Origin: Myxococcales bacterium | GTDB taxonomy: Bacteria > Myxococcota_A > Polyangia > Nannocystales > Nannocystaceae | Direction of reading: 5' to 3' | Assembly (NCBI GenBank): GCA_020633295.1 | Contig: JACKDW010000006.1 | Location: forward strand, 206,181-270,180 | Length of the DNA: 64,000 nucleotides | Shown: piece after piece, positions 1 through 64,000 of the stretch | Position numbering within the stretch: the first letter of the stretch is position 1 | Layout of the letters: every line of letters starts with the position of its first letter | Position numbers and translations under genes: made by a program | Notes under the pieces: generated by a model | Databases searched by the model: none | What the model was told of the DNA's origin: nothing | What the model saw: the letters and a program-made list of their open reading frames with translations, nothing else

Positions 1-2
1 AC

Positions 3-155
3 GCGCAGGTCCCGGGCGACGCCGCGCCCGACCCGTCGTACCGTGTGCCCAGGGACACTGCGCTGCGCGAGCTGACTGAGGCAGGCTTCGTGCTGGAGCG
101 AGAGGAGACCTTCCTCGAGCACCAGTACTTCCTGATCCTCCGAGTCGGCCCGTGA
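3..155 (+). CDS. 3' end of an upstream CDS (partial; C-terminus ...LRELTEAGFVLEREETFLEHQYFLILRVGP). Function unknown, possibly a methyltransferase-like C-terminus. Its stop overlaps the GTG start of the next gene (GTGA).
   Basis: Open frame running in from the window edge to TGA at 153-155, co-directional with the cyclase gene and overlapping it by 4 nt. Confidence 0.3.
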   Translation, partial: AQVPGDAAPDPSYRVPRDTALRELTEAGFVLEREETFLEHQYFLILRVGP

Positions 156-2230
156 ACCCATCGCCCGTCGCGCCCTCCCCCACCTCCGATCACCCCGCCG
201 CGCCTGGCACCTCACCGAGGCGCCGCGCCCCTCGCGAGCAGCTCGACCGCGCGGAGGTGACCGTCCGCTACGCCCGCGCCGTCGCCCGGCTGGCCGCGCT
301 GCAGCGGCCCTCCGGGGCCGTCGCCGGCGAGGTCGGGTGGAACATCATGCTCGTGGCCCAGTACGTGATCCTGTGTCGCGTCGTCGGTCACGCGATCCCG
401 ACCGATCGCGCCGCGCGAATCGAGCGCGCGATCGAGCGCGCGGCTCGCCCTGACGGCGGCTGGGGCATGCACCCGCAGAGCCAGAGCTATCTGTTCCACA
501 CGCTCCTCGCCTACGTCGCGCTGCGCCTGCTGGGCCGCGCCCCCGACGACCCGCGCGTGGTCGCGGCGCGGCGCTGGATCCTCGGTCACGGCGGGGTCAC
601 CCGCGTGCCCACCTGGGGGCGCGTGTGGCTCGCGCTGCTCGGGCTGTACCCGTGGGACCACGTCCAGCCGATCGCGCCCGAGCTGTGGCTTCAGCCGGCG
701 GCCTCCCCCGCGCACCCCCGGCGCTTCTACTGCCACCTGCGCCTGATCTACCTCGGGCTGTCCTACGTCTACGGGTCGCGCCTGACCGCGGATCCGTGCG
801 CGCGGCTCGACGCGATCAAGCGCGAGCTGTACCCGGGCGGCTACGACGCGGCCCCGTTCGCCGCCCACCGGCACGAGGTCGCGTCGACCGACCTGTACGA
901 ACCAACAGGTGTGACCCTGCGCGCGCTGCTCGACGGCGTTCGCCGCGTCGAGGGGCGGGTCCCCGCCGCGCTGCGCCGTCGCGCGCTCGCGCGGGCCATG
1001 GACCACATCCGCTTCGAGTTCGAGAGCACGGACTACGTGTGCCTGAGCCCGGTCAACGGCATGCTGTTCTGCCTCGCGCTGTTCGCCGAGGATCCCTACC
1101 ACCCCGACCTCCCCCGCGCGCTCGCGGGGATCGAGTACTGGGTGTGGGAGGATGACGACGCGGGCATGCGCATCGCCGGCGCCCGCAGCGACATCTGGGA
1201 CACGAGCTTCGCGGTGCAGGCGCTGTGCGAGGGCCCGCGCGTCGACCACACCGCCCAGCTCGTCACGCGCATGTGCGACTGGCTCGCGCGCGCCCAGCTG
1301 CGCGCGGACATCCCGGGCGGCGCCGAGCACTACCGCGCCCCCGCGCGCGGCGGCTGGGGCTTCGCCGACGAGCGCCACCCGTGGCCGGTCAGCGACTGCA
1401 CCGCCGAGGCGATCGAGGCGCTGCTCGCCGCGGATCGCCTGCGACTCGGTCCCGACATCGCGCCGGATCTCGCGGCGGCCGTCGGCTTCATCCTCGCGCG
1501 CCAGAACGACGACGGCGGCTTCGGCTCCTACGAGGCGCGACGCGGCAGCCCGCTGCTGCGCCGCTTCAACCCGGCCGAGATCTACGGCAGCTGCATGATC
1601 GAGGAGAGCTACACCGAGTGCACCGCGAGCTGCGTGCGCGGCCTCGTCGCCGCGCGCGCGGAGCTCGGGCCGAGCGCGCCGCGGCGACTCCGTCGGGCGA
1701 TCGACCGCGCCGTTCGCCGCGGCGCGCGGCGTCTGCTCGCGGCCCAGGAGCGCTCGGGCGCCTGGGCTGGCTTTTGGGGCATCCACTACACCTACGGGAC
1801 GTTCTTCGCGGTCTCCGCGCTGCGCGCGGCCGGGCTGCCCGCGACCCACGCCGCGCTGCTGCGCGCGCGCGACTGGCTGCTCGAGCACCAGCGCGTCGAC
1901 GGCGGCTGGGGCGAGAGCCACGAGGGGCTGCTCCACGGGCGCCCCGCGCCGCTCCCCCCCGGGGATCCGAGCCTGGTTGTTCAGACAGCCTGGGCCGCGC
2001 TCACGCTGCTCGAGCTCCGCGCCGGCGCCAACGCCCGCGTCGACCAGGCGATCGAGCGCGCGATCGGGCTGCTCGCCGCGCGACAGCGCGCCGACGGGAG
2101 CTGGCCGCGCGAGCCCGCGACCGGCGTGTTCTTCAACACCGCGGTGCTCGACTACGATCTCTACCGCCAGGTGTTCCCGACCTGGGCGCTCGCGCGCTTC
2201 AGCGCGCGCGTCACTCGCTCGCCGGGTTGA
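152..2230 (+). CDS. Oxidosqualene cyclase (lanosterol/cycloartenol synthase family triterpene cyclase)
   Basis: 692 aa. Multiple QW-type repeats (GWG...). The catalytic-aspartate motif VSDCTAEA is the oxidosqualene cyclase (OSC) signature DCTAE, rather than the DxDDTA of squalene-hopene cyclases. Start is GTG at 152. Confidence 0.85.
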   Translation: MNPSPVAPSPTSDHPAAPGTSPRRRAPREQLDRAEVTVRYARAVARLAALQRPSGAVAGEVGWNIMLVAQYVILCRVVGHAIPTDRAARIERAIERAARPDGGWGMHPQSQSYLFHTLLAYVALRLLGRAPDDPRVVAARRWILGHGGVTRVPTWGRVWLALLGLYPWDHVQPIAPELWLQPAASPAHPRRFYCHLRLIYLGLSYVYGSRLTADPCARLDAIKRELYPGGYDAAPFAAHRHEVASTDLYEPTGVTLRALLDGVRRVEGRVPAALRRRALARAMDHIRFEFESTDYVCLSPVNGMLFCLALFAEDPYHPDLPRALAGIEYWVWEDDDAGMRIAGARSDIWDTSFAVQALCEGPRVDHTAQLVTRMCDWLARAQLRADIPGGAEHYRAPARGGWGFADERHPWPVSDCTAEAIEALLAADRLRLGPDIAPDLAAAVGFILARQNDDGGFGSYEARRGSPLLRRFNPAEIYGSCMIEESYTECTASCVRGLVAARAELGPSAPRRLRRAIDRAVRRGARRLLAAQERSGAWAGFWGIHYTYGTFFAVSALRAAGLPATHAALLRARDWLLEHQRVDGGWGESHEGLLHGRPAPLPPGDPSLVVQTAWAALTLLELRAGANARVDQAIERAIGLLAARQRADGSWPREPATGVFFNTAVLDYDLYRQVFPTWALARFSARVTRSPG

Positions 2231-3509
2231 CCTCGATCGTCGGCTCGACGCGCTCGACGCTGACGCGGATCACGTGGCGGTCGTCGGCCGCGAGGACCTT
2301 GAAGCGGATGTTCTCCCACACGAACACGGAGCCCGCGATCGGGATCTGACCGGCGAGGCGCGTCAAGAGATCGCCGATGCTGTCGACGCCCTCGAGCTCC
2401 TCGAACTCCTCGATCTTCAGGCGCTCCTCGACCCGCGTCAGGCTGTCCTGACCGTGGAAGTAGTAGACGCCGTCCTGCTGCTCCGGGCCCGAGCGCAGCG
2501 GCGCGCGGTCGGACTCGTCGAAGATCTGGCCGACGATCTGCTCGAGCACGTCCTCGAGCGTGATCACGCCGACCGTGTCGCCGGCGTCGTCGACGACGAT
2601 CCCGAGGTGCACGCGCTGCTCCTTGAAGCGGCGCAGCACGTCGTGGAGGCGCTGGGACTCGCTCACGAACACCGGCGGCCGCAGGATCCGCTCGATGGTC
2701 TCCTGGTCCGCCAGGCCGACGAGCTGCTTGATGTGCAGGATCCCGCGGATGCTGTCGACGTTGCCCTGGTAGACCGGCAGCCGGCTGTGGCCCGAGCGGA
2801 TCGCGACCTCGCGCACCTGCCGGGCGTCCCACTCGAGGTCGACGGCCGTCACGTTGTCGACCGGGACCATGATGTCGCGGACGATCTTGTCCTCGAAGCT
2901 GACGATGCGGCGCAGCAGCGCGGCCTGGTCGGCGTTGATCGAGCCCTGGCTGCGCCCGACCTTCACGAGGTAGCCGATCTCGTCCGACGTGACCGGGCTC
3001 GAGAGGCTGAGGTTGCCGCCGCCCGTGAAGCGCTTGAGCACGAAGTTCGTGATCCGCGTCAGCAGCCACAGCGCCGGCGACATCACGCGGCTGAGCGCGC
3101 TCAGGACCCCGAGCGCGGGCAGCGAGAGCTGCTCGCTGTAGGCGCGGCCGATCGCCTTGGGCGTGATCTCGCCGAAGATCAGCAGCAGGATGGTCGTCAG
3201 CACCACCGCGCCGCCGACCGCGTACTCGCCGTAGGGCCCCCCGTTGAGGTGGCGGATCGCCAGCGCGGTGACCAGCGCGCCCATGAGCGTGTTCGTGATG
3301 TTGTTGCCGACGAGGATCGTCGACAGCACGCGCACGGGGTGGTTGACCCAGAACTCCATCAGGCGACCGCGTCGCCCGCCCTCCTCGACCACGCGCCGGG
3401 CTCGATGGACGTCGAGGCTGGTGATCGCGGTCTCCGAGCCCGAGAAGAACATGCTCCCGATCACGCACAGCGCGACCACGAGCACCTGGAAGGCGTCGGT
3501 GTCATCCAT
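2211..3509 (-). CDS. CNNM/CorC/HlyC-family transporter-associated protein (DUF21 transmembrane domain + CBS pair + CorC_HlyC C-terminal domain)
   Basis: 432 aa. N-terminal hydrophobic DUF21-like region (VVALCVIGSMFFSGSETAITSL), CBS-like middle region, conserved CorC C-terminal segment. 3' end overlaps the convergent cyclase gene by 20 nt. Confidence 0.8.
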   Translation of the reverse strand: MDDTDAFQVLVVALCVIGSMFFSGSETAITSLDVHRARRVVEEGGRRGRLMEFWVNHPVRVLSTILVGNNITNTLMGALVTALAIRHLNGGPYGEYAVGGAVVLTTILLLIFGEITPKAIGRAYSEQLSLPALGVLSALSRVMSPALWLLTRITNFVLKRFTGGGNLSLSSPVTSDEIGYLVKVGRSQGSINADQAALLRRIVSFEDKIVRDIMVPVDNVTAVDLEWDARQVREVAIRSGHSRLPVYQGNVDSIRGILHIKQLVGLADQETIERILRPPVFVSESQRLHDVLRRFKEQRVHLGIVVDDAGDTVGVITLEDVLEQIVGQIFDESDRAPLRSGPEQQDGVYYFHGQDSLTRVEERLKIEEFEELEGVDSIGDLLTRLAGQIPIAGSVFVWENIRFKVLAADDRHVIRVSVERVEPTIEVNPASE

Positions 3510-4149
3510 GGCGACGAGCTCCCGGCGCGCGCGCGCGCCTCTGCGCGACGCGCCAGCGCGCGACAGGTTCGGGAACGTCGTCGTCAGCGTGTTCGGGGGC
3601 GTTCATGACTGCGAGAGCGTGCGCGCGAGCGACGAGGACCGCAGCGCGATGGAGCGGCTGGCCGCCCCACCCCGTCGGTGTACGGCGCACACACCCGATC
3701 GAGTGTGCCGCGCGCCCATACCATCGTCGTCATGCCCAGTCCTTCCGCGATATCGCGCTCGTCCGCTCACCTTCGATGTCGCCCCTCGAATTGGTCTGCA
3801 CCCGTCGTCGCCCGGCCTTCGCCGGCCTCGCTCGGGCCGCGATGGTCCTCGGCAGGATCCTCGGGATAGCGTCGGTTGTCCGGGGTGCGCTGGCAAGTCC
3901 GAACCTCGAGCGGGTTTCGAACGCTGTTCGTGGGCGGATTTGAGCGAAAATTGCACCGCGCGCGAACACCACGACACGCGTGTCAGGGTGGGATTTGCGA
4001 ACATCGCGCAGCTCGGACATTTGCGTCATAGCATGGACCCAAACTGCAGCCAGCGCCGCCTTCACTGAAACAATTTCAACGAGTTAGTGTGATGGATCAA
4101 TCCATGCTTCTAGTTCGGGCGTCGGCGGGACCCGCCGTACACTTCCTCA

Positions 4150-4320
4150 TCAAACCGTAGCTTGGCTTACCACTCGCTTGACTTGACCTGACCTGACTTG
4201 AACTGCACCTGGCTTACGTGACTTCCGGCCTACCTTAACTCACTTCGCTTAACGCATTGCTTAGCCTGGCCTGGTTTCACGTCTCTTGAGCTTATCTTGC
4301 GCTTGACTTGACTTATCGAA
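4150..4320. repeat. AT-richer intergenic island with tandem YTGAC pentamer arrays (cTTGAC TTGAC cTGAC cTGAC TTGAAC at ~4178-4204; cTTGAC TTGAC TTatcg at ~4296-4314) and recurring GCTTA words
   Basis: Read directly. GC content drops sharply relative to flanks. No ORF with plausible composition. Confidence 0.6.
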
Positions 4321-4450
4321 GACGACGAGCGCGTTCGCGCTTTCGCATGGTCGGTGCTGCTATCGAACATCTAAACTGGGGGGGGACCCAGGATGGCCTG
4401 GTCAGCTGTCCTGGGTTTCCGTTTTGGTTGGCGCTGGGTCCTCGCGCCAG

Positions 4451-5404
4451 CTAGCGCTCGTGCAGGTGGTCGTCGGGCTCGGGCACCCGATCCGCGAGCC
4501 GCCAGACCTGCTCGGCCGGCACCCGGTCCTCGATCCCCTCCTCGAGCTCGAGGCGCCCGGGGTCGTCGACGGGCAACGGCAGACGCGCGGCGTCGAGCAC
4601 GAGGTGGGCCCGCAGGGCGCACTGGGGCCCCAGCGGCATCGCGTGCAGCGCCGGCGCCCAGCCGTCCCTGCCAACTACAGCTGGCTCGAGGTGCAGGCGC
4701 CCGTCGCAGCGCGGGCACGGGATCTTGTGGTCCTGCTCGCCGCGCCACAGCGTGATCAGCGGCGGGTCGCCGCGGCCGTGCACGCGGCGGGCCTCGGACC
4801 ACCAGCGCGCGTCGAAGCGGTACACGCCGGGCAGCGCGTCCGCCGGGAGGATCCGCGCGCAGCCCTCGGTCCCGAGCAGCCAGCGCGCCGCCAGGTAGTA
4901 GGCCGGCGCCTGCCGGCCCTCGTGCTCACGTGTCTCAACGAACAGCAACGGGTGCTCGAAGTGGGGATCGAGCGACCACGAGCGCGCCAGCTCCTCGCGC
5001 GCGGCCCCGGCGAGCCGCCAGAACCGGTGCCCGACGACGACCCGCGTCAACCGATCGACGAACACGAACAGGACGTTCGAGAGCTTGCGCCACGGGTCGA
5101 TGGAGAGATCGCAGACCTTGAGCTTGTCGCACACGAGCCGCCCGGAGCGCCGCCGCCACACCGACACGAGCTTCAGCTCGATGCGGTCCTCCCAGTCGAG
5201 CACCGCGTCGCCGTCGTGGGGCTCGAGCCCGAGGTGCCACTGCAGCGCGTTGCCGTGGCGCCCCCGCGAGCGACGGCGCGTCACCAAGCGGGCCGCCGGG
5301 CCGAGCGGCAGCCCGAGCGCGGCCTCGGCGAGCGCCTCGAGGTACGCGCAGCGCCGCGCGGGCGCGTCGCGCCCAGGCGGCGGGTGACGTATCGGCATGC
5401 GCAC
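4451..5404 (-). CDS. Hypothetical protein (317 aa). Possible PD-(D/E)xK-like motif (HDGDAVLDWEDRIELKLV) and Cys-pair CPRCDGRL.
   Basis: Long ORF with protein-like composition (K, I, F, W present, unlike the Arg/Ala-rich artefact frames). Sits immediately downstream of the small lipoprotein gene. Confidence 0.45.
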   Translation of the reverse strand: MRMPIRHPPPGRDAPARRCAYLEALAEAALGLPLGPAARLVTRRRSRGRHGNALQWHLGLEPHDGDAVLDWEDRIELKLVSVWRRRSGRLVCDKLKVCDLSIDPWRKLSNVLFVFVDRLTRVVVGHRFWRLAGAAREELARSWSLDPHFEHPLLFVETREHEGRQAPAYYLAARWLLGTEGCARILPADALPGVYRFDARWWSEARRVHGRGDPPLITLWRGEQDHKIPCPRCDGRLHLEPAVVGRDGWAPALHAMPLGPQCALRAHLVLDAARLPLPVDDPGRLELEEGIEDRVPAEQVWRLADRVPEPDDHLHER

Positions 5405-5461
5405 CGGGTTCCTCCCATCCGTGGGGGCAGCGAGCGACCGCAGCGCGATCGCCCCGGCGGC

Positions 5462-5635
5462 CTACTCCTCCGCGTCCGCGTCCGGCTTCGCCTCGTCGTC
5501 CGCCTTCTTGGCGTCCTTGACGTTCTTGGTGTCCTTCTTGGCCGCGGGCTTCTCCTCTTTCTTCTTTCCGGGCTGCTCCGCGCAACCGAAGCTCACCAGC
5601 GAGAACCCGAGCAACAAAAACGCCATCTTCTTCAT
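5462..5635 (-). CDS. Small Lys/Glu-rich lipoprotein (signal peptide MKKMAFLLLGFSLVSFGC lipobox, then KKKEEKPAAKKDTK...)
   Basis: Start placed at the internal MKKM of ORF 5462..5710 and may be off by 1-3 nt. Classic lipobox. Confidence 0.45.
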   Translation of the reverse strand: MKKMAFLLLGFSLVSFGCAEQPGKKKEEKPAAKKDTKNVKDAKKADDEAKPDADAEE

Positions 5636-5706
5636 CGTCGACACCCTCCTCGCCCGCGCGCGGGCCGAGATAATGTACCCGACGGTATCGAGTTTTCGCG
5701 CCGCCG

Positions 5707-6180
5707 TCATGCCGTGCCCGCGACGGCTTTGAGGATGGTCTCGCGGATCTGGTTCGCGGTCGCGTAGTCCGGGCAGTAGCTCAGCGCCGGGTCTCGGCTT
5801 GACAACGCACGAAACCGCCGCTCTTCGCTCGCGAAGTCATACGAGAGGATCACCGGCCCGCGGAAGCCCGCGTCGCGCAGCGCTCGCAGGATGAACATGC
5901 CCTGGTTGTCCTGCTGAAAGCTGCGCGCGCGCGCGACGTCCCCGTTGAAGCGCGCCGTCAGGGACACGAGGTCGCCGAGCAGCGCCTCGACCGGGGTGCG
6001 ATCGAAGCGCATGTCGAGGTACACGACGTCGGGCCGCTGGCTCCGCGCGAGCGCGCAGGCCTGCTCGCCGCTGCGCGCCTGGGTGTAGCGCATCCCCTCC
6101 GCGACGAAGGTCGACAGGTTCGTCAGGTACTCGTCGCCGTCCTCGACCACGAGCACGTGCACGGGTCGTCCGCTGCTCAT
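5707..6180 (-). CDS. Single-domain response regulator (receiver domain)
   Basis: VHVLVVEDGDEY...VVYLDMRF receiver motifs. Start ATG at 6178-6180 overlaps the TGA stop of the upstream kinase gene (ATGA). Confidence 0.75.
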   Translation of the reverse strand: MSSGRPVHVLVVEDGDEYLTNLSTFVAEGMRYTQARSGEQACALARSQRPDVVYLDMRFDRTPVEALLGDLVSLTARFNGDVARARSFQQDNQGMFILRALRDAGFRGPVILSYDFASEERRFRALSSRDPALSYCPDYATANQIRETILKAVAGTA

Positions 6181-9100
6181 GCCTCCTCCTCCTCGACCGT
6201 GAAGAACCTCAGCACGACCGCCTTCTGCCACCCCTGCTCGGGCTCGACCGCGATCGAGCCATCATAGCGCGACAGCAGGTCCGCGGTGATGCCCATGCCG
6301 CGCTCGACATAGCGCCCGCGCAGCATCTCGTTGCTGAGCTTCTCGGTCGACTGGTCCTTGATGCGGATCGCCAGCGTCGTCAGCCCCGTGATCTCGTCCA
6401 TCTCGTTGATCAGCTCCACGCCGAGGCGGATCGGCTTGGGCGCGTACAGGACGCTCGAGTGCAGCGAGTTGCGGATCACGTTCGTCAGGATGTCGTCGAG
6501 GTCCGTGCGGAACACCCGGATCGCCGCGCCCTCGCCCGTCACCTCGGGCGCCGCGACCTCGACGCCCGCGAACTGGGACTCGGTGACGACGAGCGCGTGC
6601 ACCTCCTGCAGCGTCTCACGATCGACGCGCACGATGCAGAGCGATCGGATCAGGCTGCTGAGGCGCTCGAACGCGTCGCGCCCGAGGATCTGCCCGCAGC
6701 GCAGCAGGCGCTTGGACCAGTCGAGCTTCCGCGACGCGCTCGCGTTGTGCTGCAGCTCGCTGAGGCCGCGCAGCGACTCGAACGCGCGGATCATCTCGCG
6801 GAAGATCGGGTCCTTGCGGTGGAGGTTGAGCGTGACGCCGTGGCTGCGCGCGACTTTCTCGAGCTCGTCGACGTAGCCGAGGAAGCGCCCGTAGATGCCC
6901 TGATCCCGGGTTGAGCGCTCGCGCTCGGCGCTCGCGCGCCCGCGCCCGCGTCGACGCCGAGATGGCTCTCCGAACAGGCGCCGCGCGACGATCGACGCGC
7001 GGTTCTCCGCGCCCGGCTCGTCGACCTCGAGCGCGTGCCCGACATCGCTCAAGAACGCGGTGTTGTGCTTGAGGATCTCGTGGCGGATCAGGCTCAGGAT
7101 CCGCGCGATCTCGGGGAAGCTCGTCGGCGCGCGCTCGAGCAGCTGGCTCAGCGACGCGCCGCGGAAGCGCCGGTAGATCCGCAGCGCCGGCAGCGAGATC
7201 AGCAGGAGCCCGAGCGCGCTCGCGAGGATGTAGATCTGCAGGAACCAGGCGTCGAGGTCGTCGCGCAGCTCGAGCGCGACGTCCCAGTGAAGGTCGAAGT
7301 CGCTCGCCTCCTGGAAGTACAGGTCGAGCTGCTCCGACGCGCCGACCAGGCGGTACTTCTCGAGCAGCAGCTGCGCGACCAGGAAGCGCCCGATCGTCGA
7401 GCCGAGCTCGGCCGCGCGCTGGAGGTGTGGGAGCGCCTCGTCGGGCAGCTCCTTGCGCAGCAGCAGCCCCAGGCGCTCGTGGACCTCGCGCTGGTCCTCC
7501 TTGAGCTGCAGCGAGCGCTCCCAGAACGAGCGCGCGTCGCCGGGGCGGTTGTCCGCGGACGCGACCTTCGCCAGCTCGTTGAGGACCACGACCTCGCCGG
7601 GGAACTTCTTCAGGGCGCGCCGCAGGATCTTGTCGGCCTGCGACCAGTCGCCGTCGTCGCCGACGCGCAGGTAGGCCTCGTTGATCATCCGCTGCAGCTC
7701 GGGCTCGAGGCGGCGGAGGTCGCTCGGCGGCGCGAGCGGGATCGCGGGCTCCTCCTCGCGCAGGCGGAAGTCGAGGTTGCGCAGCGCCTCGGCGGCGCGC
7801 GCGTAGTCGGGGTGATCCGACGACACCTCCTCGAGGAAGCGACGGTAGTGCACGCGCGCGCGCTCGCGGTTCGTCCGCGCGTACAGCTCGCCCAGGAACA
7901 GGCGCAGCTGATGCAGATCCGGGCGCAGCTCGAGCGCCTTCTCGAGGTGCTCGATCGCGGCGCGGTCCTCGGTCGGCGAGAGGCGCTTGGCGTAGATCAG
8001 CCCGAGGCGCATGTGCGCCTCGTAGTCGAAGCGATCGAGCCGTATCGCCATCCGCAGCTCGTGCACCGCGTCGGCGAAGCGCTCCTGGCGGGCGTAGACG
8101 AGCCCCTGCACGTAGCGCGCGCGCTGAAACCACGGCGAGTCCTTGATCGTGCGCTGCAGCTCGGACTCGGCGGTCACCAGATCGTTGCGCTTGATCGCCT
8201 CGACCGCGCGATCGAAGCTCGCCTGCGCCTCCGGCGTCGGGCGCCCGCCCTGCTCCTTCTCGATCGTCGCGAGCTCGAGCTCGAGCTGAAGATCCTCGAC
8301 GGCCTTGCGCGCGCGCTGCGAGAGCGGGTGCCCCGGGTACGCGCTGATCAGCTGCGTGTAGACGCTGATCGCCTTGGCCGTCTCGCCGCGATCCTGATAA
8401 CTCCCCGCGAGCCGGCTGAGCGCCTCCGCCTGGGGCGTCCTGCCGTCGCGCGTACACTCCTCGCGGTAGCGCTCGATGTCGCCGATCGCCTCGTCGCGCA
8501 GCGCCTGGGCCTCGCGCGTCGAGCCCAGCGACTCCGCGCGCTCGAGCCGGAGCTTGGCCAGCGTGAAGCGGATGTCGTCGGGGCGCCCCGGCGTCTCGGG
8601 GTCCTCCTCGGCCATCTCGACCGCGAGGTTGAGGCGCTCGTCCTGGTAGCGCTCCCCGCACTCAGCCATCCACGCGAACACGTTCGCGCGCTCCTCGAGC
8701 CACAGCCCGCGCGGATCGTAGGTCCGCAGCATCTTGAGATCCGCGATCGCGCGCCGCGGGCAGCTGCGCCGCTTCGGCTTGGTGTAGTGCAGGTGCGCGC
8801 GCCCGCGCAGCGCCCCCGGATCCCCGCGCTGGAGCTTGAGCGCCGACGAGTACTCGCGGATCGCCTCGTCGACGCGCCCCTCGCGTTCGAAGCGCTGCGC
8901 GCGGCTGAGGTGAATGTCGAACTCGAGCGCGCGCATCTCCGCCGGGTCGCCGTCGGGCACGTCGAGCCCGTCGGTGTCGCCGTCCTCGTCGTCGGTGTCG
9001 GGGCCGGGCGGCCGCGGCAGCCCTGGGTCGCCCGCGCCGGCGCGGCGATCGAGCACGCCGGGGAGCGGGTCCTCGGCCGGGGCCCGGCGCGCCCACGCAG

Positions 9101-9185
9101 TACCTGACCCAAGAGCCAGAAAACACGCGAGCGCGAGCGTCCGCCGGCGGCGCCGCGAGAGGGGCTCGATCGTGCTCGTCTCCAC
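6177..9185 (-). CDS. Sensor histidine kinase with signal peptide, large extracytoplasmic TPR-repeat domain, one TM helix and C-terminal HisKA/HATPase-like region
   Basis: 1002 aa. N-terminal signal (LALACFLALGSGTAWA), many TPR-like repeats, TM (LQIYILASALGLLLISLPAL), H-box-like IRHEILKHN, N-box-like ILTNVIRNSLHSS, G-box-like ERGMGITADLLSRYDGSIAV. GTG start at 9183-9185. Confidence 0.7.
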   Translation of the reverse strand: METSTIEPLSRRRRRTLALACFLALGSGTAWARRAPAEDPLPGVLDRRAGAGDPGLPRPPGPDTDDEDGDTDGLDVPDGDPAEMRALEFDIHLSRAQRFEREGRVDEAIREYSSALKLQRGDPGALRGRAHLHYTKPKRRSCPRRAIADLKMLRTYDPRGLWLEERANVFAWMAECGERYQDERLNLAVEMAEEDPETPGRPDDIRFTLAKLRLERAESLGSTREAQALRDEAIGDIERYREECTRDGRTPQAEALSRLAGSYQDRGETAKAISVYTQLISAYPGHPLSQRARKAVEDLQLELELATIEKEQGGRPTPEAQASFDRAVEAIKRNDLVTAESELQRTIKDSPWFQRARYVQGLVYARQERFADAVHELRMAIRLDRFDYEAHMRLGLIYAKRLSPTEDRAAIEHLEKALELRPDLHQLRLFLGELYARTNRERARVHYRRFLEEVSSDHPDYARAAEALRNLDFRLREEEPAIPLAPPSDLRRLEPELQRMINEAYLRVGDDGDWSQADKILRRALKKFPGEVVVLNELAKVASADNRPGDARSFWERSLQLKEDQREVHERLGLLLRKELPDEALPHLQRAAELGSTIGRFLVAQLLLEKYRLVGASEQLDLYFQEASDFDLHWDVALELRDDLDAWFLQIYILASALGLLLISLPALRIYRRFRGASLSQLLERAPTSFPEIARILSLIRHEILKHNTAFLSDVGHALEVDEPGAENRASIVARRLFGEPSRRRRGRGRASAERERSTRDQGIYGRFLGYVDELEKVARSHGVTLNLHRKDPIFREMIRAFESLRGLSELQHNASASRKLDWSKRLLRCGQILGRDAFERLSSLIRSLCIVRVDRETLQEVHALVVTESQFAGVEVAAPEVTGEGAAIRVFRTDLDDILTNVIRNSLHSSVLYAPKPIRLGVELINEMDEITGLTTLAIRIKDQSTEKLSNEMLRGRYVERGMGITADLLSRYDGSIAVEPEQGWQKAVVLRFFTVEEEEA

Positions 9186-9188
9186 GCG

Positions 9189-10907
<1,719 letters not shown>

Positions 10908-11101
10908 CGCGCTCGTCGTTCATATCCCCTCGCAGCCGGCGGTGAAAGTCGCGCCTGCGCTGCGCGTCTTGATCGGGTCCCGTCGACACGACCGACGCCC
11001 GATTTGTTTCGGCGCCGGCGCAGCTCCGTGTCGGGGGCCCACGCACAGCGGCCGACACGCCGTCTCGCCCAAAAACGGCGTCCAGGCGCTATTGGCGCCC
11101 G

Positions 11102-11545
11102 CTATCGCGCCCTCAGCACGCGTTGCAGCGCGCGCAGCTCGACGCGAATCACGTCCTGGGCCCCCCGGATCGCGGGCGCGTAGGGCGTGAGCGCCGAGCC
11201 GCCGACGCGGACCGCCGACTCGGCCTCGCGCAGGGTGGCGACGGCCTCGCGAACGCGACGCAGCTCGCCATAGGTCGAGAACACCGCCGCGCCCAGGTCC
11301 CGCGTCAGCCGCTCCCAGACCTCCCACGCGGCCTCGGGCGCGCCGTCGGCCCGCGTCCGCGTCCGCAGCAGATCGCGCTGCAGCGCGCTCGTCAAGAGCG
11401 CGCTCGCGGGCCCGCGCCAGGCGTCGTCGTCGAGGTTCGCCGACATCCAGGCGACGTACTTCCCGAGGTCGTGCTTCAGCGCGGCGACGCGCTCGCGCAG
11501 GACATCGAGCTCGATCCCGAGGTCAGCGGGTGTCACTTCGTCCAT
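11102..11545 (-). CDS. Hypothetical protein (147 aa)
   Basis: ORF with balanced composition, co-directional with and downstream of the 11615..12088 ORF and upstream of the sigma-54 activator. Confidence 0.4.
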   Translation of the reverse strand: MDEVTPADLGIELDVLRERVAALKHDLGKYVAWMSANLDDDAWRGPASALLTSALQRDLLRTRTRADGAPEAAWEVWERLTRDLGAAVFSTYGELRRVREAVATLREAESAVRVGGSALTPYAPAIRGAQDVIRVELRALQRVLRAR

Positions 11546-11614
11546 ACGGGAACCCCGTCGCCCTCCCGCGCGCGCGCGCCTCGGAGAGCCGTCCTGTCAC
11601 TACAACCAGATCGT

Positions 11615-12088
11615 TCACGCGGGCGCGTGGTAGCGAGTCGCGCGCGCGCGCCCCGAGCTCGCGATCTTCCCCATCTTCTTCATCCACGCGAGGTAGCCGC
11701 GAAGCTCCGCGACGTCGACCACGACCTGCTTCGCCAGCTGCCCGATCGTCAGCGGGCCCTGCTGGACGGCGACGAGGATGTCGCGATACAGGCGCGCCTC
11801 TCGGCTCTCGGTCGTCTCGCCGTCGCCCTCGCTGCGCGCGAGCGCGACGACCTTGCGTCGCGAGGAGCGGGCGCCCTCAGGCGGCGCTTCGCCGCCGAGC
11901 TGACCGAGCGCCTCGCGGAGCTCGTCGATCGTCAGCTCGCGGATCGACGCCCCCGCCTCGCTGTCGAGCAGCTCGCGGAGCTTGGTCGTCGGGGGCATCT
12001 TGGCGACCGTGTTGATGGCGGCCTTGCGTAACAGGTTGGCGCGGTTCTGCTGGAGCGCCGCCTCGATGAGCTGGGCGATCTCTGTCAT
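11615..12088 (-). CDS. Hypothetical protein (157 aa)
   Basis: ORF with plausible composition. First gene of the putative minus-strand operon. Start uncertain (no obvious RBS; internal Met at residue 31 is an alternative). Confidence 0.4.
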   Translation of the reverse strand: MTEIAQLIEAALQQNRANLLRKAAINTVAKMPPTTKLRELLDSEAGASIRELTIDELREALGQLGGEAPPEGARSSRRKVVALARSEGDGETTESREARLYRDILVAVQQGPLTIGQLAKQVVVDVAELRGYLAWMKKMGKIASSGRARATRYHAPA

Positions 12089-12228
12089 GATGGGACGATG
12101 CGTTTCTGGTGTATGACGGGGAGCGCGTACACGCGTGTCAGGGGGGGTCCGCCGCGTCGCGGTGGCACGAGCAGAGACGCCAGCGCGCGGCCGACGTCGC
12201 GTCCTCTAGGTCCGTAAACCAGGAAGAT

Positions 12229-12253
12229 ATGTGCAGACCCGAGGTCCGCACAT
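12229..12253 (-). terminator. Hairpin ATGTGCAGAC-CCGAG-GTCCGCACAT (9/10 bp stem) followed on the minus strand by a U-rich tract. Candidate terminator downstream of the Cys-rich protein gene.
   Basis: Read directly. Lies in the lower-GC intergenic region 12130-12420, which also contains a perfect TATAAT at 12269-12274 on the plus strand. Confidence 0.3.
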
Positions 12254-12424
12254 CTTGAATAGCACCTCTATAATCGTTCCACCATACCGAGTGTCCGTTG
12301 TCAATGCGGGCGCCCCACAATTCATCGCGCAGGCCGTCCCTATTGCACACGCACACGCGTGCGCCTCCGTGACCGCCACTCGCCGCGTGGCCGTGGTGTC
12401 AGTCCGTCGACGCGCCGCCGGTTG

Positions 12425-13138
12425 TCAATAGCAGGTCAAATATCCGATATCGATCGTCGGCGCCTGGCCGCACTGAAACCCGCAGTTTTCGCAGGGCAGC
12501 TCACCTTGGAGACCTACGCCCCACGTCGCCGCCCCCGACTCGCCGCCGAAGAACAGCCACTCGCCGGCGTAGCAGTCGACGAGCTCATAGGTGTCGACGC
12601 CGTCGCCGGCGGTTTGAAACGCGCTCTCGGGCCCCGGCCACACCCAGGAGTTGTCCTCGGACCAGAGCCGCCACTGGATGTCGAGCCCGTCGTAGCAGTC
12701 GTCGGTGAGCAGGAACTCCTGGAGGATCGTGCGGTTGCAGACCTCAGCCGCCTCGTCCTCGCCGCCCGGGCAGTCGGCCTCGCCGTCGCAGACGCGGTCC
12801 TCCGGCAGGCAGTCAGCGCCGGGGCAGACCGCGACGTGACCGACGTCGCAGTAGCACGCGTTGTCCGAGCAATGGGCGTTGACGCCACACGACGGCTCGC
12901 ACGCGCTGCCGTCGGCCGCTGGCGCGGTCGGCTGACAGCCCCTGTCATTGTAGGGATTGCCGGAGTAGCCCTCGTCACAGAAACAGACACCAGCCTCGCA
13001 GCCGCCGTCGGCGCTGCAGGTGACGCCGGCGCACGGATCGCCATCCTCCACGTCCTCGACATAGATGACGCATCCGAGCGCCATCCCGATCACGCCGAGC
13101 GCGAGGCATGCCCCGGCCGTCCGCAGAAATCGATCCAT
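12425..13138 (-). CDS. Secreted cysteine-rich protein with EGF-like / LDL-receptor class A-like modules
   Basis: Start at the internal Met (MDRFLRTAGACLALGVIGMALGCVIY signal/lipobox) of ORF 12425..13345. ~30 Cys. Motifs CDGEADCPGGEDE (LDLa-like) and CxCDxGYxG (EGF-like). Confidence 0.55.
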   Translation of the reverse strand: MDRFLRTAGACLALGVIGMALGCVIYVEDVEDGDPCAGVTCSADGGCEAGVCFCDEGYSGNPYNDRGCQPTAPAADGSACEPSCGVNAHCSDNACYCDVGHVAVCPGADCLPEDRVCDGEADCPGGEDEAAEVCNRTILQEFLLTDDCYDGLDIQWRLWSEDNSWVWPGPESAFQTAGDGVDTYELVDCYAGEWLFFGGESGAATWGVGLQGELPCENCGFQCGQAPTIDIGYLTCY

Positions 13139-13437
13139 TCGTCCATCAGTGTAGCGCGTTTTTTGATGGCGCAGGGCGAAGTCCGTGATCTCCACCATCA
13201 CGCGCGAGCACGTCGTTCTCGGCCCGCGCAGCGCGCGCCGGCGCGGCCCCGGGCGCGCGGCGACCGTGACACCGGCAGATGGCGAGGACGGGCCGCGCGC
13301 GTCTGCCAGCGATGGCACATTGCGCGGGCTCCGCGTGAAACACACGACATGTCTGTAATGACAGGTAATGGCATTCCGCCGTCGCCGACGCTCGGGCGCC
13401 GCGAGCGATTTTCAACGGCCTGCTACTCTCCGCGGCC

Positions 13438-14775
13438 ATGACGTCCCTGCGCGACCGAGACGCCCGCGTCCTCTGGCACCCCGCGACGCACTTCCGCGAT
13501 CTCGAGCGGCTGCCGCCGATCCCGGTCGAGCGCGCCCGTGGGAGCTGGCTCTTCGACCACGAGGGGAACGCGATCCTCGACGGCATCTCGTCGTGGTGGA
13601 CGAGCGTGCACGGGCACGGGCACCCGCGGATCGTCGAGGCGATCCGCGCGCAGGTCGAGCGCCTCGACCACGTCATGTTCGCGGGCTTCACCCACGAGCC
13701 CGCGGTCGCGCTCGCGGAGTCGCTCATCCGGCGCGCGCCGCCCGGCTACGGCAAGGTGTTCTTCGCCGACTGCGGCTCGGCGGCCGTCGAGGTCGCGCTG
13801 AAGATGAGCTTTCAATATCACCAGCAGACCGGGCAGACCCGGCGCACGCGCTTCGCCACGCTGCGCAACAGCTACCACGGCGAGACCATGGGCGCGCTCG
13901 CGGTGTGCGGCTCGGACGCCTACCGCGACGCCTTCGCGCCGCTGCTGATGGACGTGCTCGAGCTCCCCGCGCCGGCGCTCGACCGCCACGAGCACGCGGA
14001 CCTGCGCCGCGACGTCGGCGCGGACTCGCCGGAGGCCGACGCGGCGGTGGCCCTGCTCGAGCGTCATCAGCACGAGCTCGCCGCGCTGGTGATCGAGCCG
14101 CTGATTCAGTGCGCCGGGCGCATGACGATGACCGGCGCGGGCTTCTACCGTCGCCTCACCCTGGCCGCGCAGCGCCTCGGCGTGCACGTGATCAGCGACG
14201 AGATCGCGGTCGGCTTCGGGCGCACGGGGCGGCTGCTCGCGAGCGAGTGGGCCGGGGTCACGCCCGACCTGCTGTGCCTGAGCAAGGGGCTCTCGGGCGG
14301 CGTGCTGCCGCTCGCGTGCGTGCTGATCCGCGAGGGCTTCGAAGCCGCGTTCTCGGGCGCGCCGGCGCGGAGCTTCATGCACAGCCACACCTTCACCGCC
14401 AACCCGGTCGCGTGCGCCGCCGGCCTCGCGAGCCTCGAGCTGTTCGATGAGACTCGTCTGCTCGCGCGCCTCGACGGCCGGATCGAGGCGGTCGCGCGCC
14501 GACGCCACGCGGTCGCGGAGGGCTGCACGCGGGTCCGTCACCACCGCCAGCTGGGCATGATCGCGGCCTTCGAGGTGCGCGACGACGACGCCGCGCCGCG
14601 CGTGCGAGGCGGTCGGCTCGGACTCGCGCTCCGCGAGGCCGCGCTCGCGCGCGGGGTGCTTCTCAGGCCGCTCCACGATACGATCTACTGGATGCCGCCG
14701 CTGACGATCTCGGACGAGGAGCTCGATCGTCTGGCCGCGGTCACGCGCGACGCGATCGAGGCGGTCCTGGGATGA
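13438..14775 (+). CDS. bioA: Adenosylmethionine-8-amino-7-oxononanoate aminotransferase (DAPA aminotransferase)
   Basis: N-terminal RVLWHPATHF...PIPVERARGSWLFD and SWWTSVHGHGHP are typical BioA. PLP-lysine region LSKGLSGG. 445 aa. Confidence 0.9.
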   Translation: MTSLRDRDARVLWHPATHFRDLERLPPIPVERARGSWLFDHEGNAILDGISSWWTSVHGHGHPRIVEAIRAQVERLDHVMFAGFTHEPAVALAESLIRRAPPGYGKVFFADCGSAAVEVALKMSFQYHQQTGQTRRTRFATLRNSYHGETMGALAVCGSDAYRDAFAPLLMDVLELPAPALDRHEHADLRRDVGADSPEADAAVALLERHQHELAALVIEPLIQCAGRMTMTGAGFYRRLTLAAQRLGVHVISDEIAVGFGRTGRLLASEWAGVTPDLLCLSKGLSGGVLPLACVLIREGFEAAFSGAPARSFMHSHTFTANPVACAAGLASLELFDETRLLARLDGRIEAVARRRHAVAEGCTRVRHHRQLGMIAAFEVRDDDAAPRVRGGRLGLALREAALARGVLLRPLHDTIYWMPPLTISDEELDRLAAVTRDAIEAVLG

Positions 14776-16136
14776 GCCCACGCGCCGCGCGCCTGGCCGC
14801 GCTCGCGCTGCTCGCGACGGGCTGCGCGCGCGATCCGGCGGCCGAGGTGCGCATCGATCTGGCGAGCCCCTGTGAGACGCTCGCCCCCCGGGTCGTCGAC
14901 GCGCGGATCATGTCGGAGCGCACGCCGCTCGCGCTCGTCGGAGACCAGGCGGCGCCGAGCCCCGAGGAGCGCGGCTGGCTGCTGACGCTCGGCCCGGACG
15001 GTCGCGCGCTGGAGCGCCTCGGCGAGGCGCTCGCGCCGATCGAGCTGGAGCCGCCGCTCGCAACACACACCTGGCTTCGACCGGGCGCGCGGCCCGGCGA
15101 GGCCTGGGTGCTGATCTTCGATCCGAGTCACCGCGCGATCTGGCGGATCGACCCGAGCGGCGAGATCGTCAAGGGCGAGCCCCAGGATCCGTTCCCGCCC
15201 GGACCCTACGACGACTACGCGCGCGCGCTCGTGTTCATCGACACCCTGCCCTTCGTCGTCGCGGTGCGCGCCGCGAGCGAGGGGCCGGAGCTCGACGCCT
15301 GGCTCGCGCCCATCGACGCCGAGCTCGCGCTCGGCGACCCGTGGCACTTTCAGTTCACCACCGGCTGCGGCGCGGACCCGCAGGTCTGCGAGCTGCGCTA
15401 CCTCTCGCGCGTGCGCCTGCTCGACGTCGCCGCGCCGCGCGGGCGCGACCCAGGGCACGTGCTGCTCGGGATCCGCGAGGATGTCTCGGAGGACATCGGT
15501 GAGTACAACCCGCGGACCCTGTACGCGGCAACGCTGAGCTTCTCGCTCGCCGACACCACGCACGAGCCGATCGCGGTGCTGCGCACGAACTACCCGCTGC
15601 TCGGCTGGGAGTTCTCGGCGGAGTACAACGCGCTGATCCAGCCCGCCGAGCTCGCGGTCGACGACACGGGCTTCTACATCCTCGCGGGCCTCGAGCTCGT
15701 CGACCTCGAGACGCCGACGGGCGAGGAGCTCGATCGCCAGGTCGTGCGCCACAGCGTCGTCTCGGGCATCAGCGTGCGCTTCGGCGCGCTGCCGGCCGAG
15801 TACGCGCCGCACCTCCTGCAGGGGGCGAGCGCGGCGGCGCTCGGGTGGTTTGAGGACGATCAGTGGATCAACGTGCCGATGCGCGAGTCGGACTTCGAGC
15901 TCGAGCGCGCGCGCGCGCTGCCGCTCGAGCCGTCCGCGTCGCGCGTGCTCGGCCCTGGCGGACACGGGCACTACCTCCTGCGGCTCGACGGCGACGAGGT
16001 CGCCCGCGTCGCCGCCTCCTGCGACGTCGACGTCGAGCAGGACGTCGACCTCCGCGCGGCGACGGTGGAGCTGCCCGCGCTCACGCGGCCGCGGCTGGAG
16101 GCCGCCGTCGTCGAGCTGCGCGCGCGGGGCCGCTGA
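14772..16136 (+). CDS. Hypothetical lipoprotein (454 aa), translationally coupled to bioA (ATGA overlap)
   Basis: Signal/lipobox MSPRAARLAALALLATGCARD. No recognisable domain. Confidence 0.5.
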   Translation: MSPRAARLAALALLATGCARDPAAEVRIDLASPCETLAPRVVDARIMSERTPLALVGDQAAPSPEERGWLLTLGPDGRALERLGEALAPIELEPPLATHTWLRPGARPGEAWVLIFDPSHRAIWRIDPSGEIVKGEPQDPFPPGPYDDYARALVFIDTLPFVVAVRAASEGPELDAWLAPIDAELALGDPWHFQFTTGCGADPQVCELRYLSRVRLLDVAAPRGRDPGHVLLGIREDVSEDIGEYNPRTLYAATLSFSLADTTHEPIAVLRTNYPLLGWEFSAEYNALIQPAELAVDDTGFYILAGLELVDLETPTGEELDRQVVRHSVVSGISVRFGALPAEYAPHLLQGASAAALGWFEDDQWINVPMRESDFELERARALPLEPSASRVLGPGGHGHYLLRLDGDEVARVAASCDVDVEQDVDLRAATVELPALTRPRLEAAVVELRARGR

Positions 16137-16201
16137 GCTTCGCGGTGCTCACCGCGGCTGCGCGCTTCGTCGCGGAACGACTCGATGTTCGAAACGCGCG
16201 C

Positions 16202-16230
16202 GCCGTCGATCCATGTGCTGGATCGACGGC
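16202..16230. terminator. Perfect 12-bp stem hairpin (GCCGTCGATCCA-tgtgc-TGGATCGACGGC) between convergent genes. Candidate bidirectional terminator, no U-tract.
   Basis: Read directly. Sits in the 150-bp gap between the 3' ends of 14772..16136(+) and 16290..17153(-). Confidence 0.4.
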
Positions 16231-16289
16231 GCGGCGCGGGCGTGGACGGCCCGAGACCGCCTCCACCGCGCGGCCTGGACCGCGCGCGG

Positions 16290-17153
16290 CTACGTGCCCG
16301 GCTTGAACAGCACCGAGGTCGGGACCGGCGTCGACGCGGCGCCGCCGTCACGATTCCAGCTGAACAGCACCTTCACGCCCAGGGACGATTGGTAGAAGTA
16401 GTCGATCTCGATGCCGTACTCGCCGGCGGCCATGTAGACGGGCTCACACTTCTCGGTGGGCGCCGTGTGGTTGCCGTCGTTGTCGACGACCAGCGTCTCG
16501 TCGAGCAGCACGCGCGAGCCGGCCATGCTGTTGAGGCAGAGCGTGTACTCGCCCTCCTCGACGATGTTGAGCGATCCGACGAACTGCATGCCGATGGTCT
16601 CGCCGGAGACGCTGACGCCCGGGAACGCGCCGCGGGCCTCGTAGTTGAGCTCGCGGATCGGCACGGTGGCCGCCGGAGCGCCGAGCGTGGCGAAGTCGGG
16701 GAGGCTCTCGGTGCCAGCCGGGAGCGCGAAGACGTTGGCGAGGAGGCCGTTCGGATCCGCGGTCGGGTCGGGCTGGGTCGTGCCCCCGCCCTTGCTGGGG
16801 ATCTTCAGGCCGCCGGTGCCGAGCTTGACGCCGGGCTTGCGGTTCGGCGAGACCGTGTTGCCGCCGCCGCCGCCGCCGCCGTCACCGCGGGGTGGAGCCT
16901 TGGCCTGGAGCCGCTGGACGCCCTCGCGCGATCCGAGACCGCGGGTCGAGGTCCCAGAGCGCGGCTTGCGTCCGCTCGTCGCGGAGTCGCCCGCGCCGTC
17001 GCCCGCAGCACCCGCGCCAGCGTCGCCTGGGTTCGCGACGTCGTACTGAACGTTTCCGGCGTCAGGGTTGTTCGGGTTCGAATTGGCCGATGAGGTCGCG
17101 CAGCCGGTAACGAGCCCGAGGCTGACGAGCAAAACATGGTGCGTACGAATCAT
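16290..17153 (-). CDS. Lipoprotein with C-terminal PA14-like domain
   Basis: Signal/lipobox LLVSLGLVTGCATSS. Gly/Pro-rich linker. C-terminal region (GETIGMQFVGSLNIVEEGEYTL...IEIDYFYQSSLGVKVLFSW) matches the PA14 beta-barrel pattern. Confidence 0.6.
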   Translation of the reverse strand: MIRTHHVLLVSLGLVTGCATSSANSNPNNPDAGNVQYDVANPGDAGAGAAGDGAGDSATSGRKPRSGTSTRGLGSREGVQRLQAKAPPRGDGGGGGGGNTVSPNRKPGVKLGTGGLKIPSKGGGTTQPDPTADPNGLLANVFALPAGTESLPDFATLGAPAATVPIRELNYEARGAFPGVSVSGETIGMQFVGSLNIVEEGEYTLCLNSMAGSRVLLDETLVVDNDGNHTAPTEKCEPVYMAAGEYGIEIDYFYQSSLGVKVLFSWNRDGGAASTPVPTSVLFKPGT

Positions 17154-17493
17154 TGTGGATTCCTCTTGGGTGGAGATAGGCGTCGAACTTCTGACGACGC
17201 CAGCACGAGTCGGATTCAGGGCAGGTCGGCCTACACCTTTTCCCCGACCGCAGTTCGCTCACAGCGCGAGCCCGAATTAGAGCCAAGTGTACGCTGTGGC
17301 CGGCAGGAATGTCCTGCGGCCGCGCGGTTTTATCCAAGATCAGCGACCCGCAGCAATGCTTGCGCGCGATGGGTAGCACGCGGCCGTCGCGTCGGGTATC
17401 CAAGAGCATCGTGCGATCCCCGTACGCACAGGACGCAGGGCTCGAGTTCGCGCGCAGCGCCGCGGATCACGGGCGCGGGCGCGGAGGTCGCGG

Positions 17494-19128
17494 GTGACTC
17501 AGCTGCTGGCCTTCCTGCTCCTGATCGGCCCGCTGATCTTTATCCACGAGCTCGGCCACCTGCTCGCGGCCAAGCTCGTCGGCGTCAAGGTCCTGAGCTT
17601 CTCGCTCGGCTTCGGCCCGGCGCTGCTCAAGCTCCGGCTCGGCGAGACCGAGTACCGGCTCGCCCCCATCCCGCTCGGCGGCTACGTCTCGCTGCTCGGG
17701 CCGACGCCCGCCGATGACGTGCCCCCGCATGAGGAGAGCCGCGCGCTGCGGTCGAAGCCGCTGTGGGCCCGCTACCTCGTGCTGTTCGCGGGGCCGCTGT
17801 TCAACCTGCTGCTGCCGATCCTGCTCTACGGCGCGTTCTTCCTCGGGCACACCGAGGTCGACCCGCCGATCATCGGCACGATCCTCGATCAGTCGGCGGC
17901 GCAGGAGTTCGGCCTCGAGCCGGGCGACCGCGTGCTCGCGGTCAACGACGACGACCTCCACGCCTGGCGCGACCTCCAGGATCACGTCCGCCGCGCGCCC
18001 GGCCAGGAGCTGCACTTCGAGATCGAGCGCGACGGGGAGCGCATCGATCGCTACATCTCGCCGCGCCGCACGGTCGTGAAGACGGCGCTGGGCGAGTCGA
18101 TCCCGCGCGGGCAGCTCGGCGTGTTCCCCTGGTCGTACGCGCCGCAGATCGGGCTCAGCGAGCTCGACTGCCCGGCCTACGAGAGCGGCCTGCGGACGGG
18201 CGACATCATCACCTCGATCAACGGCGAGCCGATCGAGACCATCGAGCAGCTGGTGCGCGAGCTCGCGTCGAACGAGGACGCGTCGGTCCGCCTGACCTAC
18301 CTGCGCGCGCGCTCGACCGCGGACGAGCTGGCGACCTACCTCTGGTACGAGTCGAGGCACACGCGCCTGCTGCCGCGCAAGGACGCCTCGGCGATCACGG
18401 GCATCGTGCCCGCCAACACCTTCATCCGCACGGTCGCGCCGGACTCGCCGGCGGCCGCGGTCGGGCTGCTGCCGGGCGACCGCGTGCTCGCGATCGACGG
18501 GCTCGAGATCACGCGCTGGGAGACGCTCGCGCTCGCGCTCGACCGCAAGGGCGAGGAGCCGGTGAGCCTGCGCGTGCAGACGCCCGGCGAGCCGCCGCGC
18601 GCGGTCACGATCAAGCAGGAGACGCGCACCTATCGCGACGTGTACCGCCAGGACCGCGAGTACCTGTGGTTCGGCGCGGAGCCCTACCAGAGCCGGCAGC
18701 TGCCGGAGCCCGAACCGATCCGCGGGCGCTTCACCTACGCGGCGCGCTCGGCCGTGCTCGAGACGCTGTCGATGCTCGAGATGATGTGGACGAGCCTGCG
18801 GCAGATGGTGATGCTCGAGCGTGGGGTCGACGAGCTCAGCTCGGTCGTCGGCATCTTCAACGTCGCCGGCACGGCCGCGCAGCGCGGCCCCGGCGAGTTC
18901 CTGCTGCTGATGGCGCTGATCAGCATCAACCTCGGCTTCGTGAACCTCCTGCCGATCCCGATCCTCGACGGCGGGCACCTGATGTTCTTCACGATCGAGG
19001 CGGTGCGCCGGCGCCCGCTCGGGCAGCGCGCGCGCGAGCTCGCCAGCGCGATCGGGCTCGTGATCATCCTGCTGCTGCTGCTGATCGCGCTCCGCAACGA
19101 CGTGATCCGCTTCTGGCTCGACCCCTGA
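17494..19128 (+). CDS. rseP: RIP (site-2) zinc metalloprotease RseP with PDZ domains
   Basis: HELGHLLAAK (HExxH) in TM1, PDZ domains, C-terminal LDG motif (PIPILDGGH). GTG start preceded by GGAGG. Confidence 0.9.
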   Translation: MTQLLAFLLLIGPLIFIHELGHLLAAKLVGVKVLSFSLGFGPALLKLRLGETEYRLAPIPLGGYVSLLGPTPADDVPPHEESRALRSKPLWARYLVLFAGPLFNLLLPILLYGAFFLGHTEVDPPIIGTILDQSAAQEFGLEPGDRVLAVNDDDLHAWRDLQDHVRRAPGQELHFEIERDGERIDRYISPRRTVVKTALGESIPRGQLGVFPWSYAPQIGLSELDCPAYESGLRTGDIITSINGEPIETIEQLVRELASNEDASVRLTYLRARSTADELATYLWYESRHTRLLPRKDASAITGIVPANTFIRTVAPDSPAAAVGLLPGDRVLAIDGLEITRWETLALALDRKGEEPVSLRVQTPGEPPRAVTIKQETRTYRDVYRQDREYLWFGAEPYQSRQLPEPEPIRGRFTYAARSAVLETLSMLEMMWTSLRQMVMLERGVDELSSVVGIFNVAGTAAQRGPGEFLLLMALISINLGFVNLLPIPILDGGHLMFFTIEAVRRRPLGQRARELASAIGLVIILLLLLIALRNDVIRFWLDP

Positions 19129-19143
19129 GGCCGGGCGCGCCCT

Positions 19144-19938
19144 GTGCACAACATGACCCAAGAGACCTCTACTAGCGGGTGGCTGCTCGCGCTCGACACC
19201 TCCACGCCGCGCTCGGCGCTCGCGCTCGGCCGCGTCGGCGCGCCGGAGGAGACGGTGCTCCTCGACGTCGACGAGGCGCGCGCGAACCAGGCGTCCTCCC
19301 AGCTCACGCCGCGGATCGAGGCGCTGGCGGAGCGCGCCGGGATCGCGCTGCGCGAGCTCTCGGCGATCGCGTGCGGGCGCGGCCCGGGGACCTTCACCGG
19401 CAGCCGCGTCGCGGTCGCCACGGCCAAGGGCCTCGCGCTCGCGCGCGGCTGCCCGGTGTACGCCGTGAGCACGCTCGCCGCGCTGGCGTCGTCGGCCCCG
19501 CCCGAGGTCGAGGGCCTCACGCTCGCGCTGCTCGACGCGCGCCGCGGCGAGGTCTACAGCGCCGCGTTTCACCGCGCGCCGCTGGGGCGCCCGCGCACGG
19601 AGTCGCTCTCGCGCGCGCTCTCGTGGCGTTCGCAGGAGCGCTGCGGGCCGCTGCGAGATGTCCTCGAGGTCTACCTCGACAGCGGCGACCCCCTGCCCTG
19701 GATCGTCGGCCCCGGCGCGCGCGCGCACCACGAGCAGATCCCCGAGCGCGCGCGGGGCCACGTGCGCGACGACGTCGTGCTGACGCCGGCCGGGCTGTGG
19801 CGCGCGGCCGTCGACGCGCGCCGCAACGACGCCCCGGTCGCGCTCGAGAGCTTCGACGCCGAGTACCTGCGGGTGAGCTACGCGGAGATGGGGATCAACA
19901 CGCCGAAGCGACCCGTGACGCGCTCACCCTACGTGTGA
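19144..19938 (+). CDS. tsaB: tRNA threonylcarbamoyladenosine (t6A) biosynthesis protein TsaB (inactive Kae1/YeaZ paralog)
   Basis: LLALDTSTPRSALAL N-terminal motif. ~260 aa, YeaZ-like. Start could be 19153. Confidence 0.75.
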   Translation: MHNMTQETSTSGWLLALDTSTPRSALALGRVGAPEETVLLDVDEARANQASSQLTPRIEALAERAGIALRELSAIACGRGPGTFTGSRVAVATAKGLALARGCPVYAVSTLAALASSAPPEVEGLTLALLDARRGEVYSAAFHRAPLGRPRTESLSRALSWRSQERCGPLRDVLEVYLDSGDPLPWIVGPGARAHHEQIPERARGHVRDDVVLTPAGLWRAAVDARRNDAPVALESFDAEYLRVSYAEMGINTPKRPVTRSPYV

Positions 19939-19957
19939 GCGCGCCGCGACGCGCGTG

Positions 19958-22900
19958 CTAGGGCGCGCGCCGACGCGCTCGCTCGTCGCCCGCGCGCGTC
20001 ACGAGCCCGAGGTCGAGGCGCGCGCGGTCGCGGGTCACGAGGAACGGGCGCTCGTCGAAGCGCAGCAGGCCCGCGCCGTCGTGGGTGATGATCTGCAGCT
20101 TGCCCATGCCGAAGCCGAGCACGCCGGTGGTGTAGTACTCGACCTCGACGTTGTAGGGGAACGCCGAGGGCTCGCCGTCGATGACGAAGGCCTCGAGGCC
20201 GTGCCCCTCCTGCACGTCGTCGTAGAGGCTGCCGCCGGAGGCGAGCGCGGGGTGGCGGTGCGAGGCGTAGTTGCCGTCGGCGTCGCGGACCGCGAGGTCT
20301 ACGTCGCTCGCGTCGGTCTCCCAGGTCAGCACGAAGCGCAGCGAGGGCTCCTGCGCCAGCGCGACGTTCTGCACGTCGAGCGCGCGCAGGATGTAGTCGC
20401 GCTCGTCAGGCTGCGCGCGCAGCCAGGCGGCGCCGACGAGCGCGAGGTCCTCGCGCATGATCCGGACCGCGCTCCGGTACTTGCGGCTCGCGCGGGCCCA
20501 CGCGATCCCGTCGACGAGCGTGTCGAAGGCGGCCGCGTGCTCGCCCGAACGCAGCTGCGCGATCGCCAGGAGCCGGTGCGTCGTGGGGTCCTCGGGGTCC
20601 TGCTCGAGCGCCCGCGCGTAGCTGTCGAGCACGAGCCACTCGTACGCGCGATCGAGTCGCTCGATGCGCTCGGCCGCGTAGCGCCGCATGTCCGGACGGC
20701 CAGGGAAGAGATCGATCAGCGAGCCGTAGGCGCGCGCGGCCGCGTCGAGGCGATCGCTCGCCTCGTAGGCCTCGCCGAGGGCGACCAGCGCGATCACGCT
20801 GTCGGGCTCGCGCTGGCGCCAGTCCTCGGCGAGGTTGCGCGCGATGGCCCGCGAGCGCAGCTCGCCGTCGCCGAGGTAGCGCATCACGACGAGCGTGTCG
20901 TCGTCGTAGGCGTCCGTCGGGCGGATCGAGGTGCGCACGCGCGGCGGCTCGGGCTTGTGCTTGGGGCTCGTCCGCGGCGCGCGGGCCTTGTCGCCGCGGG
21001 CCGGGCGCTTCGGCGCGCCGACGCGACCGACGAGCTCGCTGAGGTCGTCGGTGTCCGACACGCGCCCGCGCGTGACGTCGCCGCGCTCGCCCGCGACCTC
21101 CGCGACGCGCTGCGCTTCCTTCGCGGCGGCCGCGAGCGCCTCGACGCGCGCGGCCTCCTCCCACGGCTCGGGTCGCGTCTTGTACTCCGGCGTCAGCACG
21201 TGGCTGCGCGCCTTCCAGTACGGCGTCGGTCGGGCCGCGCTGGCGACCGCGGTCTCGAGCGAGCTCACGGCGCGCGCGCGCAGCTCGACGCCGGCGTCGC
21301 CGTACACGAGGACATCCTCCGGCGCGGCGCGATCGATGCCGAAGCGCTGGTAGTCCTCGGACGGCGCGAGCATGACCATCGCGGTGAACTCGTTGAGGAT
21401 CCGGTGCCGCTGCGACCACGACTCGACGCGCTGCATCCACTGCTCGCACAGGCCGGCGCGGTCGCGGACGCAGCGGTGGTACTCGTCGGTCAAGAACCGC
21501 GCGCGCGCGCCGGCCCACGCGCTCTCGAGCAGCGGGCGGCGGGCGTCGTGCAGCTGGAGCTTGTGCGGCCGCGGGTCGACGTGCTGCCCGCGGAGCACGA
21601 CGTCGATGTCACCGCGCTCGGGGACCTCGGCGTAGACGACCACGTCGTCGCCGGCCTGCAGCGGCTCGATGCGCTCGGGGTAGACCCAGCGGCTGCCGGG
21701 GATGACGACGCGCAGATCGTCGACGACCGTCCGCGCGATCCGCAGCGCGATGCGCTTGGCCGTGTCGTCGGAGCGGAGCACGAGGCCGTTCTCGGCCAGC
21801 GCGTCCGAGCGCGTGAGCGCGTGCGCGACGGTGTAGTCGCTGAGGTCGCCGCGCGTGACCACGTCGACGCGGCGGATGCCGGCGTCGCCGAGCGCCGCGA
21901 CCTCGGCGCGCAGCTCCTCGACGCTCGAGGGGCCGGCCGTGACGACGCCGTCGGAGACGATGAGCACGCGGTCGAAGCCGAGCTGCTTGCTGCGGCTGAC
22001 GTGGCGCAGCGCCCACGCGAGGTTCGAGGCGCCGAGCGGCGGGCGGCGATGCAGCTCGCGCAGCTGGTCGCGCCCGAAGCCGCTGATGCGCCCGTCGTAG
22101 AGCGTCTCGACCTGCTGATCGAAGGTGATGACGCGCAGGCGGATGTCCTCGGGCGTGCGCTGCTTGATCGCGCGCAGCACCTCGCCGAGGCGATCGACGT
22201 AGCGGCCGTACTCGTGCGCCTGCGAGGCGCTGGTGTCGACGAGCACCGCGAGACCCGAGAGCGCGGCGCTGTGATCGTGGGGCACCGGCGACTGCAGGCG
22301 CGCGACGACCATGCTCTCGTGGCGGATGCCGATCTTGCGATCGCCGGAGAACTCGAGGACCACGTCCTCGCGCGGGCGCACGTTCTTGGCCACGCGCTTG
22401 TAGACCTCGTCGCCGTCCTCGCGCCGCACCGTGCCGGCGCCCTCGGACGCGCGCAGGCCCTTGCCGCGGATGTGCAGCATCAAGCTGTCGAGCCGCGAGG
22501 TGATGCCCGAGAGCGGGAGGCGGTAGACCTGCCCGGTCCCGCGGAGCTCCTGCACGTACGAGACGACGACGCGCGTCGGGCGGTTGGCCGCGACCGGGAA
22601 CACGCGGGCCCGGAACTGCGCGGAGTCGTGGTCGCGCAGCACGGCCGGCTCGCGCGGGTCGCCGACGAGCTTGCGGAAGCCCGTCAGGCTGCGCGGCACG
22701 ACCTCGGCCTCTTTCCACCCGCCGTCGACGTAGGTCGCGAAGCGAGTCACGCGCGCGCCGTCGGGCAGCGAGACCGCGAGCCACGCGTCGAGCGGCCGCC
22801 CCTCGGGGTTGAGGAACTCCATCTCGAGCTCGGTGAACGCGAGCGGCTGATCGAGGTCCGCGCGCGCGACGAGGCGGTTGAGCGGCAGCTCGCTGCCGTC

Positions 22901-23149
22901 GACGGCCTCGAGGCGGATCGGCGAGACGGCGCGCCGGGCCTCGACCTGCTTGATCGTGACGTCGCTGGCCCGCGTCGCGTCGGCCTCGAGCGACTGCAGC
23001 TCGAGATCACGCTCGTCCGGGCTGCGCGAGTCGCCCGCGTTGTTGCTCGTACACGCGAGACCGAGCGCGAGCGCCACGAGCGTGGCGACCCCGCGCGCGC
23101 GCTTCAACGCGCGGGCGGGGAGGACTCGGCTCTGTGCTCGGCGACTCAT
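19958..23149 (-). CDS. Large lipoprotein with N-terminal VIT-like domain, von Willebrand factor type A domain, TPR-like helical region and conserved C-terminal domain of unknown function (possibly DUF2135/YfaP-like)
   Basis: Start at the internal Met of ORF 19958..23467 (MSRRAQSRVLPARALKRARGVATLVALALGLACTS lipobox). vWA motif LAVLVDTSASQ. 1064 aa. Confidence 0.7.
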   Translation of the reverse strand: MSRRAQSRVLPARALKRARGVATLVALALGLACTSNNAGDSRSPDERDLELQSLEADATRASDVTIKQVEARRAVSPIRLEAVDGSELPLNRLVARADLDQPLAFTELEMEFLNPEGRPLDAWLAVSLPDGARVTRFATYVDGGWKEAEVVPRSLTGFRKLVGDPREPAVLRDHDSAQFRARVFPVAANRPTRVVVSYVQELRGTGQVYRLPLSGITSRLDSLMLHIRGKGLRASEGAGTVRREDGDEVYKRVAKNVRPREDVVLEFSGDRKIGIRHESMVVARLQSPVPHDHSAALSGLAVLVDTSASQAHEYGRYVDRLGEVLRAIKQRTPEDIRLRVITFDQQVETLYDGRISGFGRDQLRELHRRPPLGASNLAWALRHVSRSKQLGFDRVLIVSDGVVTAGPSSVEELRAEVAALGDAGIRRVDVVTRGDLSDYTVAHALTRSDALAENGLVLRSDDTAKRIALRIARTVVDDLRVVIPGSRWVYPERIEPLQAGDDVVVYAEVPERGDIDVVLRGQHVDPRPHKLQLHDARRPLLESAWAGARARFLTDEYHRCVRDRAGLCEQWMQRVESWSQRHRILNEFTAMVMLAPSEDYQRFGIDRAAPEDVLVYGDAGVELRARAVSSLETAVASAARPTPYWKARSHVLTPEYKTRPEPWEEAARVEALAAAAKEAQRVAEVAGERGDVTRGRVSDTDDLSELVGRVGAPKRPARGDKARAPRTSPKHKPEPPRVRTSIRPTDAYDDDTLVVMRYLGDGELRSRAIARNLAEDWRQREPDSVIALVALGEAYEASDRLDAAARAYGSLIDLFPGRPDMRRYAAERIERLDRAYEWLVLDSYARALEQDPEDPTTHRLLAIAQLRSGEHAAAFDTLVDGIAWARASRKYRSAVRIMREDLALVGAAWLRAQPDERDYILRALDVQNVALAQEPSLRFVLTWETDASDVDLAVRDADGNYASHRHPALASGGSLYDDVQEGHGLEAFVIDGEPSAFPYNVEVEYYTTGVLGFGMGKLQIITHDGAGLLRFDERPFLVTRDRARLDLGLVTRAGDERARRRAP

Positions 23150-23520
23150 CGTTGCGCGCGTTCCCCCACTCGAGCCACCTCGCCCGCCCAGCTGATCCCC
23201 GACGACCCGACGAGACTCGAGCGTCATCTTGGACGATAACCGTCGCATACGCGATTCAGCGGCGCAACCGGCAATATGGGCGGCTTCGGGCGAAGCGCGA
23301 CGACCTCGATCGCGCCCACATGGCCACACAGTTCCGACGAGCCGGCCCGAGACGAGCGCGCGCGTGCCCGTCGCGGCGCGACGATCGCGAGCGCGGCGCC
23401 CGAGACGACGTTCGTGTGTCACGGCCGCGTGACGCCGCGCCGGCGCGCGCACATCACCCGACCTCACCGCGCGCGCACGTCCCCGTCGGCCGGTTCGAAC
23501 CTGTCCGAAGAGTCAAATTG

Positions 23521-25188
23521 CTACACTCGCCCGGTCCGGCCCGGCGCGCCGCGCGTGGGCAGCCGCACCACGATCCCGGCGCCGCCCAGCGGGCTGTCGT
23601 CGACCCAGATCTCGCCCCCGTGGTCGAGGATGATCTTCTTGGCGATCGCCAGGCCGAGGCCCGTGCCGGCGCGCCGGGTCGACTCGTAGGGCTCGAACAC
23701 CCGCTCGCGTCGTTCGGGCGCGATCCCGGGGCCGTTGTCGTCGACGCGGATGAGGACGCCCTCCCGGTCCTGGCCGAGCGCCGCGCTGACGCGCACGCGC
23801 ACCGACTCGCGCTCCGCCTCGCGCCCGGAGAGCACCGCGTTCTCGACGAAGTTGACCAGGCACTGCTTGAGCAGCTGGCGGTCGCCGGCGATCTCGATCG
23901 GCGCGGACGGGCGCACGACCTCGAGCGTGTCGCTCTCGCGCTCCGTCAGGTGGCCGTAGGCGCGCTCGAACTCGTCGAACACGCGCGCGATCGCGACGGG
24001 CTCGAGCCGGACCTCCGGGACCTTCGCGAAGCCCGAGAAGCTCGTGACCATGCGGCGCAGCGCCGCGACCTCGTCCTCGACGATCTCGACCGAGGTCGCC
24101 AGCATCCGCGAGAACCGCGGGTCGAGCCCGGGGTCCTTCTCGCGCAGCTGCTGGACCGCGAGCTGGATCGGCGTCAGCGGGTTCTTGATCTCGTGGGCGA
24201 TCCGGCGCGCCATCTCCTGCCACGCGCCGACGCGCTGCAGGTACGAGAGCTTCTTCTGGGCCGCGGCGAGCTCGTCGAGCATGCGGTTGAAGGCCCAGCC
24301 GAGCTGCCCGAGCTCGTCGTTGCCGAGCTCGGGCACGCGCGCGGTGAGCTCGCCGTCGGCGACGCGCTGCATGACGCGGCTCAGCGCCGAGGCCTTGCGC
24401 GTGGTCGCGCGCGCGAGCACGAAGCCGGCGATCAGCGCGATCAGCAGCACGAGCGCGCTGGCGACCCCGATCGCGCGGAACACCGCCGCCTCGAGGGACT
24501 CGCGCGTGACGACGTCGTCGCCGACCGACACGAGGTCCGCCTCGCGCTGCAGCCGGCCGAGCTCCTGATAGCGCCGGTCCATGGCCGGATCGAGCGCGAA
24601 CACGGCGCTCAGCTCGTGGCGCTCGAGCGCGTCCTCGGGCGGCGGCGCCGCGACCTCGAGCGCCTGCGAGGCGGGCGCGAGCTCAGCCGTGGCCCCGGTC
24701 GCGGGGACCCAGACCCAGGCGCCCGACTCCTCCGGGAACGCGCTCGCGCGCTCGACCGTGATCGCGTCGTCGCCGGCGCGCAGCGAGAGCTCTACGAGGT
24801 CGTCCTCGCGCTCGAGCAGCGACGCGAGCTGACGCCGGCGGCGGTCCTCGACCGCGCGCGCCGTGGCGCCCGCGCCCGCGCGCAGCTCCGCGATCTCGAG
24901 CTCGCGCGCCATCGCGGTGAGCCGCGCCTGGTAGGCCTGCTTCCGCGCCTGCACGTAGCCGTCGTAGAACGGCCCGGCGAGCCCGGCCGCGCGCTCGCTC
25001 GTGGCGATCGCGTCGTCGACGAGGCCGTCGAAGTACTCGACCGTGAGCGTCACCAGGTAGAACGACGCGCCGACGCAGAGCGTGCCCAGGACGACGAGCG
25101 CCGCGATCACGCGCGACTCCAGGCGCCCCCACCAGGGCCCCCGCGTCCACGCGCGTCTGGCTCTTCGTTCAGGCTTCTCGGCGCTCAT
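23521..25188 (-). CDS. Sensor histidine kinase (2 TM with periplasmic domain, HAMP, HisKA, HATPase_c), NtrY-like architecture
   Basis: Start at the internal Met (MSAEKPERR) overlapping the upstream gene stop (ATGA). H-box HEIKNPLTPI. G-box GTGLGLAIAKKII. Confidence 0.8.
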   Translation of the reverse strand: MSAEKPERRARRAWTRGPWWGRLESRVIAALVVLGTLCVGASFYLVTLTVEYFDGLVDDAIATSERAAGLAGPFYDGYVQARKQAYQARLTAMARELEIAELRAGAGATARAVEDRRRRQLASLLEREDDLVELSLRAGDDAITVERASAFPEESGAWVWVPATGATAELAPASQALEVAAPPPEDALERHELSAVFALDPAMDRRYQELGRLQREADLVSVGDDVVTRESLEAAVFRAIGVASALVLLIALIAGFVLARATTRKASALSRVMQRVADGELTARVPELGNDELGQLGWAFNRMLDELAAAQKKLSYLQRVGAWQEMARRIAHEIKNPLTPIQLAVQQLREKDPGLDPRFSRMLATSVEIVEDEVAALRRMVTSFSGFAKVPEVRLEPVAIARVFDEFERAYGHLTERESDTLEVVRPSAPIEIAGDRQLLKQCLVNFVENAVLSGREAERESVRVRVSAALGQDREGVLIRVDDNGPGIAPERRERVFEPYESTRRAGTGLGLAIAKKIILDHGGEIWVDDSPLGGAGIVVRLPTRGAPGRTGRV

Positions 25189-25844
25189 CGCGTCACCAGG
25201 TAGAAGGCCGGCGAGCTGCGCACGGCGAAGGTCTTCTCGGCGCGCGGCGCCGACTGCACGAACACGCCGATCCAGCGGGAGAAGGCCGAGAGGTCGCCGC
25301 CGCCGCGCGTCTGCCCGCCGCCGCCGTCGTCGGCCGCGACCCGCGACTCCGGGTCGATCGGGTTGCGCTGGCCGACGATCGTGACCGCGTAGGTCGCCGA
25401 CGGGCCGCGCTCGAGCGCGCTCGCCCGGGCCACGCGCATGCGCTCGAGCGTGATCGCGTGCGCGATCGCGGCGTCGCGCTTGCCGTAGTAGCGAATCGCC
25501 GCGCCGCGCCCCTGGTCGGTGGTCTGCACCACGTAGCGCTCGCGCCAGGGGTTCCACTGGATCTTCACGATCCGCACGCGCCGCGCGACCGGGGTCAGCG
25601 ACTTCGTGCGCACGACGGTCGCCTCGAGCCGCAGGGTGGTCGCGAAGCCAGACTCGATCGACTGCATCGCGCTCGCGTCGCGCGTCGGCAGCAGCTCGGG
25701 CAGCGCGACGCTGACGACGACCGCGTCGCCGAGCTCCTCGAACTTCATCCGCCGCAGCAGGAACAGCTCGCCGCCCCCGGCGCCGCCCGCCGCGACCCCG
25801 GCGAGCGTCAGGCCGGCGCCGGTGACGAACGCCCGGCGCCTCAC
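25185..25844 (-). CDS. Secreted/periplasmic accessory protein (resembles the DUF4390 family often encoded next to sensor kinases). Signal peptide with twin-Arg-like MRRRAFVTGAGLTLAG.
   Basis: 219 aa, N-terminal signal, translationally coupled to the kinase. Family assignment is from memory and low-confidence. Confidence 0.5.
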   Translation of the reverse strand: MRRRAFVTGAGLTLAGVAAGGAGGGELFLLRRMKFEELGDAVVVSVALPELLPTRDASAMQSIESGFATTLRLEATVVRTKSLTPVARRVRIVKIQWNPWRERYVVQTTDQGRGAAIRYYGKRDAAIAHAITLERMRVARASALERGPSATYAVTIVGQRNPIDPESRVAADDGGGGQTRGGGDLSAFSRWIGVFVQSAPRAEKTFAVRSSPAFYLVTR

Positions 25845-27499
25845 AGCGGCGTCCTCCGCAGGACGTTGCCGACCGAGAGATCGAGCGTGCCGATCACGGT
25901 GTCGAGCCGCAGGCCGAAGTTGGCGTTAAAGCCAGGCGGCGCGACCATCTCGCCGCGCGCGCGCCGGAACTCCCGCAGCTCCCGCGGCTCGACGAGCGTG
26001 TAGACCCCGGTCGAGAGGAACAGCTGCCCGCCCTTGATCCCGCGCACGCGGCTGCCCTGAAACAGCGGCCACACGTACTCGAGGTCGAAGCGCGTGAAGA
26101 GGTCGCCGAGCGTGCGCGTGTCGATGCCCGTGCCGAACACGTCGATCGCGGCGCGCGTCGTGTAGATGAAGCTGAGCTCGCGCCCGGGCGTCCAGTCGCT
26201 CAGGTCGCCGGTGAAGAACCGCTCGTAGCGCGGCGCGTCGCCGGCGATCTGCCCGGCGACCAGCGTCGGCGTGATCCAGTGCCCCCACGGCAGGCGGAAG
26301 GTGTATGCGCCGCCGGCGACGAGCTTGATGTACTCGTACTCGCTGCCGACGATCGGCGAGGAGAACTGCACGTCGAGCGCGAAGCGGCCGCCCTTGCCGA
26401 GCGTCGCCGCGAGGTCGCGCCCGTCCCAGACGAGGCGGAAGTGCGCCGCGGTCTGCCGGTGGATCCCGTCCTGCAGGTACAGGTCGACGCGCCGCGAGCC
26501 GCCGGCGGGATCGTAGTAGCGCGGGTCCTCGGGCAGCAGCGCGCTGACGCGCTCGAAGCGGTAGTCGACGCCGAGCGAGAGGTCCGCGATGAGCGGGAAG
26601 GTCACGCCGAGCAGCCCGCCGATGCGCGTGAAGTCGACGGTGCGGAACAGCGCCGGATCCGGATCGTCCTCCGCGCCCGCGACGCGGAACGGGTCGCTGG
26701 CCGAGAGGACATACAGCGCGCCGCCCATGCCGACGCGCGTGCCCGCGAGCCGCGGCGCCTCGATGAACACGCGGCCGCCCTGCTGGCGCCGCGAGCTCGC
26801 GATCTCGGGCGGGCGCGTGCCCCAGATGAAGCCGCCGCCGATGTGCACCGAGCGCCCGAGGAAGTTGTGCTCGCGCACCTGCAGCCCGCCGCGGAAGGGC
26901 GTCATGCGCGAGCTGCCGATGTACAGGTTCGTGACCGAGAGCGAGCCGCGCTCCTCGACGTCGACGATCAGCGCCGCGGCCGTCGCGTCGCCCGCGACCG
27001 GGCGGATCTTGAGGGTGACGCGCTCGAAGTTGCCGGTCGCCAGCAGCCGCTGGCGCGCGCGCTGGACTCGCGAGTCCTCGGGCCACAAGAGCGCCGCGTC
27101 GACGCTGAGCTCCTCGCCGGCGAGCGTCTCGAGGATGATCTGCTTGGGCACCTGCTCGTTGCCGAGCACCTCGATCCGCGCGATCCGCAGGCTGCGGCGC
27201 TCGCCGATGTCCGGGGGCGCGAGCTCGGCCGGATCGTCCTCGCGCCCCACCTCGCGCGCGTCGTCCTCCTCGCGCCCCTCCTCGCGCCCCTCCTCGCGCG
27301 GTCCCTCGCGCGGGCCCTCCTCGCGCGGTTCCTCATCGCGCGGTTCCTCATCGCGTGAGCCCTCCCGCGCGCCCGCGGGCTCCGCGGCCGCGACGTCGCG
27401 CGCGAGCGTCATCGCCAGCGCGCACGCGAGCCACCGCGCGCGCGTCGAGCCTCCCGGCGCGAGGCGGCGCGCGGACCTTCGCCACGGGCTGCGGGGCAT
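25841..27499 (-). CDS. Omp85-family outer membrane protein (POTRA + bacterial surface antigen beta-barrel; BamA/TamA-like) with N-terminal acidic repeat
   Basis: Signal peptide. Repeat DEEPRDEEPREEGPREGPREEGREEGREEDD. POTRA-like IARIEVLGNEQVPKQIILETL. C-terminal beta-barrel ends in aromatic-rich strands. Confidence 0.7.
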   Translation of the reverse strand: MPRSPWRRSARRLAPGGSTRARWLACALAMTLARDVAAAEPAGAREGSRDEEPRDEEPREEGPREGPREEGREEGREEDDAREVGREDDPAELAPPDIGERRSLRIARIEVLGNEQVPKQIILETLAGEELSVDAALLWPEDSRVQRARQRLLATGNFERVTLKIRPVAGDATAAALIVDVEERGSLSVTNLYIGSSRMTPFRGGLQVREHNFLGRSVHIGGGFIWGTRPPEIASSRRQQGGRVFIEAPRLAGTRVGMGGALYVLSASDPFRVAGAEDDPDPALFRTVDFTRIGGLLGVTFPLIADLSLGVDYRFERVSALLPEDPRYYDPAGGSRRVDLYLQDGIHRQTAAHFRLVWDGRDLAATLGKGGRFALDVQFSSPIVGSEYEYIKLVAGGAYTFRLPWGHWITPTLVAGQIAGDAPRYERFFTGDLSDWTPGRELSFIYTTRAAIDVFGTGIDTRTLGDLFTRFDLEYVWPLFQGSRVRGIKGGQLFLSTGVYTLVEPRELREFRRARGEMVAPPGFNANFGLRLDTVIGTLDLSVGNVLRRTPL

Positions 27500-27533
27500 C
27501 GTCGGCAGTGTACTGCACCGTCCTACCGCGCCG

Positions 27534-28352
<819 letters not shown>

Positions 28353-28578
28353 ACTCGAACCTCGAGGCGTACTGGCGTGCACGGCTACCATACTTCTCGA
28401 CGCGCCCGCACACACATCGCCCCACACTCGAGAATTTGCGCCCTACCCGCGCCTGAAGCGTTCATTTGCCCCGGGCAAGCGGCAAAGGGGTATTCTCGGG
28501 CGACCTCCCGGACCGGAAGCGACCTCCCCCAATCGCTCAGCAGAGGGCGCCGCGCGTGCGCCTACGCGACGTTGAGCT

Positions 28579-30828
<2,250 letters not shown>

Positions 30829-30908
30829 GCTCGCGGCCCGGACGCCGCGCTCGCGCGACGTCCAGGCTGTCGTGCAGCATGGAGCTCGGCAAGCCTCGGC
30901 CGAGCCGA

Positions 30909-33185
30909 CTAGATCGCGGGATCGACCCCGAGCTCGGTCAGCAGGTGATCGGCGCCGTCCACCGCGTCCATGACCCAGAGGACATATCGAATGTCGACGT
31001 GGATCGACCGCGTCACGGCCGGCATGAACACCCAGTCCGACGCGATCGACTCGTAGTTGCCGTCGAACACGAGCCCGCACAGCTCGCCGCGGCCGTTGAG
31101 CGTCGCCGAGCCCGAGTTCCCGCCCGTGATGTCGAGGTCGGCCAGGAAGTCCAGCGTCACCTCGCCGACGGACGGGTGCGCGTAGGGGCCCCAGCTCTTG
31201 CTCGCTACCGCGTCGAGCAGCCGCTTCGGCGCGTCGAAGGGCTCCGTCCCGGTGTGCTTCGCCGCCATCTCCGTGACCGTGGTGAACGGCTTGTGCGGCG
31301 CCCCGCCGCCCGGCGGCGTGTAGCCGCGCACCGTCCCGTAGGTCACGCGCAGCGTCCCGTTGGCGTCGGGCGCCAGGTCGCCGGGCGTGAACTCGCGCAG
31401 CGCCGCGATGTACTTCGGGCGCAGCGTCGCCATCGCGCCGGCGAACTTCTTCGCCGTCTCGGTGCGGGCGTCGACCTGCGGCTTGAGCTTCACGGCGAGC
31501 TGGACGAAGGGGTCGCGGCTCTTCTTGAGCGACGCCTCGCTCGCGCTCTTCAGCAGCTTCACGCGCGCGTCCGCGTCGCCCAGCTTCGTCTTCTTGTACA
31601 GCTTGTCGAGCGCCTGCTCGATCGCGGCGTCGTCCGTCGCGTCGCCGACGATCGCGGTCAGCAGCGCCGGGCGCTGCTCCTTCGGCAGCCGGGCCGCGCG
31701 CGCGAGGTACATCTTGAACACGGCGCGATCGAGGCGCGGATCGTAGGTCTTCTGCATCGCGCGCAGCGAGACCTCCTCGTCCTTCACGTCCTTGTCCTGG
31801 TAGCCCGCGCGCCGATCGGCGTCGGGCTTCTTGCGCTCCTCGGCCCAGGTCGTCAGGTCGAGCGCGACGCCGAGCAGCGACGAGCCGCGCAGGATCCCCT
31901 CGGCGGCCGCGTCGGCGTCGCGCGTCGCGGCGCGCTCGGCGTTGAGCGCCGCGATCTTGTCGAGCACGTCGCCGTACTTCGCCTTGCGCTGCGGGTCCTG
32001 CTCGATCCAGGCCCGCAGGTCCGCCTCGAGCTTCTGCTTCTCGGCCGCGAGCCCGCCCTTGAGGCCGTCGCGCATGCCCTTGTAGTTGATGAGGTAGTTG
32101 CCCAGCCCGCGCATGCGACCCGAGGCCTTGATCGCCAGCTCCTCGTCGTCCTTGGTCAGCGACTCGAGCAGCCCGAGGTACTCCTCATAAAACTCGATCC
32201 GGTGGTCGTAGTACCACTCCGCGGCCTCCTGGACCTCGCCCGCGGTCTTGAGGCGGTTGGTCCGCCCGGGGTAGCCCGCGACCATCACGAAGTCGCCCTC
32301 CTCCACGCGCTCCTGCGCGACCTTGAGGTGGTACGCGGGCTTGTAGGGGACGTTGTCTGCGGCGTAGTCCGCGGGCTTGCCGTCCTTGCCGACGTACGCG
32401 CGCAGGAACGCCCAGTCGCCGGTGTGCCGGGGCCAGCGCCAGTTGTCGACGTCGCCCCCGAACACGCCGATGCCGGCGTCCGGCGCGTACACGAGCCGGA
32501 TGTCGCGCAGCTGGATCTGCTCGATCTGGAAGAACTTCGCGCCCTCGAAGAAGCTGGCGACGTAGCAGCGCATGTCCTCGCGGCCCTGCTCGCACGCGTT
32601 CGTGAGCTGCTTGCGGCGCTCGGCGATCTGCTCGTAGCGCGCCTCGTCGTCGGCGATCTTGTCGGTCCCCTCGAGCACCTTCTCGGTCACGTCGGTGTAG
32701 CGCGTGGTCACGTACACGCGCGCCCGCGGCCCGCCTGACTTCTCGTCGGCGCGGGTCTTGGCGAGGAAGCCGTTCTTCAGCAGGTTGTCGTCGGGCGACG
32801 AGTTGAGCTGCAGGTAGCTGCCGACGCAGTGATGGTTGGTGACGATCAGCCCCTCGGGCGAGACGAAGGAGGCGGAGCAGCCGCCCAGGCTGACGACCGC
32901 GCCCAGCGGGAAGGCGGTCGGGTCGGCGAGCGCGGCCGGGTCAAACTCGACGCCGATGCCCTTGAGCGTGTCGGCGTGCGCCGCCATCTGCCCCGGCATC
33001 CACATACCGCCGGGGTTCTCGAAGCGGGGCTGCTCCTCGGTCGCGGCCCCGCCCTCGGGCGGCGTATTGGGTCCGGTCGCGTCGGCGTTCGAACTCGCGC
33101 ACGAGGCCAACGCGAGCGCGAGCGCGAGCGCGGTGCAGGGTGCGGTGAGACTCGTGACGGCGCGGAGACCAGGGCGTTGCATCAC
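30909..33185 (-). CDS. S46-family serine peptidase (dipeptidyl-peptidase 7/11 type)
   Basis: Signal/lipobox. Catalytic His motif VTNHHCVGS and Ser motif GGNSGSATLN. 758 aa, typical size. Confidence 0.85.
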   Translation of the reverse strand: MMQRPGLRAVTSLTAPCTALALALALASCASSNADATGPNTPPEGGAATEEQPRFENPGGMWMPGQMAAHADTLKGIGVEFDPAALADPTAFPLGAVVSLGGCSASFVSPEGLIVTNHHCVGSYLQLNSSPDDNLLKNGFLAKTRADEKSGGPRARVYVTTRYTDVTEKVLEGTDKIADDEARYEQIAERRKQLTNACEQGREDMRCYVASFFEGAKFFQIEQIQLRDIRLVYAPDAGIGVFGGDVDNWRWPRHTGDWAFLRAYVGKDGKPADYAADNVPYKPAYHLKVAQERVEEGDFVMVAGYPGRTNRLKTAGEVQEAAEWYYDHRIEFYEEYLGLLESLTKDDEELAIKASGRMRGLGNYLINYKGMRDGLKGGLAAEKQKLEADLRAWIEQDPQRKAKYGDVLDKIAALNAERAATRDADAAAEGILRGSSLLGVALDLTTWAEERKKPDADRRAGYQDKDVKDEEVSLRAMQKTYDPRLDRAVFKMYLARAARLPKEQRPALLTAIVGDATDDAAIEQALDKLYKKTKLGDADARVKLLKSASEASLKKSRDPFVQLAVKLKPQVDARTETAKKFAGAMATLRPKYIAALREFTPGDLAPDANGTLRVTYGTVRGYTPPGGGAPHKPFTTVTEMAAKHTGTEPFDAPKRLLDAVASKSWGPYAHPSVGEVTLDFLADLDITGGNSGSATLNGRGELCGLVFDGNYESIASDWVFMPAVTRSIHVDIRYVLWVMDAVDGADHLLTELGVDPAI

Positions 33186-33350
33186 CGATCGAGTATCAGA
33201 TCCGCCCCGAGCGCGGCCGCGGAAACGCGGGAACAGCGGCCCGCCGGGAGGGGCAAATTCTCACACGAAGGCGACACAATCTGCGAAACCGGCGCGCGGG
33301 CCTGCGCGCCTGCCCCGTCCGGACAATTCGAGCTACCCTCACGCTTCGCC

Positions 33351-34403
33351 ATGGCGACCCGCAGCACGCGCTCCTTGCTCGTGGCCAATCCCACGGCTCG
33401 CACCGGGCGAGCCGGAAAAGCCATCGACGCGGCCATGGAGCGGCTCGAGCGCGCGCGCCTGCGTCCGGAGTTCTTCGCCACCCTGCCCGACGGCGCCACG
33501 GTCCCCAAGCTCGCCGACCGGCTGGAGCACGGCGACATCGGTCGCGTGATCTACCTGGGCGGCGACGGGACGTTCGCCGAGACGGCCAAGGGCATCATCC
33601 TCGCCCGCGAGCGCTACGGCGTCGACATCCCGCTCGGCATGCTGCCGATGGGCACCGCGAACGACCAGGGCCGCTCGTTCGGCATCTACGCGGGCGTGCG
33701 CGCGCTCGACCGCAACATCGAGATCATCGCGCAGGGCATCGAGAGCTGGCTCGACGTCGGGCGCGTCGAGACGCTCGACGAGGCCGGCGAGGTCATCGCC
33801 CAGGACCTGTGGTTCGACAGCTGGGGCGTGGGGCTGTCCGCCCAGATCCTCGCGACGCGCAACCGCGACAAGGTGCTCGTCGCCAAGGTCCCGGTGCTGC
33901 GCCAGATCTACCGCGACCGGGTCATCTACGTGCGCGCCGGCGTCAGCCACTTCCTCCGCTCGCTGATCAAGCGCAAGCGCTTCGCCGCCGAGCTCACCGT
34001 CGACGGCGAGCGCATCGAGTACGCGTCGCTCACCGACATCGTCGTCAAGGGCACGCTGCTGTTCGGCGGCGACTGGATCTTCGCCGAGGAGGGCAAGCCC
34101 GACGACGGCAAGTTCGAGGTCGTCATCATGCAGGGCCACACCGACTGGGCGCGCGCGACGATCGCCAACCACAAGCGCAACCCCGTCACCGGCGACGACA
34201 TGGCCGTGCTCGGGCTCGCGAAGAAGGAGCGCCCGATCCACCAGGGCAAGCACATCGAGGTCCGGCTGTTCCGACCGACCGGGATCCCGGCGCTGCACTC
34301 GCAGATCGACGGCGAGGAGTTCCGCTACGCCGATCACTACCGGATCGAGAACCTCTACCACCACCTCCGGATCATCGTGCCCGAGAGCCCCCACTGGGTT
34401 TAA
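33351..34403 (+). CDS. Diacylglycerol/lipid kinase catalytic-domain protein (DAGK_cat, YegS/BmrU-like)
   Basis: Start at the internal ATG (MATRSTRSLLVANPTARTG). GGDGT motif (IYLGGDGTF). Confidence 0.75.
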   Translation: MATRSTRSLLVANPTARTGRAGKAIDAAMERLERARLRPEFFATLPDGATVPKLADRLEHGDIGRVIYLGGDGTFAETAKGIILARERYGVDIPLGMLPMGTANDQGRSFGIYAGVRALDRNIEIIAQGIESWLDVGRVETLDEAGEVIAQDLWFDSWGVGLSAQILATRNRDKVLVAKVPVLRQIYRDRVIYVRAGVSHFLRSLIKRKRFAAELTVDGERIEYASLTDIVVKGTLLFGGDWIFAEEGKPDDGKFEVVIMQGHTDWARATIANHKRNPVTGDDMAVLGLAKKERPIHQGKHIEVRLFRPTGIPALHSQIDGEEFRYADHYRIENLYHHLRIIVPESPHWV

Positions 34404-34465
34404 CATCACCGGGCCCCGAACCCCCGGCGGCGCGTCGGCGCCGGCGCGCGCGGAGCGTCAATCAC

Positions 34466-35446
34466 ATGGCTAGAAAGACATCTTCTACAACGCGCCTCTC
34501 GCTCGCCGCGCTCGCGCTCAGCGGCGCGCTCGCCTGCGATCGCGGCGAGCAGGCCGGCGACCCGCCGGTCACGAAGTCCGAGTCGCCCGCGAAGCCCGAC
34601 AAGGCGGCGCCGCCCGAGGCCGATCCGCTCCGCGACCCGGAGCTGATCACCAACAAGCTCGGCCCCTACGCCGCGTGCATTAACACGACGCGGCCCTTCG
34701 TCGCGCGGCACTATCGCCGCTACACCGACCGGGTCGAGGGCGACGGCGCGCTCAAGCGCGGCGCCAAGGGCCCCGCCCCCGCCGCGCTGCCGGAGGCCGC
34801 GCTCACCCCCTGCGAGAAGGCGCTGCGCGAGGGCAAGCACCTGTCCCCGCCGCTGCCGGAGGTCGAGGCGGCCGCCGCCGAGTACGACACGCGCACGCGC
34901 GAGTACGCCGCGCTCGCCAGCAAGGCGAGCGAGGCGATCGCCGCCAAGGACAAGGACGCGATCACGTCGCTGCACGAGGACCTCGTCGCCGCCTACGATC
35001 GCTGGGACAACGCCAACCTCGAGCTCACGGAGGCGCTCGACGCCCTGCAGGAGCAGGCCGACCGCGACGCGCTCGCGCGCGTCGAGGCGCGCGCGGGTAA
35101 GGGCCTCGAGTACCGCGCCCGCGAGCTCGTGATCTCGAGTCGCGGCTTCGCGCACTGCCTGGCGTCGATCGACCGCGCGAGCTGCAGCGACGCCCTCTCG
35201 TCGCTCCAGCGCGCCCACACGGCCTACGGCGAGGCTGCGGGCGACGCCGCGATCCCGGGCGTCGAGGCGCTCAGCGCGGCCGCCCAGACCTTCGTCACGG
35301 CCGCGCGCGCGGCCACCGAGTCGCTCGCCAAGGACCCCGAGTCCACCGACGCGGTCGCGGCGGCGTTCGCCGGCTACAACGAGCTGGTGCGCGCGAGCGG
35401 CGGCCTGGACTTCTCCAAGGCGAAGCCCGTCGCGCCCGCGCCCTGA
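34466..35446 (+). CDS. Hypothetical lipoprotein (326 aa), helical/Ala-rich
   Basis: Signal/lipobox LAALALSGALACDRG. No recognised domain. Confidence 0.5.
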   Translation: MARKTSSTTRLSLAALALSGALACDRGEQAGDPPVTKSESPAKPDKAAPPEADPLRDPELITNKLGPYAACINTTRPFVARHYRRYTDRVEGDGALKRGAKGPAPAALPEAALTPCEKALREGKHLSPPLPEVEAAAAEYDTRTREYAALASKASEAIAAKDKDAITSLHEDLVAAYDRWDNANLELTEALDALQEQADRDALARVEARAGKGLEYRARELVISSRGFAHCLASIDRASCSDALSSLQRAHTAYGEAAGDAAIPGVEALSAAAQTFVTAARAATESLAKDPESTDAVAAAFAGYNELVRASGGLDFSKAKPVAPAP

Positions 35447-35456
35447 GCCGCGACGC

Positions 35457-36848
35457 TCACGCTCGCCGACGGCGCCGCGCGAGCCCGACCAGGCCGATCA
35501 GCGTCGCGAGGCCGAGCCCGCCCGCGCCCGTTCCGGAGGCCGGGTCCACGGCGCAGCCCTTCTTCGTCGCGCCGGGTTCGTCCTCGATCGACGGCGGGTG
35601 CTCCTCGTTGCCGAGCGCGTCCTCCCAGTTGTCGTAGGTCTCCTCGCTGCCCTCGTCGCTCGTGCCGCCGCCGACCGAGGAGTCCTCGCCGCTGTCGCCG
35701 CTGCTCCCGGACTCGCCGCCGCCGCTCGAGGCGTCGCTCGCGGGCAGCTCCGGGCTCGACAGCGTCGCGGTCGCCGGCACCTTGATGTTCGCCGGACGCT
35801 TGCGCGCGCCCGCGAGCTGCGTCCACTTGGCGGGGATCTTGCCGCTGGGCGGGGGCTTCTGCGCCGTCAGGATGTAGGCCGCGCGCCGGTTGCGAGCCTC
35901 GTCCACGTTGTCGCCGGTGGGCACCGCGAGCCCGTTCTCACCCATGCCGGCGTAGAAGATCTCGCACCAGATGCCCTTCTTCTTGAAGTACTCGGCGATC
36001 GCCTTCGCGCGCCCGCGCGAGAGCTTTTGGTTCTTGCCCGCGTTCCCGACCGTGTCGGTGTAGCCGATGATGTACAGCTGCGCGGTGATGTTGTCGCCGA
36101 CGGCCTCGTTGATGCGCTCGAGCGCGACCAGCTCCTTGACCGCGGCGTCGAAGGCCTTGTCGACCTTGGGCGCCTCGCCCTCCTTGATGACCGCCTTGCC
36201 GCTGTCGAAGATCACGTCGACGTGCGGGATATCGACCTGCCAGGGCACGAGGCGGTAGGCGCCCGTCTGCCCCTGCTCGCCGACGGCCTTGAGCTCGACC
36301 ATGAACAGCGGCAGCTCGGGCCAGGTGAACTCGAGGATGTCGCCGTTGCCGTACTCGCCGGAGCCGCCGGTCTTGGTGTGGGCGACCGCGCCGCTGGTGT
36401 CATAGACGTTGAACTCGTAGGACTTGACGTCGAACACGACCTGGAACTTCGCGGTCCGGCGGTCGACGATGTCCTCGCGCGAGCACTTCGGGATGATGCG
36501 GCCCGGGCCCGTCGACTTGGCGCCCTCGGTCGCCTTGACGATCTCGAAGTTCGTCTTGCCCTGGATCCCCGGCCCCGCGAGCTCCATGGTGTAGCTGGCG
36601 CGCGGCGTCTGCTGCACCCAGTCGATCCGGTGCTTCTCCCCGCTCTTGAGCGGCGGGACCTTCTTCTTGATCGTCTGGCCGTCGCCCTTGATCGTGACAT
36701 CCATCGCCGGCAGATCGCCGCCCTTGGCCGAGACCTCGACGAACGCCTCGCCGGTCGGCCTGGCCTCGTTGGAGAAGGTGTAGGAGAAACCACCGGCCGA
36801 GAGCAGCACGGCCAGGACGAGACCTGCGAGATTCGAGGCGAGGGGCAT
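35457..36848 (-). CDS. OmpA-like domain protein with Gly/Ser/Asp-rich linker and C-terminal MYXO-CTERM-like sorting signal
   Basis: OmpA-C-like segment YIIGYTDTVGNAGKNQKLSRGRAKAIAEYF...NRRAAYIL. Terminal GCAVDPASGTGAGGLGLATLIGLVGLARRRRRA (Cys + TM + basic tail). Confidence 0.7.
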   Translation of the reverse strand: MPLASNLAGLVLAVLLSAGGFSYTFSNEARPTGEAFVEVSAKGGDLPAMDVTIKGDGQTIKKKVPPLKSGEKHRIDWVQQTPRASYTMELAGPGIQGKTNFEIVKATEGAKSTGPGRIIPKCSREDIVDRRTAKFQVVFDVKSYEFNVYDTSGAVAHTKTGGSGEYGNGDILEFTWPELPLFMVELKAVGEQGQTGAYRLVPWQVDIPHVDVIFDSGKAVIKEGEAPKVDKAFDAAVKELVALERINEAVGDNITAQLYIIGYTDTVGNAGKNQKLSRGRAKAIAEYFKKKGIWCEIFYAGMGENGLAVPTGDNVDEARNRRAAYILTAQKPPPSGKIPAKWTQLAGARKRPANIKVPATATLSSPELPASDASSGGGESGSSGDSGEDSSVGGGTSDEGSEETYDNWEDALGNEEHPPSIEDEPGATKKGCAVDPASGTGAGGLGLATLIGLVGLARRRRRA

Positions 36849-37037
36849 GATCGTTCCCTGGTGTCACCGATCGGGGGCCAGCGCGCCCCCGGAGCCTCGG
36901 GACGATACCACGGGGGGGCGCCTGCGCGGCGCGTCGACGCGCGCCGTGCGTCTCGCGACGCGCCGACGCGGCGAGGTCGCAAGACCCCAAGGACATGTCG
37001 AATACGCCCGCTCGCCGCGCGCGCCGACGAGCGTCGC

Positions 37038-37067
37038 TTGACACCGCGTCGCCCGACCTCGTAACCA
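37038..37067 (+). promoter_or_regulatory. Candidate sigma-70-type promoter TTGACA-N18-TAACCA ending 6 nt before the ATG of 37074 (implies leaderless mRNA)
   Basis: Read directly. No RBS before the ATG. Confidence 0.25.
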
Positions 37068-37073
37068 CCGGGA

Positions 37074-37736
37074 ATGGGAAAGTTCCTCGCAGGGCTCGCG
37101 CTCGCCTCGGCCGCCTGGGCCGTCGCCTGGTGGCAGTTCGGCCCGGGGCTCACGAGCGCGCCGTGCGACGACCGCTGCGGCGAGGGCACCGTGTGCACAG
37201 ACGAGCGCTGCGCGCCGGAATCGCCCGCGCTCGAGGAGCCCGTCGCGGAGGACGAGAAAGCCGGCAAGCGCAAGAAGCGACGCAGGCGACGCGGCGGACG
37301 ACGACGCGGCGGATCGGATCCCGGGGCCAGCTCGGACGACGCGGCCTGGGCCGAGGAGGAGCTGCCCCCGTTCACGCCGGTCAACGACAAGCACATCCCG
37401 CCGTACCGCGACAAGACCGTCAACCTCGACGACTACGGCAGCGAGCGGCTCTCCGACAGCGTCGTCAACCAGCACATGAGCCGCCTGACGGGGCGCTTCC
37501 AGAAGTGCATCGAGACCGCGGCGATGTACAGCGACGAGGAGCTCGGCGCGGGCACGCTGAGCTTCAAGCTCCGGATCGGTCCCGAGGGCAAGGTCGAGGG
37601 CGTCTCGGTCACCGCGCCCGCGAACCTCAAGGTCTTCGGCATCGTCCCGTGCTCGCGCAAGGCGGTCTACGACCACCGGTTCCCGAAGTTCGACGGGCCG
37701 CCGATGGGCGTCGACTTCAGCTTTGACGTCGGGTAG
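37074..37736 (+). CDS. Secreted Cys/Lys/Arg-rich protein with conserved C-terminal domain (possibly AgmX/PglI-C, TonB-C-like)
   Basis: Signal peptide. CxxxCxxxxC cluster. Basic KRKKRRRRRGGRRRGG stretch. Conserved ~110-aa C-terminus. Confidence 0.5.
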   Translation: MGKFLAGLALASAAWAVAWWQFGPGLTSAPCDDRCGEGTVCTDERCAPESPALEEPVAEDEKAGKRKKRRRRRGGRRRGGSDPGASSDDAAWAEEELPPFTPVNDKHIPPYRDKTVNLDDYGSERLSDSVVNQHMSRLTGRFQKCIETAAMYSDEELGAGTLSFKLRIGPEGKVEGVSVTAPANLKVFGIVPCSRKAVYDHRFPKFDGPPMGVDFSFDVG

Positions 37737-37821
37737 CGCGGCGCGTCAGCTCGAGCCTGTCCGATCGATCACGCCGGAACAAACCGGCGCGCTCGAGCCT
37801 CTGCAGCGCGCCCGCGCGCGC

Positions 37822-38859
37822 CTACTCGAACGCGTCCTCGAGCAGCACCTTCTTCGACTGCTTCGAGCTCGGCTTCGAGGCCTTGGGCGCGGCCTTGCGC
37901 TTCGACTTCACCATGCTGCCGGTGAGCCCCTCCTGACTCGCGATCCACGAGTCGATCGAGGGCGCCGCCTCGCGCGCCTGGTTGAAGTAGCGGAACGCGG
38001 ACTTGCTGTCGCCGTCGTACTCGGCGCACAGCCCGAGCCCCGCGAACGCGCGCGCCTGGTGTATCCCCGTGGCGCCGGTCGCCTGCTCGTAGAGCTCCAT
38101 CGCCTGCGAGCAGCGACCGCGCTGCCGCAGCGTGTCGGCCTTCTCGATCAGCGCGGCCGCGTCGAACTTGTCCTTGGCCTCCTCGGGCTCGGGCTCCAGC
38201 GCGTCGTCGAGCTCCGCCCCCGCATACCCCTTGGACGCGCTCGCCTCGGACTTCTTGGCGCGCGTCGGCTTGGCGTCCTCCGCCGCGTACGCGCCCCCGG
38301 CGTCACCCGCCGCCGCGGCCTCCGGCATGGGCGCGGGCGCGGCGGCGCTGGGGGGCGGCGGCGCGTCCTCGTCGGCCGCCGCCTCCTCTTCGACGCGCGC
38401 CTCGACGGCATCGAGCTGCGCGACCTGCTGGGCCTCCGCCTTCGCGGTGACGGTCGAGACCGCGGGCGCCTCGTCTGCGGGGGGTTGCATGATCACGAGC
38501 AGCGCCGCCGCCGTGCCCGCGAGCACGACCCCGGGCAGCACGAACGATCGCCGCAGGCGCGTCCAGAAGCCGACGCCCGGCTTCTCCGGCGCCGGGCTCA
38601 CAGATGACCCAGAGGACAGGGCCTCGGCGATCACGTCGTCCAGCGCGCCGACGGGCACGTCGACCATTGGGAGCGCCTCGCGGCCGAGCGCGAGCAGCTC
38701 TCGATACTCCTCGAGCCGCGCGCGCACGGAGCTGGGCGCGTCGTCCGGGAGCGCGCGCGCCGGGTCAAAGTCGGGCGCGTCGCAGCCCTCGAGCGCGTCC
38801 TCGAGGAGGTCGAGCTCGGCCGGCGAGAACTCGGCGGCGCCGAAGGAGTCACCGCTCAC
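37822..38859 (-). CDS. Membrane protein: acidic cytoplasmic N-terminus, one TM helix, periplasmic Ala/Glu-rich region and C-terminal TPR (anti-sigma-factor-like architecture)
   Basis: TM FVLPGVVLAGTAAALLVIM. C-terminal TPR-like helices. 345 aa. Confidence 0.5.
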   Translation of the reverse strand: MSGDSFGAAEFSPAELDLLEDALEGCDAPDFDPARALPDDAPSSVRARLEEYRELLALGREALPMVDVPVGALDDVIAEALSSGSSVSPAPEKPGVGFWTRLRRSFVLPGVVLAGTAAALLVIMQPPADEAPAVSTVTAKAEAQQVAQLDAVEARVEEEAAADEDAPPPPSAAAPAPMPEAAAAGDAGGAYAAEDAKPTRAKKSEASASKGYAGAELDDALEPEPEEAKDKFDAAALIEKADTLRQRGRCSQAMELYEQATGATGIHQARAFAGLGLCAEYDGDSKSAFRYFNQAREAAPSIDSWIASQEGLTGSMVKSKRKAAPKASKPSSKQSKKVLLEDAFE

Positions 38860-39087
38860 GCGAACTCTCCACGCGAGTCGCCTGGGGGACGCTCCCCCCA
38901 GCGCGGGTACGCTCGCTCGTGCTCAGACGCGTCATGTCGGGCTCTCAGAGGCTCCGGAGGTTCCTAGAATGTGCACCTCGTGGCGACGTTCAGGCAACCC
39001 CTCCCGTCGCGCGCCGCGCTTCGATCGTCACGACCAAAGAACGCGCCCGCTCGCGCGGGGGTCTCACGCCGCGAGGTTAACGTCGTG

Positions 39088-40161
39088 TCAAAGCACACGC
39101 GATGCCTCGGGCTTGTACGAACGGACAGGTGGAACCCAGATCCAGCCGTCCTCGAGCCAGAGCGCGTCGCGATCGAGTGACTCGATGGCGTCGGCGACCG
39201 CCGCACCTCGTCCCTCCATGTGCTCCGAGCGCTCCGGACGCGCGCCGCCTTCGGCCTCCGAACCGGGCCCGTCGATGAGATCTCGAGGGCCGCGCCAGCG
39301 CTCCCACGCCCACGCGAACGCCGTGTACGCGGCGATCACGGCGTCGAACACGTGGGGGCTGCGAACCACAACCTCGGGCCAGACATAGGCGAGGGCGAGC
39401 GCCCGCGCGCCCGCGGCGTCCCCAGGCTCGAGCAGCGCGGCGTCCGACAGCTCCGCGAGCACGCGCTTGCGCAGCGCCCAGATCGCCTCGGCGGTGCCGT
39501 GTCGCAGCCGGTGCTCGACGCTCGCGCCGAACAGCCGGATCACGGTCGCGGGCGGGTGCACCTCGATCAAATTCTCGTGCAGGCGCAAGCGCGGCGAGAG
39601 CACGCGGCGCAGGTACGCCGCGCGAGCGGACAGCGGGCCCATGCCCTGCCCCAGCGACTCCCGCGGCTTGAGCCCCGCGCAGGTCAGCAGCAGATCGACG
39701 GCGCGCTGCGTGTACGGCGTGACCGCGGGCTTCCCAGGATCCGAGCGCCGGCGCTCGGCGATGCGCGACGCGTGCGCGCGCATCCAGCCCACGACCGGCA
39801 CCGGGCACTCGCTGACGCCGGGGCACGGGAGCTGACAGCGGATGCAGGGCGGCAGCGTGAGCGGGGCGTTGATCGCGACGACGGTGTCGTCGTCGACCCA
39901 GCGCCGCAGGTACTCGATGAGCACGTCGTCGCGGAACAGCGGATCGCCGTGCCCGTCGTGGCTGTCCTCTCCGCCACCTCGATGACCTCGCCGCACGCGC
40001 GCCTCGGCCAGCTGCAGGCGCGGCGTCTCGCCCTCGTTGTCGATCTCGAGCCGCGCGACCGCGGTGCTCTTCCCGCGGCCGCCGCCGAGGTTGATCCCGA
40101 TGTAGCGCGTGAACGCGCGAGCTTGATGAGCGCCCTCGGTCACGGGGTCTCCACTCCTCAT
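39088..40161 (-). CDS. Hypothetical protein, DUF429-like (predicted RNase H-like fold) with Cys cluster PPCIRCQLPCPGVSEC
   Basis: N-terminal YIGINLGGGRGKSTAVARLE resembles DUF429. 357 aa. Confidence 0.45.
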   Translation of the reverse strand: MRSGDPVTEGAHQARAFTRYIGINLGGGRGKSTAVARLEIDNEGETPRLQLAEARVRRGHRGGGEDSHDGHGDPLFRDDVLIEYLRRWVDDDTVVAINAPLTLPPCIRCQLPCPGVSECPVPVVGWMRAHASRIAERRRSDPGKPAVTPYTQRAVDLLLTCAGLKPRESLGQGMGPLSARAAYLRRVLSPRLRLHENLIEVHPPATVIRLFGASVEHRLRHGTAEAIWALRKRVLAELSDAALLEPGDAAGARALALAYVWPEVVVRSPHVFDAVIAAYTAFAWAWERWRGPRDLIDGPGSEAEGGARPERSEHMEGRGAAVADAIESLDRDALWLEDGWIWVPPVRSYKPEASRVL

Positions 40162-40263
40162 ACCGATATACCGGCCCGTGCTGGCCGCGCGCGGCGACCT
40201 GTCACAAAGAACAGGTAAACGGTCGCGTGAGGACTCACGCGACCGCGCGCGCGGCTCGAGAGT

Positions 40264-40920
<657 letters not shown>

Positions 40921-41115
40921 GGGTACAACAATTGAATGTAGTCCGGGCGTCGCGGCTGGTCAGACCGTGAACCTGGAGCGGAGTGCTGCTTTGAAAACGG
41001 CTGGTTCTCGTGGGGAGAAAAGCCACAGATCACCAGCATAGACCCTGCCTGACCCCGGTCGCAACTGGCCGCGCGCAGATCGTCACGACCGCAGCCTCGC
41101 ACGCGCCGACGTCTG

Positions 41116-42282
41116 TCACCCGCTCGCGGTCGTCCCGCGTCGCGCGTCGCCCTGCGCGTCCGCGAGTTGTACGCGCAAGCTGGCAATTTCCGCCTCGAGC
41201 GCGTCGACGGGGCGCAGCGTGAGACGCTCGAGCTCCAGGGCGGCTTGCTCGAGCTCCCATCGCGCCGCGACCAAGCCCGCTCGCAGCGCGTCCGCGCGCG
41301 CGTCCTCGAGCGTCTCCGACGCGACGCCGCGCGCGGGTTCGAGCGCCTGAGAGCGCAACTCGAGCGCGTCGGCGAGATCGCGCTCCAGCGCCTCTACGCG
41401 CGCGCCGAGGGTCGCGCCGCGGGCCAGCGCGCGCTCGAGCTCGGCCAGCGACGCCTGCCGCGCGAGCTCGGCGAGCTCGGCCTGTCGTCGCGCCCGCGCG
41501 TACTGGCGCCGGAGCAGCTCCACGGTCTGCGCGAGCGGCGAGGCGCCCGCGCCGTCACGCGCGTCCTCGGGCGCGTCGTCCTCGCCCGGCAGCTCGACGA
41601 GCGTCATCCCGTCGGGCGGCGCGACGCCGTTGATGAGCGCCAGCGCGTAGGCGTAGCGAGGTGTCTCCGAGGCCAGGGTGTTGTCGAACACGATCGGCAC
41701 GTCGGCGTCGTCGCCCTCGCGGACCGCGTCCTCGCCGACCGCGCCGCAGTCGAACACCCCCACGCCGTCGACCGGCGAGAGCGCGTAGAGCCGCGCGCCC
41801 GCGAAGCGGCGCAGCACCGCGTCGGCGAGCTCGCCGAGCGCCGGCTCGATCGCGGCGCCCGCGGTCAGCGGCTCGAGCAGCGCGACCGTGCGACCACGAG
41901 CTGCCCCTTCGGCCAGGGCGTCGAGCACCGCCTCGCGCGCGCCCGCGTCGCGCCAGGCCGACGGGCGCGCGAGCGCGACCTCCCACGCGACGTCGCTGCG
42001 CAGCCGCGCGCCCGCCGAGTCCGCGGCGAGGACCCGCGTCCCGCGGGCCTCTTCGCCGCCCTCCGCGGTCCACGTCACCCGCCAGACGCGCGCCCGCCCC
42101 GGCGCGGCGGGCACGAGCGAGTCGAGCGCGTCGCGGGCGGGCGTGCCCGGCGGCCCGAAGCTCGCCGTGCGCCCGCGGGCCAGCGCCCGGTCGAGCTCGG
42201 GATCCGCGATCACCCGCCTGCGATCCCGCCACTGCTCGCCGAGAAACGCGTAGACGGCGAGCCAGCGGGGGACGGAGAGCAT
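41116..42282 (-). CDS. Hypothetical protein with C-terminal coiled-coil (Ala/Glu/Arg/Leu heptads)
   Basis: 388 aa. Divergent from prfA. Confidence 0.4.
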   Translation of the reverse strand: MLSVPRWLAVYAFLGEQWRDRRRVIADPELDRALARGRTASFGPPGTPARDALDSLVPAAPGRARVWRVTWTAEGGEEARGTRVLAADSAGARLRSDVAWEVALARPSAWRDAGAREAVLDALAEGAARGRTVALLEPLTAGAAIEPALGELADAVLRRFAGARLYALSPVDGVGVFDCGAVGEDAVREGDDADVPIVFDNTLASETPRYAYALALINGVAPPDGMTLVELPGEDDAPEDARDGAGASPLAQTVELLRRQYARARRQAELAELARQASLAELERALARGATLGARVEALERDLADALELRSQALEPARGVASETLEDARADALRAGLVAARWELEQAALELERLTLRPVDALEAEIASLRVQLADAQGDARRGTTASG

Positions 42283-42398
42283 GACGCGGTACTGATAGCC
42301 TGCCTTCGCCCTGCGGGGAATCCCCGGCGCCCGGCCGCCGTCGGCGCGCGACGTTGCTGCGTGCGCGGATCCAGGCTAGGTTCGCGGTCTTTCGAGCC

Positions 42399-43478
42399 AT
42401 GGACTCCTCGATCCTCGCCAAACTCGAGCGCATCGCCGACCGTCACGAAGAGCTCAACGCGATGCTCTGCGACCCCGAGATCGCCTCGGACAAGCGGCGC
42501 TTCCTCGAGCTCTCGCGCGAGCACGCGGACACCGACGCGATCGTCACGTCGTTTCGCGAATTTCGTCAGGTCGAGAACAACCTCGAGGAGGCGCGCGAGC
42601 TGCTCTCCGACCCGGACATGCGCGAGCTCGCCGAGGCGGACGTCGAGGAGCTGCAGGAGCGGATCGTCGAGCTCGAGGCGCGCCTGCAGAAGCAGCTGCT
42701 GCCCAAGGACCCCAACGACAGCAAGAACGTGATGCTCGAGATCCGCGCGGGCACGGGCGGCGAGGAGGCGGCGCTGTTCGCCGCGGACCTCTGGCGCATG
42801 TACTCGCGCTTCGCCGAGCGCCAGGGCTGGTCGGTCGAGCCCATGAACTTCAGCGAGGCGAGCGCGGGCGGCCTCAAGGAGGTCGTCGGGCTGATCAAGG
42901 GGCGCGACGTCTACGCGATGCTGAAGTTCGAAAGCGGCGTGCACCGGGTCCAGCGCGTGCCCGCCACGGAGTCGCAGGGCCGCATCCACACCTCGGCCGC
43001 GACCGTCGCCATCATGCCGGAGGCCGAGGACGTCGACATCGACATCAACCCGGCGGACCTCGAGTGGCAGGTCATGCGCTCGAGCGGCGCGGGCGGTCAG
43101 CACGTCAACACCACGGACTCCGCGGTCCGCGTGATCCACAAGCCCACCGGCCTCGCGGTCCGCTCGGACCAGGAGAAGTCGCAGACGAAGAACCGCGAGA
43201 TCGCGCTCCGGCTGCTGCGCTCGCGCATGCTCGACGCCGAGATCCAGCGCGTTAACGCCGAGCGCGCCGCCCACCGCAAGGACCAGGTCGGCTCGGGCGA
43301 CCGCTCCGAGAAGGTCCGCACCTACAACTACCCGCAGGACCGCGTCACCGATCACCGCATCGGGCTCACGCGCCACAACCTGCCCGCGTTCATGGACGGC
43401 GACGTGGGCGACGTCGTGGAGGCGCTGCGCGCCCATGACGAAGCGGCGCGGCTGGCCGAGGCCAAGCGCGAGCCCTGA
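42399..43478 (+). CDS. prfA: Peptide chain release factor 1
   Basis: GGQ motif ([13 protein letters not shown]). RF1-type tripeptide region [12 protein letters not shown]. Start at the Met aligning with the canonical RF1 N-terminus ([10 protein letters not shown]). Confidence 0.9.
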
Positions 43479-43536
43479 CGCAGGACCGCTCGAGCATGGA
43501 CACGACGGCACCCCGCGCGCGCCCTCGGAGGACCCC

Positions 43537-43869
43537 GTGAAACGCACGGTGCAGGTCGAGATCGCGGGCCAGCGCCTGACGATCCGCAGCGACGAGGGGC
43601 CCGACTACGTGCACGAGCTCGCGACCTACGTCGACGCGCACCTCCAGCAGCTCTCGGGCGGGCGCCGGACGACGAGCCCGCAGCGGGTCGCGCTGCTGGT
43701 CGCCATGCAGATCGCCGATGAGCTGTTCCGCGAGCGCGACCTGCACGCGCAGCTTCGCGCCCGGGTCTCGCGCAAGCTCGCGGCGCTCGGCGAGGCCATG
43801 GACGCCCACGAGCGCCGCCTCGCGCAGCTCGGGGACGAGCCGCTCGAGCACGCCAGCGCGCCCGAGTGA
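43537..43869 (+). CDS. zapA: Cell division protein ZapA
   Basis: VQVEIAGQRLTIRSDE...YVHELATYVD is ZapA-like. GTG start after GGAGGA (RBS). Confidence 0.65.
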   Translation: MKRTVQVEIAGQRLTIRSDEGPDYVHELATYVDAHLQQLSGGRRTTSPQRVALLVAMQIADELFRERDLHAQLRARVSRKLAALGEAMDAHERRLAQLGDEPLEHASAPE

Positions 43870-43928
43870 GCCGCCGCCTCACGCCAGCTCGTCGCGATCA
43901 CCTGTAAGGACCGCCGCCGCCGCTCACA

Positions 43929-46745
43929 ATGGACGAGTGGGCCTGCACAAGGGGCCCGCCGCCCGCGATGCTCGCTCGACGTCCACACCCCAGCCTCGCG
44001 CTCGCCGCGTGCCTCACGGCGCTCACGGCCTGCGCGAGCTGGAAGCCCCTGCCCCTGCCCGCGCGCGACCTGACGCCGCAGCTCGCCGCGCTCGAGTCCG
44101 CGAGCGTCGACGAGCGCCTCGACAACGGCCTGCGCCTCGTGCTCGCGCCCGACGACCACGCCGCGCTCGCGCAGCTCGACGTGCGCGTCGAGGCCGGCGC
44201 CCGCGACGATCCGCCGGGCAAGGGCGGCCTGGCGCACGTCGTCGAGCACATGACCTTTGAGTACGACGTCGACGTCGACGGCGACGCCGAGCCCGCGACG
44301 CTGGGCGAGCGGCTCGAGGCGCTGAGCCTGTATCACAACGCGTACACCAGCGCGGACGTCACCCACTACACGACCACGGGCCTCGCGGCGGACGTCGAGC
44401 GCCTGCTCGCGCTCGAGGTCGCGCGCCTGCGCGCCGACTGCGAGGCGCTCGACGCGGCCCGCTTCACGCGCGAGCTGACGGTGGTCGCCAACGAGCTGCG
44501 CCAGCGCGCCGGCGACCGCGAGCAGTACCTCGAGCGCGCGCTGACAGCTGCAGCCTTCCCCGAGGGACATCCGTACCGCGACCCGCCGGCGGACGACGAG
44601 CTCGAGCTCGCCGCGATCACGCAGGCGGACGTGTGCGCCTTCGTGCGCTCGCGCTACACCCCCGCGAACATCACCGTGGTCATCACGGGCGGCTTCGATC
44701 CGGCGCGGGTGCGGGCGATCGCCCGGCGACAATTCGGCGCGCTTCGTCGCGCGAGCGCGGCTCCACGGTCGGCGCTGCGCGGTCACTCCGACGCCGCCGC
44801 GCCGCGCCGCCGCAGCGTGCGGGCGGCGGTCGATCGCGCGGGCGTGGCGGTGATCGCCGACATCCCTGACGACCCCGACACGCTCGAGCCGTCGCCGGCG
44901 CTGCACGTCGCGCTCGAGCTGCTCGAGCGCGAGCTCCACGAGCTCGCGCGCGCGCGCGCCGAGATCGCCGACACGCGCCTCGCGCTGCTCGGCGGCGCAG
45001 GCTCGCGCAAGCTCGCGCTCTACGCCGCGACCGCCGGGGACCGCGACGATGAGCTTCGCGCGGTCGAGCGCGCGCTCACCGAATTGCTCGACGCGTTCGC
45101 GGGCGACGACGACGACGGCGCGCTCGAGCACGCGCGCAAGCGCGTGCTGCTGGCGACGCTGCGGCGCGCGAGCCAGCAGCAGACGCGCGGCGCCCTGCTC
45201 GCGAACCTCGCGCGCGGCGGCGAGTCGCTCCGCGAACGCGCCGACGCGCTCGGCGAGACGCCGGCGAGCTCGCTGCCGCGCTGGCGCGGTCAACCCCGCG
45301 ACGTCGTGTGGCTGCGCCCGTCGGGCGAGGATCCGACGCCGCGCGCCGCCCCGCGCTTCCTCGCCGAGCTCGACGCGCCCGGCGAGCGCGACCCGATCGT
45401 CGACGGCGGCGCGCGCCTCGACGCGCGGGCGCGCTGGAGCCCCGCGCTCCGCGAATTCACGCTGGACAACGGCATGCGCGTGATCCTGGCGCCGACCGCC
45501 GGGCTCCCGCTCGTCGACCTCCGCCTGATCTTCGACGTCGGCTCGATCGACGCGCCGCGCGAGCAGCCGGCGCTCGCGCGCCTCGTCGCCGACTGGATCA
45601 CCCCCTACCGGAGCGGTATGGCAGGCGAGCTCTACAACACGTACTTCGACGCGGGCGCCGACGCGACCCGGGCGACCGCAACCGAGACCACCGAGTTCCG
45701 CGTCGTCGGGCTCACGAGCGAGCTCGACCACCTGGTCGCGGGGCTCAGCACCTTCACCGCCGACGGCGTGTTCAGCGAGGAGCACGTCGAGGGCGAGCGC
45801 AAGGTGCTGCGCGCGCAGCTCGGGCGCCGCGACGTCGAGGGTCGCGTGCGCGCCGAGCTCGAGCTCAACGCGGCGGTGTTCGGCGACGCGCACCCCTACG
45901 CCCGCCGCCGCGAGCCCGCGCCGGCGCAGCTCGACGCGCTCACCGAGGCCGCGCTGCGCCGCTTCAAGCGGACGCACTACCGCGCCGCGTCGGCGAGCCT
46001 GATCATCGCGGGGCGCTTCAGCCCGGCGCTCGCCGAGGCCCACATCCGCGCCCGCTTCGACCGCGACTCGCTCTCGCGGCGACTCGAGCGCTGGGACCAC
46101 GCGCCAGCGCGCGGCCCGAGGCCGCCGGTCGACGGCGCCCAGACGCGCCCGCGACACCTCGGGCTCGCCGAGGACGACGCGACCCAGACCACGATCTACG
46201 CGGCGCTGCCCATCCCCTCGCTGGCGGACGGTCAGCACGGCGCGCGCCTCGTGATGATCGAGCTGCTCAGCGAGGCGGTCGGGCGCCTGCGCGAGCAGCT
46301 CGGCGCGAGCTACGGCTTCCGGGCCTACCTCGAGGGCGACGCGGGCCCCGCGAGCGTCACGATCCAGGGTCAGGTCGATCCGCGGCGCGCCGGCGAGGCG
46401 CTGCGCGTGCTCGCCGAGAGCCTCGAGGGCGCGCGCGCCGACGCGACGCACGAGGGTCGCTTCGCCAGGGCGCGCCGCGCCGTGCTGCGCCGCCTGCTCG
46501 CGGACGCCGGCGACCCGACCACGCTCGCCAGTCAGCTCGCGTTCACGCTCCGTCACGAGCTGCCGCGCGACTACTTCGCCACCCTCGCCGGCGAGGTCGC
46601 GCGCCTGCAGCCCAGCGAGCTCGCCGAGCTCACGCGCGTCGAGCTCGACCGCGCGCGCCTCAGCACGCTCTGCATCGGCGCCCGCGACGACGTGGAGACC
46701 GCCTACCGCGAGGCCGGCGTCGACGCGATTCACTGGGTCGAGTAG
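43929..46745 (+). CDS. Tandem M16-family (pitrilysin/insulinase) zinc peptidase lipoprotein with two M16 units. Likely true start at 43968 (MLARRPHPSLALAACLTALTAC).
   Basis: HxxEH zinc motif HVVEHMTFE. A second inactive-type M16 half. 938 aa. Confidence 0.8.
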   Translation: MDEWACTRGPPPAMLARRPHPSLALAACLTALTACASWKPLPLPARDLTPQLAALESASVDERLDNGLRLVLAPDDHAALAQLDVRVEAGARDDPPGKGGLAHVVEHMTFEYDVDVDGDAEPATLGERLEALSLYHNAYTSADVTHYTTTGLAADVERLLALEVARLRADCEALDAARFTRELTVVANELRQRAGDREQYLERALTAAAFPEGHPYRDPPADDELELAAITQADVCAFVRSRYTPANITVVITGGFDPARVRAIARRQFGALRRASAAPRSALRGHSDAAAPRRRSVRAAVDRAGVAVIADIPDDPDTLEPSPALHVALELLERELHELARARAEIADTRLALLGGAGSRKLALYAATAGDRDDELRAVERALTELLDAFAGDDDDGALEHARKRVLLATLRRASQQQTRGALLANLARGGESLRERADALGETPASSLPRWRGQPRDVVWLRPSGEDPTPRAAPRFLAELDAPGERDPIVDGGARLDARARWSPALREFTLDNGMRVILAPTAGLPLVDLRLIFDVGSIDAPREQPALARLVADWITPYRSGMAGELYNTYFDAGADATRATATETTEFRVVGLTSELDHLVAGLSTFTADGVFSEEHVEGERKVLRAQLGRRDVEGRVRAELELNAAVFGDAHPYARRREPAPAQLDALTEAALRRFKRTHYRAASASLIIAGRFSPALAEAHIRARFDRDSLSRRLERWDHAPARGPRPPVDGAQTRPRHLGLAEDDATQTTIYAALPIPSLADGQHGARLVMIELLSEAVGRLREQLGASYGFRAYLEGDAGPASVTIQGQVDPRRAGEALRVLAESLEGARADATHEGRFARARRAVLRRLLADAGDPTTLASQLAFTLRHELPRDYFATLAGEVARLQPSELAELTRVELDRARLSTLCIGARDDVETAYREAGVDAIHWVE

Positions 46746-46806
46746 TCGAGCGTCGAGTCGTCGAGCGTCGAGTCGTCGAGTCGTCGAGTCGTCGAGTCGT
46801 CAAGTA
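46738..46806. repeat. Intergenic microsatellite (GTCGAGY)n, ~9 copies, between convergent peptidase and methyltransferase genes
   Basis: Read directly: gtcgagcgtcgagtcgtcgagcgtcgagtcgtcgagtcgtcgagtcgtcgagtcgtcaag. Confidence 0.9.
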
Positions 46807-46819
46807 GCCACTGACGCGC

Positions 46820-47560
46820 CTACGGCGTCCTGCGAAACCGCAGGAAGTAGTTCTCGCGCAGCGTCCCCGCGCGCAGCGCGACCGGGCCCTCGAGCGCGAA
46901 GCCGGCCGCCTCGAGCTCGCCGACGACCTCGCGCTCGCCCGCGCGGACATGCTCGAGCAGCCAGGCCGCGCTCTCCCCCTCCACGCGGTCGTAGTCGATC
47001 AAGTACAGGAGTCCCCCCGGCCGCAGCGCCGCGTGGATCTCCGCCAGGTACGCGCGCGGGTACTCGATGTGGTGATACGCGTCGCTGGTGAACACGACGT
47101 CGACGGAGCCCGCCGCCAGCGACGGCGAGCGCTCGGTCGCCTGCACCGTCGTGACGACCTCGGCGACGCCCTGCGCCGCCGCCTGGGCCCGGATGTGGGC
47201 GAGGAAGTGCGGCATCAAGTCGACCGCGAACACGCGCCCGGCGGGCCCCACGGCCTTCGCGAGCAGCATCGTGAACAGCCCCGTGCCCGCGCCGATGTCC
47301 GCGACCGCGACCCCGGGCTGGAGCGCGAGCGCCTCGACGATCGCGTGCCGGTGATCGAAGACCTCGCGCCCCTCGCGTTCAAACCGCCGCCGCCACGGGC
47401 GGATCGTCGCCTGCTCGAAGTAGCTGTCGTTGATCCCCGGGTGCACGCTGGCCTCCGGCGTCGCGTCCGCGGCCTCGCCCGCCCGCGCGACGCCGGCGTC
47501 CTCCGTCGGCGCGTGGGCCACGGCCGCGTGCGCCGGCGCGCCCAGGCTGGGCGCGCGCGC
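46820..47560 (-). CDS. Class I SAM-dependent methyltransferase domain (Methyltransf_11/25-like). 5' end and start codon unresolved (see frameshift finding).
   Basis: VADIGAGTGLFTMLLAKAV (motif I)...VDVVFTSDAYHH...PGGLLYLIDY. No ATG in frame upstream of the domain within ORF 46820..48844. Confidence 0.55.
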   Translation of the reverse strand, partial: ARAPSLGAPAHAAVAHAPTEDAGVARAGEAADATPEASVHPGINDSYFEQATIRPWRRRFEREGREVFDHRHAIVEALALQPGVAVADIGAGTGLFTMLLAKAVGPAGRVFAVDLMPHFLAHIRAQAAAQGVAEVVTTVQATERSPSLAAGSVDVVFTSDAYHHIEYPRAYLAEIHAALRPGGLLYLIDYDRVEGESAAWLLEHVRAGEREVVGELEAAGFALEGPVALRAGTLRENYFLRFRRTP

Positions 47561-47668
47561 GCGCGTCCGGGGTCGCCGGCGCCTCCACCCTCGCGGCCGG
47601 GATCGCGCAGGCCGTGATACACAGGAGCGCGCCGACGAGCTCGCGGGCGCGCGCGGGAGACCGGTGAA

Positions 47669-49060
47669 TTGCGATCCGCACGACGCACGCACGCTACCAC
47701 CTCCACCCCACACGCACGCGACATCGCGCCGCAGCGCCGTCGCGCGTCGTCCCTCGCGCTCGTGTCCGCGCTCACCCTGTGCACGCACGCCGCGTGCGCC
47801 CCGGTCGCGCGCGCCCCGAACCACGAGCACGCCGTGAAGCCCGATCGCGACCACGACGCCCACGATCCCGCCGCGCCGCGTGAGCCCGCCGCGACCCTCG
47901 AGCTCGTCGAGAGCTGGCCGCTCGAGACCCGCCTCGCGCAGCCCGACCTCGTCGACGCCGCGCGCGCGTGGGTGGAGATGATCGACGGCGCCGAGACGAC
48001 CATCGACCTCGCCGAGTTCTACGGCGCGACCGTCGAGGGCGGCGCGCTCGAGCCGGTGATCGAGGCGCTCGAGCGCGCCGCCGCGCGCGGCGTCACGATC
48101 CGCGCGCTGTTCGACCGCAGCTTCCACGAGAAGATGCCCGCGGTCCCCGACCGCCTCGCCGCGATCGCCGGCGTCGACGTCCGGCTCATCGACGGCGCGC
48201 GCTACGGCGAGCGCGGGGTCCTGCACGCCAAGTACTTCGTCGTCGATCGCCGCGCGCTGTTCCTCGGCAGCCAGAACTTCGACTGGCGGGCGCTCGAGCA
48301 CATCCTCGAGCTCGGCGTGCGCCTGCGCCACGACGGCCTCGCGCGCCGCTTGACCTGGCTGTTTGAGCACGACTGGGCGCTCGCCGGCGGCGCTGACCCG
48401 ACGGGGGCGCGCGCGACCGCGGACCGCGCGGCCGCGAGCCCGCCGCCCGACGGCGACGACGCGGCGCGCTTCGGCGACGAGCCGCTCGCGCTCGAGCTGC
48501 TCGCCAGCCCGCGCGACGCCCTCGAGCGCCCCGGCGACTGGGACCTCCCACGGCTCGTCGCCGCCATCGACGGCGCGCGCGCGGACGTGCGCGTGCAGCT
48601 GCTCAGCTACGGCACCGAGCCCCCGGACGGCGACGACGCGGCGCGCTTCGCCGCGCTCGACGACGCGCTGCGCCGCGCGGCCGCCCGCGGCGTGCGGACG
48701 CGGCTGCTCGTCGCCCACTGGAGCACGGCCGAGGACCGCCTCGCGCCGCTGCGCGCGCTCGAGCGCGCCGCCAACCTCGAGGTCGCGTTCGTCACGATCC
48801 CGCCCCACAGCGGCGGCTTCATCCCCTTCGCGCGGGTCGCCCACAGCAAGTACCTCGTCGTCGACGAGGCGCTCGCGTGGATCGGCACGAGCAACTGGTC
48901 GCGGGAGTACTTCTACGGCAGCCGCAACGTCGGGCTGCTCGTCCGCGGCGGCGCGGTCGCGCGGCGGCTCGCGCGGCTCTACGATGACCTCTGGGACAGC
49001 TCGTACACCACCCGCCTCGACCCGGACGCGAGCTACCCGCCGCCGCGCGTCGCCGAGTGA
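47669..49060 (+). CDS. Phospholipase D-family protein with two HKD motifs (cardiolipin synthase/PLD-like), predicted secreted lipoprotein
   Basis: HAKYFVVDRRALFLGSQNFD and HSKYLVVDEALAWIGTSNWS (HxKxxxxD x2). Signal LALVSALTLCTHAAC. Exact start uncertain. Confidence 0.75.
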   Translation: MRSARRTHATTSTPHARDIAPQRRRASSLALVSALTLCTHAACAPVARAPNHEHAVKPDRDHDAHDPAAPREPAATLELVESWPLETRLAQPDLVDAARAWVEMIDGAETTIDLAEFYGATVEGGALEPVIEALERAAARGVTIRALFDRSFHEKMPAVPDRLAAIAGVDVRLIDGARYGERGVLHAKYFVVDRRALFLGSQNFDWRALEHILELGVRLRHDGLARRLTWLFEHDWALAGGADPTGARATADRAAASPPPDGDDAARFGDEPLALELLASPRDALERPGDWDLPRLVAAIDGARADVRVQLLSYGTEPPDGDDAARFAALDDALRRAAARGVRTRLLVAHWSTAEDRLAPLRALERAANLEVAFVTIPPHSGGFIPFARVAHSKYLVVDEALAWIGTSNWSREYFYGSRNVGLLVRGGAVARRLARLYDDLWDSSYTTRLDPDASYPPPRVAE

Positions 49061-49536
49061 CGCGCGCGCGCGACCTCGCGCGCCCTCGCGCGCCCGCGCG
49101 CGCCAGGGACCCGAGACACGCCGCGACGCGCTCGCGCTACACTCTCGACGTGGTGCTGCTCCTCGAGACGCTCGCGCTCGACCCGGCCATCAAGTCCCTG
49201 TGTCGCGAGGTCCTGGCGACCAGCGCGGACTACCGCGAGGCCGCCGCGCGCCTCGACATCACCCGCGCCGCGCTCGGGCGCTACCTCGAGAAGTACGGGC
49301 TCTCCTGGCGTCCGGAGCGACCGGACGCGCGAGACAGCGAGCCCGATCCCGGCGACGACGCGCTCGTGCTCGAGGTCCAGAGCCTCGCCGAGCTCGAGCG
49401 CACGCTGTGCATCCGCGCGCTCGCTCGCGCCGGCGAGATCCCGGGCGCCGCGGCGCTGCTCGGGCTCAGCGAGCACGCGCTGCGGCGGCGCATCATCGTC
49501 CACCGGATCAACCCCGAGATGCTGCCGGATCGCTGA
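49057..49536 (+). CDS. Small regulatory protein with two Fis-type HTH (HTH_8-like) motifs
   Basis: SADYREAAARLDITRAALGRYLEKYGL and GEIPGAAALLGLSEHALRRRII. GTGA overlap with the PLD stop. Start uncertain. Confidence 0.45.
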   Translation: MTRARDLARPRAPARARDPRHAATRSRYTLDVVLLLETLALDPAIKSLCREVLATSADYREAAARLDITRAALGRYLEKYGLSWRPERPDARDSEPDPGDDALVLEVQSLAELERTLCIRALARAGEIPGAAALLGLSEHALRRRIIVHRINPEMLPDR

Positions 49537-49616
49537 GCGCGAGCCCGTCGACGTACCCGATTCAAGGGACAGGTGCGCGATGAAATCGAATCACGGGCTC
49601 GCGCGTCTATGCCTCC

Positions 49617-50651
49617 ATGCGCACGCGCACGCCCGCCGCCCGCCGTCGACGCGCGGACGCACGCGCCAGCCTGCTCGGCCTCGGGCTGATATGCTCCGCC
49701 GGCGTCGCCTGTGATCCGCTGCTCCGGGCGCCGCGCGCCGAGCAGCCCGAGATGTCGCCCACGTCCCCAGCGCGCGCCCCCGCCCCGGCCCCCGCGAGTG
49801 ATCCCGTCGCGCCCGCGGAGGATCCCGCCGACACCGCGCCCGCCCTCGCGGTCGATGACGCCCCCGACGCCGAGCCCGCTGAGGCCGCGTCCAGCGAGCC
49901 CGCTCCGGAATTCGCTCCGGGATCCGCTCCGGAAGCCGCGCCCGAGGAGCCCGGCCCCGCGCGCCCCGAGCTTCGCCCGTTCACGCGCTGGGACGCCGGC
50001 AGCGGGCTGTCCGCGAAGGAGCGTGATCGCGGCGCGCACGCGCGTCGCCAGGACACCGTCCGGGGCCTGTTCACCGCGGCCGGGCTCAGCTTCCCGCCGC
50101 GCCAGCTGCTGATGCGCGCGTTCAAGGCCGAGCGCGAGCTCGAGGTCTGGGCGACCGACCGTCGCGGCGATCCCTTCACCCACGTCACGACGTACAAGAT
50201 CTGCGCGGCCTCCGGCGTCGCGGGCCCCAAGAAAGCCGAGGGCGACGGCCAGGTCCCCGAGGGCTTCTACACCATCAACCTGTTTAACCCGCGCAGCAGC
50301 TACCACCTGTCGATGCGCGTCAGCTACCCCAACCGCCGCGATCGCGCGCTCCGCTACACCGGCAGCGCCATCATGATCCACGGCGACTGCGTGTCGATCG
50401 GCTGCCTCGCCATGAGCGACGAGCGCATCGAGGAGCTGTGGGTGATGAACAAGGCGCTGCCCGAGGGAGAGCGCGCCGACGTGCACCTGTTCCCCGGCCG
50501 CGACCTCGCCGGCATGATCGAGCGCGCGCGCCCCCGCGACCCCGAACTCGCCGCGTTCTGGACCACGCTCAAGCGGGGCAACGACGCCTTTGAAGCGAAC
50601 CATCAGCTCCCCGTGATCCGCGTCAAGGACGGCGCCTACACCGTCGAGTGA
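49617..50651 (+). CDS. L,D-transpeptidase-family protein (YkuD/YafK-like catalytic domain) with Pro/Ala/Glu-rich N-terminal linker
   Basis: Signal peptide. Catalytic motif IMIHGDCVSIGCLAMSD (His...Cys). Confidence 0.7.
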   Translation: MRTRTPAARRRRADARASLLGLGLICSAGVACDPLLRAPRAEQPEMSPTSPARAPAPAPASDPVAPAEDPADTAPALAVDDAPDAEPAEAASSEPAPEFAPGSAPEAAPEEPGPARPELRPFTRWDAGSGLSAKERDRGAHARRQDTVRGLFTAAGLSFPPRQLLMRAFKAERELEVWATDRRGDPFTHVTTYKICAASGVAGPKKAEGDGQVPEGFYTINLFNPRSSYHLSMRVSYPNRRDRALRYTGSAIMIHGDCVSIGCLAMSDERIEELWVMNKALPEGERADVHLFPGRDLAGMIERARPRDPELAAFWTTLKRGNDAFEANHQLPVIRVKDGAYTVE

Positions 50652-50762
50652 CCGCGCGCGAGGCGACGTGGCGCGACCGCGACGCCAGCGCGATGAACCG
50701 CGGGCGGCACGCGTCGCCGTCGACGGGTGAACGCAGGACAACGACGCGGTAACATCGTTGGT

Positions 50763-52058
50763 ATGGCCCCGGCCCCAGCACCGAACCCGAAGTCCCCTGC
50801 GCTCGCGACCCTCGTCGCGCGCGGCTACTTCGAGCAGGCATCGGACCTCGACGCGATCGACGACGCGCTCTCGAGCGGCATGGTGACCTTCTACATCGGC
50901 TTCGATCCGACCGCGCGCTCGCTGCACGCCGGCAACCTCCTGACCATCATGGCGATGCGCGTGCTCCAGCGGCACGGGCACCGGCCGATCTGCCTGCTCG
51001 GCGCCGGCACGGCGATGGTCGGCGACCCCTCGGGCAAGACCGAGATGCGCAAGATCCTCGATCAGGAGACCATCGCCGAGAACGCGGCCGCGTTCCGCGA
51101 GCAGTTCTCGCGCTTCCTGCACTTCGACCGCGGGCAGGCCAACGACGCGCTCCTGCTCAACAACGCCGACTGGCTGCTCGGCCTCAAGTACATCGAGTTC
51201 CTGCGCGATATCGGGCGTCACTTCACCGTCAACCGGATGGTCGCGGTGAAGACCTACCGCGACCGCCTCGACGCCGAGATCCCGCTCAGCTTCCTGGAGT
51301 TTAACTACCAGCTGCTCCAGGCCTACGACTTCTACCACCTGTCCCAAAGTTACGATTGCACGTTGCAGCTCGGCGGCAGCGATCAGTGGGGCAACATGAT
51401 CGCGGGCGTCGAGCTGATCCGCCGCATGCAGTGCGAGCGCGAGACCGGCGAGGCCGGCGCGACCTGCCTGACCTTCCCGCTGCTGACGACCGCCGACGGC
51501 CGCAAGATGGGGAAGAGCGAGCGCGGCGCCGTCTGGCTCTCGGGCGAGCTGCTCTCCCCCTTCGAGTACTACCAGTACTGGATCAACCGCGACGACCGCG
51601 ACGTCGGCCGCCTGCTGCGGCTCTACACCGAGATCCCGCTCGAGGAGATCGACGAGATCACGCAGGTCGAGGGCTCCGCGATGCGCGAGGCCACGCGTCG
51701 GCTCGCCTTCGAGGCCACGCGACTGCTGCACGGCGAGGAGGCCGCCGAGCAGGCCGAGACCGCGAGCCGGCAGGCCTTCGGCGGCGGCGGTGACTGGAGC
51801 GCCGTGCCCGAGCTCGCGCTCGACGTCGGCGAGATCACGCTCGTCGACCTGCTCGTTCACGAGCACGTGCAGGCCTTCAAGTCGAAGCGGGAGACGCGGA
51901 AGCGCGTCGAGGCCAACGCGGTCAAGATCAACGACGAGCCCTGCACCGATCCCAACCGCCTGCTGACCGCGCGAGACCAGGACGACCAGGGTCTGCGGAT
52001 CAAGGTCGGGAAAAAGCGCTTCCGCATTTGCCTCGTCGACTCGGAAGCCGCACCCTGA
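50763..52058 (+). CDS. tyrS: Tyrosine--tRNA ligase
   Basis: HIGH-region variant GFDPTARSLHAGNL. KMGKS motif (KMGKSE). C-terminal S4 domain. Start taken at MAPAPA (ORF begins 50727). Confidence 0.9.
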   Translation: MAPAPAPNPKSPALATLVARGYFEQASDLDAIDDALSSGMVTFYIGFDPTARSLHAGNLLTIMAMRVLQRHGHRPICLLGAGTAMVGDPSGKTEMRKILDQETIAENAAAFREQFSRFLHFDRGQANDALLLNNADWLLGLKYIEFLRDIGRHFTVNRMVAVKTYRDRLDAEIPLSFLEFNYQLLQAYDFYHLSQSYDCTLQLGGSDQWGNMIAGVELIRRMQCERETGEAGATCLTFPLLTTADGRKMGKSERGAVWLSGELLSPFEYYQYWINRDDRDVGRLLRLYTEIPLEEIDEITQVEGSAMREATRRLAFEATRLLHGEEAAEQAETASRQAFGGGGDWSAVPELALDVGEITLVDLLVHEHVQAFKSKRETRKRVEANAVKINDEPCTDPNRLLTARDQDDQGLRIKVGKKRFRICLVDSEAAP

Positions 52059-52103
52059 TCTCGAGCGTTCCATCCCCCACCCCCCGGGATTGTTCGTCGC
52101 CGA

Positions 52104-52523
52104 ATGACCGCGCCTGATCCCCCAACTCGGCTCTATGACGCGCTGTGCGAGCTCGACGTGCAGCCCGCCGACGTTCGCGGAGATCCGTCGGGCAAGACGT
52201 GGCTCCCGGACGAGCTGCGCGCGCTCGTCGAGGCCGACGAGCGCTGTCAAAAAGTCCTCGCCGAGTGGATCGACGAGGAGCTCGAGTTCTTCGACAGCGT
52301 AAAGCTCCGCCCCGACGCGCTCTTCACCGACCGCGTGGTCAAGGCGACCGAGCCCGAGCAGATCGCCGGCGCCGGCCTCGAGCCCGCGCGCCGCGGCCTC
52401 GTGCTCGCGGCCGCCTACGCGCTCGCGGCCGGCCTCGCGATCCTGTTCCTCCGCCAGCTGGTCACCGAGACATCTCTGCTCAGGCGGCTCGCCGAGCAGC
52501 TGCGCGGCCTCCTCGGCGGATAA
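52104..52523 (+). CDS. Hypothetical protein (139 aa) with C-terminal hydrophobic segment. 3' end is duplicated downstream.
   Basis: ORF co-directional with tyrS, 45 nt downstream. Confidence 0.4.
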   Translation: MTAPDPPTRLYDALCELDVQPADVRGDPSGKTWLPDELRALVEADERCQKVLAEWIDEELEFFDSVKLRPDALFTDRVVKATEPEQIAGAGLEPARRGLVLAAAYALAAGLAILFLRQLVTETSLLRRLAEQLRGLLGG

Positions 52524-52692
52524 CCTGCTCGTGTCGCCCGCGAGTCCCGCTCGGGCTCGCGGCCAGCCTCGCTCCCCGGTGCCTCCGCCAGCTGGTCACC
52601 GAGACATCTCTACTCAGCGGGCTCGCCGAGCAGCTTCGCGGCCTCCTCGGCGGCTAGCGTGCCCGTGTCGCCCGTGAGTCTACCTCGGGCTC
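52448..52692 (+). repeat. Tandem direct repeat, 2 x ~110 bp (period ~134 bp), ~90% identical. Copy 1 is the last 25 codons + stop + 35 nt of ORF 52104..52523.
   Basis: Read directly: cctccgccagctggtcaccgagacatctct[g/a]ctcag[gc/cg]ggctcgccgagcagct[g/t]cgcggcctcctcggcgg[ataa/ctag]c...gtgtcgcccg[c/t]gagtc... Confidence 0.85.
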
Positions 52693-52742
52693 CGGATGCC
52701 GAGCTCAGCGGTCTCCCGCGAGCGCCGCGCTCGAGCGCGCCC

Positions 52743-53816
52743 CTACCAGTCGTCGCGAAAACGCAGCACCTGCTCCCGCACGCGCCGAAACACCGCCGCG
52801 GTCGCTACCACGTCCTTGCGGTTGTAGGTCGCGATCATCTCGATGTCGCCGCGCGCGTAGGCCGGCGCGACTTGGGAGCCGTCCATCTCGTCCTTCGGGC
52901 TCGTGATCCCCAGCGACCAGCACACCATGTCGAGCGTCATCGGCCCGAGCGGCCGCCCCTGCGTCAGCACGCGGTAGAGATCGAGGTGGGGTCGCAGCGC
53001 GTAGGGGTTGCCCAGCAGATCGACGCGCGCCGGGATCCCGTGGACCAGGCTGCGCCCGACCAGAAACGGCACGTCGAAGGTGCGGCCGTTGTAGGTGATG
53101 ACGACCCCCGCGTGGGCCGCGAGCGCCCAGAACGCCTCGAGCAGCTCGGGCTCCGAGACCGGCTGCATCCACGGCGGGTACGCGGCGCGCTGGGCCTCAT
53201 CGTGCTCCGGCGGCGGGACCACGAGCACGCGCACGCCGTCGTCGGTCTCCGCGTCGGCCTCGCCGTAGGCGAGCGACACGACCTTGCCGAGCATCGGCGA
53301 CAGCCCCATCACCATGTCCTCGTCGCCGCCCTGTCGCTCCGCGTGGCGGTGAACGGCCTTGCGGATCGTCTCGGGCGCCGTCGCCAGCTCCGTCGCGGGC
53401 ACCGTCTCGATGTCGAACACGAGGTTCGCGCACAGCGAGTCGGCGACCTTCGGGTAGCCGGCTCCGAACACCCGGCCGGCGTCGTAGCCGGGCTCGCGCT
53501 CCGTCAGCGTCCGGATCCCCCGCACGTTCAGCTGCAGCGCGCCTTGATAGTGCTCGCTGCGAAACAGCAGCTTCACGACCGCGCCGCGCCGCAGGCCCGC
53601 GGCCGTCTGGATCGCCGCGCCGGCGTCGTCCCAGATCTTGCCCGCGACTGAACGTGTCTGATCAGCCAGCTCAAGATCCACGTAGGGTCGCCCGGCCCGC
53701 GTGCGCCCCTCACGGACATCGCGGACCGCCGCGAAGGCCGTCAAGAGCGGCGCCTCTTCGTCCTCGATCCGGTCGAGCGTGGCCACGAAGACCGGCTCTG
53801 GACGCCCGTTCGCCAT
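52743..53816 (-). CDS. Predicted 3'-5' exonuclease related to the exonuclease domain of family-B DNA polymerases (DEDDy; YprB/PF10108-like), with N-terminal OB-fold-like region
   Basis: Exo I FDIETVP, Exo II YNGRTFDVPFL, Exo III YNRKD. Start at the internal Met (MANGRPEP) of ORF 52743..53930. Confidence 0.7.
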   Translation of the reverse strand: MANGRPEPVFVATLDRIEDEEAPLLTAFAAVRDVREGRTRAGRPYVDLELADQTRSVAGKIWDDAGAAIQTAAGLRRGAVVKLLFRSEHYQGALQLNVRGIRTLTEREPGYDAGRVFGAGYPKVADSLCANLVFDIETVPATELATAPETIRKAVHRHAERQGGDEDMVMGLSPMLGKVVSLAYGEADAETDDGVRVLVVPPPEHDEAQRAAYPPWMQPVSEPELLEAFWALAAHAGVVITYNGRTFDVPFLVGRSLVHGIPARVDLLGNPYALRPHLDLYRVLTQGRPLGPMTLDMVCWSLGITSPKDEMDGSQVAPAYARGDIEMIATYNRKDVVATAAVFRRVREQVLRFRDDW

Positions 53817-53920
53817 GGGTGGAGCATAGCAGCCAGCGCGCGAACGAGCGCCGGTCTTCCTTGCATACACACGGACTGCCTGCGGGCCGCTCCCGGTGCG
53901 TCGCGAGAGCGCAGCCGTTC

Positions 53921-53958
53921 GAACGAACAAAGCCGCGACCGGAGACCGATCGCGGCTG
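53921..53958 (-). terminator. Hairpin AGCCGCGA-ccggagaccga-TCGCGGCT with a U-rich 3' side on the minus strand. Candidate terminator of the atp operon.
   Basis: Read directly, 30 nt downstream of the atpC stop. Confidence 0.35.
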
Positions 53959-53984
53959 CATGGTGGCCAGCGCGTCGAACGCGA

Positions 53985-54440
53985 CTACGCCTGCGCGGCC
54001 CGGAGCTGGGCCTCGAGCCAGGCCTGCTGATCGCTGAGCTTGCGGTGCTCCACGGCGTCGATGGAGCCGAACTCCTTCGACAGCTCCGCCGAGACGTCCT
54101 TGAGCTCCGACGTGGCGGCCGCCACGTCGACCTCGGCGGAGTCGAGCGCGCGCTCGGTGAGGATCACGACGCGCCCGTCGGCGGTCACCTCGAGGAAGCC
54201 CGTGCCGACCGCGACGCGGCGGTCGACGGCGCCGTCGCGGAAGCGCACCACGCCCGGGATCACCGGCGTGATGAAGGGGACGTGATCGGGGAGCACCCCG
54301 AGCTCGCCTTTGAGCCCCGGCGCGTCGACGCCGGGGACGTCGACGCTCACGCGGCGCTTCTTCGCCTTCTCGCCCTCGCGCAGCGGCAGCGCCGAGCCGT
54401 GCGGGGTGAGGATCTCGAGCGCGATGTTGGATGCGGCCAT
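53985..54440 (-). CDS. atpC: F1Fo ATP synthase epsilon subunit
   Basis: Size, position after atpD, conserved N-terminal beta-sandwich and C-terminal helices. Confidence 0.85.
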   Translation of the reverse strand: MAASNIALEILTPHGSALPLREGEKAKKRRVSVDVPGVDAPGLKGELGVLPDHVPFITPVIPGVVRFRDGAVDRRVAVGTGFLEVTADGRVVILTERALDSAEVDVAAATSELKDVSAELSKEFGSIDAVEHRKLSDQQAWLEAQLRAAQA

Positions 54441-54467
54441 AGCCTCGTACCTCTAGTCGCGGCCGGC

Positions 54468-56153
<1,686 letters not shown>

Positions 56154-57038
56154 CTACTTGAGGGCCTCGGCGCCGCCGATGATCTCCATGAGTTCCTTGG
56201 TGATGGCGGCCTGGCGCTCTCGGTTGTACTCGAGGGTCAGGTCACCGATGAGCTCGCTCGCGTTGTCCGTCGCCGAGTCCATCGCCATGCGGCGGGACGC
56301 GATCTCGGAGGCGACCGAGTTGAACATGGCCTGCTGGACACGTGACTGAAGCGCCACGGGCAGCAGATGGTCGAGCAGCGACGCGGGGTCCGGCTCGAAC
56401 ACGGGCGGGAGGCTGCTGACCTCGCCCTCCGCGGGCTGGAACGGCAGCAGCGGGAGGGTCGTGACCTCCTGCACCAGCACGTTCTTGAAGTGGTTATAGA
56501 TCATGAAGAAGCTGTCGACGTGCGGGAGCCCGGTGTCCTTGCTCTCCGTGAACATCGCCGCGACCTCCGTGCACACCGACTTCGCGACGTCGACGATCGT
56601 CTTGAGGTCCGGGGACGGGTGCTTCGAGGCGACCGCGATGTCCTCGTGGCGCAGGTAGCTGTGGCTCTTCTTGCCGCAGGCGACGATCTCGACCTTGACG
56701 CCGAGCGCCTCCTGGTCGCGGACGAACTTCTTCGTGGCCCGGTTGACGTTGGCGTTGAAGCCCCCGCACAGCCCGCGATCGGCGGTCAGCACGACCAGGC
56801 CGACGGTCTTGATCTCGCTCTTGCTGGCGAGCAAGGGGCTGAGCGCCGCGTCCGCGTCGATGGCGTTGAGGAGGTCGCGGACGACCTCCTCGAGCCGGTC
56901 ACCGTAGGGGCGCGCCGACGTCGCCGCGTTCTGGGCCTTCACGAGCTGCGCCGACGCGATCCGGCTCATCGCCGAGGTGATCTTGCGCGTGCTCTTGACC
57001 GTCGTGATGCGGTTGCGGATTTCCTTGAGGCTGCCCAT
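56154..57038 (-). CDS. atpG: F1Fo ATP synthase gamma subunit
   Basis: Conserved N-terminal MGSLKEIRNRITTVKSTRKIT and C-terminal helices. Confidence 0.9.
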   Translation of the reverse strand: MGSLKEIRNRITTVKSTRKITSAMSRIASAQLVKAQNAATSARPYGDRLEEVVRDLLNAIDADAALSPLLASKSEIKTVGLVVLTADRGLCGGFNANVNRATKKFVRDQEALGVKVEIVACGKKSHSYLRHEDIAVASKHPSPDLKTIVDVAKSVCTEVAAMFTESKDTGLPHVDSFFMIYNHFKNVLVQEVTTLPLLPFQPAEGEVSSLPPVFEPDPASLLDHLLPVALQSRVQQAMFNSVASEIASRRMAMDSATDNASELIGDLTLEYNRERQAAITKELMEIIGGAEALK

Positions 57039-57092
57039 CGCTCGCCTGCCAACTCGTTCTGGAGAGAGGACCGGGTGCGCCGGTCCGGGGGA

Positions 57093-58604
<1,512 letters not shown>

Positions 58605-58652
58605 GTTCGGGTCGATCCTGCGGTTTCGCGTACGGTTAGGCGTGCGCGCGGC

Positions 58653-59207
58653 TCAGTCGCCGCGCAGCGCCGCGCGCATGTTCTGGAGAGATTTTTTGAC
58701 GCTCCCGTCGATGACGGTGCTCCCGATCCGGGTGACCAGACCACCGATCAACGAGGGGTCGACGGAGGAGTCGAGCAGGACGGTCTTCTGCGTCGCCTGC
58801 TCGAGGGACTGCTTGATGCGGCCGAGCGCGCTCGGGTTGAGCGGCCGCGCCGAGCGAACCTCGGCGTGCACTCGGTTCGCCATGTCGTCGACCATCTCGT
58901 CGTAGAACCGGCTCATCTGGGCGACGCCGGCGATGCGACCGCGATCGAACACGTAGTCGAGGAACTTGACCACCGTGGGGTCGATGCGCAGGCGCCGACA
59001 GATGGTGTCGAGCACGGCGCGACGCTGGCTAGCGGGGTAGCGCTCGGTCTCGAGGATGGTCGCCAGCGAGGAGCCGCGCCCGTCGTCGACCTTGGTCGCG
59101 GCGACGACCGACGCGAGGTGCTGTCCAAAGAGATCCCGGCGCTGCGCGGTCTCTGCGAGCTCGATCAGCGCGCGCGCGTAACGGCGTGCGAGGGTTCCAG
59201 GGATCAC
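58653..59207 (-). CDS. atpH: F1Fo ATP synthase delta (OSCP) subunit
   Basis: Size and position. 4-nt overlap with atpF. Confidence 0.8.
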   Translation of the reverse strand: MIPGTLARRYARALIELAETAQRRDLFGQHLASVVAATKVDDGRGSSLATILETERYPASQRRAVLDTICRRLRIDPTVVKFLDYVFDRGRIAGVAQMSRFYDEMVDDMANRVHAEVRSARPLNPSALGRIKQSLEQATQKTVLLDSSVDPSLIGGLVTRIGSTVIDGSVKKSLQNMRAALRGD

Positions 59208-59947
59208 GATGCACCTCCAGCAAGCGGAGCGGAGGCGACGCGCGTGACGTAGTCGTCGACGATGCGCCGCTGATCGCTCTCGGAGAACTGCGACACGAGG
59301 ATCGCCTCGGCCTTCTCAATCGCGGAGTCGACGATCTCGCGCTCGATCTCGAGACGCCTCGACGCGGCCTCGCGCTCGGCCGCGGCGACGGCCGCCGCGC
59401 GGATCTTCTCGGCCTCGGCGCGGGCCTCTTCGACGATCTGGCGCGAGCTGGTCTCGGCGTTCTTGCGCGCCGTCTGGAGGATCTCGGCCTTCTCGCGCTC
59501 GAACTGATCGAGCAGCGAGGACACCCGCCCGATGACCTCCTCGGCGGTCGCCTTGGCCTCGGTCGCCTCGTCGAGCTTGGCCTTGATCTCGTCGTGCCGC
59601 GCCGCGTTCTTGCGGATCAGGTTCTTGAAGACGAGCAGGTAGGCCATCGCCACGAGCGCGGCGAAGTTGATCAGCGTGAACACGAAGCCGACGGTGTGCT
59701 CATCACCGAGCCAGCTGATCCCGTCGTGAACCGCGCCGTGCCCACCGGCGGCGTGCTCGCCCGCGGCCTCACCGTGGCCAGCCGCAGCCGCGCCATGGCC
59801 AGCGGCCTCGCCGTGTCCAGCCTCACCGTGTCCGCCAGCGGCGGGCGAGGCGAACACGGGCGGCGAGACGACCAGGAAGTACAGCGCGCTGACGCCCACG
59901 GCGTACAGGCGCCACCGGAGCGGACCAGTGTGGTTTCGAAGCTTCAC
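59204..59947 (-). CDS. atpF: F1Fo ATP synthase b subunit with extra N-terminal hydrophobic segment and His/Gly/Ala-rich repeat (HGEAAGHGEAAGHG...)
   Basis: Canonical b-subunit TM (VGFVFTLINFAALVAMAYLLVF) and long charged helix. Extension precedes the TM. Confidence 0.75.
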   Translation of the reverse strand: MKLRNHTGPLRWRLYAVGVSALYFLVVSPPVFASPAAGGHGEAGHGEAAGHGAAAAGHGEAAGEHAAGGHGAVHDGISWLGDEHTVGFVFTLINFAALVAMAYLLVFKNLIRKNAARHDEIKAKLDEATEAKATAEEVIGRVSSLLDQFEREKAEILQTARKNAETSSRQIVEEARAEAEKIRAAAVAAAEREAASRRLEIEREIVDSAIEKAEAILVSQFSESDQRRIVDDYVTRVASAPLAGGAS

Positions 59948-60429
59948 GAGGCCCTCCGCAGGATCTTGTTGGCGACGTGCTGCGCGAGCTCGTCGACGCG
60001 GCGCTGCAGCGACTCGCGGGCGACGGCGCCCTGCTTCGCGATCTGCTCGCGCGCCGTCTCGAGGTGGTGAGCCGCCTCGGCGCGCGCCTCTGTCAGCGCC
60101 TGCTGCCGGGTCGTCTCGGCCTCGCGCCGCTCGTGCGAGCGAAGCTCCAGCGCGACGCGCTCGGCCTCGGCCTTCTGTGTGTCGTACTGGTGCTGGACCG
60201 CGTCAGCGCGCTCGCGCAGCGCGGTCGCGCTCTCGAGCGCGCCGTCGATGGCCTCGATGCGTCGCTGCCGGGTCTCGAGCCACGGCTTGAACAGGAGCGG
60301 CTGGAGGATGAACATCAACAGCAGGAAGGTCCCCAGCTGGATCCACATCGTCCCGTCGATGTCGACGACGGGGGCCGAGCCCGAGGCGAGAGCTGTGACA
60401 ATGGCAACGTCAATCACGTTCATGGTCAC
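59944..60429 (-). CDS. atpF2: F1Fo ATP synthase b' subunit
   Basis: Single TM (LGTFLLLMFILQPLLF) + charged coiled coil. Overlaps atpF by 4 nt. Start GTG at 60429 or ATG at 60423. Confidence 0.7.
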   Translation of the reverse strand: MTMNVIDVAIVTALASGSAPVVDIDGTMWIQLGTFLLLMFILQPLLFKPWLETRQRRIEAIDGALESATALRERADAVQHQYDTQKAEAERVALELRSHERREAETTRQQALTEARAEAAHHLETAREQIAKQGAVARESLQRRVDELAQHVANKILRRAS

Positions 60430-61099
60430 TCAAAAGGGGGCTTGTTTCGGCGCGACCAGGGGTGAAGCGAGCGTCCCGAGGGACTCCTGGAAGCTCCCCC
60501 GGAATCTCCCCGGAGAGGCTTCCTCGCGCGCGCTCGAGGAATTTGCGAGCACATGCGCGATGGTGTTGGGGTCGCGTGGCGGCGCGCTCGTACCACGCAG
60601 GGTGTCGGCCGTCAACGACCCCTACGGGCCCCCAGGAACGTGAGTCGACCGACGCGCTCGCGGCCGTGGGCGGCTCGTAGAGCGCTCGCCTCGCGGCTGC
60701 TCGCGAAGACAGATCGCCTCGCGCGCCGTGAGCTCGCGCGGCCGAGACTTCGCGGCGGATCGACGTCGGGTGCGCTGTCCGTTCTCGCCGCGTGGCGCCC
60801 GACAACAACCCGTTGATCCGTCTCACCGTCGCTACCGGTGTGTCACGGGGTCGCCGCGGCGCAAGCGAGGCGCCAGGCACGTGCGGCGCCCGGTCGCACA
60901 CGCGCGAGACGGTGAGAAACAGCACCACGTCTCGAGGGCGATCCCGCGAGGCGTGGCGCCCTGCCCCACGCCGCGCCTACTCCTTTAAAATACGAAGGCG
61001 CCGCGGGCGCCCACCGTGGAGCGACCGCGACGCCGATCGAGTCGATCTCGGGAGCCTTCGTGTCTCGGCTCGCGGTTCGGCTCGCTTCTGGGCCGAGGC

Positions 61100-61498
61100 C
61101 TACGCCTCGTTCTTCTTGTTGGTGCCGGTCGGCATCGCCACGACCTGCGGCTCCTTGCGCGTGCTCCGGTTGGCGCTCTCCATCGCGCAGTTACCTTCGA
61201 ACACGGCGCCCTTCTCGATCATCAAGCTCGGGGTCTTGAGGTTGCCGTAAACGCGCGCCGACGAGTGGATCTCGAGGGACTCGGCGGCCGTGATCTGCCC
61301 GTGGACTTGGCCCTCGATCACGACGTTGCCCGCGCGAATCTCGGCGTTGACCTCGGCGGTCTTGCCGACGACGAGCGTGCCCCGCGTATCGATCTCGCCC
61401 TTGTACACCCCGTCGATACGAACGGTGCCCTCGAACGTGAGTTTACCGTCGAACGAGCTGCCTTTACCCAGGATGGTGGTGACTTCGCTTCCTGCCAT
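61100..61498 (-). CDS. Bactofilin
   Basis: DUF583 beta-helix repeats (KGEIDTRGTLVVGKTAEVNAEIRAGNVVIEGQVHGQITAAESLEIH). Start at the internal Met preceded by GGAGG. Confidence 0.8.
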   Translation of the reverse strand: MAGSEVTTILGKGSSFDGKLTFEGTVRIDGVYKGEIDTRGTLVVGKTAEVNAEIRAGNVVIEGQVHGQITAAESLEIHSSARVYGNLKTPSLMIEKGAVFEGNCAMESANRSTRKEPQVVAMPTGTNKKNEA

Positions 61499-61695
61499 TG
61501 TGCTACCTCCCGCGCCTGCGCGCCCGCGCGCCTGCATTTTCGCGCGGGGGGACGGTAGCGACTTCGAACGCGTCTGAACACTGATTTTTTGTCCAGACCG
61601 CGAGTCACGCACTCCGAGACCGACGGCGAATTTACTCCACGTGAGTCTGGTACTGGCGTAGCATCGGAGGCCGCACTACCTTTGTCTGCGCTTCC

Positions 61696-62730
61696 GTGAG
61701 TTCGCTACCGGAAGAGCACTCCGACCGCAGGCTGCGACGGATGGCTGCTGAGGACGATTCCAGCGAAAACCACGTCCTGCCGCATCGGCACGCCGACGAC
61801 CACGGCCCGGTCCGCCTGGCTGAGGTCTTCTCGCGCGCGCGCGCTGTGCTGCAGGCGCTCGTGGCCAACACGGGTGACGACGAGACCTTGATCATCGCCA
61901 CCGACGGGTCCGGCTTCCCGGTCGCCCAGCGAGTGATCAAGCGCCCCGAGAACCTCCCACACGCGCTCGTCATCGGTCGGCACAACCGCTGCGCCCTGAC
62001 GATCCCAGGCGACAGCCGGGTGAGCTTACGGCACATCCTGCTCACGGCCTGGCCCGGTCAAGGGATGCTGCGGCTCCGCGGCTACGACCTCGGCGGGCGC
62101 GCGGGCATCGTGCTCGCCGACGGCAAGCGCGTGCCGGGCTTCTCCGCGCTCGGTCACGTCGCGCTGTCGTTCGGGCGCACGGCGATGTTCGTCATCCCGG
62201 GCGGACGCAAGGGCCACGGCCTGCTCACGGGGAGCTCCGATGAGTCATTCGAACGACTCACCGGGATCAACCTCAAGGGAGGCGGCGCGCGCCTGGCGAT
62301 GTCGGCGATGGCCGAGCCGAGCGTCGCGCAGCTCGGCGGCTACCGCCCGCTCGACGTCGAGGCCCGTCCGCAGTCCCGCGGCGTGCTTCGGCTGCGCTCG
62401 CTCAAGGCGAAGTCCGATCGCGCCGACCAAAAACGCGAGCTCGACGTCGACAGCGAGCAGCTGCAGCGCGGGCTGCTCATCGGCCGCTACAGCGATCGCT
62501 GCTCGCTCGCCGGTTCGGGGCGCAACCTCTCCCGCGTGCACGCGCTGGTCACCGAGGAGGGCCCCCACTCCCTGCTCGTCTACGACCTCGCCAGCACCAA
62601 CGGCGTGCGCCCCGGGCACGACACCGAGGGGCCGAGTCATCCGGTCGTGCGACTCAAGCACAACGATCCGGTCATGCTCGGGCACTTCGAGTTGAGCTGG
62701 CAGCCCGCGTCGAACATCAACGTCCACTGA
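61696..62730 (+). CDS. Tandem FHA-domain protein
   Basis: Two FHA-like units (LVIGRHNRCALTIPGDSRVSLRHILL...; LLIGRYSDRCSLAGSGRNLSRVHALV...YDLASTNG). Confidence 0.7.
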   Translation: MSSLPEEHSDRRLRRMAAEDDSSENHVLPHRHADDHGPVRLAEVFSRARAVLQALVANTGDDETLIIATDGSGFPVAQRVIKRPENLPHALVIGRHNRCALTIPGDSRVSLRHILLTAWPGQGMLRLRGYDLGGRAGIVLADGKRVPGFSALGHVALSFGRTAMFVIPGGRKGHGLLTGSSDESFERLTGINLKGGGARLAMSAMAEPSVAQLGGYRPLDVEARPQSRGVLRLRSLKAKSDRADQKRELDVDSEQLQRGLLIGRYSDRCSLAGSGRNLSRVHALVTEEGPHSLLVYDLASTNGVRPGHDTEGPSHPVVRLKHNDPVMLGHFELSWQPASNINVH

Positions 62731-63000
62731 GCCGCGCGTCGTGATCGCGTCGCTGTCAAGCGGCGCGACAACCGACGCCAGGACTCCTGCGGACTCGCAG
62801 GGCGCACGTGATATCGCTCGCCCCGCGAACGCGCACGTCGACCGCGAGCGACGGCCTGCTCGCGCGCGTGAGCGCAAATTCCGGGAGCAAAGCGCGTGGA
62901 TCTGTGATAGGAGCCTGCTTGAGGCTCGGCTTTACGCGCCTGGAAGCACCTGGCGCGGGCACCCTGCGATGCCGCCGAAGCCGGCCGCGGCGGACAAACC

Positions 63001-63822
63001 ATGAGTCAGCAAAGCCAGACAGCGAAACCGGGTGGTCTCGGCGCCCTGTTCACCTCGACGATCGGTCTCAAGGTCCTGATGGCCGTCACCGGCGCCGCGC
63101 TCGTGCTGTTCGTTGTTCAGCACATGTTCGCGAACTTGCAGATCTTCGCCGGTCGCGAGGTCTACAACGAGTACGCCCACTTCATGCAGTCGCTCGGCAA
63201 GCTGCTGTGGGTCGCGCGGCTCGGCCTCATCCTGATCGTCGTGCTGCACATCTGGGCGGCGGTGCACGTCGCCCGGCTCAACGACGAGGCGCGGCAGCAC
63301 CGCTACCACAAGCCGCGCAAGTACCAGGTGACGACCCCCTGGGCCCGCTACATGCTGTTCTCGGGCGTCGTCATCTTCCTCTTCATCGTCTACCACATCC
63401 TCCACTTCACGGCGGGCCTCGCGGATCCGGCCGTGTTCAACCACTGGGAGGTGCTGGTCGCGGGGCACTGGATGCCCACGCCGGACAGCTTCGACCCGGC
63501 GGCGGCCGTGGCTGCGGGCGCCGAGATTCGCCACGACGCCTACGAGATGTTCATCCTCGGGCTGCAGAAGCCGATGGTGGGGCTGTTCTACGTGGTCGCC
63601 AACATCGCGCTGGCCATGCACCTGGCCCACGCGTGCACGAGCATGTTCCAGACGCTCGGGCTCAGCTACGGCAAGTACCGCCCGTTCGTCGTGCTCATCG
63701 GCCCGGCGATCGGCGCGCTGCTGCTCGTCGGCAACGTGCTCATGCCCCTCGCCATGATGACCGGCATGGTCCAGGTCGACACGATCGGCGCCGTCGCGCC
63801 CGTGTCCCACGGCGGCCACTAG
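63001..63822 (+). CDS. sdhC: Succinate dehydrogenase/fumarate reductase cytochrome b subunit (b558-type, multi-TM)
   Basis: Five predicted TM helices with conserved His. Immediately precedes the flavoprotein gene. Confidence 0.8.
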   Translation: MSQQSQTAKPGGLGALFTSTIGLKVLMAVTGAALVLFVVQHMFANLQIFAGREVYNEYAHFMQSLGKLLWVARLGLILIVVLHIWAAVHVARLNDEARQHRYHKPRKYQVTTPWARYMLFSGVVIFLFIVYHILHFTAGLADPAVFNHWEVLVAGHWMPTPDSFDPAAAVAAGAEIRHDAYEMFILGLQKPMVGLFYVVANIALAMHLAHACTSMFQTLGLSYGKYRPFVVLIGPAIGALLLVGNVLMPLAMMTGMVQVDTIGAVAPVSHGGH

Positions 63823-63897
63823 CTCGCGTCTGAAGTCCCCCTTCCTCCCCTAGCCCAGAAGTCTCCCCCAAGGTCTCCCCCAAGGAGAACACGCGCC

Positions 63898-64000
63898 ATG
63901 CAGCTCAACGCACGCATCCCGTCGGGACCCATCGCGAAGAAGTGGGACAGGCACCGCTTCGAAATGAAGCTGGTCAACCCGGCCAACAAGCGCAAGTTCG
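63898..64000 (+). CDS. sdhA: Succinate dehydrogenase/fumarate reductase flavoprotein subunit, 5' end (partial)
   Basis: [35 protein letters not shown]-terminus typical of this SdhA subclass. AAGGAGAAC RBS upstream. Confidence 0.6.

What the first reader, a model, noticed from the sequence alone, without database searches (positions are those of the whole stretch)
152..2230. Bacterial oxidosqualene (sterol) cyclase
The 692-aa protein carries the DCTAE catalytic motif of eukaryote-type oxidosqualene cyclases (lanosterol/cycloartenol synthases), not the DxDD motif of hopene cyclases. Sterol synthesis is rare in bacteria and patchily distributed (some myxobacteria, methanotrophs, planctomycetes). 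The gene is translationally coupled to an upstream partial ORF whose product may be another sterol-pathway enzyme such as squalene epoxidase or a sterol-modifying enzyme. The downstream convergent CorC gene overlaps it by 20 nt.
Basis: partly seen in the sequence, partly recalled or inferred. Interest (0 to 1): 0.55.

Follow-up and report, generated by a model that had tools for sequence, protein, structure and literature searches.

The report
Myxobacterial lanosterol-type oxidosqualene cyclase gene
This gene encodes an intact oxidosqualene cyclase, the enzyme that folds oxidosqualene into the first sterol (predicted to be lanosterol), but it is the standard, vertically inherited version found in essentially every relative of this uncultured Nannocystis-like myxobacterium, so it is ordinary for its lineage.

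Summary
ORF 152..2230 (+) encodes a 692-aa, full-length class II triterpene cyclase with VSDCTAE (Asp415). It matches human lanosterol synthase far better than squalene-hopene cyclase, and every mapped catalytic residue is conserved.

The window DNA is identical to a Myxococcales/Polyangia MAG contig. The protein is an orthologue (52-76% identity, shared gene order) of the single OSC of Nannocystaceae. That family includes Enhygromyxa salina, Plesiocystis pacifica and Nannocystis, which are documented lanosterol, zymosterol or cholesterol producers. All 61 clade sequences, and the window protein, have V at human position 453, the bacterial "lanosterol" marker.

The published literature already states that Nannocystaceae OSCs are lanosterol-type, vertically inherited and not next to squalene monooxygenase. 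So this is a new, unannotated member of a known kind.

The upstream partial ORF is not squalene epoxidase. It is a small class I SAM methyltransferase with a conserved lipoprotein-type signal. It sits directly upstream of the OSC in 51 of 58 Nannocystales loci, often with an NTGA stop/start overlap. Its function is unknown, and this pairing is the only possibly new element. No other sterol gene lies in the 64-kb window.

The parts
1..155 (+). 3' end (last 50 codons plus stop) of a class I SAM-dependent methyltransferase gene. The full 232-aa product, with a lipoprotein-type signal peptide, is recovered from the identical MAG contig L001.
   Evidence: Translation of the fragment. L001 is identical DNA and extends the window by about 1.09 kb. 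Pfam Methyltransf_11/12/25/31 only. Directly upstream of the OSC in 51 of 58 related loci. Lipobox Cys and SAM motif I are conserved.
152..2230 (+). Oxidosqualene cyclase gene (692 aa from the GTG at 152), predicted lanosterol synthase.
152..155 (+). GTGA overlap of the OSC start (GTG) and the methyltransferase stop (TGA).
   Evidence: The same NTGA junction occurs in about 22 of 55 related loci, including E. salina and P. pacifica.
257..259 (+). Alternative GTG start used in the public MAG annotation (657-aa product).
   Evidence: It is not conserved as a start in the 76% relative, where the aligned residue is Leu.
734..736 (+). His195 codon, equivalent to human H232 (deprotonation region).
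   Evidence: Invariant in clade alignment A2.
1388..1390 (+). Val413 codon, equivalent to human V453. This is the position that separates lanosterol (V) from cycloartenol (I) synthases in bacteria.
   Evidence: The rule comes from PMC4919349.
1394..1408 (+). DCTAE motif (Asp415 is the catalytic acid; Cys416 is its partner).
1529..1531 (+). Tyr460 codon, equivalent to human Y503.
1862..1909 (+). QW repeat (RARDWLLEHQRVDGGW).
2057..2104 (+). QW repeat (RAIGLLAARQRADGSW).
2211..3509 (-). Convergent CNNM/CBS/CorC_HlyC (CorC/GldE-like) membrane protein gene. Its 3' end overlaps the OSC 3' end by 20 nt (2211-2230). It is a syntenic neighbour and probably unrelated in function.
   Evidence: Convergent-adjacent in 25 of 54 related loci.

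Best explanation
The ORF encodes a functional oxidosqualene cyclase of the Nannocystaceae 'Group I' lanosterol-synthase lineage, carried on the core chromosome of an uncultured Polyangia/Nannocystales myxobacterium. The inferred mechanism follows the human enzyme. Asp415, polarised by Cys416 and Cys490, protonates the epoxide of (3S)-2,3-oxidosqualene. Aromatic residues (W349, F404, W542, F660, Y668) stabilise the carbocations of the cyclisation cascade to the protosteryl cation. After hydride and methyl shifts, the His195/Tyr460 region removes a proton. Val413 (human V453) favours lanosterol over cycloartenol. The gene is the second cistron of a conserved two-gene unit with a lipoprotein-type SAM methyltransferase of unknown function. 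Squalene monooxygenase and the downstream sterol-tailoring genes are expected elsewhere in the genome, as in all Nannocystaceae. What is shown here: gene integrity, family assignment, residue conservation, orthology and synteny. What is inferred: catalytic activity, lanosterol as the product, and actual sterol production by the organism.
For: Pfam SQHop_cyclase_N and _C cover the whole protein. TIGR03463 (2,3-oxidosqualene cyclase) scores 689 bits over model positions 2-633 of 634, against 263 bits for hopene cyclase TIGR01507. In the PDB, a plant OSC scores 1e-114 and human lanosterol synthase 1.7e-111, against 2e-57 for SHC. Human D455, C456, C533, H232, Y503, W387, F444, W581, F696, Y704 and Y707 all align to identical residues. 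The protein is 52-76% identical to the OSCs of about 65 Nannocystales genomes, including E. salina DSM 15201, P. pacifica SIR-1 and N. exedens DSM 71. It shares the upstream MT gene with these loci, which supports orthology. All 61 clade sequences, like the window protein, have H449/V453 and GA[RK]S at the 381 region, so the window protein matches proven lanosterol producers at these determinants. From the literature: E. salina and P. pacifica make lanosterol and zymosterol, and V453 correlates with lanosterol in all bacteria tested (PMC4919349). All cultured Nannocystaceae have a lanosterol-type, vertically inherited Osc that is not co-localised with Smo (bioRxiv 10.1101/2024.11.01.621555). 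N. pusilla OSC has V453 and its sterol genes are scattered (PMC10152446).
Against: The score is below the curated TIGR03463 cut-off (689 vs 851). However, the same holds for every clade member tested, including proven sterol producers (629-711 bits). Two of the three classical product-determining positions are not lanosterol-like: position 381 is Ala with a one-residue deletion, and position 449 is His as in cycloartenol synthases. Human Y98 aligns to Val61 and W230 to Tyr193. No squalene monooxygenase or other sterol gene is present in the 64-kb window, or within 10 kb upstream in the closest relative, so substrate supply is unverified. No biochemical data exist for this protein. One myxobacterium with intact SE and OSC (C. 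coralloides) made no detectable sterol (PMC4919349).
Confidence: 0.85

Rival explanations
1. It is a cycloartenol synthase (plant or Stigmatella type) rather than a lanosterol synthase.
For: Position 449 (human numbering) is His, the cycloartenol-synthase residue.
Against: Position 453 is Val and not Ile. In all bacteria tested, V453 tracks lanosterol and I453 cycloartenol (PMC4919349). Orthologues with the identical A/H/V triad belong to organisms that make lanosterol rather than cycloartenol. Position 381 is not Tyr.
Confidence: 0.05
2. It is an OSC-family enzyme that makes a non-sterol triterpenoid (such as an arborinol-type product or another rearranged product) from oxidosqualene.
For: It scores below the TIGR03463 cut-off. 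Positions 98, 230 and 381 differ from the human enzyme. Non-steroidal bacterial OSCs exist (mentioned in PMC8237579).
Against: Those non-steroidal enzymes form a subcluster of the cycloartenol-type Group II and have lost sterol-forming residues. Here the sterol-forming residues are kept. The same deviations are shared by the only OSC of lanosterol/cholesterol producers. The primary arborinol-synthase paper could not be read, so its diagnostic residues were not compared directly.
Confidence: 0.04
3. The gene is intact but silent or physiologically irrelevant, and the organism makes no sterols.
For: C. coralloides has intact SE and OSC but no detectable sterols (PMC4919349). No SQMO was seen in the window.
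Against: Full-length conservation, invariant catalytic residues and strong coding bias (GC3 0.94) indicate purifying selection. All cultured members of the family that were examined make sterols. Scattered sterol genes are the norm in this family.
Confidence: 0.06
4. It is a squalene-hopene cyclase, or another squalene cyclase that acts on non-epoxidised substrate.
For: Shared fold, and the Pfam domain names are SQHop_cyclase_N/C.
Against: There is no DxDD motif; VSDCTAE sits at the aligned site. TIGR01507 scores 263 bits against a cut-off of 431. SHC structures match far more weakly than lanosterol synthase.
Confidence: 0.01

Closest known systems
Nannocystaceae oxidosqualene cyclase / lanosterol synthase (Enhygromyxa salina, Plesiocystis pacifica PPSIR1_04883, Nannocystis exedens/pusilla)
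   Same: 52-62% identity over the full length. The catalytic and product-determining residues are identical (H449/V453, GARS, DCTAE). The sub-cut-off TIGR03463 score is the same. The upstream methyltransferase gene is the same in E. salina, P. pacifica and Paraliomyxa. There is no adjacent squalene monooxygenase.
   Different: It comes from an uncultured lineage whose nearest relative is a Polyangia MAG at 76%, with all named genera at 64% or less. It lacks the 25-35-residue insertion that Enhygromyxa-group enzymes carry after GGWGMHP. There are no lipid or enzyme data.
Human lanosterol synthase (PDB 1W6K)
   Same: Same two-barrel fold family and the VSDCTAE catalytic motif. D455, C456, C533, H232, Y503, W387, F444, W581, F696, Y704 and V453 are all conserved.
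   Different: It is a distant relative (E = 1.7e-111, 377 bits). T381 is replaced by Ala with a one-residue deletion, C449 by His, Y98 by Val (alignment uncertain) and W230 by Tyr. The N-terminus is shorter.
Stigmatella aurantiaca / Myxococcaceae cycloartenol synthase
   Same: A myxobacterial OSC with the DCTAE motif.
   Different: Those enzymes have I453, make cycloartenol, lie next to squalene monooxygenase and represent a separate acquisition. The window enzyme has V453 and no adjacent SMO.
Squalene-hopene cyclase (Alicyclobacillus acidocaldarius, PDB 1GSZ/2SQC)
   Same: Same superfamily, with QW repeats and alpha/alpha barrels.
   Different: SHC uses a DxDD motif and non-epoxidised squalene. 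The match is much weaker (198 bits vs 377 bits to lanosterol synthase).
Aquifex aeolicus SAM-dependent methyltransferase 3DH0 (closest structure to the upstream MT)
   Same: Minimal class I Rossmann methyltransferase core. Foldseek TM (target) is 0.90 and phmmer E is 2.9e-13.
   Different: 3DH0 has no known function. The Nannocystales protein adds an N-terminal signal peptide with a conserved lipobox Cys, and it is encoded directly upstream of the OSC.

Membership tests
Oxidosqualene cyclase (EC 5.4.99.7/8; class II triterpene cyclase, OSC branch) | Two alpha/alpha-barrel cyclase domains covering the full length | tested here: met
   PF13249 (aa 41-335) and PF13243 (aa 346-683), E = 5e-60 and 3e-51. 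TIGR03463 positions 2-633 of 634 are matched.
Oxidosqualene cyclase (EC 5.4.99.7/8; class II triterpene cyclase, OSC branch) | Catalytic Asp in the V-x-D-C-T-A-E motif (human D455), in place of the DxDD of squalene cyclases | tested here: met
   VSDCTAE at aa 413-419 aligns to human 453-459.
Oxidosqualene cyclase (EC 5.4.99.7/8; class II triterpene cyclase, OSC branch) | Cys pair hydrogen-bonded to the catalytic Asp (human C456, C533), and the H232/Y503 deprotonation region | tested here: met
   C416, C490, H195 and Y460 align to these residues and are invariant in the clade.
Oxidosqualene cyclase (EC 5.4.99.7/8; class II triterpene cyclase, OSC branch) | Score at or above the curated cut-off of the NCBIfam OSC model TIGR03463 (851 bits) | tested here: not met
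   689 bits. The whole Nannocystaceae clade, including proven sterol producers, scores 629-711, so the cut-off excludes this bona fide OSC lineage. The broader TIGR01787 is passed (476 vs 322.7).
Oxidosqualene cyclase (EC 5.4.99.7/8; class II triterpene cyclase, OSC branch) | QW repeats | tested here: met
   2 strict and 4 relaxed Q-x(2-5)-G-x-W/F motifs.
Oxidosqualene cyclase (EC 5.4.99.7/8; class II triterpene cyclase, OSC branch) | Cyclises 2,3-oxidosqualene to a protosterol | not testable with these tools
   Needs a heterologous expression assay or lipid GC-MS.
Oxidosqualene cyclase (EC 5.4.99.7/8; class II triterpene cyclase, OSC branch) | Genome also encodes a squalene monooxygenase to supply the substrate | not testable with these tools
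   None in the 64-kb window, nor within 10 kb on either side of the 76% relative. In Nannocystaceae, Smo is normally unlinked.
Lanosterol synthase subtype | Val at human position 453 (the only predictive position in bacteria) | tested here: met
   V413 in the window protein. All 61 clade sequences have V. The rule is from PMC4919349.
Lanosterol synthase subtype | T381 and C/Q449 (eukaryotic lanosterol-synthase pattern) | tested here: not met
   Ala344 (with a one-residue gap) and His409. The same is true of lanosterol-producing E. salina and P. pacifica, so these two positions are not diagnostic in bacteria.
Cycloartenol synthase subtype | Y381 / H449 / I453 | tested here: not met
   Only H449 matches. 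Position 453 is Val and position 381 is Ala.
Squalene-hopene cyclase | DxDD protonation motif and TIGR01507 score of at least 431 | tested here: not met
   The motif is absent, and the score is 263 bits.
Sterol C-methyltransferase (SMT/ERG6 family), considered for the upstream ORF | SMT-type architecture (about 340-380 aa with the Sterol_MT_C domain) | tested here: not met
   The upstream protein is 232 aa with only generic Methyltransf_11/12/25/31 hits. There is no Sterol_MT_C hit and no NCBIfam model reaches its cut-off. The fold search gives only generic small-molecule MTs.
Squalene epoxidase, considered for the upstream ORF | FAD-binding monooxygenase with the SE domain (PF08491) | tested here: not met
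   The upstream ORF is a SAM methyltransferase.

The most novel reading that the evidence does not exclude
The small lipoprotein-type SAM methyltransferase that is translationally coupled to the OSC may be an undescribed component of bacterial sterol biology. It could modify or handle a sterol or triterpenoid (or its precursor) at the membrane or periplasmic face, which would make MT-OSC a functional sterol operon that the sterol papers searched here do not mention. It sits directly upstream of the OSC in 51 of 58 Nannocystales loci, including E. salina and P. pacifica. Its lipobox Cys is at least 98% conserved and its SAM motif I is near-invariant. The pairing survives where the rest of the neighbourhood has changed.
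Probability: 0.15. Interest if true: 0.55.

Novelty: new member of a known kind. Interest (0 to 1): 0.2.

Why it matters
The result assigns a function (lanosterol-type OSC) to a protein that is deposited only as "hypothetical protein" in a MAG. It adds one more uncultured Polyangia/Nannocystales lineage to the known bacterial sterol producers, which is mildly relevant to the interpretation of sterane biomarkers and to the myxobacterial-origin hypothesis for eukaryotic sterol synthesis. It does not change the current picture, because published work already states that Nannocystaceae, including MAGs, universally carry this enzyme. Two practical points follow. First, the NCBIfam OSC model cut-off systematically misses this clade, so annotations read "hypothetical", "prenyltransferase repeat protein" or even "squalene-hopene cyclase". 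Second, the conserved MT-OSC gene pair is a cheap, testable lead in organisms that are already cultured (E. salina, P. pacifica).

Tried and rejected
- The exact-sequence look-up of the 692-aa product found nothing, because the public annotation uses a later start. The 657-aa version (P0001) was found.
- I looked for squalene monooxygenase or any sterol-tailoring gene among about 40 GC3-supported ORFs of the window. None was present.
- There was also none within 10 kb on either side of the OSC in the 76% relative or in N. radixulma.
- The MT could not be given a specific function. Pfam, NCBIfam, PDB sequence search, AlphaFold model and Foldseek against the PDB returned only generic class I methyltransferases.
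- Literature searches for a methyltransferase next to the OSC in myxobacteria found nothing.
- The arborinol-synthase paper (PMC5240688) is not held, so its diagnostic residues were not compared.
- Rfam, tRNA and promoter/terminator scans added nothing relevant.
- MT-OSC linkage is not obligatory. In N. pusilla the MT orthologue (62% identity) lies about 2.8 Mb from the OSC, beside TatD, L3 and FtsJ genes.
- The SHC and cycloartenol-synthase readings were considered and rejected on motif and HMM evidence.
Full report
**1. Observation**

The window is about 72% GC. The ORF shows the codon-position bias of a real gene in such a genome, with GC1/2/3 of 0.76/0.55/0.94.

- DCTAE is at aa 415-419, nt 1394-1408.
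- The GTG at 152-154 overlaps the TGA (153-155) of an upstream ORF that runs off the window's 5' edge.
- A convergent ORF at 2211..3509 (-) has CNNM, CBS and CorC_HlyC domains and overlaps the OSC 3' end by 20 nt.

All factual statements in the finding are therefore confirmed.

The only uncertainty is the start codon. The identical protein in a public MAG is annotated from the GTG at 257, giving 657 aa. I favour 152 for these reasons:
- The 76%-identical relative has a TTG at the equivalent NTGA junction, and its translation begins with the same "MN".
- The residue aligned to the 257 GTG is Leu in that relative.
- The two N-termini differ by an in-frame 7-codon indel.
- About 22 of 55 related loci have an in-frame NTG overlapping the upstream stop.

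**2. What the protein is**

Pfam finds the N- and C-terminal cyclase barrels across the whole length. NCBIfam gives 689 bits to the 2,3-oxidosqualene cyclase model TIGR03463 (model positions 2-633 of 634), against 263 bits to hopene cyclase. Against solved structures, a plant OSC (8J5Z, 1e-114) and human lanosterol synthase (1W6K, 1.7e-111) match far better than squalene-hopene cyclase (2e-57).

From the printed alignment to 1W6K, checked directly on the sequence, the residues map as follows:

| Human residue | Window residue | Note |
|---|---|---|
| D455 | D415 | conserved (catalytic acid) |
| C456 | C416 | conserved |
| C533 | C490 | conserved |
| H232 | H195 | conserved |
| Y503 | Y460 | conserved |
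| W387 | W349 | conserved |
| F444 | F404 | conserved |
| W581 | W542 | conserved |
| F696 | F660 | conserved |
| Y704 | Y668 | conserved |
| Y707 | Y671 | conserved |
| T381 | A344 | differs, with a one-residue gap |
| C449 | H409 | differs |
| W230 | Y193 | differs |
| Y98 | V61 | differs; alignment in this segment is less certain |

Two strict and four relaxed QW motifs are present.

**3. The sub-threshold HMM score**

The score of 689 bits is below the curated TIGR03463 cut-off of 851. I tested whether this signals an atypical enzyme. It does not. The OSCs of E. salina DSM 15201 (681), E. salina SWB005 (702), P. pacifica SIR-1 (629), Nannocystis spp. (702-711) and Pseudenhygromyxa (700) all fall below the cut-off, while all pass the broader TIGR01787. 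This explains why public records name these proteins "hypothetical protein", [quoted passage not shown] or "squalene-hopene cyclase".

**4. Origin and orthology**

The first 400 nt of the window are identical to contig JAGQIM010001275.1 of GCA_020431325.1, labelled "Myxococcales bacterium". The OSC, the CNNM protein and the available part of the next ORF on that contig are also 100% identical at protein level.

The nearest other sequence is from a Polyangia MAG at 76% identity. About 65 further species-level genomes carry homologues at 52-68%. They are almost all labelled Nannocystis, Enhygromyxa, Plesiocystis, Paraliomyxa, Nannocystaceae or Nannocystales. In a 15-sequence alignment the catalytic regions are invariant.

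**5. Predicted product**

In every bacterium tested by Wei et al., V453 goes with lanosterol and I453 with cycloartenol, and positions 381 and 449 are not predictive in bacteria (PMC4919349). The same paper reports that E. salina and P. pacifica make lanosterol and zymosterol. E. salina goes on to make cholesterol (PMC10202945).

All 61 Nannocystales sequences that span the motif have H449 and V453, and GA[RK]S at the 381 region. The window protein is identical at these positions to the enzymes of P. pacifica SIR-1, E. salina DSM 15201 and N. exedens DSM 71. Lanosterol is therefore the expected product. This is an inference from orthology and one diagnostic residue, not a measurement.

**6. 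Surroundings**

I called genes by GC3 and scanned about 40 of them against Pfam.
- 4-37 kb holds regulators (a sigma-54 activator, a histidine kinase, response-regulator-like proteins), TPR proteins, proteases, an aminotransferase and outer-membrane proteins.
- 37-64 kb holds RF-2, an M16 peptidase, a PLD-family protein, TyrRS, the F1 ATP synthase genes and others.

There is no squalene monooxygenase, CYP51, sterol reductase or demethylase anywhere in the window. There is also none within 10 kb on either side of the OSC in the 76% relative or in N. radixulma.

This agrees with published statements. In E. salina the sterol genes are scattered (PMC10202945). [quoted passage not shown] N. pusilla is described in the same way (PMC10152446). 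No Rfam family, credible tRNA, or promoter/terminator signal bears on the locus.

**7. The upstream ORF**

The MAG contig supplies the whole gene. It encodes a 232-aa protein with only generic class I SAM-methyltransferase domains. No NCBIfam model reaches its cut-off, and there is no sterol-MT C-terminal domain. It is not squalene epoxidase.

Its position is conserved. It lies directly upstream on the same strand in 51 of 58 Nannocystales loci that have enough upstream sequence, at 48-77% identity. These include three E. salina strains, P. pacifica and Paraliomyxa. The seven exceptions are all Nannocystis. By contrast, the convergent CNNM gene is adjacent in only 25 of 54 loci, and 20 loci keep the MT but not the CNNM gene. 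So the MT-OSC pair outlasts the surrounding synteny.

Nearly all orthologues carry a hydrophobic N-terminal stretch that ends in a Cys conserved in at least 98% of sequences, about 12 residues before a conserved PPQHYDDP motif. This is a lipoprotein-type signal. SAM motif I (DIGAGSGYFT) is near-invariant.

A confident AlphaFold model (pLDDT 87) resembles only an uncharacterised Aquifex methyltransferase (3DH0, TM 0.90) and then generic small-molecule MTs.

Several points argue against a sterol role:
- In N. pusilla the orthologue sits about 2.8 Mb from the OSC among housekeeping genes.
- The sterols named for these genera in the passages I read (lanosterol, zymosterol, cholesterol) carry no extra methyl group. 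For the nannosterols this rests on my own recollection of that work, not on a passage read here.
- An exported lipoprotein would, from general knowledge, not be expected to have access to SAM.

None of the sterol papers I could read mentions this gene. I treat it as an operon partner of unknown function. The idea that it acts on sterols is the most novel reading the evidence leaves open, with a probability of about 0.15.

**8. Comparison with known systems and novelty**

The protein works like, and is a member of, the OSC family, specifically the lanosterol-type Nannocystaceae lineage. Of the membership features I could test, the fold, the motif, the catalytic residues, the QW repeats and the V453 marker are met. 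The one feature not met is the curated TIGR03463 cut-off, which the whole bona fide lineage also fails. The eukaryotic T381/C449 pattern is also not met, but it is not diagnostic in bacteria. Enzymatic activity and the presence of SQMO in the genome could not be tested.

The kind is well described, and its presence in Nannocystaceae MAGs is published. The gene is therefore a new, previously unannotated member of a known kind and is unsurprising for its lineage.

**9. Verdict**

- Interest is 0.2.
- Confidence that this is a functional OSC of the lanosterol type is about 0.85.

Noticed in passing
window 1-155 (+); complete gene in L001 547-1245: A class I SAM methyltransferase with a conserved lipoprotein-type signal (lipobox Cys at least 98% conserved) sits directly upstream of the OSC in 51 of 58 Nannocystales loci, often with an NTGA stop/start overlap. 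It is unlinked only in Nannocystis. An exported or lipid-anchored SAM-MT coupled to a sterol cyclase is odd, and none of the sterol papers I read mentions it.
   Followed up: yes
L066 (Streptomyces rectiverticillatus NZ_CP040752.1:41741-63672), about 3.7-19.5 kb; also L067, L068, L072: Four Streptomyces genomes carry an OSC-type cyclase with WPV[SG]DCTAEA (37-41% identity to the window OSC; L066, the only one scored against TIGR03463, gives 637 bits). In S. rectiverticillatus it is flanked by a squalene epoxidase, a 3beta-HSD-family dehydrogenase, an EBP/EXPERA protein, an MMPL transporter and a lipase. This looks like a compact sterol or triterpenol cluster near a chromosome end. I found no paper describing it in the held library.
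   Followed up: partly
window 4451-5404 (-): A 317-aa protein with no Pfam hit is conserved at 49-84% identity, usually 2-6 kb downstream of the OSC-CNNM pair, in about 30 related loci. Its function is unknown and it is probably just syntenic.
   Followed up: no
window 152-2230; public record GCA_020431325.1 (KC468_30590): The identical protein is deposited as 'hypothetical protein'. Relatives are variously named 'squalene-hopene cyclase' or 'prenyltransferase/squalene oxidase repeat-containing protein'. The cause is that the whole Nannocystaceae OSC clade scores 629-711 bits, below the 851-bit cut-off of NCBIfam TIGR03463.
   Followed up: yes
window 48077-48163 (-): ARAGORN calls an 87-nt tRNA-Thr(CGU) inside a GC3-supported PLD-family ORF (47618-49060, +). 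Rfam reports no tRNA there at gathering threshold, so it is probably a false positive.
   Followed up: no
window about 46820-47400 (-): A second, unrelated class I methyltransferase domain (Methyltransf_11, 66 bits) lies at the C-terminal end of a long stop-to-stop ORF that otherwise shadows the PLD gene on the opposite strand. The true gene is probably much shorter than the 789-codon open frame.
   Followed up: no
window 3510-4450: A stretch of about 0.9 kb between the CNNM gene and the 317-aa ORF has no GC3-supported ORF and no Rfam match. It may be a regulatory or intergenic region.
   Followed up: partly

What the first reader, a model, noticed from the sequence alone, without database searches (positions are those of the whole stretch)
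3510..4450. ~940-bp gene-free tract with an AT-rich island and tandem TTGAC pentamer arrays
In a genome packed at >90% coding density, this region has no ORF with protein-like composition; the only ORFs are Arg/Gly-rich artefacts. Its core (4090-4340) drops far below the genomic GC. It contains two arrays of tandem YTGAC pentamers (4178-4204 and 4296-4314) plus repeated GCTTA words, strongly strand-asymmetric (pyrimidine-rich on the plus strand). It lies between the 3' end of the TPR-kinase/sigma-54 operon and the promoter of the CorC gene. Candidate functions: a multi-site binding array for a response regulator, an sRNA gene, or a decayed insertion.
Basis: seen in the sequence. Interest (0 to 1): 0.55.

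Follow-up and report, generated by a model that had tools for sequence, protein, structure and literature searches.

The report
Sigma-54-driven repeat-rich noncoding RNA gene
The AT-rich island with the TTGAC repeats is a previously undescribed noncoding RNA gene of about 310 nt, conserved across the myxobacterial family Nannocystaceae, with its own sigma-54 promoter, activator-binding sites and terminator; its many copies of a short motif (CUUGGCUU and variants) suggest it soaks up an unknown RNA-binding factor.

Summary
There is no gene in 3510-4450, GC falls to about 0.54 in 4000-4400, and the TTGAC/GCTTA repeats are real and non-random.

The tract has two parts:
- 3510-3960 is an ordinary GC-rich spacer upstream of the CNNM/CorC gene.
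- 3973-4429 is a complete + strand transcription unit. It has two palindromic activator sites (UAS), an IHF-like box, a GG-N10-GC sigma-54 promoter, an RNA of about 310 nt and an intrinsic terminator.

The same architecture occurs once per locus in 32 other Nannocystaceae genome loci. Five are cultured strains: Plesiocystis, Enhygromyxa, Nannocystis, Pseudenhygromyxa and Paraliomyxa. It also occurs in 23 metagenome contigs.

- The terminator stem covaries: 10 of 16 pairs change on both sides.
- Its loop keeps UGGUC.
- The RNA body carries 5-16 copies of C-Y-U-G-R-C-U-U, against 1-3 in shuffles, always on the transcribed strand.
- The body evolves by tandem duplication.
- There is no conserved ORF and no Rfam match.

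The window's pentamer arrays are overlapping copies of this motif. A sigma-54 activator gene lies 4.8 kb away in conserved synteny.

Best reading: a sigma-54/enhancer-dependent regulatory RNA that titrates an unidentified RNA-binding factor, analogous to CrcZ or CsrB but unrelated in sequence and motif. The gene is well supported. The sponge mechanism is inferred.

The parts
3510..3960 (.). GC-normal spacer upstream of the CNNM/CorC gene. It is not part of the RNA unit and is presumably the CorC promoter and leader.
   Evidence: GC is 0.67-0.73. There is no Pfam hit and no gene call. 3510-3740 is not conserved even in the 90%-identity relative L003. tblastx finds nothing. In most relatives argC/argB/M20 genes sit here instead.
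3973..3985 (+). UAS1: distal palindromic activator site, GACACGCGTGTCA (family consensus CACGACATCnnTGTCATGG), centred near -140.
   Evidence: It falls in near-invariant columns of the 29-sequence upstream alignment. The pattern GACAYNNNNGTCA has 3 hits in 64 kb, 2 of them here.
4016..4029 (+). UAS2: proximal activator site, GACATTTGCGTCAT (consensus CGGACATCnGCGTCATACC), centred near -97.
   Evidence: The UAS1-UAS2 gap is 30-33 nt in 29 loci. The UAS2-to-promoter distance falls into classes of 62-64, 72-76 or 85 nt, i.e. steps of one helical turn.
4069..4086 (+). Conserved A/T-rich IHF-like box, AACAATTTCAACGAGTTA (TTTCAA-N4-TTR).
   Evidence: The columns ATTTCAA...TTG are conserved in the upstream alignment. 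Reading it as an IHF site is by resemblance to WATCAANNNNTTR (own knowledge) and was not tested.
4093..4108 (+). Sigma-54 type promoter, TGGATCAATCCATGCT (GG at 4094-4095, GC at 4106-4107, 10 nt between them).
   Evidence: The same position holds TGGC(A/C)C-N5-nTGC(A/T) in 28 of 29 loci and TGGCCC-N5-TCGC in L023. The window's copy departs most from the consensus.
4119..4429 (+). Predicted noncoding RNA of about 310 nt. The start is inferred as 12 nt after the -12 GC, and the end as the T tract of the terminator.
   Evidence: It is bracketed by the promoter and terminator. Composition is A 0.16, C 0.30, G 0.26, T 0.28. The longest ORF with a start codon that ends inside the RNA is 10 aa, and no ORF is conserved in the family. 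nhmmer profiles find one copy per locus.
4121..4139 (+). 5' GC-rich hairpin (GTCGGCGGGACCCGCCGTA).
   Evidence: It is seen in the sequence. Similar hairpins follow the start in many relatives, but not in the L011-L015/L020/L032/L034 group. Covariation was not tested.
4159..4316 (+). Motif-rich body with 13 sites of C-Y-U-G-R-C-U-U, including the exact CTTGGCTT at 4161-4168.
   Evidence: PWM scan: 13 sites against a mean of 1.2 in shuffles. Motif positions are predicted to be more often unpaired than the rest (0.55 against 0.40, family means).
4177..4204 (+). Pentamer array 1: (CTTGA/CCTGA) x5. These are overlapping motif copies that share their CUU.
   Evidence: TRF: period 5, 5 copies. Spacing 5 is the commonest inter-site distance in the family, 49 cases.
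4296..4315 (+). Pentamer array 2: CTTGCGCTTGACTTGACTTA.
4324..4346 (+). GC-rich hairpin preceding the conserved box (CGACGAGCGCGTTCGCGCTTTCG).
   Evidence: Per-sequence folds give a hairpin of -10 kcal/mol or better in 18 of 25 relatives, with different sequences, but the z-scores are not significant. This is a weak feature.
4349..4357 (+). Conserved single-stranded box GGUCGGUGC.
   Evidence: It falls in invariant or near-invariant columns of alignment A1. CGGTGCTG occurs in 18 of 29 RNAs against 0.3 expected.
4378..4385 (+). G run (8 G), conserved as CUGGGGGG. Its 3' part forms the base of the terminator stem.
   Evidence: CTGGGGGG occurs in 25 of 29 RNAs against 0.4 expected.
4382..4429 (+). 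Intrinsic terminator: 16-bp stem (4382-4397 with 4405-4420), loop CUGGUCA (4398-4404), T tract 4422-4429.
   Evidence: The terminator scan finds it. 91.8% of cells are paired, and 10 of 16 pairs change on both sides; 0 of 500 shuffles reach the covariation score, and slid controls give 37-60% paired. RNAalifold predicts the same helix on its own. TGGTC is invariant in the loop of all 29 aligned copies.

Best explanation
Window 3973-4429 is a self-contained gene for a noncoding RNA of about 310 nt on the + strand.

Transcription is inferred from sequence and conservation. A bacterial enhancer-binding protein binds the two palindromes at about -140 and -97. It is most likely the receiver-domain sigma-54 activator encoded 4.8 kb away at 9189-10907. 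An IHF-like box helps bend the DNA, and sigma-54 RNA polymerase starts about 12 nt after the -12 GC. A 16-bp hairpin plus T tract ends the RNA about 20 nt before the stop codon of the convergent gene.

Function is inferred by analogy. The purine-poor, weakly structured body displays about a dozen copies of C-Y-U-G-R-C-U-U, and the related UGGUC sits in the terminator loop and in the GGUCGGUGC box. These act as decoy sites that titrate an as yet unidentified single-strand RNA-binding factor. When the activator is switched on, that factor is drawn away from its normal targets.

The window's TTGAC pentamer arrays are overlapping copies of this motif, and motif number changes by tandem duplication.
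For: Unit boundaries:
- The sigma-54-type GG-N10-GC element sits at the same place in 29 of 29 loci.
- Two UAS palindromes have fixed 30-33 nt spacing, and the distance to the promoter changes in helical-turn steps.
- The + strand intrinsic terminator covaries.
- In L023 the whole unit is inverted as a block relative to its neighbours.

Conservation:
- One copy per locus occurs in 33 Nannocystaceae genome loci, 5 of them cultured strains.
- A scan for the control region alone found 20 canonical and 3 divergent copies in metagenomes.

Noncoding:
- There is no conserved ORF. The longest ORFs differ in place and frame, and repeat periods of 5, 10, 11 and 20 nt do not keep a reading frame.

Motif:
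- CTTGGCTT occurs 60 times in 11.8 kb of RNA, against 1.8 expected and 3 in 430 kb of flanking DNA on both strands.
- There are 5-16 sites per RNA against 0.7-2.7 in shuffles.
- The motif is found only on the sense strand.
- The divergent subfamily (L061, L076) has lost the pyrimidine-rich spacers, the 3' domain and the synteny, yet keeps CUUGGCUU in 10 or more regular tandem units.
- Motif positions are predicted to be more often unpaired.

Activator:
- A Sigma54_activat protein with a receiver domain lies in conserved gene order next to the RNA in the window, L003, L049-L051, L058, L063 and L067.
- No other strict UAS pair or comparable promoter lies within the 20-kb loci.
Against: - There are no expression data of any kind. 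The start site, the RNA's length and its very existence are predictions.
- The window's own promoter is the weakest match in the family (TGGATC...ATGCT against TGGCMC...YTGCA). Its motif copies are mostly the CUUGAC/CUGAC variants, with only one exact CUUGGCUU.
- No candidate RNA-binding partner was found. The conserved neighbours are a MutH-like nuclease, a lipoprotein, a receiver-like protein and a TPR protein.
- No target sites outside the RNA were found in 430 kb.
- The motif matches no binding site known to me, so titration of a protein rests on analogy alone.
- Folding energy of the whole RNA is no better than shuffles (z = 0.07). The unpaired bias of the motif against its immediate surroundings is small (0.55 against 0.49).
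- The link to this particular activator rests on synteny only.
Confidence: 0.5

Rival explanations
1. The unit is a real sigma-54-dependent RNA, but it acts by base pairing. The repeated CUUGRCUU units would be multiple seeds that pair with AAGYCAAG-like sequences in mRNAs, or that sponge another small RNA. Alternatively the RNA is cut into several small RNAs, as the modular NtrC/RpoN-dependent NrsZ of Pseudomonas is.
For: The evidence for the gene is the same as in the main explanation. The motifs are single-stranded and pyrimidine-rich, like the C/U-rich seeds of several known sRNAs (own knowledge). The modular tandem units in L061 and L076 recall NrsZ modules (PMC4253122).
Against: Ten or more copies of one seed is unusual for base-pairing sRNAs. 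The complement AAGCCAAG was not found in the RNAs and the motif is very rare in 430 kb of flanks, though only a small part of each genome could be searched. G/A wobble at motif positions 4-5 would change the pairing partner unless that partner has U there.
Confidence: 0.2
2. The RNA's job is local rather than regulatory in trans. Convergent transcription or read-through antisense RNA would modulate the activator/TPR/p317 operon. Or the C/U-rich unstructured transcript would act as a loading or decoy site for Rho or RNases.
For: The RNA ends about 20 nt from the stop of the convergent p317 gene in nearly all loci. The body is C/U-rich and G/A-poor, like Rho utilisation sites (own knowledge).
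Against: A strong, covarying terminator is conserved, which argues against read-through as the purpose. In L023 the unit is inverted, so its promoter rather than its end faces p317. The divergent subfamily has other neighbours and non-pyrimidine spacers but keeps the exact motif. This points to sequence-specific recognition, not mere composition.
Confidence: 0.08
3. The repeats work at the DNA level, as an array of binding sites for a response regulator or other DNA-binding protein. The flanking promoter-like and terminator-like signals would be incidental.
For: Direct repeats of short words are typical of some regulator-binding arrays, and two-component genes are nearby.
Against: All copies lie between a conserved sigma-54 promoter and a covarying terminator, and only on the transcribed strand (117 against 0). 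Spacing is irregular, 5 to more than 60 nt with no helical phasing. Copy number and spacers turn over rapidly by duplication. The real conserved DNA sites are the two palindromes upstream.
Confidence: 0.03
4. The tract is a decayed insertion or pseudogene, or a small-protein gene, and the hairpin is merely the terminator of the p317 operon.
For: The island differs in GC from the genome. The hairpin abuts the p317 stop codon. The arg genes found here in relatives are missing in the window.
Against: The element is present once, in the same place and with the same architecture, in all 33 genome loci that span several genera. There is no conserved ORF and no protein similarity. On the minus strand the hairpin is followed by CCCCCCCC rather than a U tract. 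In L023 the hairpin stays with the RNA unit, not with p317.
Confidence: 0.02

Closest known systems
CrcZ / CrcY of Pseudomonas (CbrA/CbrB- and RpoN-dependent sponge RNAs for Hfq/Crc)
   Same: Both are stand-alone noncoding RNAs of a few hundred nt. Both are transcribed from a sigma-54 promoter under an NtrC-family response regulator encoded nearby. Both carry several copies of one short unpaired motif that in CrcZ sequesters a translational repressor (PMC5113210, PMC4063720). Both end in an intrinsic terminator.
   Different: There is no sequence or Rfam similarity. The CrcZ motif AAnAAnAA occurs zero times in 29 RNAs, which contain only 8-19% A. The motif here is CYUGRCUU, the partner is unknown, and the phylum differs (Myxococcota). 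The activator gene is 4.8 kb away and convergent, not immediately upstream.
CsrB / CsrC / RsmX-Y-Z (CsrA/RsmA-sequestering RNAs)
   Same: Both show many repeats of a short motif, copy number that varies between species, evolution by duplication, control by a two-component system, and the motif also displayed in a hairpin loop (here UGGUC in the terminator loop).
   Different: The defining A(N)GGA motifs are absent: a mean of 0.6 A.GGA per RNA and none in the window's copy. Body motifs here are mostly in unstructured sequence rather than in hairpin loops. The promoter is sigma-54 type rather than a GacA/UvrY-dependent sigma-70 type. There is no Rfam hit.
NrsZ of Pseudomonas aeruginosa (NtrB/C- and RpoN-dependent, modular, processed sRNA)
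   Same: Both have sigma-54 and NtrC-type control of a noncoding RNA built of repeated modules (PMC4253122). In most relatives the RNA here sits next to arginine biosynthesis genes, a possible nitrogen link.
   Different: NrsZ modules are stem-loops that are cut apart. Here the repeat is an 8-nt linear motif with irregular spacing, and processing could not be tested. There is no sequence similarity.
Pxr, the only characterised myxobacterial sRNA
   Same: Both are regulatory RNAs of Myxococcota.
   Different: [quoted passage not shown] Nothing in the tract reached significance against Rfam. The RNA here is 3-5 times longer, repeat-based and found in Nannocystaceae.

Membership tests
Sigma-54 / enhancer-dependent promoter | -24 GG and -12 GC separated by 10 nt (TGGCAC-N5-TTGCW). 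| tested here: met
   Window TGGATCAATCCATGCT at 4093-4108. The consensus-like TGGC(A/C)C-N5-nTGC(A/T) sits at the aligned position in 28 of 29 loci.
Sigma-54 / enhancer-dependent promoter | Upstream activator sites about 80-150 bp from the promoter, usually paired palindromes. | tested here: met
   Two palindromes at about -140 and -97 are conserved in all aligned loci. Their spacing is 30-33 nt, and the distance to the promoter changes in steps of one helical turn.
Sigma-54 / enhancer-dependent promoter | Sigma-54 and a cognate AAA+ activator are present, and transcription depends on them. | not testable with these tools
   A Sigma54_activat protein is encoded at 9189-10907 and in synteny elsewhere. 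Dependence needs genetics or in vitro transcription.
Rho-independent terminator | GC-rich hairpin followed by a U tract on the transcribed strand. | tested here: met
   Stem 4382-4420, T tract 4422-4429. Covariation in 10 of 16 pairs.
CsrB/RsmZ-type CsrA sponges | Many A(N)GGA / GGA motifs, mostly in hairpin loops. | tested here: not met
   A.GGA: 0 in the window RNA and a mean of 0.6 per RNA in 29 copies. No Rfam match.
CrcZ/CrcY-type Hfq/Crc sponges | Several A-rich AAnAAnAA motifs. | tested here: not met
   0 occurrences in 29 RNAs. No Rfam match.
CrcZ/CrcY-type Hfq/Crc sponges | RpoN promoter activated by an NtrC-family regulator encoded nearby. | tested here: met
   (architecture only; activation was not tested).
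Protein-sponge RNAs in general | Demonstrated binding and titration of a protein by the repeated motif. | not testable with these tools
   Only motif multiplicity, strand specificity and conservation could be shown.
Type III toxin-antitoxin antitoxin RNA | Equal-length tandem repeats followed, past a terminator, by a toxin endoribonuclease gene on the same strand. | tested here: not met
   Spacing is irregular. The next gene is convergent and MutH-like.
Any Rfam 15 family | Covariance-model match at or near the gathering score. | tested here: not met
   The best hits in 3300-4700 have E of 1.3 or worse and lie outside the RNA. There are 0 matches at gathering score in six other loci.

The most novel reading that the evidence does not exclude
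The RNA defines a new post-transcriptional control system in Myxococcota. It would be a sigma-54-switched decoy whose CUUGGCUU repeats titrate a global RNA-binding regulator of a kind not yet described in bacteria. That regulator's specificity would be unlike CsrA, Hfq or ProQ. It could even be the conserved 1000-aa helical-repeat (TPR) protein encoded in the same gene string, acting like a PPR/PUF-type single-strand RNA reader.
Probability: 0.4. Interest if true: 0.8.

Novelty: new variant of a known kind. Interest (0 to 1): 0.68.

Why it matters
Myxobacteria are rich in sigma-54 activators, yet only one regulatory RNA (Pxr) has been studied in the phylum, and none in the marine and saline Nannocystaceae.

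This element gives a concrete, family-wide, single-copy target. It has a clear on-switch (a dedicated enhancer and activator) and a clear read-out (an 8-nt motif repeated about 10 times).

If it is a sponge, the motif is a ready-made bait for finding a new RNA-binding regulator and its regulon. Five cultured strains carry the gene, so the idea is directly testable.

It also shows convergent evolution of the CrcZ/CsrB design: a two-component signal, a repeat-rich decoy RNA and release of targets, here with an unrelated motif.

Tried and rejected
- Rfam scans, permissive on the tract and at gathering score on six relatives, found nothing relevant.
- tRNA/tmRNA search found nothing in the tract.
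- Whole-RNA folding on both strands gave no thermodynamic signal (z = 0.07 and -0.35).
- A sigma-70 promoter scan found none.
- I first took CATGGACCCAAACTGCAG (4032-4049) for the sigma-54 site, but its GG-GC spacing is 9 nt. The alignment with relatives moved the promoter to 4093-4108.
- The coding hypothesis was rejected.
- The pseudogene or remnant idea for 3510-3975 was rejected.
- A second copy in the window or loci was sought with nhmmer and none was found.
- A partner was sought among conserved neighbours. p317 turned out MutH-like, and the small neighbouring ORF is a Lys-rich lipoprotein. Neither suggests RNA binding.
- Motif copies outside the RNA, as possible natural targets, were sought: only 3 in 430 kb, none informative.
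- The hairpin before the GGUCGGUGC box is present in most copies but not statistically convincing. RNAalifold did not recover it.
- Literature searches for any ncRNA in Nannocystis, Enhygromyxa or Plesiocystis found none.
Full report
**What is in the sequence**

The window comes from a Nannocystaceae/Polyangia (Myxococcota) metagenome-assembled genome. The identical stretch is contig JAGQIM010001275 of GCA_020431325.1.

The tract 3510-4450 lies between two minus-strand genes. One is the start of a CNNM/CBS/CorC_HlyC gene (2211-3509). The other is the stop of a 317-aa gene (4451-5404). That 317-aa gene closes a minus-strand string: sigma-54 activator with receiver domain (9189-10907), 1002-aa TPR protein (6177-9185), receiver-like protein (5707-6231), small lipoprotein (5462-5710) and p317.

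No ORF in the tract has a Pfam hit, and public gene calls leave it empty.

GC is 0.535-0.56 over 3900-4400 against 0.67-0.78 around it, with negative GC and AT skew. The stretch 3510-3900 has normal GC.

**From tract to transcription unit**

A terminator scan finds one + strand site. It is a 16-bp stem (4382-4420) followed by a T tract.

I fetched 46 loci from species-representative genomes using the CorC protein. blastn of the tract against them showed that the last 95 nt or so (4337-4430) are conserved in at least 15 Nannocystaceae loci.

Printing these loci in the window's orientation revealed one shared layout, in this order:
- two palindromes
- an A/T-rich box
- a GG-N10-GC element
- a G-rich start
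- a long pyrimidine-rich body full of CTTGGCTT-like words
- a conserved GGTCGGTGC box
- a G run
- a terminator whose loop reads YTGGTCR

The upstream alignment of 29 copies has near-invariant columns at four places:
- CACGACATCnnTGTCATGG (window 3973-3985)
- CGGACATCnGCGTCATACC (window 4016-4029)
- ATTTCAA-N4-TTG (window 4069-4086)
- TGGC(A/C)C-N5-nTGC(A/T) (window TGGATCAATCCATGCT, 4093-4108)

The gap between the two palindromes is 30-33 nt in 29 loci. The distance from the second palindrome to the promoter falls into classes of 62-64, 72-76 and 85 nt, i.e. whole helical turns. This is the expected behaviour of an enhancer that must face the promoter.

In the 64-kb window the palindrome pattern GACAYNNNNGTCA has three hits, two of them here. 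No similar UAS pair occurs elsewhere in 20-kb loci from three cultured strains.

**The RNA**

With the start about 12 nt after the -12 GC and the end at the T tract, the window's RNA spans about 4119-4429 (about 310 nt). Relatives range from 275 to 564 nt.

The terminator helix is strongly supported:
- 91.8% of cells are paired.
- 10 of 16 pairs change on both sides.
- 0 of 500 shuffles reach the covariation score.
- Slid controls reach only 37-60% paired.
- RNAalifold finds the same helix independently.

The loop keeps TGGTC in all 29 aligned copies. My search for the hairpins required that word. However, profile searches that did not require it hit the same places, one per locus.

No ORF is conserved. 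The longest ones differ in position and frame and all start with TTG or GTG, never ATG. The window's longest ORF with a start codon that ends inside the RNA is 10 aa. Rfam has no match here or in six relatives.

**The repeats**

k-mer counts over 29 RNAs (11.8 kb) give:
- CTTGGCTT 60 times against 1.8 in dinucleotide shuffles
- TGGCTT 117 times against 11.8

An iterated position matrix converges on C-Y-U-G-R-C-U-U. It finds 5-16 sites per RNA against 0.7-2.7 in shuffles. The window has 13 against 1.2.

The commonest spacing is 5 nt, because adjacent copies share their CUU. That is exactly the window's (CTTGA)n and (CCTGA)n arrays. Other spacings spread over 9-26 nt and beyond without phasing.

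The motif never occurs in reverse complement within the RNAs. It occurs only 3 times in 430 kb of flanking sequence on both strands.

Bodies evolve by tandem duplication of motif-bearing units (L010, L015, L019, L021, L023, L034). Motif positions are predicted to be somewhat more often unpaired than the rest (0.55 against 0.40). The whole RNA is no more stable than shuffles.

**Breadth**

The element is present once in every locus that covers the place. That makes 29 full copies, three more from cultured strains and one cut by a contig end.

The cultured carriers are Plesiocystis pacifica SIR-1, Paraliomyxa miuraensis, Pseudenhygromyxa sp. WMMC2535, Nannocystis sp. ILAH1 and Enhygromyxa salina.

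Gene order is conserved: activator, TPR, receiver-like, (4HBT), lipoprotein, p317, then the RNA, then (arg genes) and CorC. In L023 the whole unit is inverted as a block.

One metagenome scan with a pattern for the control region alone returned 28 hits:
- 20 are canonical copies with p317 synteny.
- Three (L061, L075, L076) form a divergent subfamily. It has other neighbours and another 3' end. In L061 and L076, which were read in full, it has regular tandem units, for example about 20 nt x 10 in L076. These units still carry CUUGGCUU even though the spacers are no longer pyrimidine-rich.
- Five belong to other organisms that use the same type of palindrome and a sigma-54 promoter. Four of them (L052, L054, L060, L079) place it in front of small protein genes; what follows it in L077 was not worked out.

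Survival of the exact 8-mer when everything else has changed is the strongest argument that the motif itself is the functional unit.

**How it most likely works**

Shown by sequence and comparison:
- a bounded, conserved, noncoding unit
- a sigma-54/enhancer-type control region
- a terminator
- a multi-copy, sense-strand motif

Inferred:
- The neighbouring receiver-domain activator binds the palindromes.
- The RNA acts in trans as a decoy for a single-strand RNA-binding factor.

The closest functional model is CrcZ of Pseudomonas. It is a sigma-54/CbrB-dependent RNA whose repeated A-rich motifs sequester Hfq/Crc (PMC5113210, PMC4063720). CsrB/RsmZ and the modular NtrC/RpoN-dependent NrsZ (PMC4253122) are further analogues.

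Membership in any of these families fails on their defining motifs: A.GGA averages 0.6 per RNA, AAnAAnAA occurs zero times, and none of their Rfam models match. This is therefore an analogue, not a homologue.

**What I could not settle**

There are no expression data.

No partner was found. p317 models confidently (pLDDT 91) and resembles MutH, a DNA nuclease. The small neighbour is a lipoprotein. The TPR protein remains an untested long shot.

The window's own copy has the least canonical promoter and mostly variant motifs, so it may be weaker than its relatives. The closest relative, L003, has a canonical promoter and a similar body.

A base-pairing or processed-RNA mechanism, and a local antisense or Rho-related role, remain possible.

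**Verdict**

The finding is real and more interesting than first scored. It is an undescribed, family-wide, sigma-54-dependent, repeat-rich noncoding RNA.

- Confidence that it is an RNA gene: about 0.9.
- Confidence that it is sigma-54/enhancer controlled: about 0.8.
- Confidence that it works as a protein sponge: about 0.45-0.5.

Noticed in passing
window 4451-5404 (minus): The conserved 317-aa neighbour has no Pfam or NCBIfam hit, and the named hits all come from Nannocystaceae or unclassified Myxococcales. It models at pLDDT 91, and its only significant PDB fold match is the DNA mismatch endonuclease MutH (2aor_B, E 2e-4). It has invariant E-x-K and a C-x2-C...H/C cluster in the C-terminal part.
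   Followed up: partly
L061:10-900, L076:11500-12380 (minus), L075: A divergent subfamily of the RNA with the same control region but different neighbours (NUDIX, MarR, ornithine carbamoyltransferase in L076). It has a different 3' end and very regular tandem units (about 20 nt x 10 in L076, about 36 nt x 5 in L061) built around CUUGGCUU.
   Followed up: partly
L052, L054, L060, L079 (about 600-1500) and L077: Lower-GC contigs from other organisms use the same palindrome type (CATGACAnnnnTGTCAT, twice, about 32 nt apart) plus a TGGCAC-N5-CTGCA promoter. In L052, L054, L060 and L079 this sits in front of a small Cys-rich ORF, followed by repeated CACCCTTGACAnnnnTGTCAGGGGTGCTATCTTGTGGACTCGGGC units that precede further small ORFs. 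This may be a mobile element or phage module. What follows the promoter in L077 was not worked out.
   Followed up: no
window 3510-3960 versus L049-L051, L004-L008: In most relatives arginine-biosynthesis genes (argC, argB, an M20 peptidase) lie between the RNA's enhancer and the CorC gene. In Nannocystis sp. ILAH1 argC starts only about 70 nt from UAS1. The window and L003 have lost these genes from this spot, and the window also lacks the 4HBT thioesterase gene found between the receiver-like gene and the lipoprotein gene.
   Followed up: partly
window 12129-12147: A sequence nearly identical to UAS1 plus its flank (GTACACGCGTGTCAGGGGG) lies about 40-60 nt upstream of the first minus-strand gene of the activator string (start at 12088). 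On that strand GTCATACACC is nearby. It may be an autoregulatory site for the same activator.
   Followed up: no
L019 about 4400-4600: The RNA body in this genome contains a long run of CCTATTTGAA 10-mers interrupted by a 100-N assembly gap. The repeat array was evidently too regular to assemble, so true RNA lengths may be underestimated in some MAGs.
   Followed up: no
window 5462-5710 (minus): A small ORF encodes a lipoprotein signal (LLLGFSLVSFGC|AEQ) followed by a Lys/Asp/Glu-rich low-complexity tail. It is conserved in position in Pseudenhygromyxa, Nannocystis and Enhygromyxa.
   Followed up: partly
window 48077-48163 (minus): ARAGORN calls a tRNA-Thr(CGT) of 87 nt, about 10 nt longer than usual for this tRNA type.
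   Followed up: no

Follow-up and report, generated by a model that had tools for sequence, protein, structure and literature searches.

Eight co-directional genes on the minus strand, together with a convergent non-coding RNA gene predicted on the plus strand, lie in a 64-kb stretch of Nannocystaceae DNA (64,000 nucleotides, hereafter the window). In the direction of transcription, the genes encode a secreted Cys-rich lipoprotein of 237 aa (12425-13138), a 157-aa protein of winged helix-turn-helix (wHTH) type (11615-12088), a 147-aa helical protein (11102-11545), a sigma-54 enhancer-binding protein (EBP; 9189-10907), a 1002-aa TPR sensor with a kinase-like core (6177-9185), a stand-alone receiver-like protein of 157 aa (5707-6180), a 57-aa lipoprotein (5462-5635, with an RBS and an ATG at 5635) and a 317-aa MutH/Sau3AI-like nuclease (4451-5404). 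The original prediction covered the last seven of these (4451-12088), and described them as co-directional genes with tiny gaps or overlaps. Codon-position GC bears out all seven minus-strand reading frames (GC3 0.85-0.95), and two of the junctions are as described: the EBP stop is separated by 3 nt from the GTG start of the sensor gene (TAG cgc GTG), and the start of the receiver gene lies within the stop of the sensor gene, in an ATGA overlap. The remaining gaps are larger (57-194 nt): 69 nt between the wHTH-type and 147-aa genes, 194 nt between the 147-aa and EBP genes, about 71 nt between the receiver and 57-aa lipoprotein genes, and 57 nt between the latter and the nuclease gene. The conserved block exceeds these limits and adds the eighth co-directional gene, whose frame is supported by GC3, and the convergent RNA gene with its promoter (3972-4429, plus strand). 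The RNA gene was absent from the original prediction.

Of the 55 Nannocystaceae loci that were informative for gene order, which the original prediction had proposed to check in related genomes, about 50 keep it, and the order of the eight-gene block is conserved in about 50 Nannocystaceae genomes. In other genomes the 147-aa gene abuts or overlaps the EBP gene. The nuclease and RNA genes lie more than 9 kb from the regulatory genes, or are rearranged, in four or five genomes (L010, L011, L045, L067 and L063), and even there the two never separate. The core of EBP, kinase and receiver is also retained in distant Myxococcota MAGs, of which one (L073) has a homologue of the 147-aa protein as well (E 1.8e-7); no promoter of the kind described below is found near the trio in these MAGs.

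The 237-aa lipoprotein has a signal peptide, an LGC lipobox and an EGF-like Cys pattern; a Pfam search gave no match, and orthologues occupy the same position in 45 loci. The wHTH-type protein, with orthologues in 48 loci, has a C-terminal ArsR/HlyU-like winged helix-turn-helix, which matches HTH_5 below the cut-off (E 2.5e-4) and, as a 10-orthologue profile, HlyU (E 0.003). The 147-aa protein, kept in 48 loci, has an invariant LKHDLGKYVAW motif and nothing significant in Pfam or the PDB. The mini-lipoprotein of the original prediction is supported in its identity by a signal peptide, a lipobox Cys and a CAEQxGKKK motif kept in six orthologues, followed by a Lys/Asp/Glu-rich tail.

The sensor begins with a signal-like segment, continues with a TPR ectodomain of ~600 aa and a single strong transmembrane helix (residues 644-671), and ends in what appears to be a divergent histidine-kinase core. 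Pfam matches to TPR (TPR_2 at 1e-16 and others) cover residues ~90-600, between the signal-like segment and the transmembrane helix, in agreement with the large secreted TPR input domain first proposed. Public annotation of the family reads 'TPR protein' only. The assignment as a sensor kinase found no support from Pfam, with neither HisKA nor HATPase_c at E<0.1 in the window sensor, the result that the original prediction had named as counting against it, but it is backed by the predicted fold and by motifs kept throughout the family. The AF2 model (pLDDT 86) has a DHp helical hairpin and an alpha/beta CA fold, with a helical bundle of ~95 aa inserted between the DHp helices. The model gives 299 PDB matches at E<=1e-3, the best 50 of which are histidine kinases or related kinases; LvrB, CpxA, HK853 and WalK are the best fold matches (E about 1e-7). 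The H-box SLIRHEILKHNTAFL (RHEILKHNT), with His702 as the candidate phospho-acceptor, does not vary in at least 90% of 49 orthologues or in distant members, and the N box (NVxRNSL) and G2 box (ERGMGIT) are invariant in the 49 orthologues and in distant relatives. Only the Asp of the G1 box is kept: DxS/AxE replaces DxGxG, and the glycines are absent in every member of the family. HATPase_c is matched by 3 of 22 close relatives (best E 0.12), and distant relatives match nearly the full profile at sub-threshold scores (E 3e-4 to 7e-4; 20-21 bits, cut-off 26.4). On the basis of the predicted structure and the family-wide motifs, we retain the term sensor kinase in the sense of a kinase-like protein with a divergent DHp+CA core and putative catalysis.

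The NtrC-type sigma-54 activator is well supported (Sigma54_activat, PF00158, 5.2e-52). It has an atypical receiver (residues 1-~150), an AAA+ domain with a GAYTGA loop (168-~445) and, by eye, a Fis-like C-terminal HTH, and its orthologues are 67-90% identical. The AAA+ motifs GATGTGKS, LFLDEIG and GAYTGA are present and conserved. So is the C-terminal segment ERQYLE…GRKxQLRMNQxGIKLR, which is HTH-like by eye only and has no match to HTH_8 or any other Pfam HTH. The EBP receiver matches Response_reg partially, at 31.7 bits against a cut-off of 30.2; the stand-alone receiver reaches 26.5 bits, under the cut-off, over its N-terminal half only. The two receivers are paralogues (33-36% identical) and have in common a ~33-aa insertion after the acceptor Asp. 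DD, D53 and T are present in the EBP receiver, and the Lys is absent (YLLDD); the stand-alone receiver, with orthologues in 61 loci (70-94% identical), has ED, D and S, and Cys in place of Lys (YCPDY). Neither receiver varies in its acidic pocket, acceptor Asp or Thr/Ser.

A single kinase with two paralogous receivers makes the branched phosphorelay of the original prediction plausible at the level of sequence. Classical phosphotransfer is not assured, since the G1-box glycines are missing from the kinase family and the conserved Lys from both receivers. These same losses, the unreached Pfam thresholds and the ~95-aa insertion between the DHp helices would be in keeping with a pseudokinase and pseudo-receivers that signal through protein-protein contacts or ligand binding and not through His-Asp phosphotransfer. 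We consider such a system unlikely, since the candidate phospho-His, the Mg-binding Asn, the adenine-contacting Asp and the G2 box of the kinase are all invariant, as are the active-site residues of the receivers, which would be unexpected for a dead enzyme pair.

The 317-aa protein, guessed earlier to contain a PD-(D/E)xK motif, has no match by sequence in Pfam, NCBIfam or the PDB. Foldseek matches its AF2 model (pLDDT 93) to MutH (2aor_B, E 7.9e-5, target-normalised TM-score 0.51) and to Sau3AI (E 2.9e-3), and D70, E76 and K78 (D…ExK) are invariant across 33 sequences of the family, so that the guess is supported by both fold and motif. It shares with MutH and Sau3AI (PDB 2aor, 4pxg) the fold of residues ~1-200 and the D…E-x-K triad with matching spacing. 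It differs from them in an additional Cys/His-rich C-terminal domain of ~110 aa, in which C230, C233, H254, C262 and H267 are also invariant, in belonging to a family without a sequence-level match that is confined to Nannocystaceae (66 species, all Nannocystaceae-type), and in its genomic setting, where its partner is an RNA gene and neither Dam/MutSL nor restriction-modification genes form the context. Present in a single copy and 50-84% identical, the gene keeps a fixed chromosomal place across Nannocystaceae, and PADLOC returned no defence match for it or its neighbours.

A short distance past the nuclease gene, the opposite strand carries a sigma-54 -24/-12 promoter, TGGATCAATCCATGCT (4093-4108, plus strand). 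In the window it reads TGGATC-N5-ATGCT, with the GG and GC in register (GG-N10-GC) and 7 of 11 consensus positions kept; exact TGGCAC-N5-TTGCW is absent from the window. In L003, the nearest relative, the orthologous position reads TGGCACCAAAGCTGCT and is spaced identically from the flanking conserved blocks, and the syntenic site matches 9-10 of 11 positions in 46 of 69 loci. The background for motifs of at least 9 of 11 elsewhere in the same loci is about one per 25 kb of strand (about 90 in about 2.3 Mb). No other copy in the family is as weak as the window promoter, whose -24 element is TGGATC, and the RNA may therefore be poorly expressed in this genome. Upstream lie two palindromic upstream activating sequences (UAS) of the form TGACA-N4-TGTCA, CGACACGCGTGTCA (3972-3985) and GGACATTTGCGTCA (4015-4028), both given on the plus strand. 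In the 1.19 Mb searched, 76 of 82 occurrences of this palindrome fall at the syntenic UAS spot, and the UAS density is 34-fold over the coding background. The distances of the UAS centres from the -24 GG are fixed in 42 of 42 loci, at -127/-84 or -116/-72 (-115/-72 in the window); the two classes differ by one helical turn, and the inter-site distance is 43-45 bp.

The promoter precedes a predicted non-coding RNA of ~310 nt (≈4119-4429, plus strand), which is supported by a covariance model and by covariation in its terminator. The RNA would consist of a 5' hairpin (4123-4137), a CUU-repeat body (~4140-4320), a P1 hairpin (4327-4342), a conserved single-stranded block, GCAUGGUCGGUGCUG (4345-4359), and a terminator (stem 4386-4416, U tail 4417-4429). 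The covariance model of the 3' domain matches the window at 4320-4431 (106 bits, E 9e-26) and, in each of 57 other loci, a single site that invariably adjoins the nuclease gene; 11 of the 15 pairs of the terminator stem covary, and a T-run follows the hairpin on the plus strand only. The body varies in length from 240 to 600 nt across loci and is poorly conserved in sequence, and its fold stability is no greater than that of shuffles (z +0.8). It contains ~19 CUU-centred repeats in the window, these being degenerate words of 5-15 nt, and about 20-30 CUU are found per RNA independently of length. The motif T[GA][GA]C[TC]T, which was defined on the same sequences, occurs 13 times in the RNA versus 1.5±1.1 in shuffles (z 10), and this enrichment, on the same definition, exceeds z 4 in 36 of 41 loci. 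There is no conserved ORF within the RNA region, and Rfam gave no gathering-level match in window positions 1-20000, with chance-level matches only for 3850-4470 (E>2). These features make it highly probable that the RNA is real and sigma-54-dependent.

The position of this promoter bears on what the cluster controls. Sigma-54 promoters precede none of the cluster genes and show no enrichment upstream of them, including the 317-aa, EBP, 157-aa wHTH-type and Cys-rich lipoprotein genes, and the only conserved one in the neighbourhood is that before the predicted RNA; the idea that the lipoprotein and the nuclease-like protein are sigma-54 outputs was thus not borne out. A wider form of this idea holds that the genes form one operon with a branched phosphorelay, that the lipoprotein and nuclease are outputs by co-expression or by sigma-54 control, and that the targets of the EBP lie elsewhere in the genome. 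Co-directional genes in a conserved order, translational coupling of EBP, kinase and receiver, and the pairing of one kinase with two paralogous receivers would agree with it, but the missing promoter enrichment, the detachment of the nuclease gene from the regulatory genes in several genomes, and the presence beside the cluster of a full sigma-54 promoter with phased UAS that would drive something else make it improbable.

Characterised systems suggest another output. In Enterobacteriaceae, the QseE(GlrK)/QseG/QseF(GlrR)-GlmY system comprises a membrane histidine kinase, a lipoprotein accessory factor and an NtrC-type sigma-54 activator that acts on upstream activating sequences, with the sRNA gene in the same locus (PMC6075780; PMC8745638). 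GlmY is a protein decoy that sequesters RapZ (PMC7073468). The Nannocystaceae locus likewise has a kinase-like membrane sensor and lipoproteins, an NtrC-type activator, UAS and a predicted sigma-54 sRNA, for which we propose a decoy role. It differs in that its RNA has no sequence relationship to GlmY (Rfam negative), is longer and repeat-rich, and converges on the cluster from its far end; in the ~600-aa TPR ectodomain of its sensor, whose kinase core goes unrecognised by Pfam; and in the additional stand-alone receiver, wHTH protein, 147-aa protein and MutH-like nuclease. In the CbrA/CbrB-CrcZ system of Pseudomonas, activator and sRNA genes are syntenic in all genomes, and CrcZ is a long RNA in which a short motif, present several times, titrates an RNA-binding protein (Hfq/Crc; PMC5113210). 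Activator/RNA synteny and a long RNA with multiple short motifs recur here, and titration is proposed; however, the CrcZ motifs are A-rich (AAnAAnAA) and those described here CUU-centred and pyrimidine-rich, and crcZ lies directly downstream of and co-directional with cbrB, whereas this RNA is convergent with the cluster. [quoted passage not shown] The adjacency of regulators and RNA gene is shared, and the RNA described here, without any Rfam match, is unlike Pxr in form.

By analogy with these systems, the best reading is that this two-component system activates the RNA, and we assign a probability of roughly 0.55 to the explanation as a whole, that of a Nannocystaceae signalling module with the neighbouring sigma-54-driven RNA as its output. 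The membrane sensor would probably detect a cell-envelope signal through its secreted TPR domain, possibly with the two lipoproteins, and signal to the sigma-54 activator, whose receiver and the stand-alone receiver belong to one unusual type; the stand-alone protein may compete as a phosphate acceptor or act as a modulator. The EBP would most probably bind the two phased palindromes 72 and 115 bp upstream of the promoter, and once bound would turn on the ~310-nt RNA from the promoter past the nuclease gene. Only neighbourhood ties the EBP to the palindromes; on balance we lean toward activation of the RNA by this EBP.

The RNA could also be real and be controlled by a different sigma-54 activator encoded elsewhere, its proximity to the cluster then reflecting conserved gene order only. 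Myxobacterial genomes encode many EBPs, and in broken blocks (L010, L011, L045, L067) the RNA stays with the nuclease gene and not with the EBP gene. We judge this unlikely, because the cluster EBP is the sole EBP in the window, because no other Sigma54_activat gene is called in the 20-kb loci that were annotated, and because its HTH-like C-terminal segment, like the UAS half-sites, is almost invariant across the family. Characterised sigma-54-dependent sRNA genes, moreover, usually adjoin their own activator genes (PMC5113210; PMC8745638; PMC10217877).

The largely unstructured body of the RNA would most likely act as a decoy for an RNA-binding protein, and less likely as a set of many short base-pairing seeds; we propose the decoy mechanism tentatively. 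Decoy sRNAs (CsrB/RsmZ, CrcZ, GlmY) likewise present multiple copies of short motifs in accessible RNA, and the CUU-centred motif is unlike the GGA (CsrA) and A-rich (Hfq/Crc) motifs. More speculatively, the block may represent an undescribed Nannocystaceae riboregulatory circuit, in which a cryptic kinase family and an EBP drive a new long CUU-repeat RNA (about 20-30 repeats) as a protein decoy whose target could be the co-inherited MutH-like nuclease. If so, no sponge-type sRNA system would have been described in Myxococcota before it.

The tight linkage of nuclease gene and repeat RNA, even after rearrangement, might recall a defence or toxin-antitoxin-like pair such as type III ToxIN, with the regulatory genes as mere neighbours, but this is very improbable for a single-copy gene at a fixed place family-wide, unlike patchy defence islands, that is negative in PADLOC and accompanied by a convergent RNA with its own sigma-54 promoter and short degenerate repeats, whereas the RNA of type III ToxIN has tandem ~36-nt repeats and lies directly upstream of, and co-directional with, the endoribonuclease toxin. 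Equally hard to credit is that the pyrimidine-rich stretch yields no functional RNA and represents a gene for a small protein, a repeat element at the DNA level or decayed sequence: the variable length, poor conservation and shuffle-like fold stability of the body would allow it, but the longest ORFs are short and unconserved, the body is flanked by a conserved promoter, UAS, 5' hairpin, 3' block and terminator, and the CUU count stays at about 20-30 despite the changes in length.

In other bacteria, major lifestyle switches, among them quorum sensing, carbon catabolite repression, envelope homeostasis and fruiting-body development, are controlled by circuits whose small RNA is driven by a two-component system with a sigma-54 activator. 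The Nannocystaceae have large genomes that are rich in natural products, and to our knowledge almost none of their regulation has been characterised. The locus described here would be a circuit of this already known type, in which the kinase family is unannotated and the RNA family undescribed. It is conserved across the family and provides a concrete circuit open to test.

The genes of the cluster lie on the minus strand of the window, which has a G+C content of ~70%. The seven ORFs listed in the original prediction (4451-12088) are backed by a third-position GC of 0.85-0.95. An eighth co-directional gene (12425-13138, minus strand), encoding a Cys-rich lipoprotein of 237 aa, lies just outside that range and is equally conserved. 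The tiny gaps or overlaps ascribed to the whole run hold at two junctions: the stop of the sigma-54 enhancer-binding protein (EBP) is 3 nt from the GTG start of the kinase-like sensor, and the stop of the sensor overlaps the start of the receiver in ATGA, preceded by a GGAGG run. The other junctions measure 69, 194, ~71 and 57 nt. A scan for sigma-70 promoters found none, and the single notable terminator found by a terminator scan is the RNA's own. The assignment of the activator is confirmed by Pfam (Sigma54_activat, 5e-52); the Pfam score of its receiver domain is marginally over threshold.

The 1002-aa product was predicted to be a TPR sensor kinase. The TPR repeats are confirmed by Pfam. 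Taken literally, the HMM search of the C-terminus, named beforehand as the refuting check, goes against the kinase, as Pfam returned neither HisKA nor HATPase_c for this protein. This failed search did not exclude a kinase here. The C-terminal 331 residues have only ~25 close homologues, all from Nannocystaceae or Myxococcales, and a sequence search of this region against the PDB was empty. An AlphaFold model built on the homologue alignment (pLDDT 86) has histidine kinases for all of its top PDB matches (LvrB, CpxA, HK853 and WalK; E about 1e-7). Across 49 orthologues, and in far relatives too, the motifs RHEILKHNT (H-box), NVxRNSL (N-box) and ERGMGIT (G2) are invariant. Some of the far relatives give sub-threshold HATPase_c matches across nearly the full profile; of the G1 box, the Asp alone is kept throughout. 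On the basis of the motifs, the predicted fold and the sub-threshold matches, we call the protein a divergent kinase-like sensor, its catalysis being unproven. The TPR region would lie outside the cytoplasm, given a single strong transmembrane helix (644-671) and an N-terminus that resembles a signal sequence.

The family has been entirely missed by current annotation. An exhaustive search with the kinase profile recovered 439 representative clusters, and none of ten sampled bears a kinase annotation: each either has no name or is described as a TPR or unrelated protein. Where an organism is given, the source is a Myxococcota/Myxococcales MAG, in one case labelled Proteobacteria. The gene is called as two ORFs in a Nannocystis pusilla assembly (L001, GCA_049060185; 7656-10624, 782+207 aa), in which the EBP and an aminotransferase are also split, and in a MAG (L002; 7726-10690, 773+229 aa). 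These splits are probably frameshift errors, because the protein is a single ORF of ~1000 aa in other genomes. A 370-aa JGI protein (P0023) that carries the annotation acyl-CoA thioesterase YciA is 92% identical to the final 21% of the kinase. It is probably a mis-called ORF that, in a close relative, spans the 3' end of the kinase gene and continues into the thioesterase gene.

The stand-alone receiver and the receiver of the EBP are paralogues (33-36% identity). Both have an insertion of ~33 aa after the acceptor Asp, and both are without the conserved Lys. The 57-aa ORF encodes a lipoprotein, as predicted, with conserved signal peptide, Cys and AEQxGKKK. The 157-aa protein has a C-terminal ArsR/HlyU-like winged helix, and the 147-aa protein carries an invariant LKHDLGKYVAW motif and has no assignable family. 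The guess of a PD-(D/E)xK motif in the 317-aa protein is supported by the predicted structure: MutH (E 7.9e-5) and Sau3AI are the only significant PDB matches of its model (pLDDT 93), and D70, E76 and K78 are invariant. A sequence search of this protein against the PDB was empty. Membership in a defence system was rejected, as the generic AAA+ domain gave the only match of any cluster protein to a defence-system model.

Members of the 317-aa family were found in the genomes of 66 species, each of them named or typed as Nannocystaceae, Nannocystales or unclassified Myxococcota. Gene order is almost always shared wherever the flank suffices, the usual order being Cys-rich lipoprotein, 157-aa protein, 147-aa protein, EBP, kinase, receiver, 4HBT thioesterase, mini-lipoprotein and nuclease. 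The nuclease gene is apart from the regulatory genes in four loci (L010, L011, L045 and L067). EBP, kinase and receiver are kept in two distant Myxococcota MAGs (L073 and L074), one of which also has a homologue of the 147-aa protein. The 4HBT (hotdog) thioesterase gene lies between receiver and mini-lipoprotein in 58 related loci (compare L005 9282-9680 and L006 9278-9727). It is cleanly missing from the window (corresponding to 5636-5706), the nearest relative (L003/L007), L025 and L036. One MAG (L066) has a ~4.6-kb insertion between the receiver and thioesterase genes (4764-9394). Beyond the RNA promoter region, most relatives have an AA_kinase-family gene. This gene is missing in the window and L003, and its absence leaves ~460 nt of non-coding DNA in the window (3510-3970) before a CNNM/CBS/CorC transporter gene (2211-3509). 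Neither strand of 3510-3970 has an Rfam riboswitch, and remnants of the 4HBT or AA_kinase genes were not detectable in the window. L003 has a tandem repeat, GAGCCCGTGGA(C/A) x4, just upstream of its CNNM gene (~11905-11990, reverse strand), which is absent from the window.

The observations of the original prediction were largely correct, and its interpretation was partly right on components. Its proposed sigma-54 outputs, the lipoprotein and the nuclease, are probably wrong, with no sigma-54 promoter enriched upstream of any cluster gene. Scans of the window for TGGCAC-N5-TTGCW, exact or degenerate, gave no match, and a scan allowing three mismatches gave fewer matches than chance. The promoter emerged only via comparison of 66 related loci, as a -24/-12 element (TGGC[ACT]C-N5-xTGCA) on the opposite strand, 280-670 nt past the nuclease stop, that scores 9-10 of 11 in 46 of 69 loci. 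The window copy, TGGATCAATCCATGCT (4093-4108, opposite strand to the nuclease), has a score of 7 of 11 and keeps GG and GC in register, and it is spaced from the conserved blocks on its flanks exactly as in the nearest relative. An "operon" can thus have its output on the opposite strand, outside the coding genes.

Two palindromes, TGACA-N4-TGTCA, lie upstream of the promoter (3972-4028) as putative upstream activating sequences (UAS). Of 82 occurrences of the palindrome in 1.19 Mb, 76 are downstream of the nuclease gene, and almost all of those share one syntenic spot, where the density is 34-fold over the coding background. The palindrome centres are at -127/-84 or -116/-72 from the GG in 42/42 loci examined; the two classes are one helical turn apart, with the sites 43-45 bp from each other. 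This fixed phasing ties the palindromes to the sigma-54 promoter and not to the divergent neighbouring gene. A palindrome ahead of the 157-aa gene (12127-12140, two mismatches) pointed to autoregulation, an idea that was dropped because such sites are present in only 3/43 loci. The TGGCACAAGCTCGGCA that recurs within the nuclease ORF was rejected as a promoter, being a coding-conservation artefact. Weak UAS copies with two mismatches (12127-12140, 12388, 13304 and 13345) lie in the intergenic DNA on either side of the Cys-rich lipoprotein gene, a clustering seen in the window and nearest relative only (3/43 loci overall). No comparable UAS or promoter is found near the distant loci L073 and L074. 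L074 has a sigma-54 match, TGGCACACCCCTTGCT (578-593, 10 of 11), ~65 nt upstream of a DUF2330 gene and 7.7 kb from the EBP-kinase-receiver trio, with no UAS palindrome nearby.

The promoter is followed by a predicted non-coding RNA of ~310 nt (~4119-4429, plus strand). It has a 5' hairpin, followed by a pyrimidine-rich body (200-500 nt across the loci), a hairpin of variable sequence, a conserved block, GCAUGGUCGGUGCUG, and a G-run. The 3' end is a hairpin with an invariant UGGUC loop and then a T-run on the RNA strand only. A covariance model of the 3' domain has one match in the window (4320-4431, 106 bits). A further 57 loci have one apiece, invariably next to the nuclease gene, and the two distant MAGs have none. 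The terminator has compensatory changes in 11/15 pairs, and 96% of cells are paired, compared with 44-59% with partners slid, in an alignment that was fitted to the model. The RNA body contains 13 copies of T[GA][GA]C[TC]T, compared with 1.5±1.1 in shuffles, and about 20-30 CUU triplets irrespective of length, with a modal spacing of 5 nt. Its stability is not above shuffles and it has no conserved ORF. The RNA family is absent from Rfam, and a literature search found no paper that describes a Nannocystis sRNA. The conserved block GCAUGGUCGGUGCU has only its self-match as a complementary target in the window.

In the most economical reading, the EBP of the cluster, the only one in the 64-kb window, would bind the palindromes and activate the RNA gene. 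Phosphotransfer would proceed from the sensor to the receivers, and the RNA may act as a decoy, a mode favoured by its repeats. The same logic, with an EBP activating an sRNA gene, is established for QseE/QseG/QseF and glmY, with a lipoprotein co-sensor (PMC6075780, PMC8745638), for CbrB and crcZ, where the RNA is a motif-repeat decoy invariably syntenic with its activator (PMC5113210), and for PxrK/PxrR and pxr in Myxococcus (PMC10217877).

The tight link between the RNA gene and that of the MutH-like nuclease survives rearrangement, persisting through inversions (L011 and L063), which suggests a functional tie between the two. At L011 8955-9332, L063 1824-1934 and L032 15269-15753 the RNA gene has an inverted or shifted position with respect to the nuclease gene but is still within a few kb of it. 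The RNA and nuclease pair lies away from the regulatory genes in L010, L045 and L067.

What the first reader, a model, noticed from the sequence alone, without database searches (positions are those of the whole stretch)
47545..47685. Possible frameshift in a (GC)7 tract joining a lipoprotein signal peptide to a SAM-methyltransferase domain
The methyltransferase reading frame has no ATG for >300 codons upstream of its catalytic domain. In another frame, starting at 47681 (minus strand), there is a textbook lipoprotein signal peptide MRIAIHRSPARARELVGALLCITAC... The two frames meet exactly at a (GC)7 dinucleotide run (47551-47564). A 1- or 2-nt slip would fuse them into a ~310-aa lipoprotein methyltransferase. 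Alternatives: a sequencing/assembly indel, a phase-variable switch, or a GTG start (..AAVAHAP..) with the signal peptide being coincidental. The predicted start of the divergent PLD gene (47669) would overlap the signal-peptide ORF by 13 nt, so one of the two starts is probably mis-called.
Basis: seen in the sequence. Interest (0 to 1): 0.5.

Follow-up and report, generated by a model that had tools for sequence, protein, structure and literature searches.

The report
Frameshift-split exported methyltransferase gene
A gene for an exported (lipoprotein-type) SAM-dependent methyltransferase is split into two reading frames by a small insertion or deletion in a run of seven GC dinucleotides; this is an ordinary broken gene or assembly slip, not a new mechanism.

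Summary
On the minus strand, a GTG-initiated ORF (47681) encodes a lipoprotein-type signal peptide (MRIAIHRSPARARELVGALLCITAC). The class I SAM-methyltransferase domain lies in the +1 frame with no usable upstream ATG. A codon-usage likelihood scan places the frame switch at 47567-47545, which is the (GC)7.5 tract (47551-47565). Adding one GC unit, or deleting 1 or 4 nt, gives one 286-287-aa ORF. Homologs settle what the gene should look like: 108 of 120 have a signal peptide before the conserved SVxPGIN core. All five apparently signal-less homologs I inspected, including the two syntenic orthologs, have the signal peptide in frame upstream, as does a cultured Paraliomyxa genome. The window copy is therefore the exception: one gene broken by an indel in the tract. 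It is the only broken frame in 64 kb. The tract is not special: there are five (GC)7 runs in the window, the others compatible with intact genes, and the closest ortholog has none at this site. Nothing supports a programmed frameshift or an evolved phase switch. I could not separate a genuine recent slippage mutation from an assembly indel. Contigs of the same strain exist in public metagenomes, but none spans the tract. Interest is low.

The parts
47551..47565 (.). Alternating GC tract, (GC)7.5. This is the site of the reading-frame break. In the restored gene it would encode Ala-Arg-Ala-Arg-Ala in the linker.
   Evidence: Sequence; TRF gives period 2, 7.5 copies, 100% matches; the likelihood interval for the frame switch is 47567-47545; the HMM coding segment of the MTase ends at 47564.
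47607..47681 (-). Signal-peptide coding segment in frame A: GTG start, a positively charged n-region, the h-region LVGALLCITA, and lipobox-like ITA|C with Cys25.
   Evidence: Kyte-Doolittle 10-residue maximum 2.63 and relaxed lipobox match at residue 25. Aligns with ortholog leaders and their Cys. The start region GTGCGGA(T/C)CGCAA is conserved in L001 DNA.
47379..47681 (-). The 100-aa frame-A ORF as it stands. Only the first ~43 codons (to the tract) look coding; the remainder is out-of-frame read-through of the MTase linker and core up to a chance stop.
   Evidence: ORF. Frame-A GC3 is 0.90 before the tract and 0.65-0.47 after it. Likelihood scan.
46820..47550 (-). Frame-B part of the gene: Pro/Ala-rich linker, conserved SVHPGIN...W..FEREGRE block, and class I SAM-methyltransferase domain (motif I DIGAGTG), through stop 46822-46820. 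It is intact, with no further lesions.
   Evidence: Pfam Methyltransf_11 at 67.7 bits against a cutoff of 21.2, and Methyltransf_25, _12, _31, _23. 79% identical to P0001. All family-invariant residues are present. GC3 is 0.93-1.0.
47519..47521 (-). It would give a 233-aa leaderless protein.
   Evidence: no Shine-Dalgarno-like sequence in the 20 nt upstream. The aligned Val codon in L001 is GTC. No product of this form is on record.
47444..47456 (-). GGAGG (47456-47452), a 5-nt spacer, then in-frame GTG (47446-47444) at the Val of the conserved SVHPGIN block. This is the only internal start with a ribosome-binding-like motif, and it could give a 208-aa leaderless MTase from the broken allele. 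This is inference only.
   Evidence: Sequence. In L001 the same Val is GTC, so it is not a conserved start.
47669..49060 (+). Divergent PLD-family gene (two PLDc_2 domains) with its own lipoprotein-like leader. Its TTG start overlaps the MTase GTG start by 13 nt (47669-47681).
   Evidence: The same geometry occurs in L001 (PLD start 5833, MTase ORF start 5821). PLD synteny is also seen in L003.

Best explanation
This is one gene, not two. Ancestrally it encoded a ~287-aa exported class I SAM-dependent methyltransferase. Its parts are a Sec-type leader with a lipobox cysteine (residues 1-25), a Pro/Ala-rich linker, and a conserved SVxPGIN..W..FE.EGRE block followed by the Rossmann-fold methyltransferase domain.

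In this sequence the reading frame is broken inside the alternating GC run at 47551-47565, which lies in the linker and would encode Ala-Arg-Ala-Arg-Ala. The simplest event is loss of one GC unit, (GC)8 to (GC)7, by strand slippage at the repeat. I judge it most likely to be a genuine, recent mutation in the organism or population sampled.

Consequences, all inferred: translation from GTG 47681 makes a 100-aa product consisting of the leader plus out-of-frame tail. The methyltransferase domain has lost its export signal and its start codon. It is either not made or made at low level as a cytoplasmic, leaderless protein from an internal GTG; 47446 has a GGAGG 5 nt upstream. The allele is therefore a null or mislocalised version of an exported enzyme.

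Shown here: the frame break, its position, and the single-ORF state of all relatives examined. Inferred: the direction and size of the indel, that it exists in the DNA rather than only in the assembly, and the fate of the protein.

The confidence given (0.55) is for the full statement, including 'genuine mutation'. The narrower claim, one gene split by an indel in the tract whatever the origin of the indel, I hold at about 0.9.
For: The frame switch is localised to the tract (95% interval 47567-47545); the switch model scores 80.5 against 33.0 log units for a single frame. GC3 changes frame at the tract, and the HMM coding segment ends at 47564.

Adding GC, or deleting 1 or 4 nt, yields one uninterrupted 286-287-aa ORF.

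The syntenic orthologs carry leader and MTase in one ORF: L001 5821-6681 (286 aa) and L003 5848-6684 (278 aa). So do L045, L046, L047 and Paraliomyxa miuraensis L017. Of 120 homologs, 108 have a hydrophobic leader and 42 also have a lipobox-like Cys. The window's frame-A peptide is homologous to the L001 leader (46% over 46 aa, E = 1e-5, Cys aligned), and the start-codon region is conserved at DNA level.

For a genuine mutation rather than an artefact: every other same-strand frame change in the 64-kb window is a normal gene boundary with a stop within 27 nt. Three other (GC)7 runs read through intact ORFs and the fourth lies 16 nt upstream of an intact gene's ATG. The assembly therefore shows no general or tract-specific indel problem. 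Strains of this population do differ by repeat-flanked indels: there is a 15-nt indel at 49801 between TCCCG direct repeats, relative to L048.

For a recent event: both halves are otherwise intact, with all family-invariant residues present and GC3 near 1.0.
Against: No reads and no independent assembly across the tract could be obtained, so an assembly or consensus indel would give exactly the same picture. Contigs of the same strain (L049 and L050, 100% identical; L005 and L048, 99.6-99.7%) all stop short of the MTase. No product of this locus is in the protein database in any frame.

The complete absence of secondary decay fits an artefact as well as it fits a very recent mutation.

The linker is too diverged from L001 to place the indel by alignment. 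The ancestral tract length, (GC)8 or some other state, is therefore inferred and not observed.
Confidence: 0.55

Rival explanations
1. Assembly or consensus error. The organism's DNA carries an in-frame tract, most simply (GC)8, and the intact 287-aa lipoprotein methyltransferase. The 2-nt loss arose during sequencing, assembly or polishing at a GC-rich dinucleotide repeat.
For: Both halves of the gene are pristine, as expected if nothing is wrong in vivo. The break sits in a low-complexity, very GC-rich repeat. The window appears to derive from a metagenomic population: identical 2.3-2.5-kb contigs occur in two metagenome assemblies. In such data a consensus can be built from few or mixed reads.
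Against: It is the only frame break in 64 kb. The four other (GC)7 runs are compatible with intact genes, so there is no sign of a systematic error mode. Neither point excludes a single error.
Confidence: 0.32
2. Phase variation. The GC run is a contingency repeat whose length changes reversibly, (GC)7 to (GC)8, by slipped-strand mispairing. This would switch export or expression of the methyltransferase on and off within the population.
For: The repeat lies in the 5' coding region, and a one-unit gain restores the frame. That is the classical geometry of repeat-mediated switches. The gene encodes a cell-envelope protein, the class most often phase-varied (established knowledge of contingency loci in Neisseria, Haemophilus and Helicobacter). 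Both halves are intact.
Against: The tract is short, at 7 units. (GC)7 is common in this genome simply because GCG and CGC are the preferred Ala and Arg codons: there are 5 in 64 kb, the others compatible with intact genes. The closest ortholog has no repeat at this position. None of the other family members inspected is out of frame. No length variant was found in any collection.
Confidence: 0.07
3. No frameshift matters. The methyltransferase is a normal cytoplasmic protein that starts at an internal GTG (47521 or 47446), and the upstream signal-peptide-like ORF is coincidental.
For: In-frame GTGs exist, and 47446 has a GGAGG 5 nt upstream. Gene callers annotated several homologs (P0001, P0004, P0074, P0112, P0021) without leaders.
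Against: All five of those homologs have an in-frame leader just upstream of the called start, so they are start mis-calls. The window's frame-A segment has coding-type codon usage (+9.5 against -35 and -14 for the other frames). It is also homologous to the L001 leader. The internal GTGs are GTC in L001.
Confidence: 0.04
4. Programmed recoding. Ribosomes shift +1 (or -2) at or near the GC run and synthesise the full lipoprotein methyltransferase from the sequence as it stands.
For: Only the geometry: two overlapping frames of one gene, with the 0-frame open for 170 nt beyond the junction.
Against: Relatives encode the protein in one frame, so the arrangement is not conserved. There is no in-frame stop or other pause element at the junction; the frame-A stop is at 47381-47379. 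A GC dinucleotide run is not a known slippery sequence for ribosomes or for RNA polymerase (established knowledge of prfB-type +1 sites and A/T-run transcriptional slippage).
Confidence: 0.01

Closest known systems
Intact orthologs: GCA_030430565.1 contig JAUIKS010000006.1 (L001, ORF 5821-6681, 286 aa) and GCA_964621785.1 contig CAZUPD010000056.1 (L003, ORF 5848-6684, 278 aa)
   Same: Same gene in the same neighbourhood: divergent PLD, then MTase, M16 peptidase (present in L001, absent in L003), ZapA and RF1. The MTase core is 79% (L001) and 60% (L003) identical. Both use a GTG start and have a leader with a Cys followed by a Pro/Ala linker. L001 also shows the 13-nt overlap with the PLD start.
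   Different: Leader and enzyme are in one reading frame. L001 has no GC repeat at the corresponding linker position.
Frameshift pseudogenes or variants generated by strand slippage at short tandem repeats. Alternating (GC)n runs are known hot spots for 2-bp deletions in E. coli (from my own knowledge of Freund, Bichara and Fuchs, PNAS 1989; not checked here).
   Same: The break maps to a perfect dinucleotide repeat, and the frame offset equals a change of one repeat unit.
   Different: The event itself (direction, size, whether it occurred in vivo) was not observed. No other degenerative lesions are present.
Repeat-mediated phase-variable (contingency) genes of Neisseria, Haemophilus, Helicobacter and Campylobacter
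   Same: A repeat in the 5' coding region of an envelope-protein gene, where unit gain or loss toggles the frame.
   Different: No length variation was seen. The tract is short, not conserved in the ortholog, and of a type abundant in intact genes of this genome. The lineage (Myxococcota-like) has no described system of this type, to my knowledge.
Generic class I SAM-dependent methyltransferases (Pfam Methyltransf_11/25; nearest solved chain 3dh0_A, a 'SAM dependent methyltransferase' of unknown function)
   Same: Rossmann-fold MTase domain with motif I GxGxG.
   Different: This family has an N-terminal export signal and its own conserved blocks (SVxPGIN, DxYHHxE, HVRAG). No curated NCBIfam model reaches its cutoff. 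PDB matches are weak, the best at E = 4e-13.

Membership tests
Class I SAM-dependent methyltransferase (Methyltransf_11/25 superfamily) | Significant match to the Pfam domain models above their gathering scores | tested here: met
   Methyltransf_11 at 67.7 bits (cutoff 21.2), Methyltransf_25 at 65.4 (27), Methyltransf_12 at 59.5 (30).
Class I SAM-dependent methyltransferase (Methyltransf_11/25 superfamily) | SAM-binding motif I (acidic residue-x-G-x-G-x-G) and an acidic residue at the end of strand 2 | tested here: met
   D129-I-G131-A-G133-T-G135 and D155 are invariant across the 13-sequence alignment. Assigning them to SAM contacts is inference from the superfamily.
Class I SAM-dependent methyltransferase (Methyltransf_11/25 superfamily) | Methyl-transfer activity and a defined substrate | not testable with these tools
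   No NCBIfam equivalog reaches its cutoff. PDB hits are generic.
Bacterial lipoprotein precursor (Lgt/LspA substrate) | Positively charged n-region followed by a hydrophobic h-region within the first ~35 residues | tested here: met
   R2, R7, R11 and R13, then LVGALLCITA. Kyte-Doolittle 10-residue maximum is 2.63 at residue 18.
Bacterial lipoprotein precursor (Lgt/LspA substrate) | Lipobox ending in the lipidated Cys | tested here: inconclusive
   I-T-A-C25 fits the relaxed pattern [LVI][ASTVI][GAS]C. The stricter PROSITE-type core regex fails because of Cys21. L003 passes both patterns and L001 passes neither. SignalP and LipoP are not available here.
Bacterial lipoprotein precursor (Lgt/LspA substrate) | Leader is continuous with a mature domain in one reading frame | tested here: not met
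   In the window the leader is in frame A and the enzyme in frame B. The feature is met in all relatives examined.
Frameshifted gene (pseudogene or sequencing frameshift) | Two adjacent same-strand frames that each match one part of a protein encoded by a single ORF in relatives | tested here: met
Frameshifted gene (pseudogene or sequencing frameshift) | The lesion is present in the organism's DNA (read or PCR support) | not testable with these tools
   No reads are available. No independent assembly spans the tract.
Frameshifted gene (pseudogene or sequencing frameshift) | Additional degenerative changes expected of an old pseudogene | tested here: not met
   No stops, all invariant residues kept, GC3 0.93-1.0. 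The event is therefore recent, reversible or artefactual.
Repeat-mediated phase-variable (contingency) locus | A simple repeat placed so that unit changes alter the reading frame or the promoter | tested here: met
   One added GC unit restores the frame.
Repeat-mediated phase-variable (contingency) locus | Observed tract-length variation among cells, strains or reads | not testable with these tools
   A flank-anchored pattern with free tract length found nothing. No near-identical locus exists in the genome or metagenome collections.
Repeat-mediated phase-variable (contingency) locus | The tract stands out from the genome background and/or is maintained in relatives | tested here: not met
   There are five (GC)7 runs in 64 kb, the others compatible with intact genes. 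The tract is absent at the homologous site in L001.
Programmed +1 ribosomal frameshift (prfB type) | The two-frame arrangement and the shift site are conserved in orthologs | tested here: not met
   All relatives examined have a single ORF.
Programmed +1 ribosomal frameshift (prfB type) | A 0-frame stop or hungry codon at the shift site with an upstream stimulator | tested here: not met
   The frame-A stop lies 170 nt past the tract, at 47381-47379. By reading the sequence, no stop occurs at the junction.

The most novel reading that the evidence does not exclude
The GC run could be a working on/off (or export/no-export) switch. In the (GC)8 state the cell would make a lipid-anchored, exported methyltransferase. 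In the (GC)7 state it would make none, or a leaderless cytoplasmic form from GTG 47446, which has its own GGAGG. That would be a dinucleotide-repeat phase switch in a Myxococcota-like, very GC-rich, free-living bacterium, acting on a member of a large uncharacterised family of exported SAM-dependent methyltransferases.
Probability: 0.06. Interest if true: 0.5.

Novelty: already known. Interest (0 to 1): 0.17.

Why it matters
The main value is for annotation. This locus should be annotated as one frameshifted gene, or corrected after inspecting reads. It should not be called as a 100-aa hypothetical protein plus a leaderless methyltransferase.

The comparison also shows that gene callers routinely truncate this family. 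Five of five 'signal-less' homologs actually have an in-frame leader. The family is therefore exported almost without exception. That is worth knowing, because an exported SAM-dependent enzyme raises the question of where its cofactor comes from.

The frameshift itself is an ordinary event at a slippage-prone repeat and opens no new question.

Tried and rejected
(1) Placing the indel by DNA alignment with the closest ortholog. The start region and the core align, but the linker is too diverged. I used a codon-usage likelihood scan instead.

(2) Codon-position distribution of window-versus-L001 substitutions in the leader segment. The counts were 5/11/4 for positions 1/2/3, which is uninformative for a fast-evolving leader in a GC3-saturated genome.

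(3) Finding an independent assembly across the tract.
- An exact look-up of RF1 gave a 1.9-kb contig (L005, 99.7% identical) that stops at 44074.
- An exact look-up of TyrRS gave five contigs, two of them 100% identical to the window. The longest (L048) starts at 48671, inside the PLD gene.
- Exact look-ups of the PLD product and of the 233-aa, 290-aa and 100-aa forms found nothing.
- A flank-anchored DNA pattern with free tract length found nothing in the metagenomes.
- Protein-guided scans of genomes and metagenomes found only distant relatives, at most 57% identity.
- A junction-focused protein search found nothing above 76% identity.

(4) Recurrent frameshifting in the family. Rejected: all inspected relatives have a single ORF.

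(5) A second tract-associated break at the (GC)7 at 3525. Rejected: the tract lies 16 nt upstream of the ATG of an intact 432-aa gene.

(6) A generally error-prone assembly. Rejected: all other frame changes are gene boundaries.

(7) A functional name for the enzyme. NCBIfam, PDB and one literature search gave nothing specific.

(8) An RNA element at the locus. There are no Rfam matches anywhere in the window.

(9) PLD-MTase linkage beyond the close clade. tblastn of the window's PLD and M16 proteins against the loci held at that point (L001-L044) found PLD only in L001-L004 and M16 only in L001, L002 and L005, all from the close relatives.
Full report
**What is in the sequence**

The window is 71.5% G+C. 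On the minus strand, a 100-aa ORF runs from GTG 47681 to a stop at 47381-47379. It begins MRIAIHRSPARARELVGALLCITACAIPAARVEAP....

One base out of register (+1) lies a frame that is open for 674 codons and ends at stop 46822-46820. Its last ~210 codons are a class I SAM-dependent methyltransferase: Pfam Methyltransf_11 scores 67.7 bits against a cutoff of 21.2, and Methyltransf_25, _12, _31 and _23 also match.

That frame has no ATG upstream of 47269, which is already inside the domain. Upstream there are only GTGs, at 47446, 47521, 47692, 47713 and 47788.

Between the two coding parts lies a perfect alternating run at 47551-47565, which TRF reports as period 2, 7.5 copies.

Adding one GC unit, or removing 1 or 4 nt, joins the two frames into one 286-287-aa ORF. 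A -2 or +1 change does not.

The divergent PLD-family gene starts at TTG 47669 and overlaps the GTG by 13 nt.

**Is the frame change real, and where is it?**

Third-position G+C is 0.90 in the leader frame and 0.74 in the enzyme frame between 47681 and 47565. It is 1.00 in the enzyme frame and 0.65 in the leader frame just after the tract.

I trained codon usage on 23 long, high-GC3 open reading frames of the window and scored every possible switch point. The posterior is concentrated on 47567-47545 (95% interval). The one-switch model scores 80.5 log units, against 33.0 for reading everything in the enzyme frame. Upstream of the tract, the leader frame scores +9.5 while the other two frames score -35 and -14.

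A six-frame HMM segmentation ends the enzyme's coding segment at 47564.

The PLD gene does not cover 47565-47668, so the coding signal in the leader frame is not an antisense echo.

**What the gene should look like**

The hypothetical fusion finds more than 1000 homologs of 210-290 aa. Of the best 120, 108 have a hydrophobic h-region ahead of the conserved SVxPGIN..(Y)..W..FE.EGRE block, and 42 of these also have a lipobox-like Cys. The leader is followed by a variable Pro/Ala-rich linker.

The closest relative is P0001 (79% identical), and another is P0004 (60%). Both were annotated without a leader, but both lie in the same neighbourhood as the window gene: divergent PLD, then MTase, M16 peptidase (L001 only), ZapA and RF1. 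Read from an upstream GTG, both are single ORFs with a leader:
- L001 5821-6681, 286 aa, ...ALALPCTISCAVPAATV...
- L003 5848-6684, 278 aa...LLFAVALAACAGPSKP...

Three more 'leaderless' homologs (P0074, P0112, P0021) likewise have an in-frame leader upstream of the called start. So does the gene in the cultured Paraliomyxa miuraensis genome (L017).

The window's leader peptide aligns with that of L001 at 46% identity over 46 residues (pairwise E = 1e-5), with the Cys and the following CA(I/V)PAA aligned. The DNA around the GTG start is also conserved.

The internal GTGs that could serve as alternative starts in the window are GTC in L001.

Conclusion: the window carries one gene for an exported, probably lipid-anchored, methyltransferase, broken by an indel in the GC run.

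**How special is the tract?**

Not very. GCGCGCGCGCGCGC occurs five times in the window against 0.74 expected from dinucleotide-preserving shuffles. GCG (Ala) and CGC (Arg) are favoured codons, and such runs encode Ala-Arg repeats.

Three of the other runs lie inside intact ORFs, for example ...HELARARAEIAD... in the M16 peptidase. The fourth lies 16 nt upstream of the ATG of an intact 432-aa gene.

The closest ortholog has no repeat at the corresponding linker position.

**Real mutation, artefact or switch?**

Every other same-strand frame change in the 64 kb is a normal gene boundary, with an in-frame stop within 27 nt. The assembly is therefore not error-riddled, and this is its only broken gene.

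Both halves of the gene are otherwise perfect. That fits a very recent mutation, a reversible one, or an artefact equally well.

I tried hard to find an independent read-out of the tract. The same strain is present in public data:
- L049 and L050 are 100% identical to the window over 2.3-2.5 kb.
- L005, L048, L051 and L052 are 99.6-99.9% identical.

None of these contigs reaches 47551-47565. No protein product of this locus is in the protein collection in any frame. Pattern and protein scans of the genome and metagenome collections found no near-identical locus.

One relevant side result: the strain in L048 differs from the window by a 15-nt indel at 49801, flanked by TCCCG direct repeats. Slippage-type indels therefore do segregate in this population.

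Weighing a clean assembly against the usual frequency of frameshifted genes in large genomes, my estimates are:
- genuine recent slippage mutation, about 0.55;
- assembly or consensus indel, about 0.32;
- dedicated phase switch, about 0.07, because the tract is short, common, not conserved, and no variants were seen;
- coincidental leader with an internal start, about 0.04, contradicted by codon usage and homology;
- programmed recoding, about 0.01, because the arrangement is not conserved and there is no shift-site feature.

**Mechanistic consequence (inferred)**

From the sequence as it stands, initiation at GTG 47681 yields a leader fused to 57 out-of-frame residues. The enzyme domain lacks a leader and a good start codon. 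GTG 47446 has a GGAGG 5 nt upstream and would give a 208-aa cytoplasmic protein that retains the whole conserved core. Whether that start is used is unknown.

**Comparison with known things**

The enzyme is a member of the class I SAM-methyltransferase superfamily (domain and motif I tests met). It belongs to no curated equivalog family. It has no close solved structure; the best match is 3dh0_A at E = 4e-13.

The leader meets a relaxed lipobox definition but not a strict one. SPase II processing could not be tested here.

The lesion is an ordinary repeat-associated frameshift. It fails the tests for a contingency locus that I could apply (tract distinctiveness and conservation), and it fails both tests for a prfB-type programmed shift.

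**Verdict**

The phenomenon is ordinary, and interest is low. The PLD-start side claim is not supported, because the same 13-nt overlap of divergent starts is seen in L001.

Noticed in passing
window 46737-46805: A tandem array of an 8-mer (GTCGAGTC, 8.9 copies, 90% matches) fills the gap between the convergent stops of the M16 peptidase (46745) and the methyltransferase (46820), and overlaps the last codons of M16. In the closest relative L001 the two called genes are only 3 nt apart (6681 and 6685), so the array looks like a lineage-specific expansion.
   Followed up: partly
window 47669-47681; L001 5821-5833: The divergent PLD (TTG) and methyltransferase (GTG) start codons overlap by 13 nt, and the same geometry recurs in the 80%-identical relative L001. 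Each gene's promoter and ribosome-binding region must therefore lie inside the other's leader-coding sequence. In L003 the two genes are 459 nt apart by the called starts.
   Followed up: partly
homologs P0001-P0120; window 46820-47681: This methyltransferase belongs to a large family (more than 1000 hits in Myxococcota, Verrucomicrobiota and others) that is almost always preceded by a signal peptide, often with a lipobox. Family-specific invariant blocks are SVxPGIN, DxYHHxE and HVRAG. No curated family model and no close solved structure exist. An exported SAM-dependent enzyme raises the question of where its cofactor comes from.
   Followed up: partly
L001 6001, L003 6001, L045 1087, L046 254, L047 270: Gene callers truncated the N-terminus in five of five 'leaderless' family members. 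Each has an in-frame leader with a Cys 50-60 codons upstream of the called start. In L001 and L003 the full ORF starts at a GTG.
   Followed up: yes
window 43929-46745, 46820-47681, 47669-49060: Three adjacent genes all begin with lipoprotein-like leaders: the M16 peptidase (...SLALAACLTALTAC...), the methyltransferase, and the PLD-family protein (...LALVSALTLC...). This suggests a small cluster of envelope enzymes. PLD-MTase adjacency is seen only in the closest relatives, L001-L004.
   Followed up: partly
window 3525, 15905, 29100, 44946, 47551: (GC)7 runs are about 7-fold enriched over dinucleotide-shuffle expectation (5 against 0.74). Those inside genes encode Ala-Arg repeats. The one at 3525 lies 16 nt upstream of the ATG of a DUF21/CBS-type gene.
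   Followed up: yes
window 48671-54739 versus L048; window 49725-52280 versus L049 and L050: The same strain (100% identity over 2.3-2.5 kb) occurs in metagenome assemblies ERZ27309200 and ERZ28655768. A 99.6%-identical strain occurs in the NCBI MAG GCA_020431325.1, and it differs by a 15-nt insertion at window 49801 flanked by TCCCG direct repeats. These data sets are where reads across the GC tract could be found.
   Followed up: partly
window 3601-4454: An 854-nt stretch with no coding signal in any frame by my codon-usage HMM, between two minus-strand genes. No Rfam family matches there or anywhere else in the window.
   Followed up: no
window 52411-52695: Two adjacent ~150-nt segments are about 85% identical to each other (an internal direct repeat). 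This showed up as secondary BLAST alignments between L048 and the window, near a 139-aa gene that has no Pfam match in L048.
   Followed up: no
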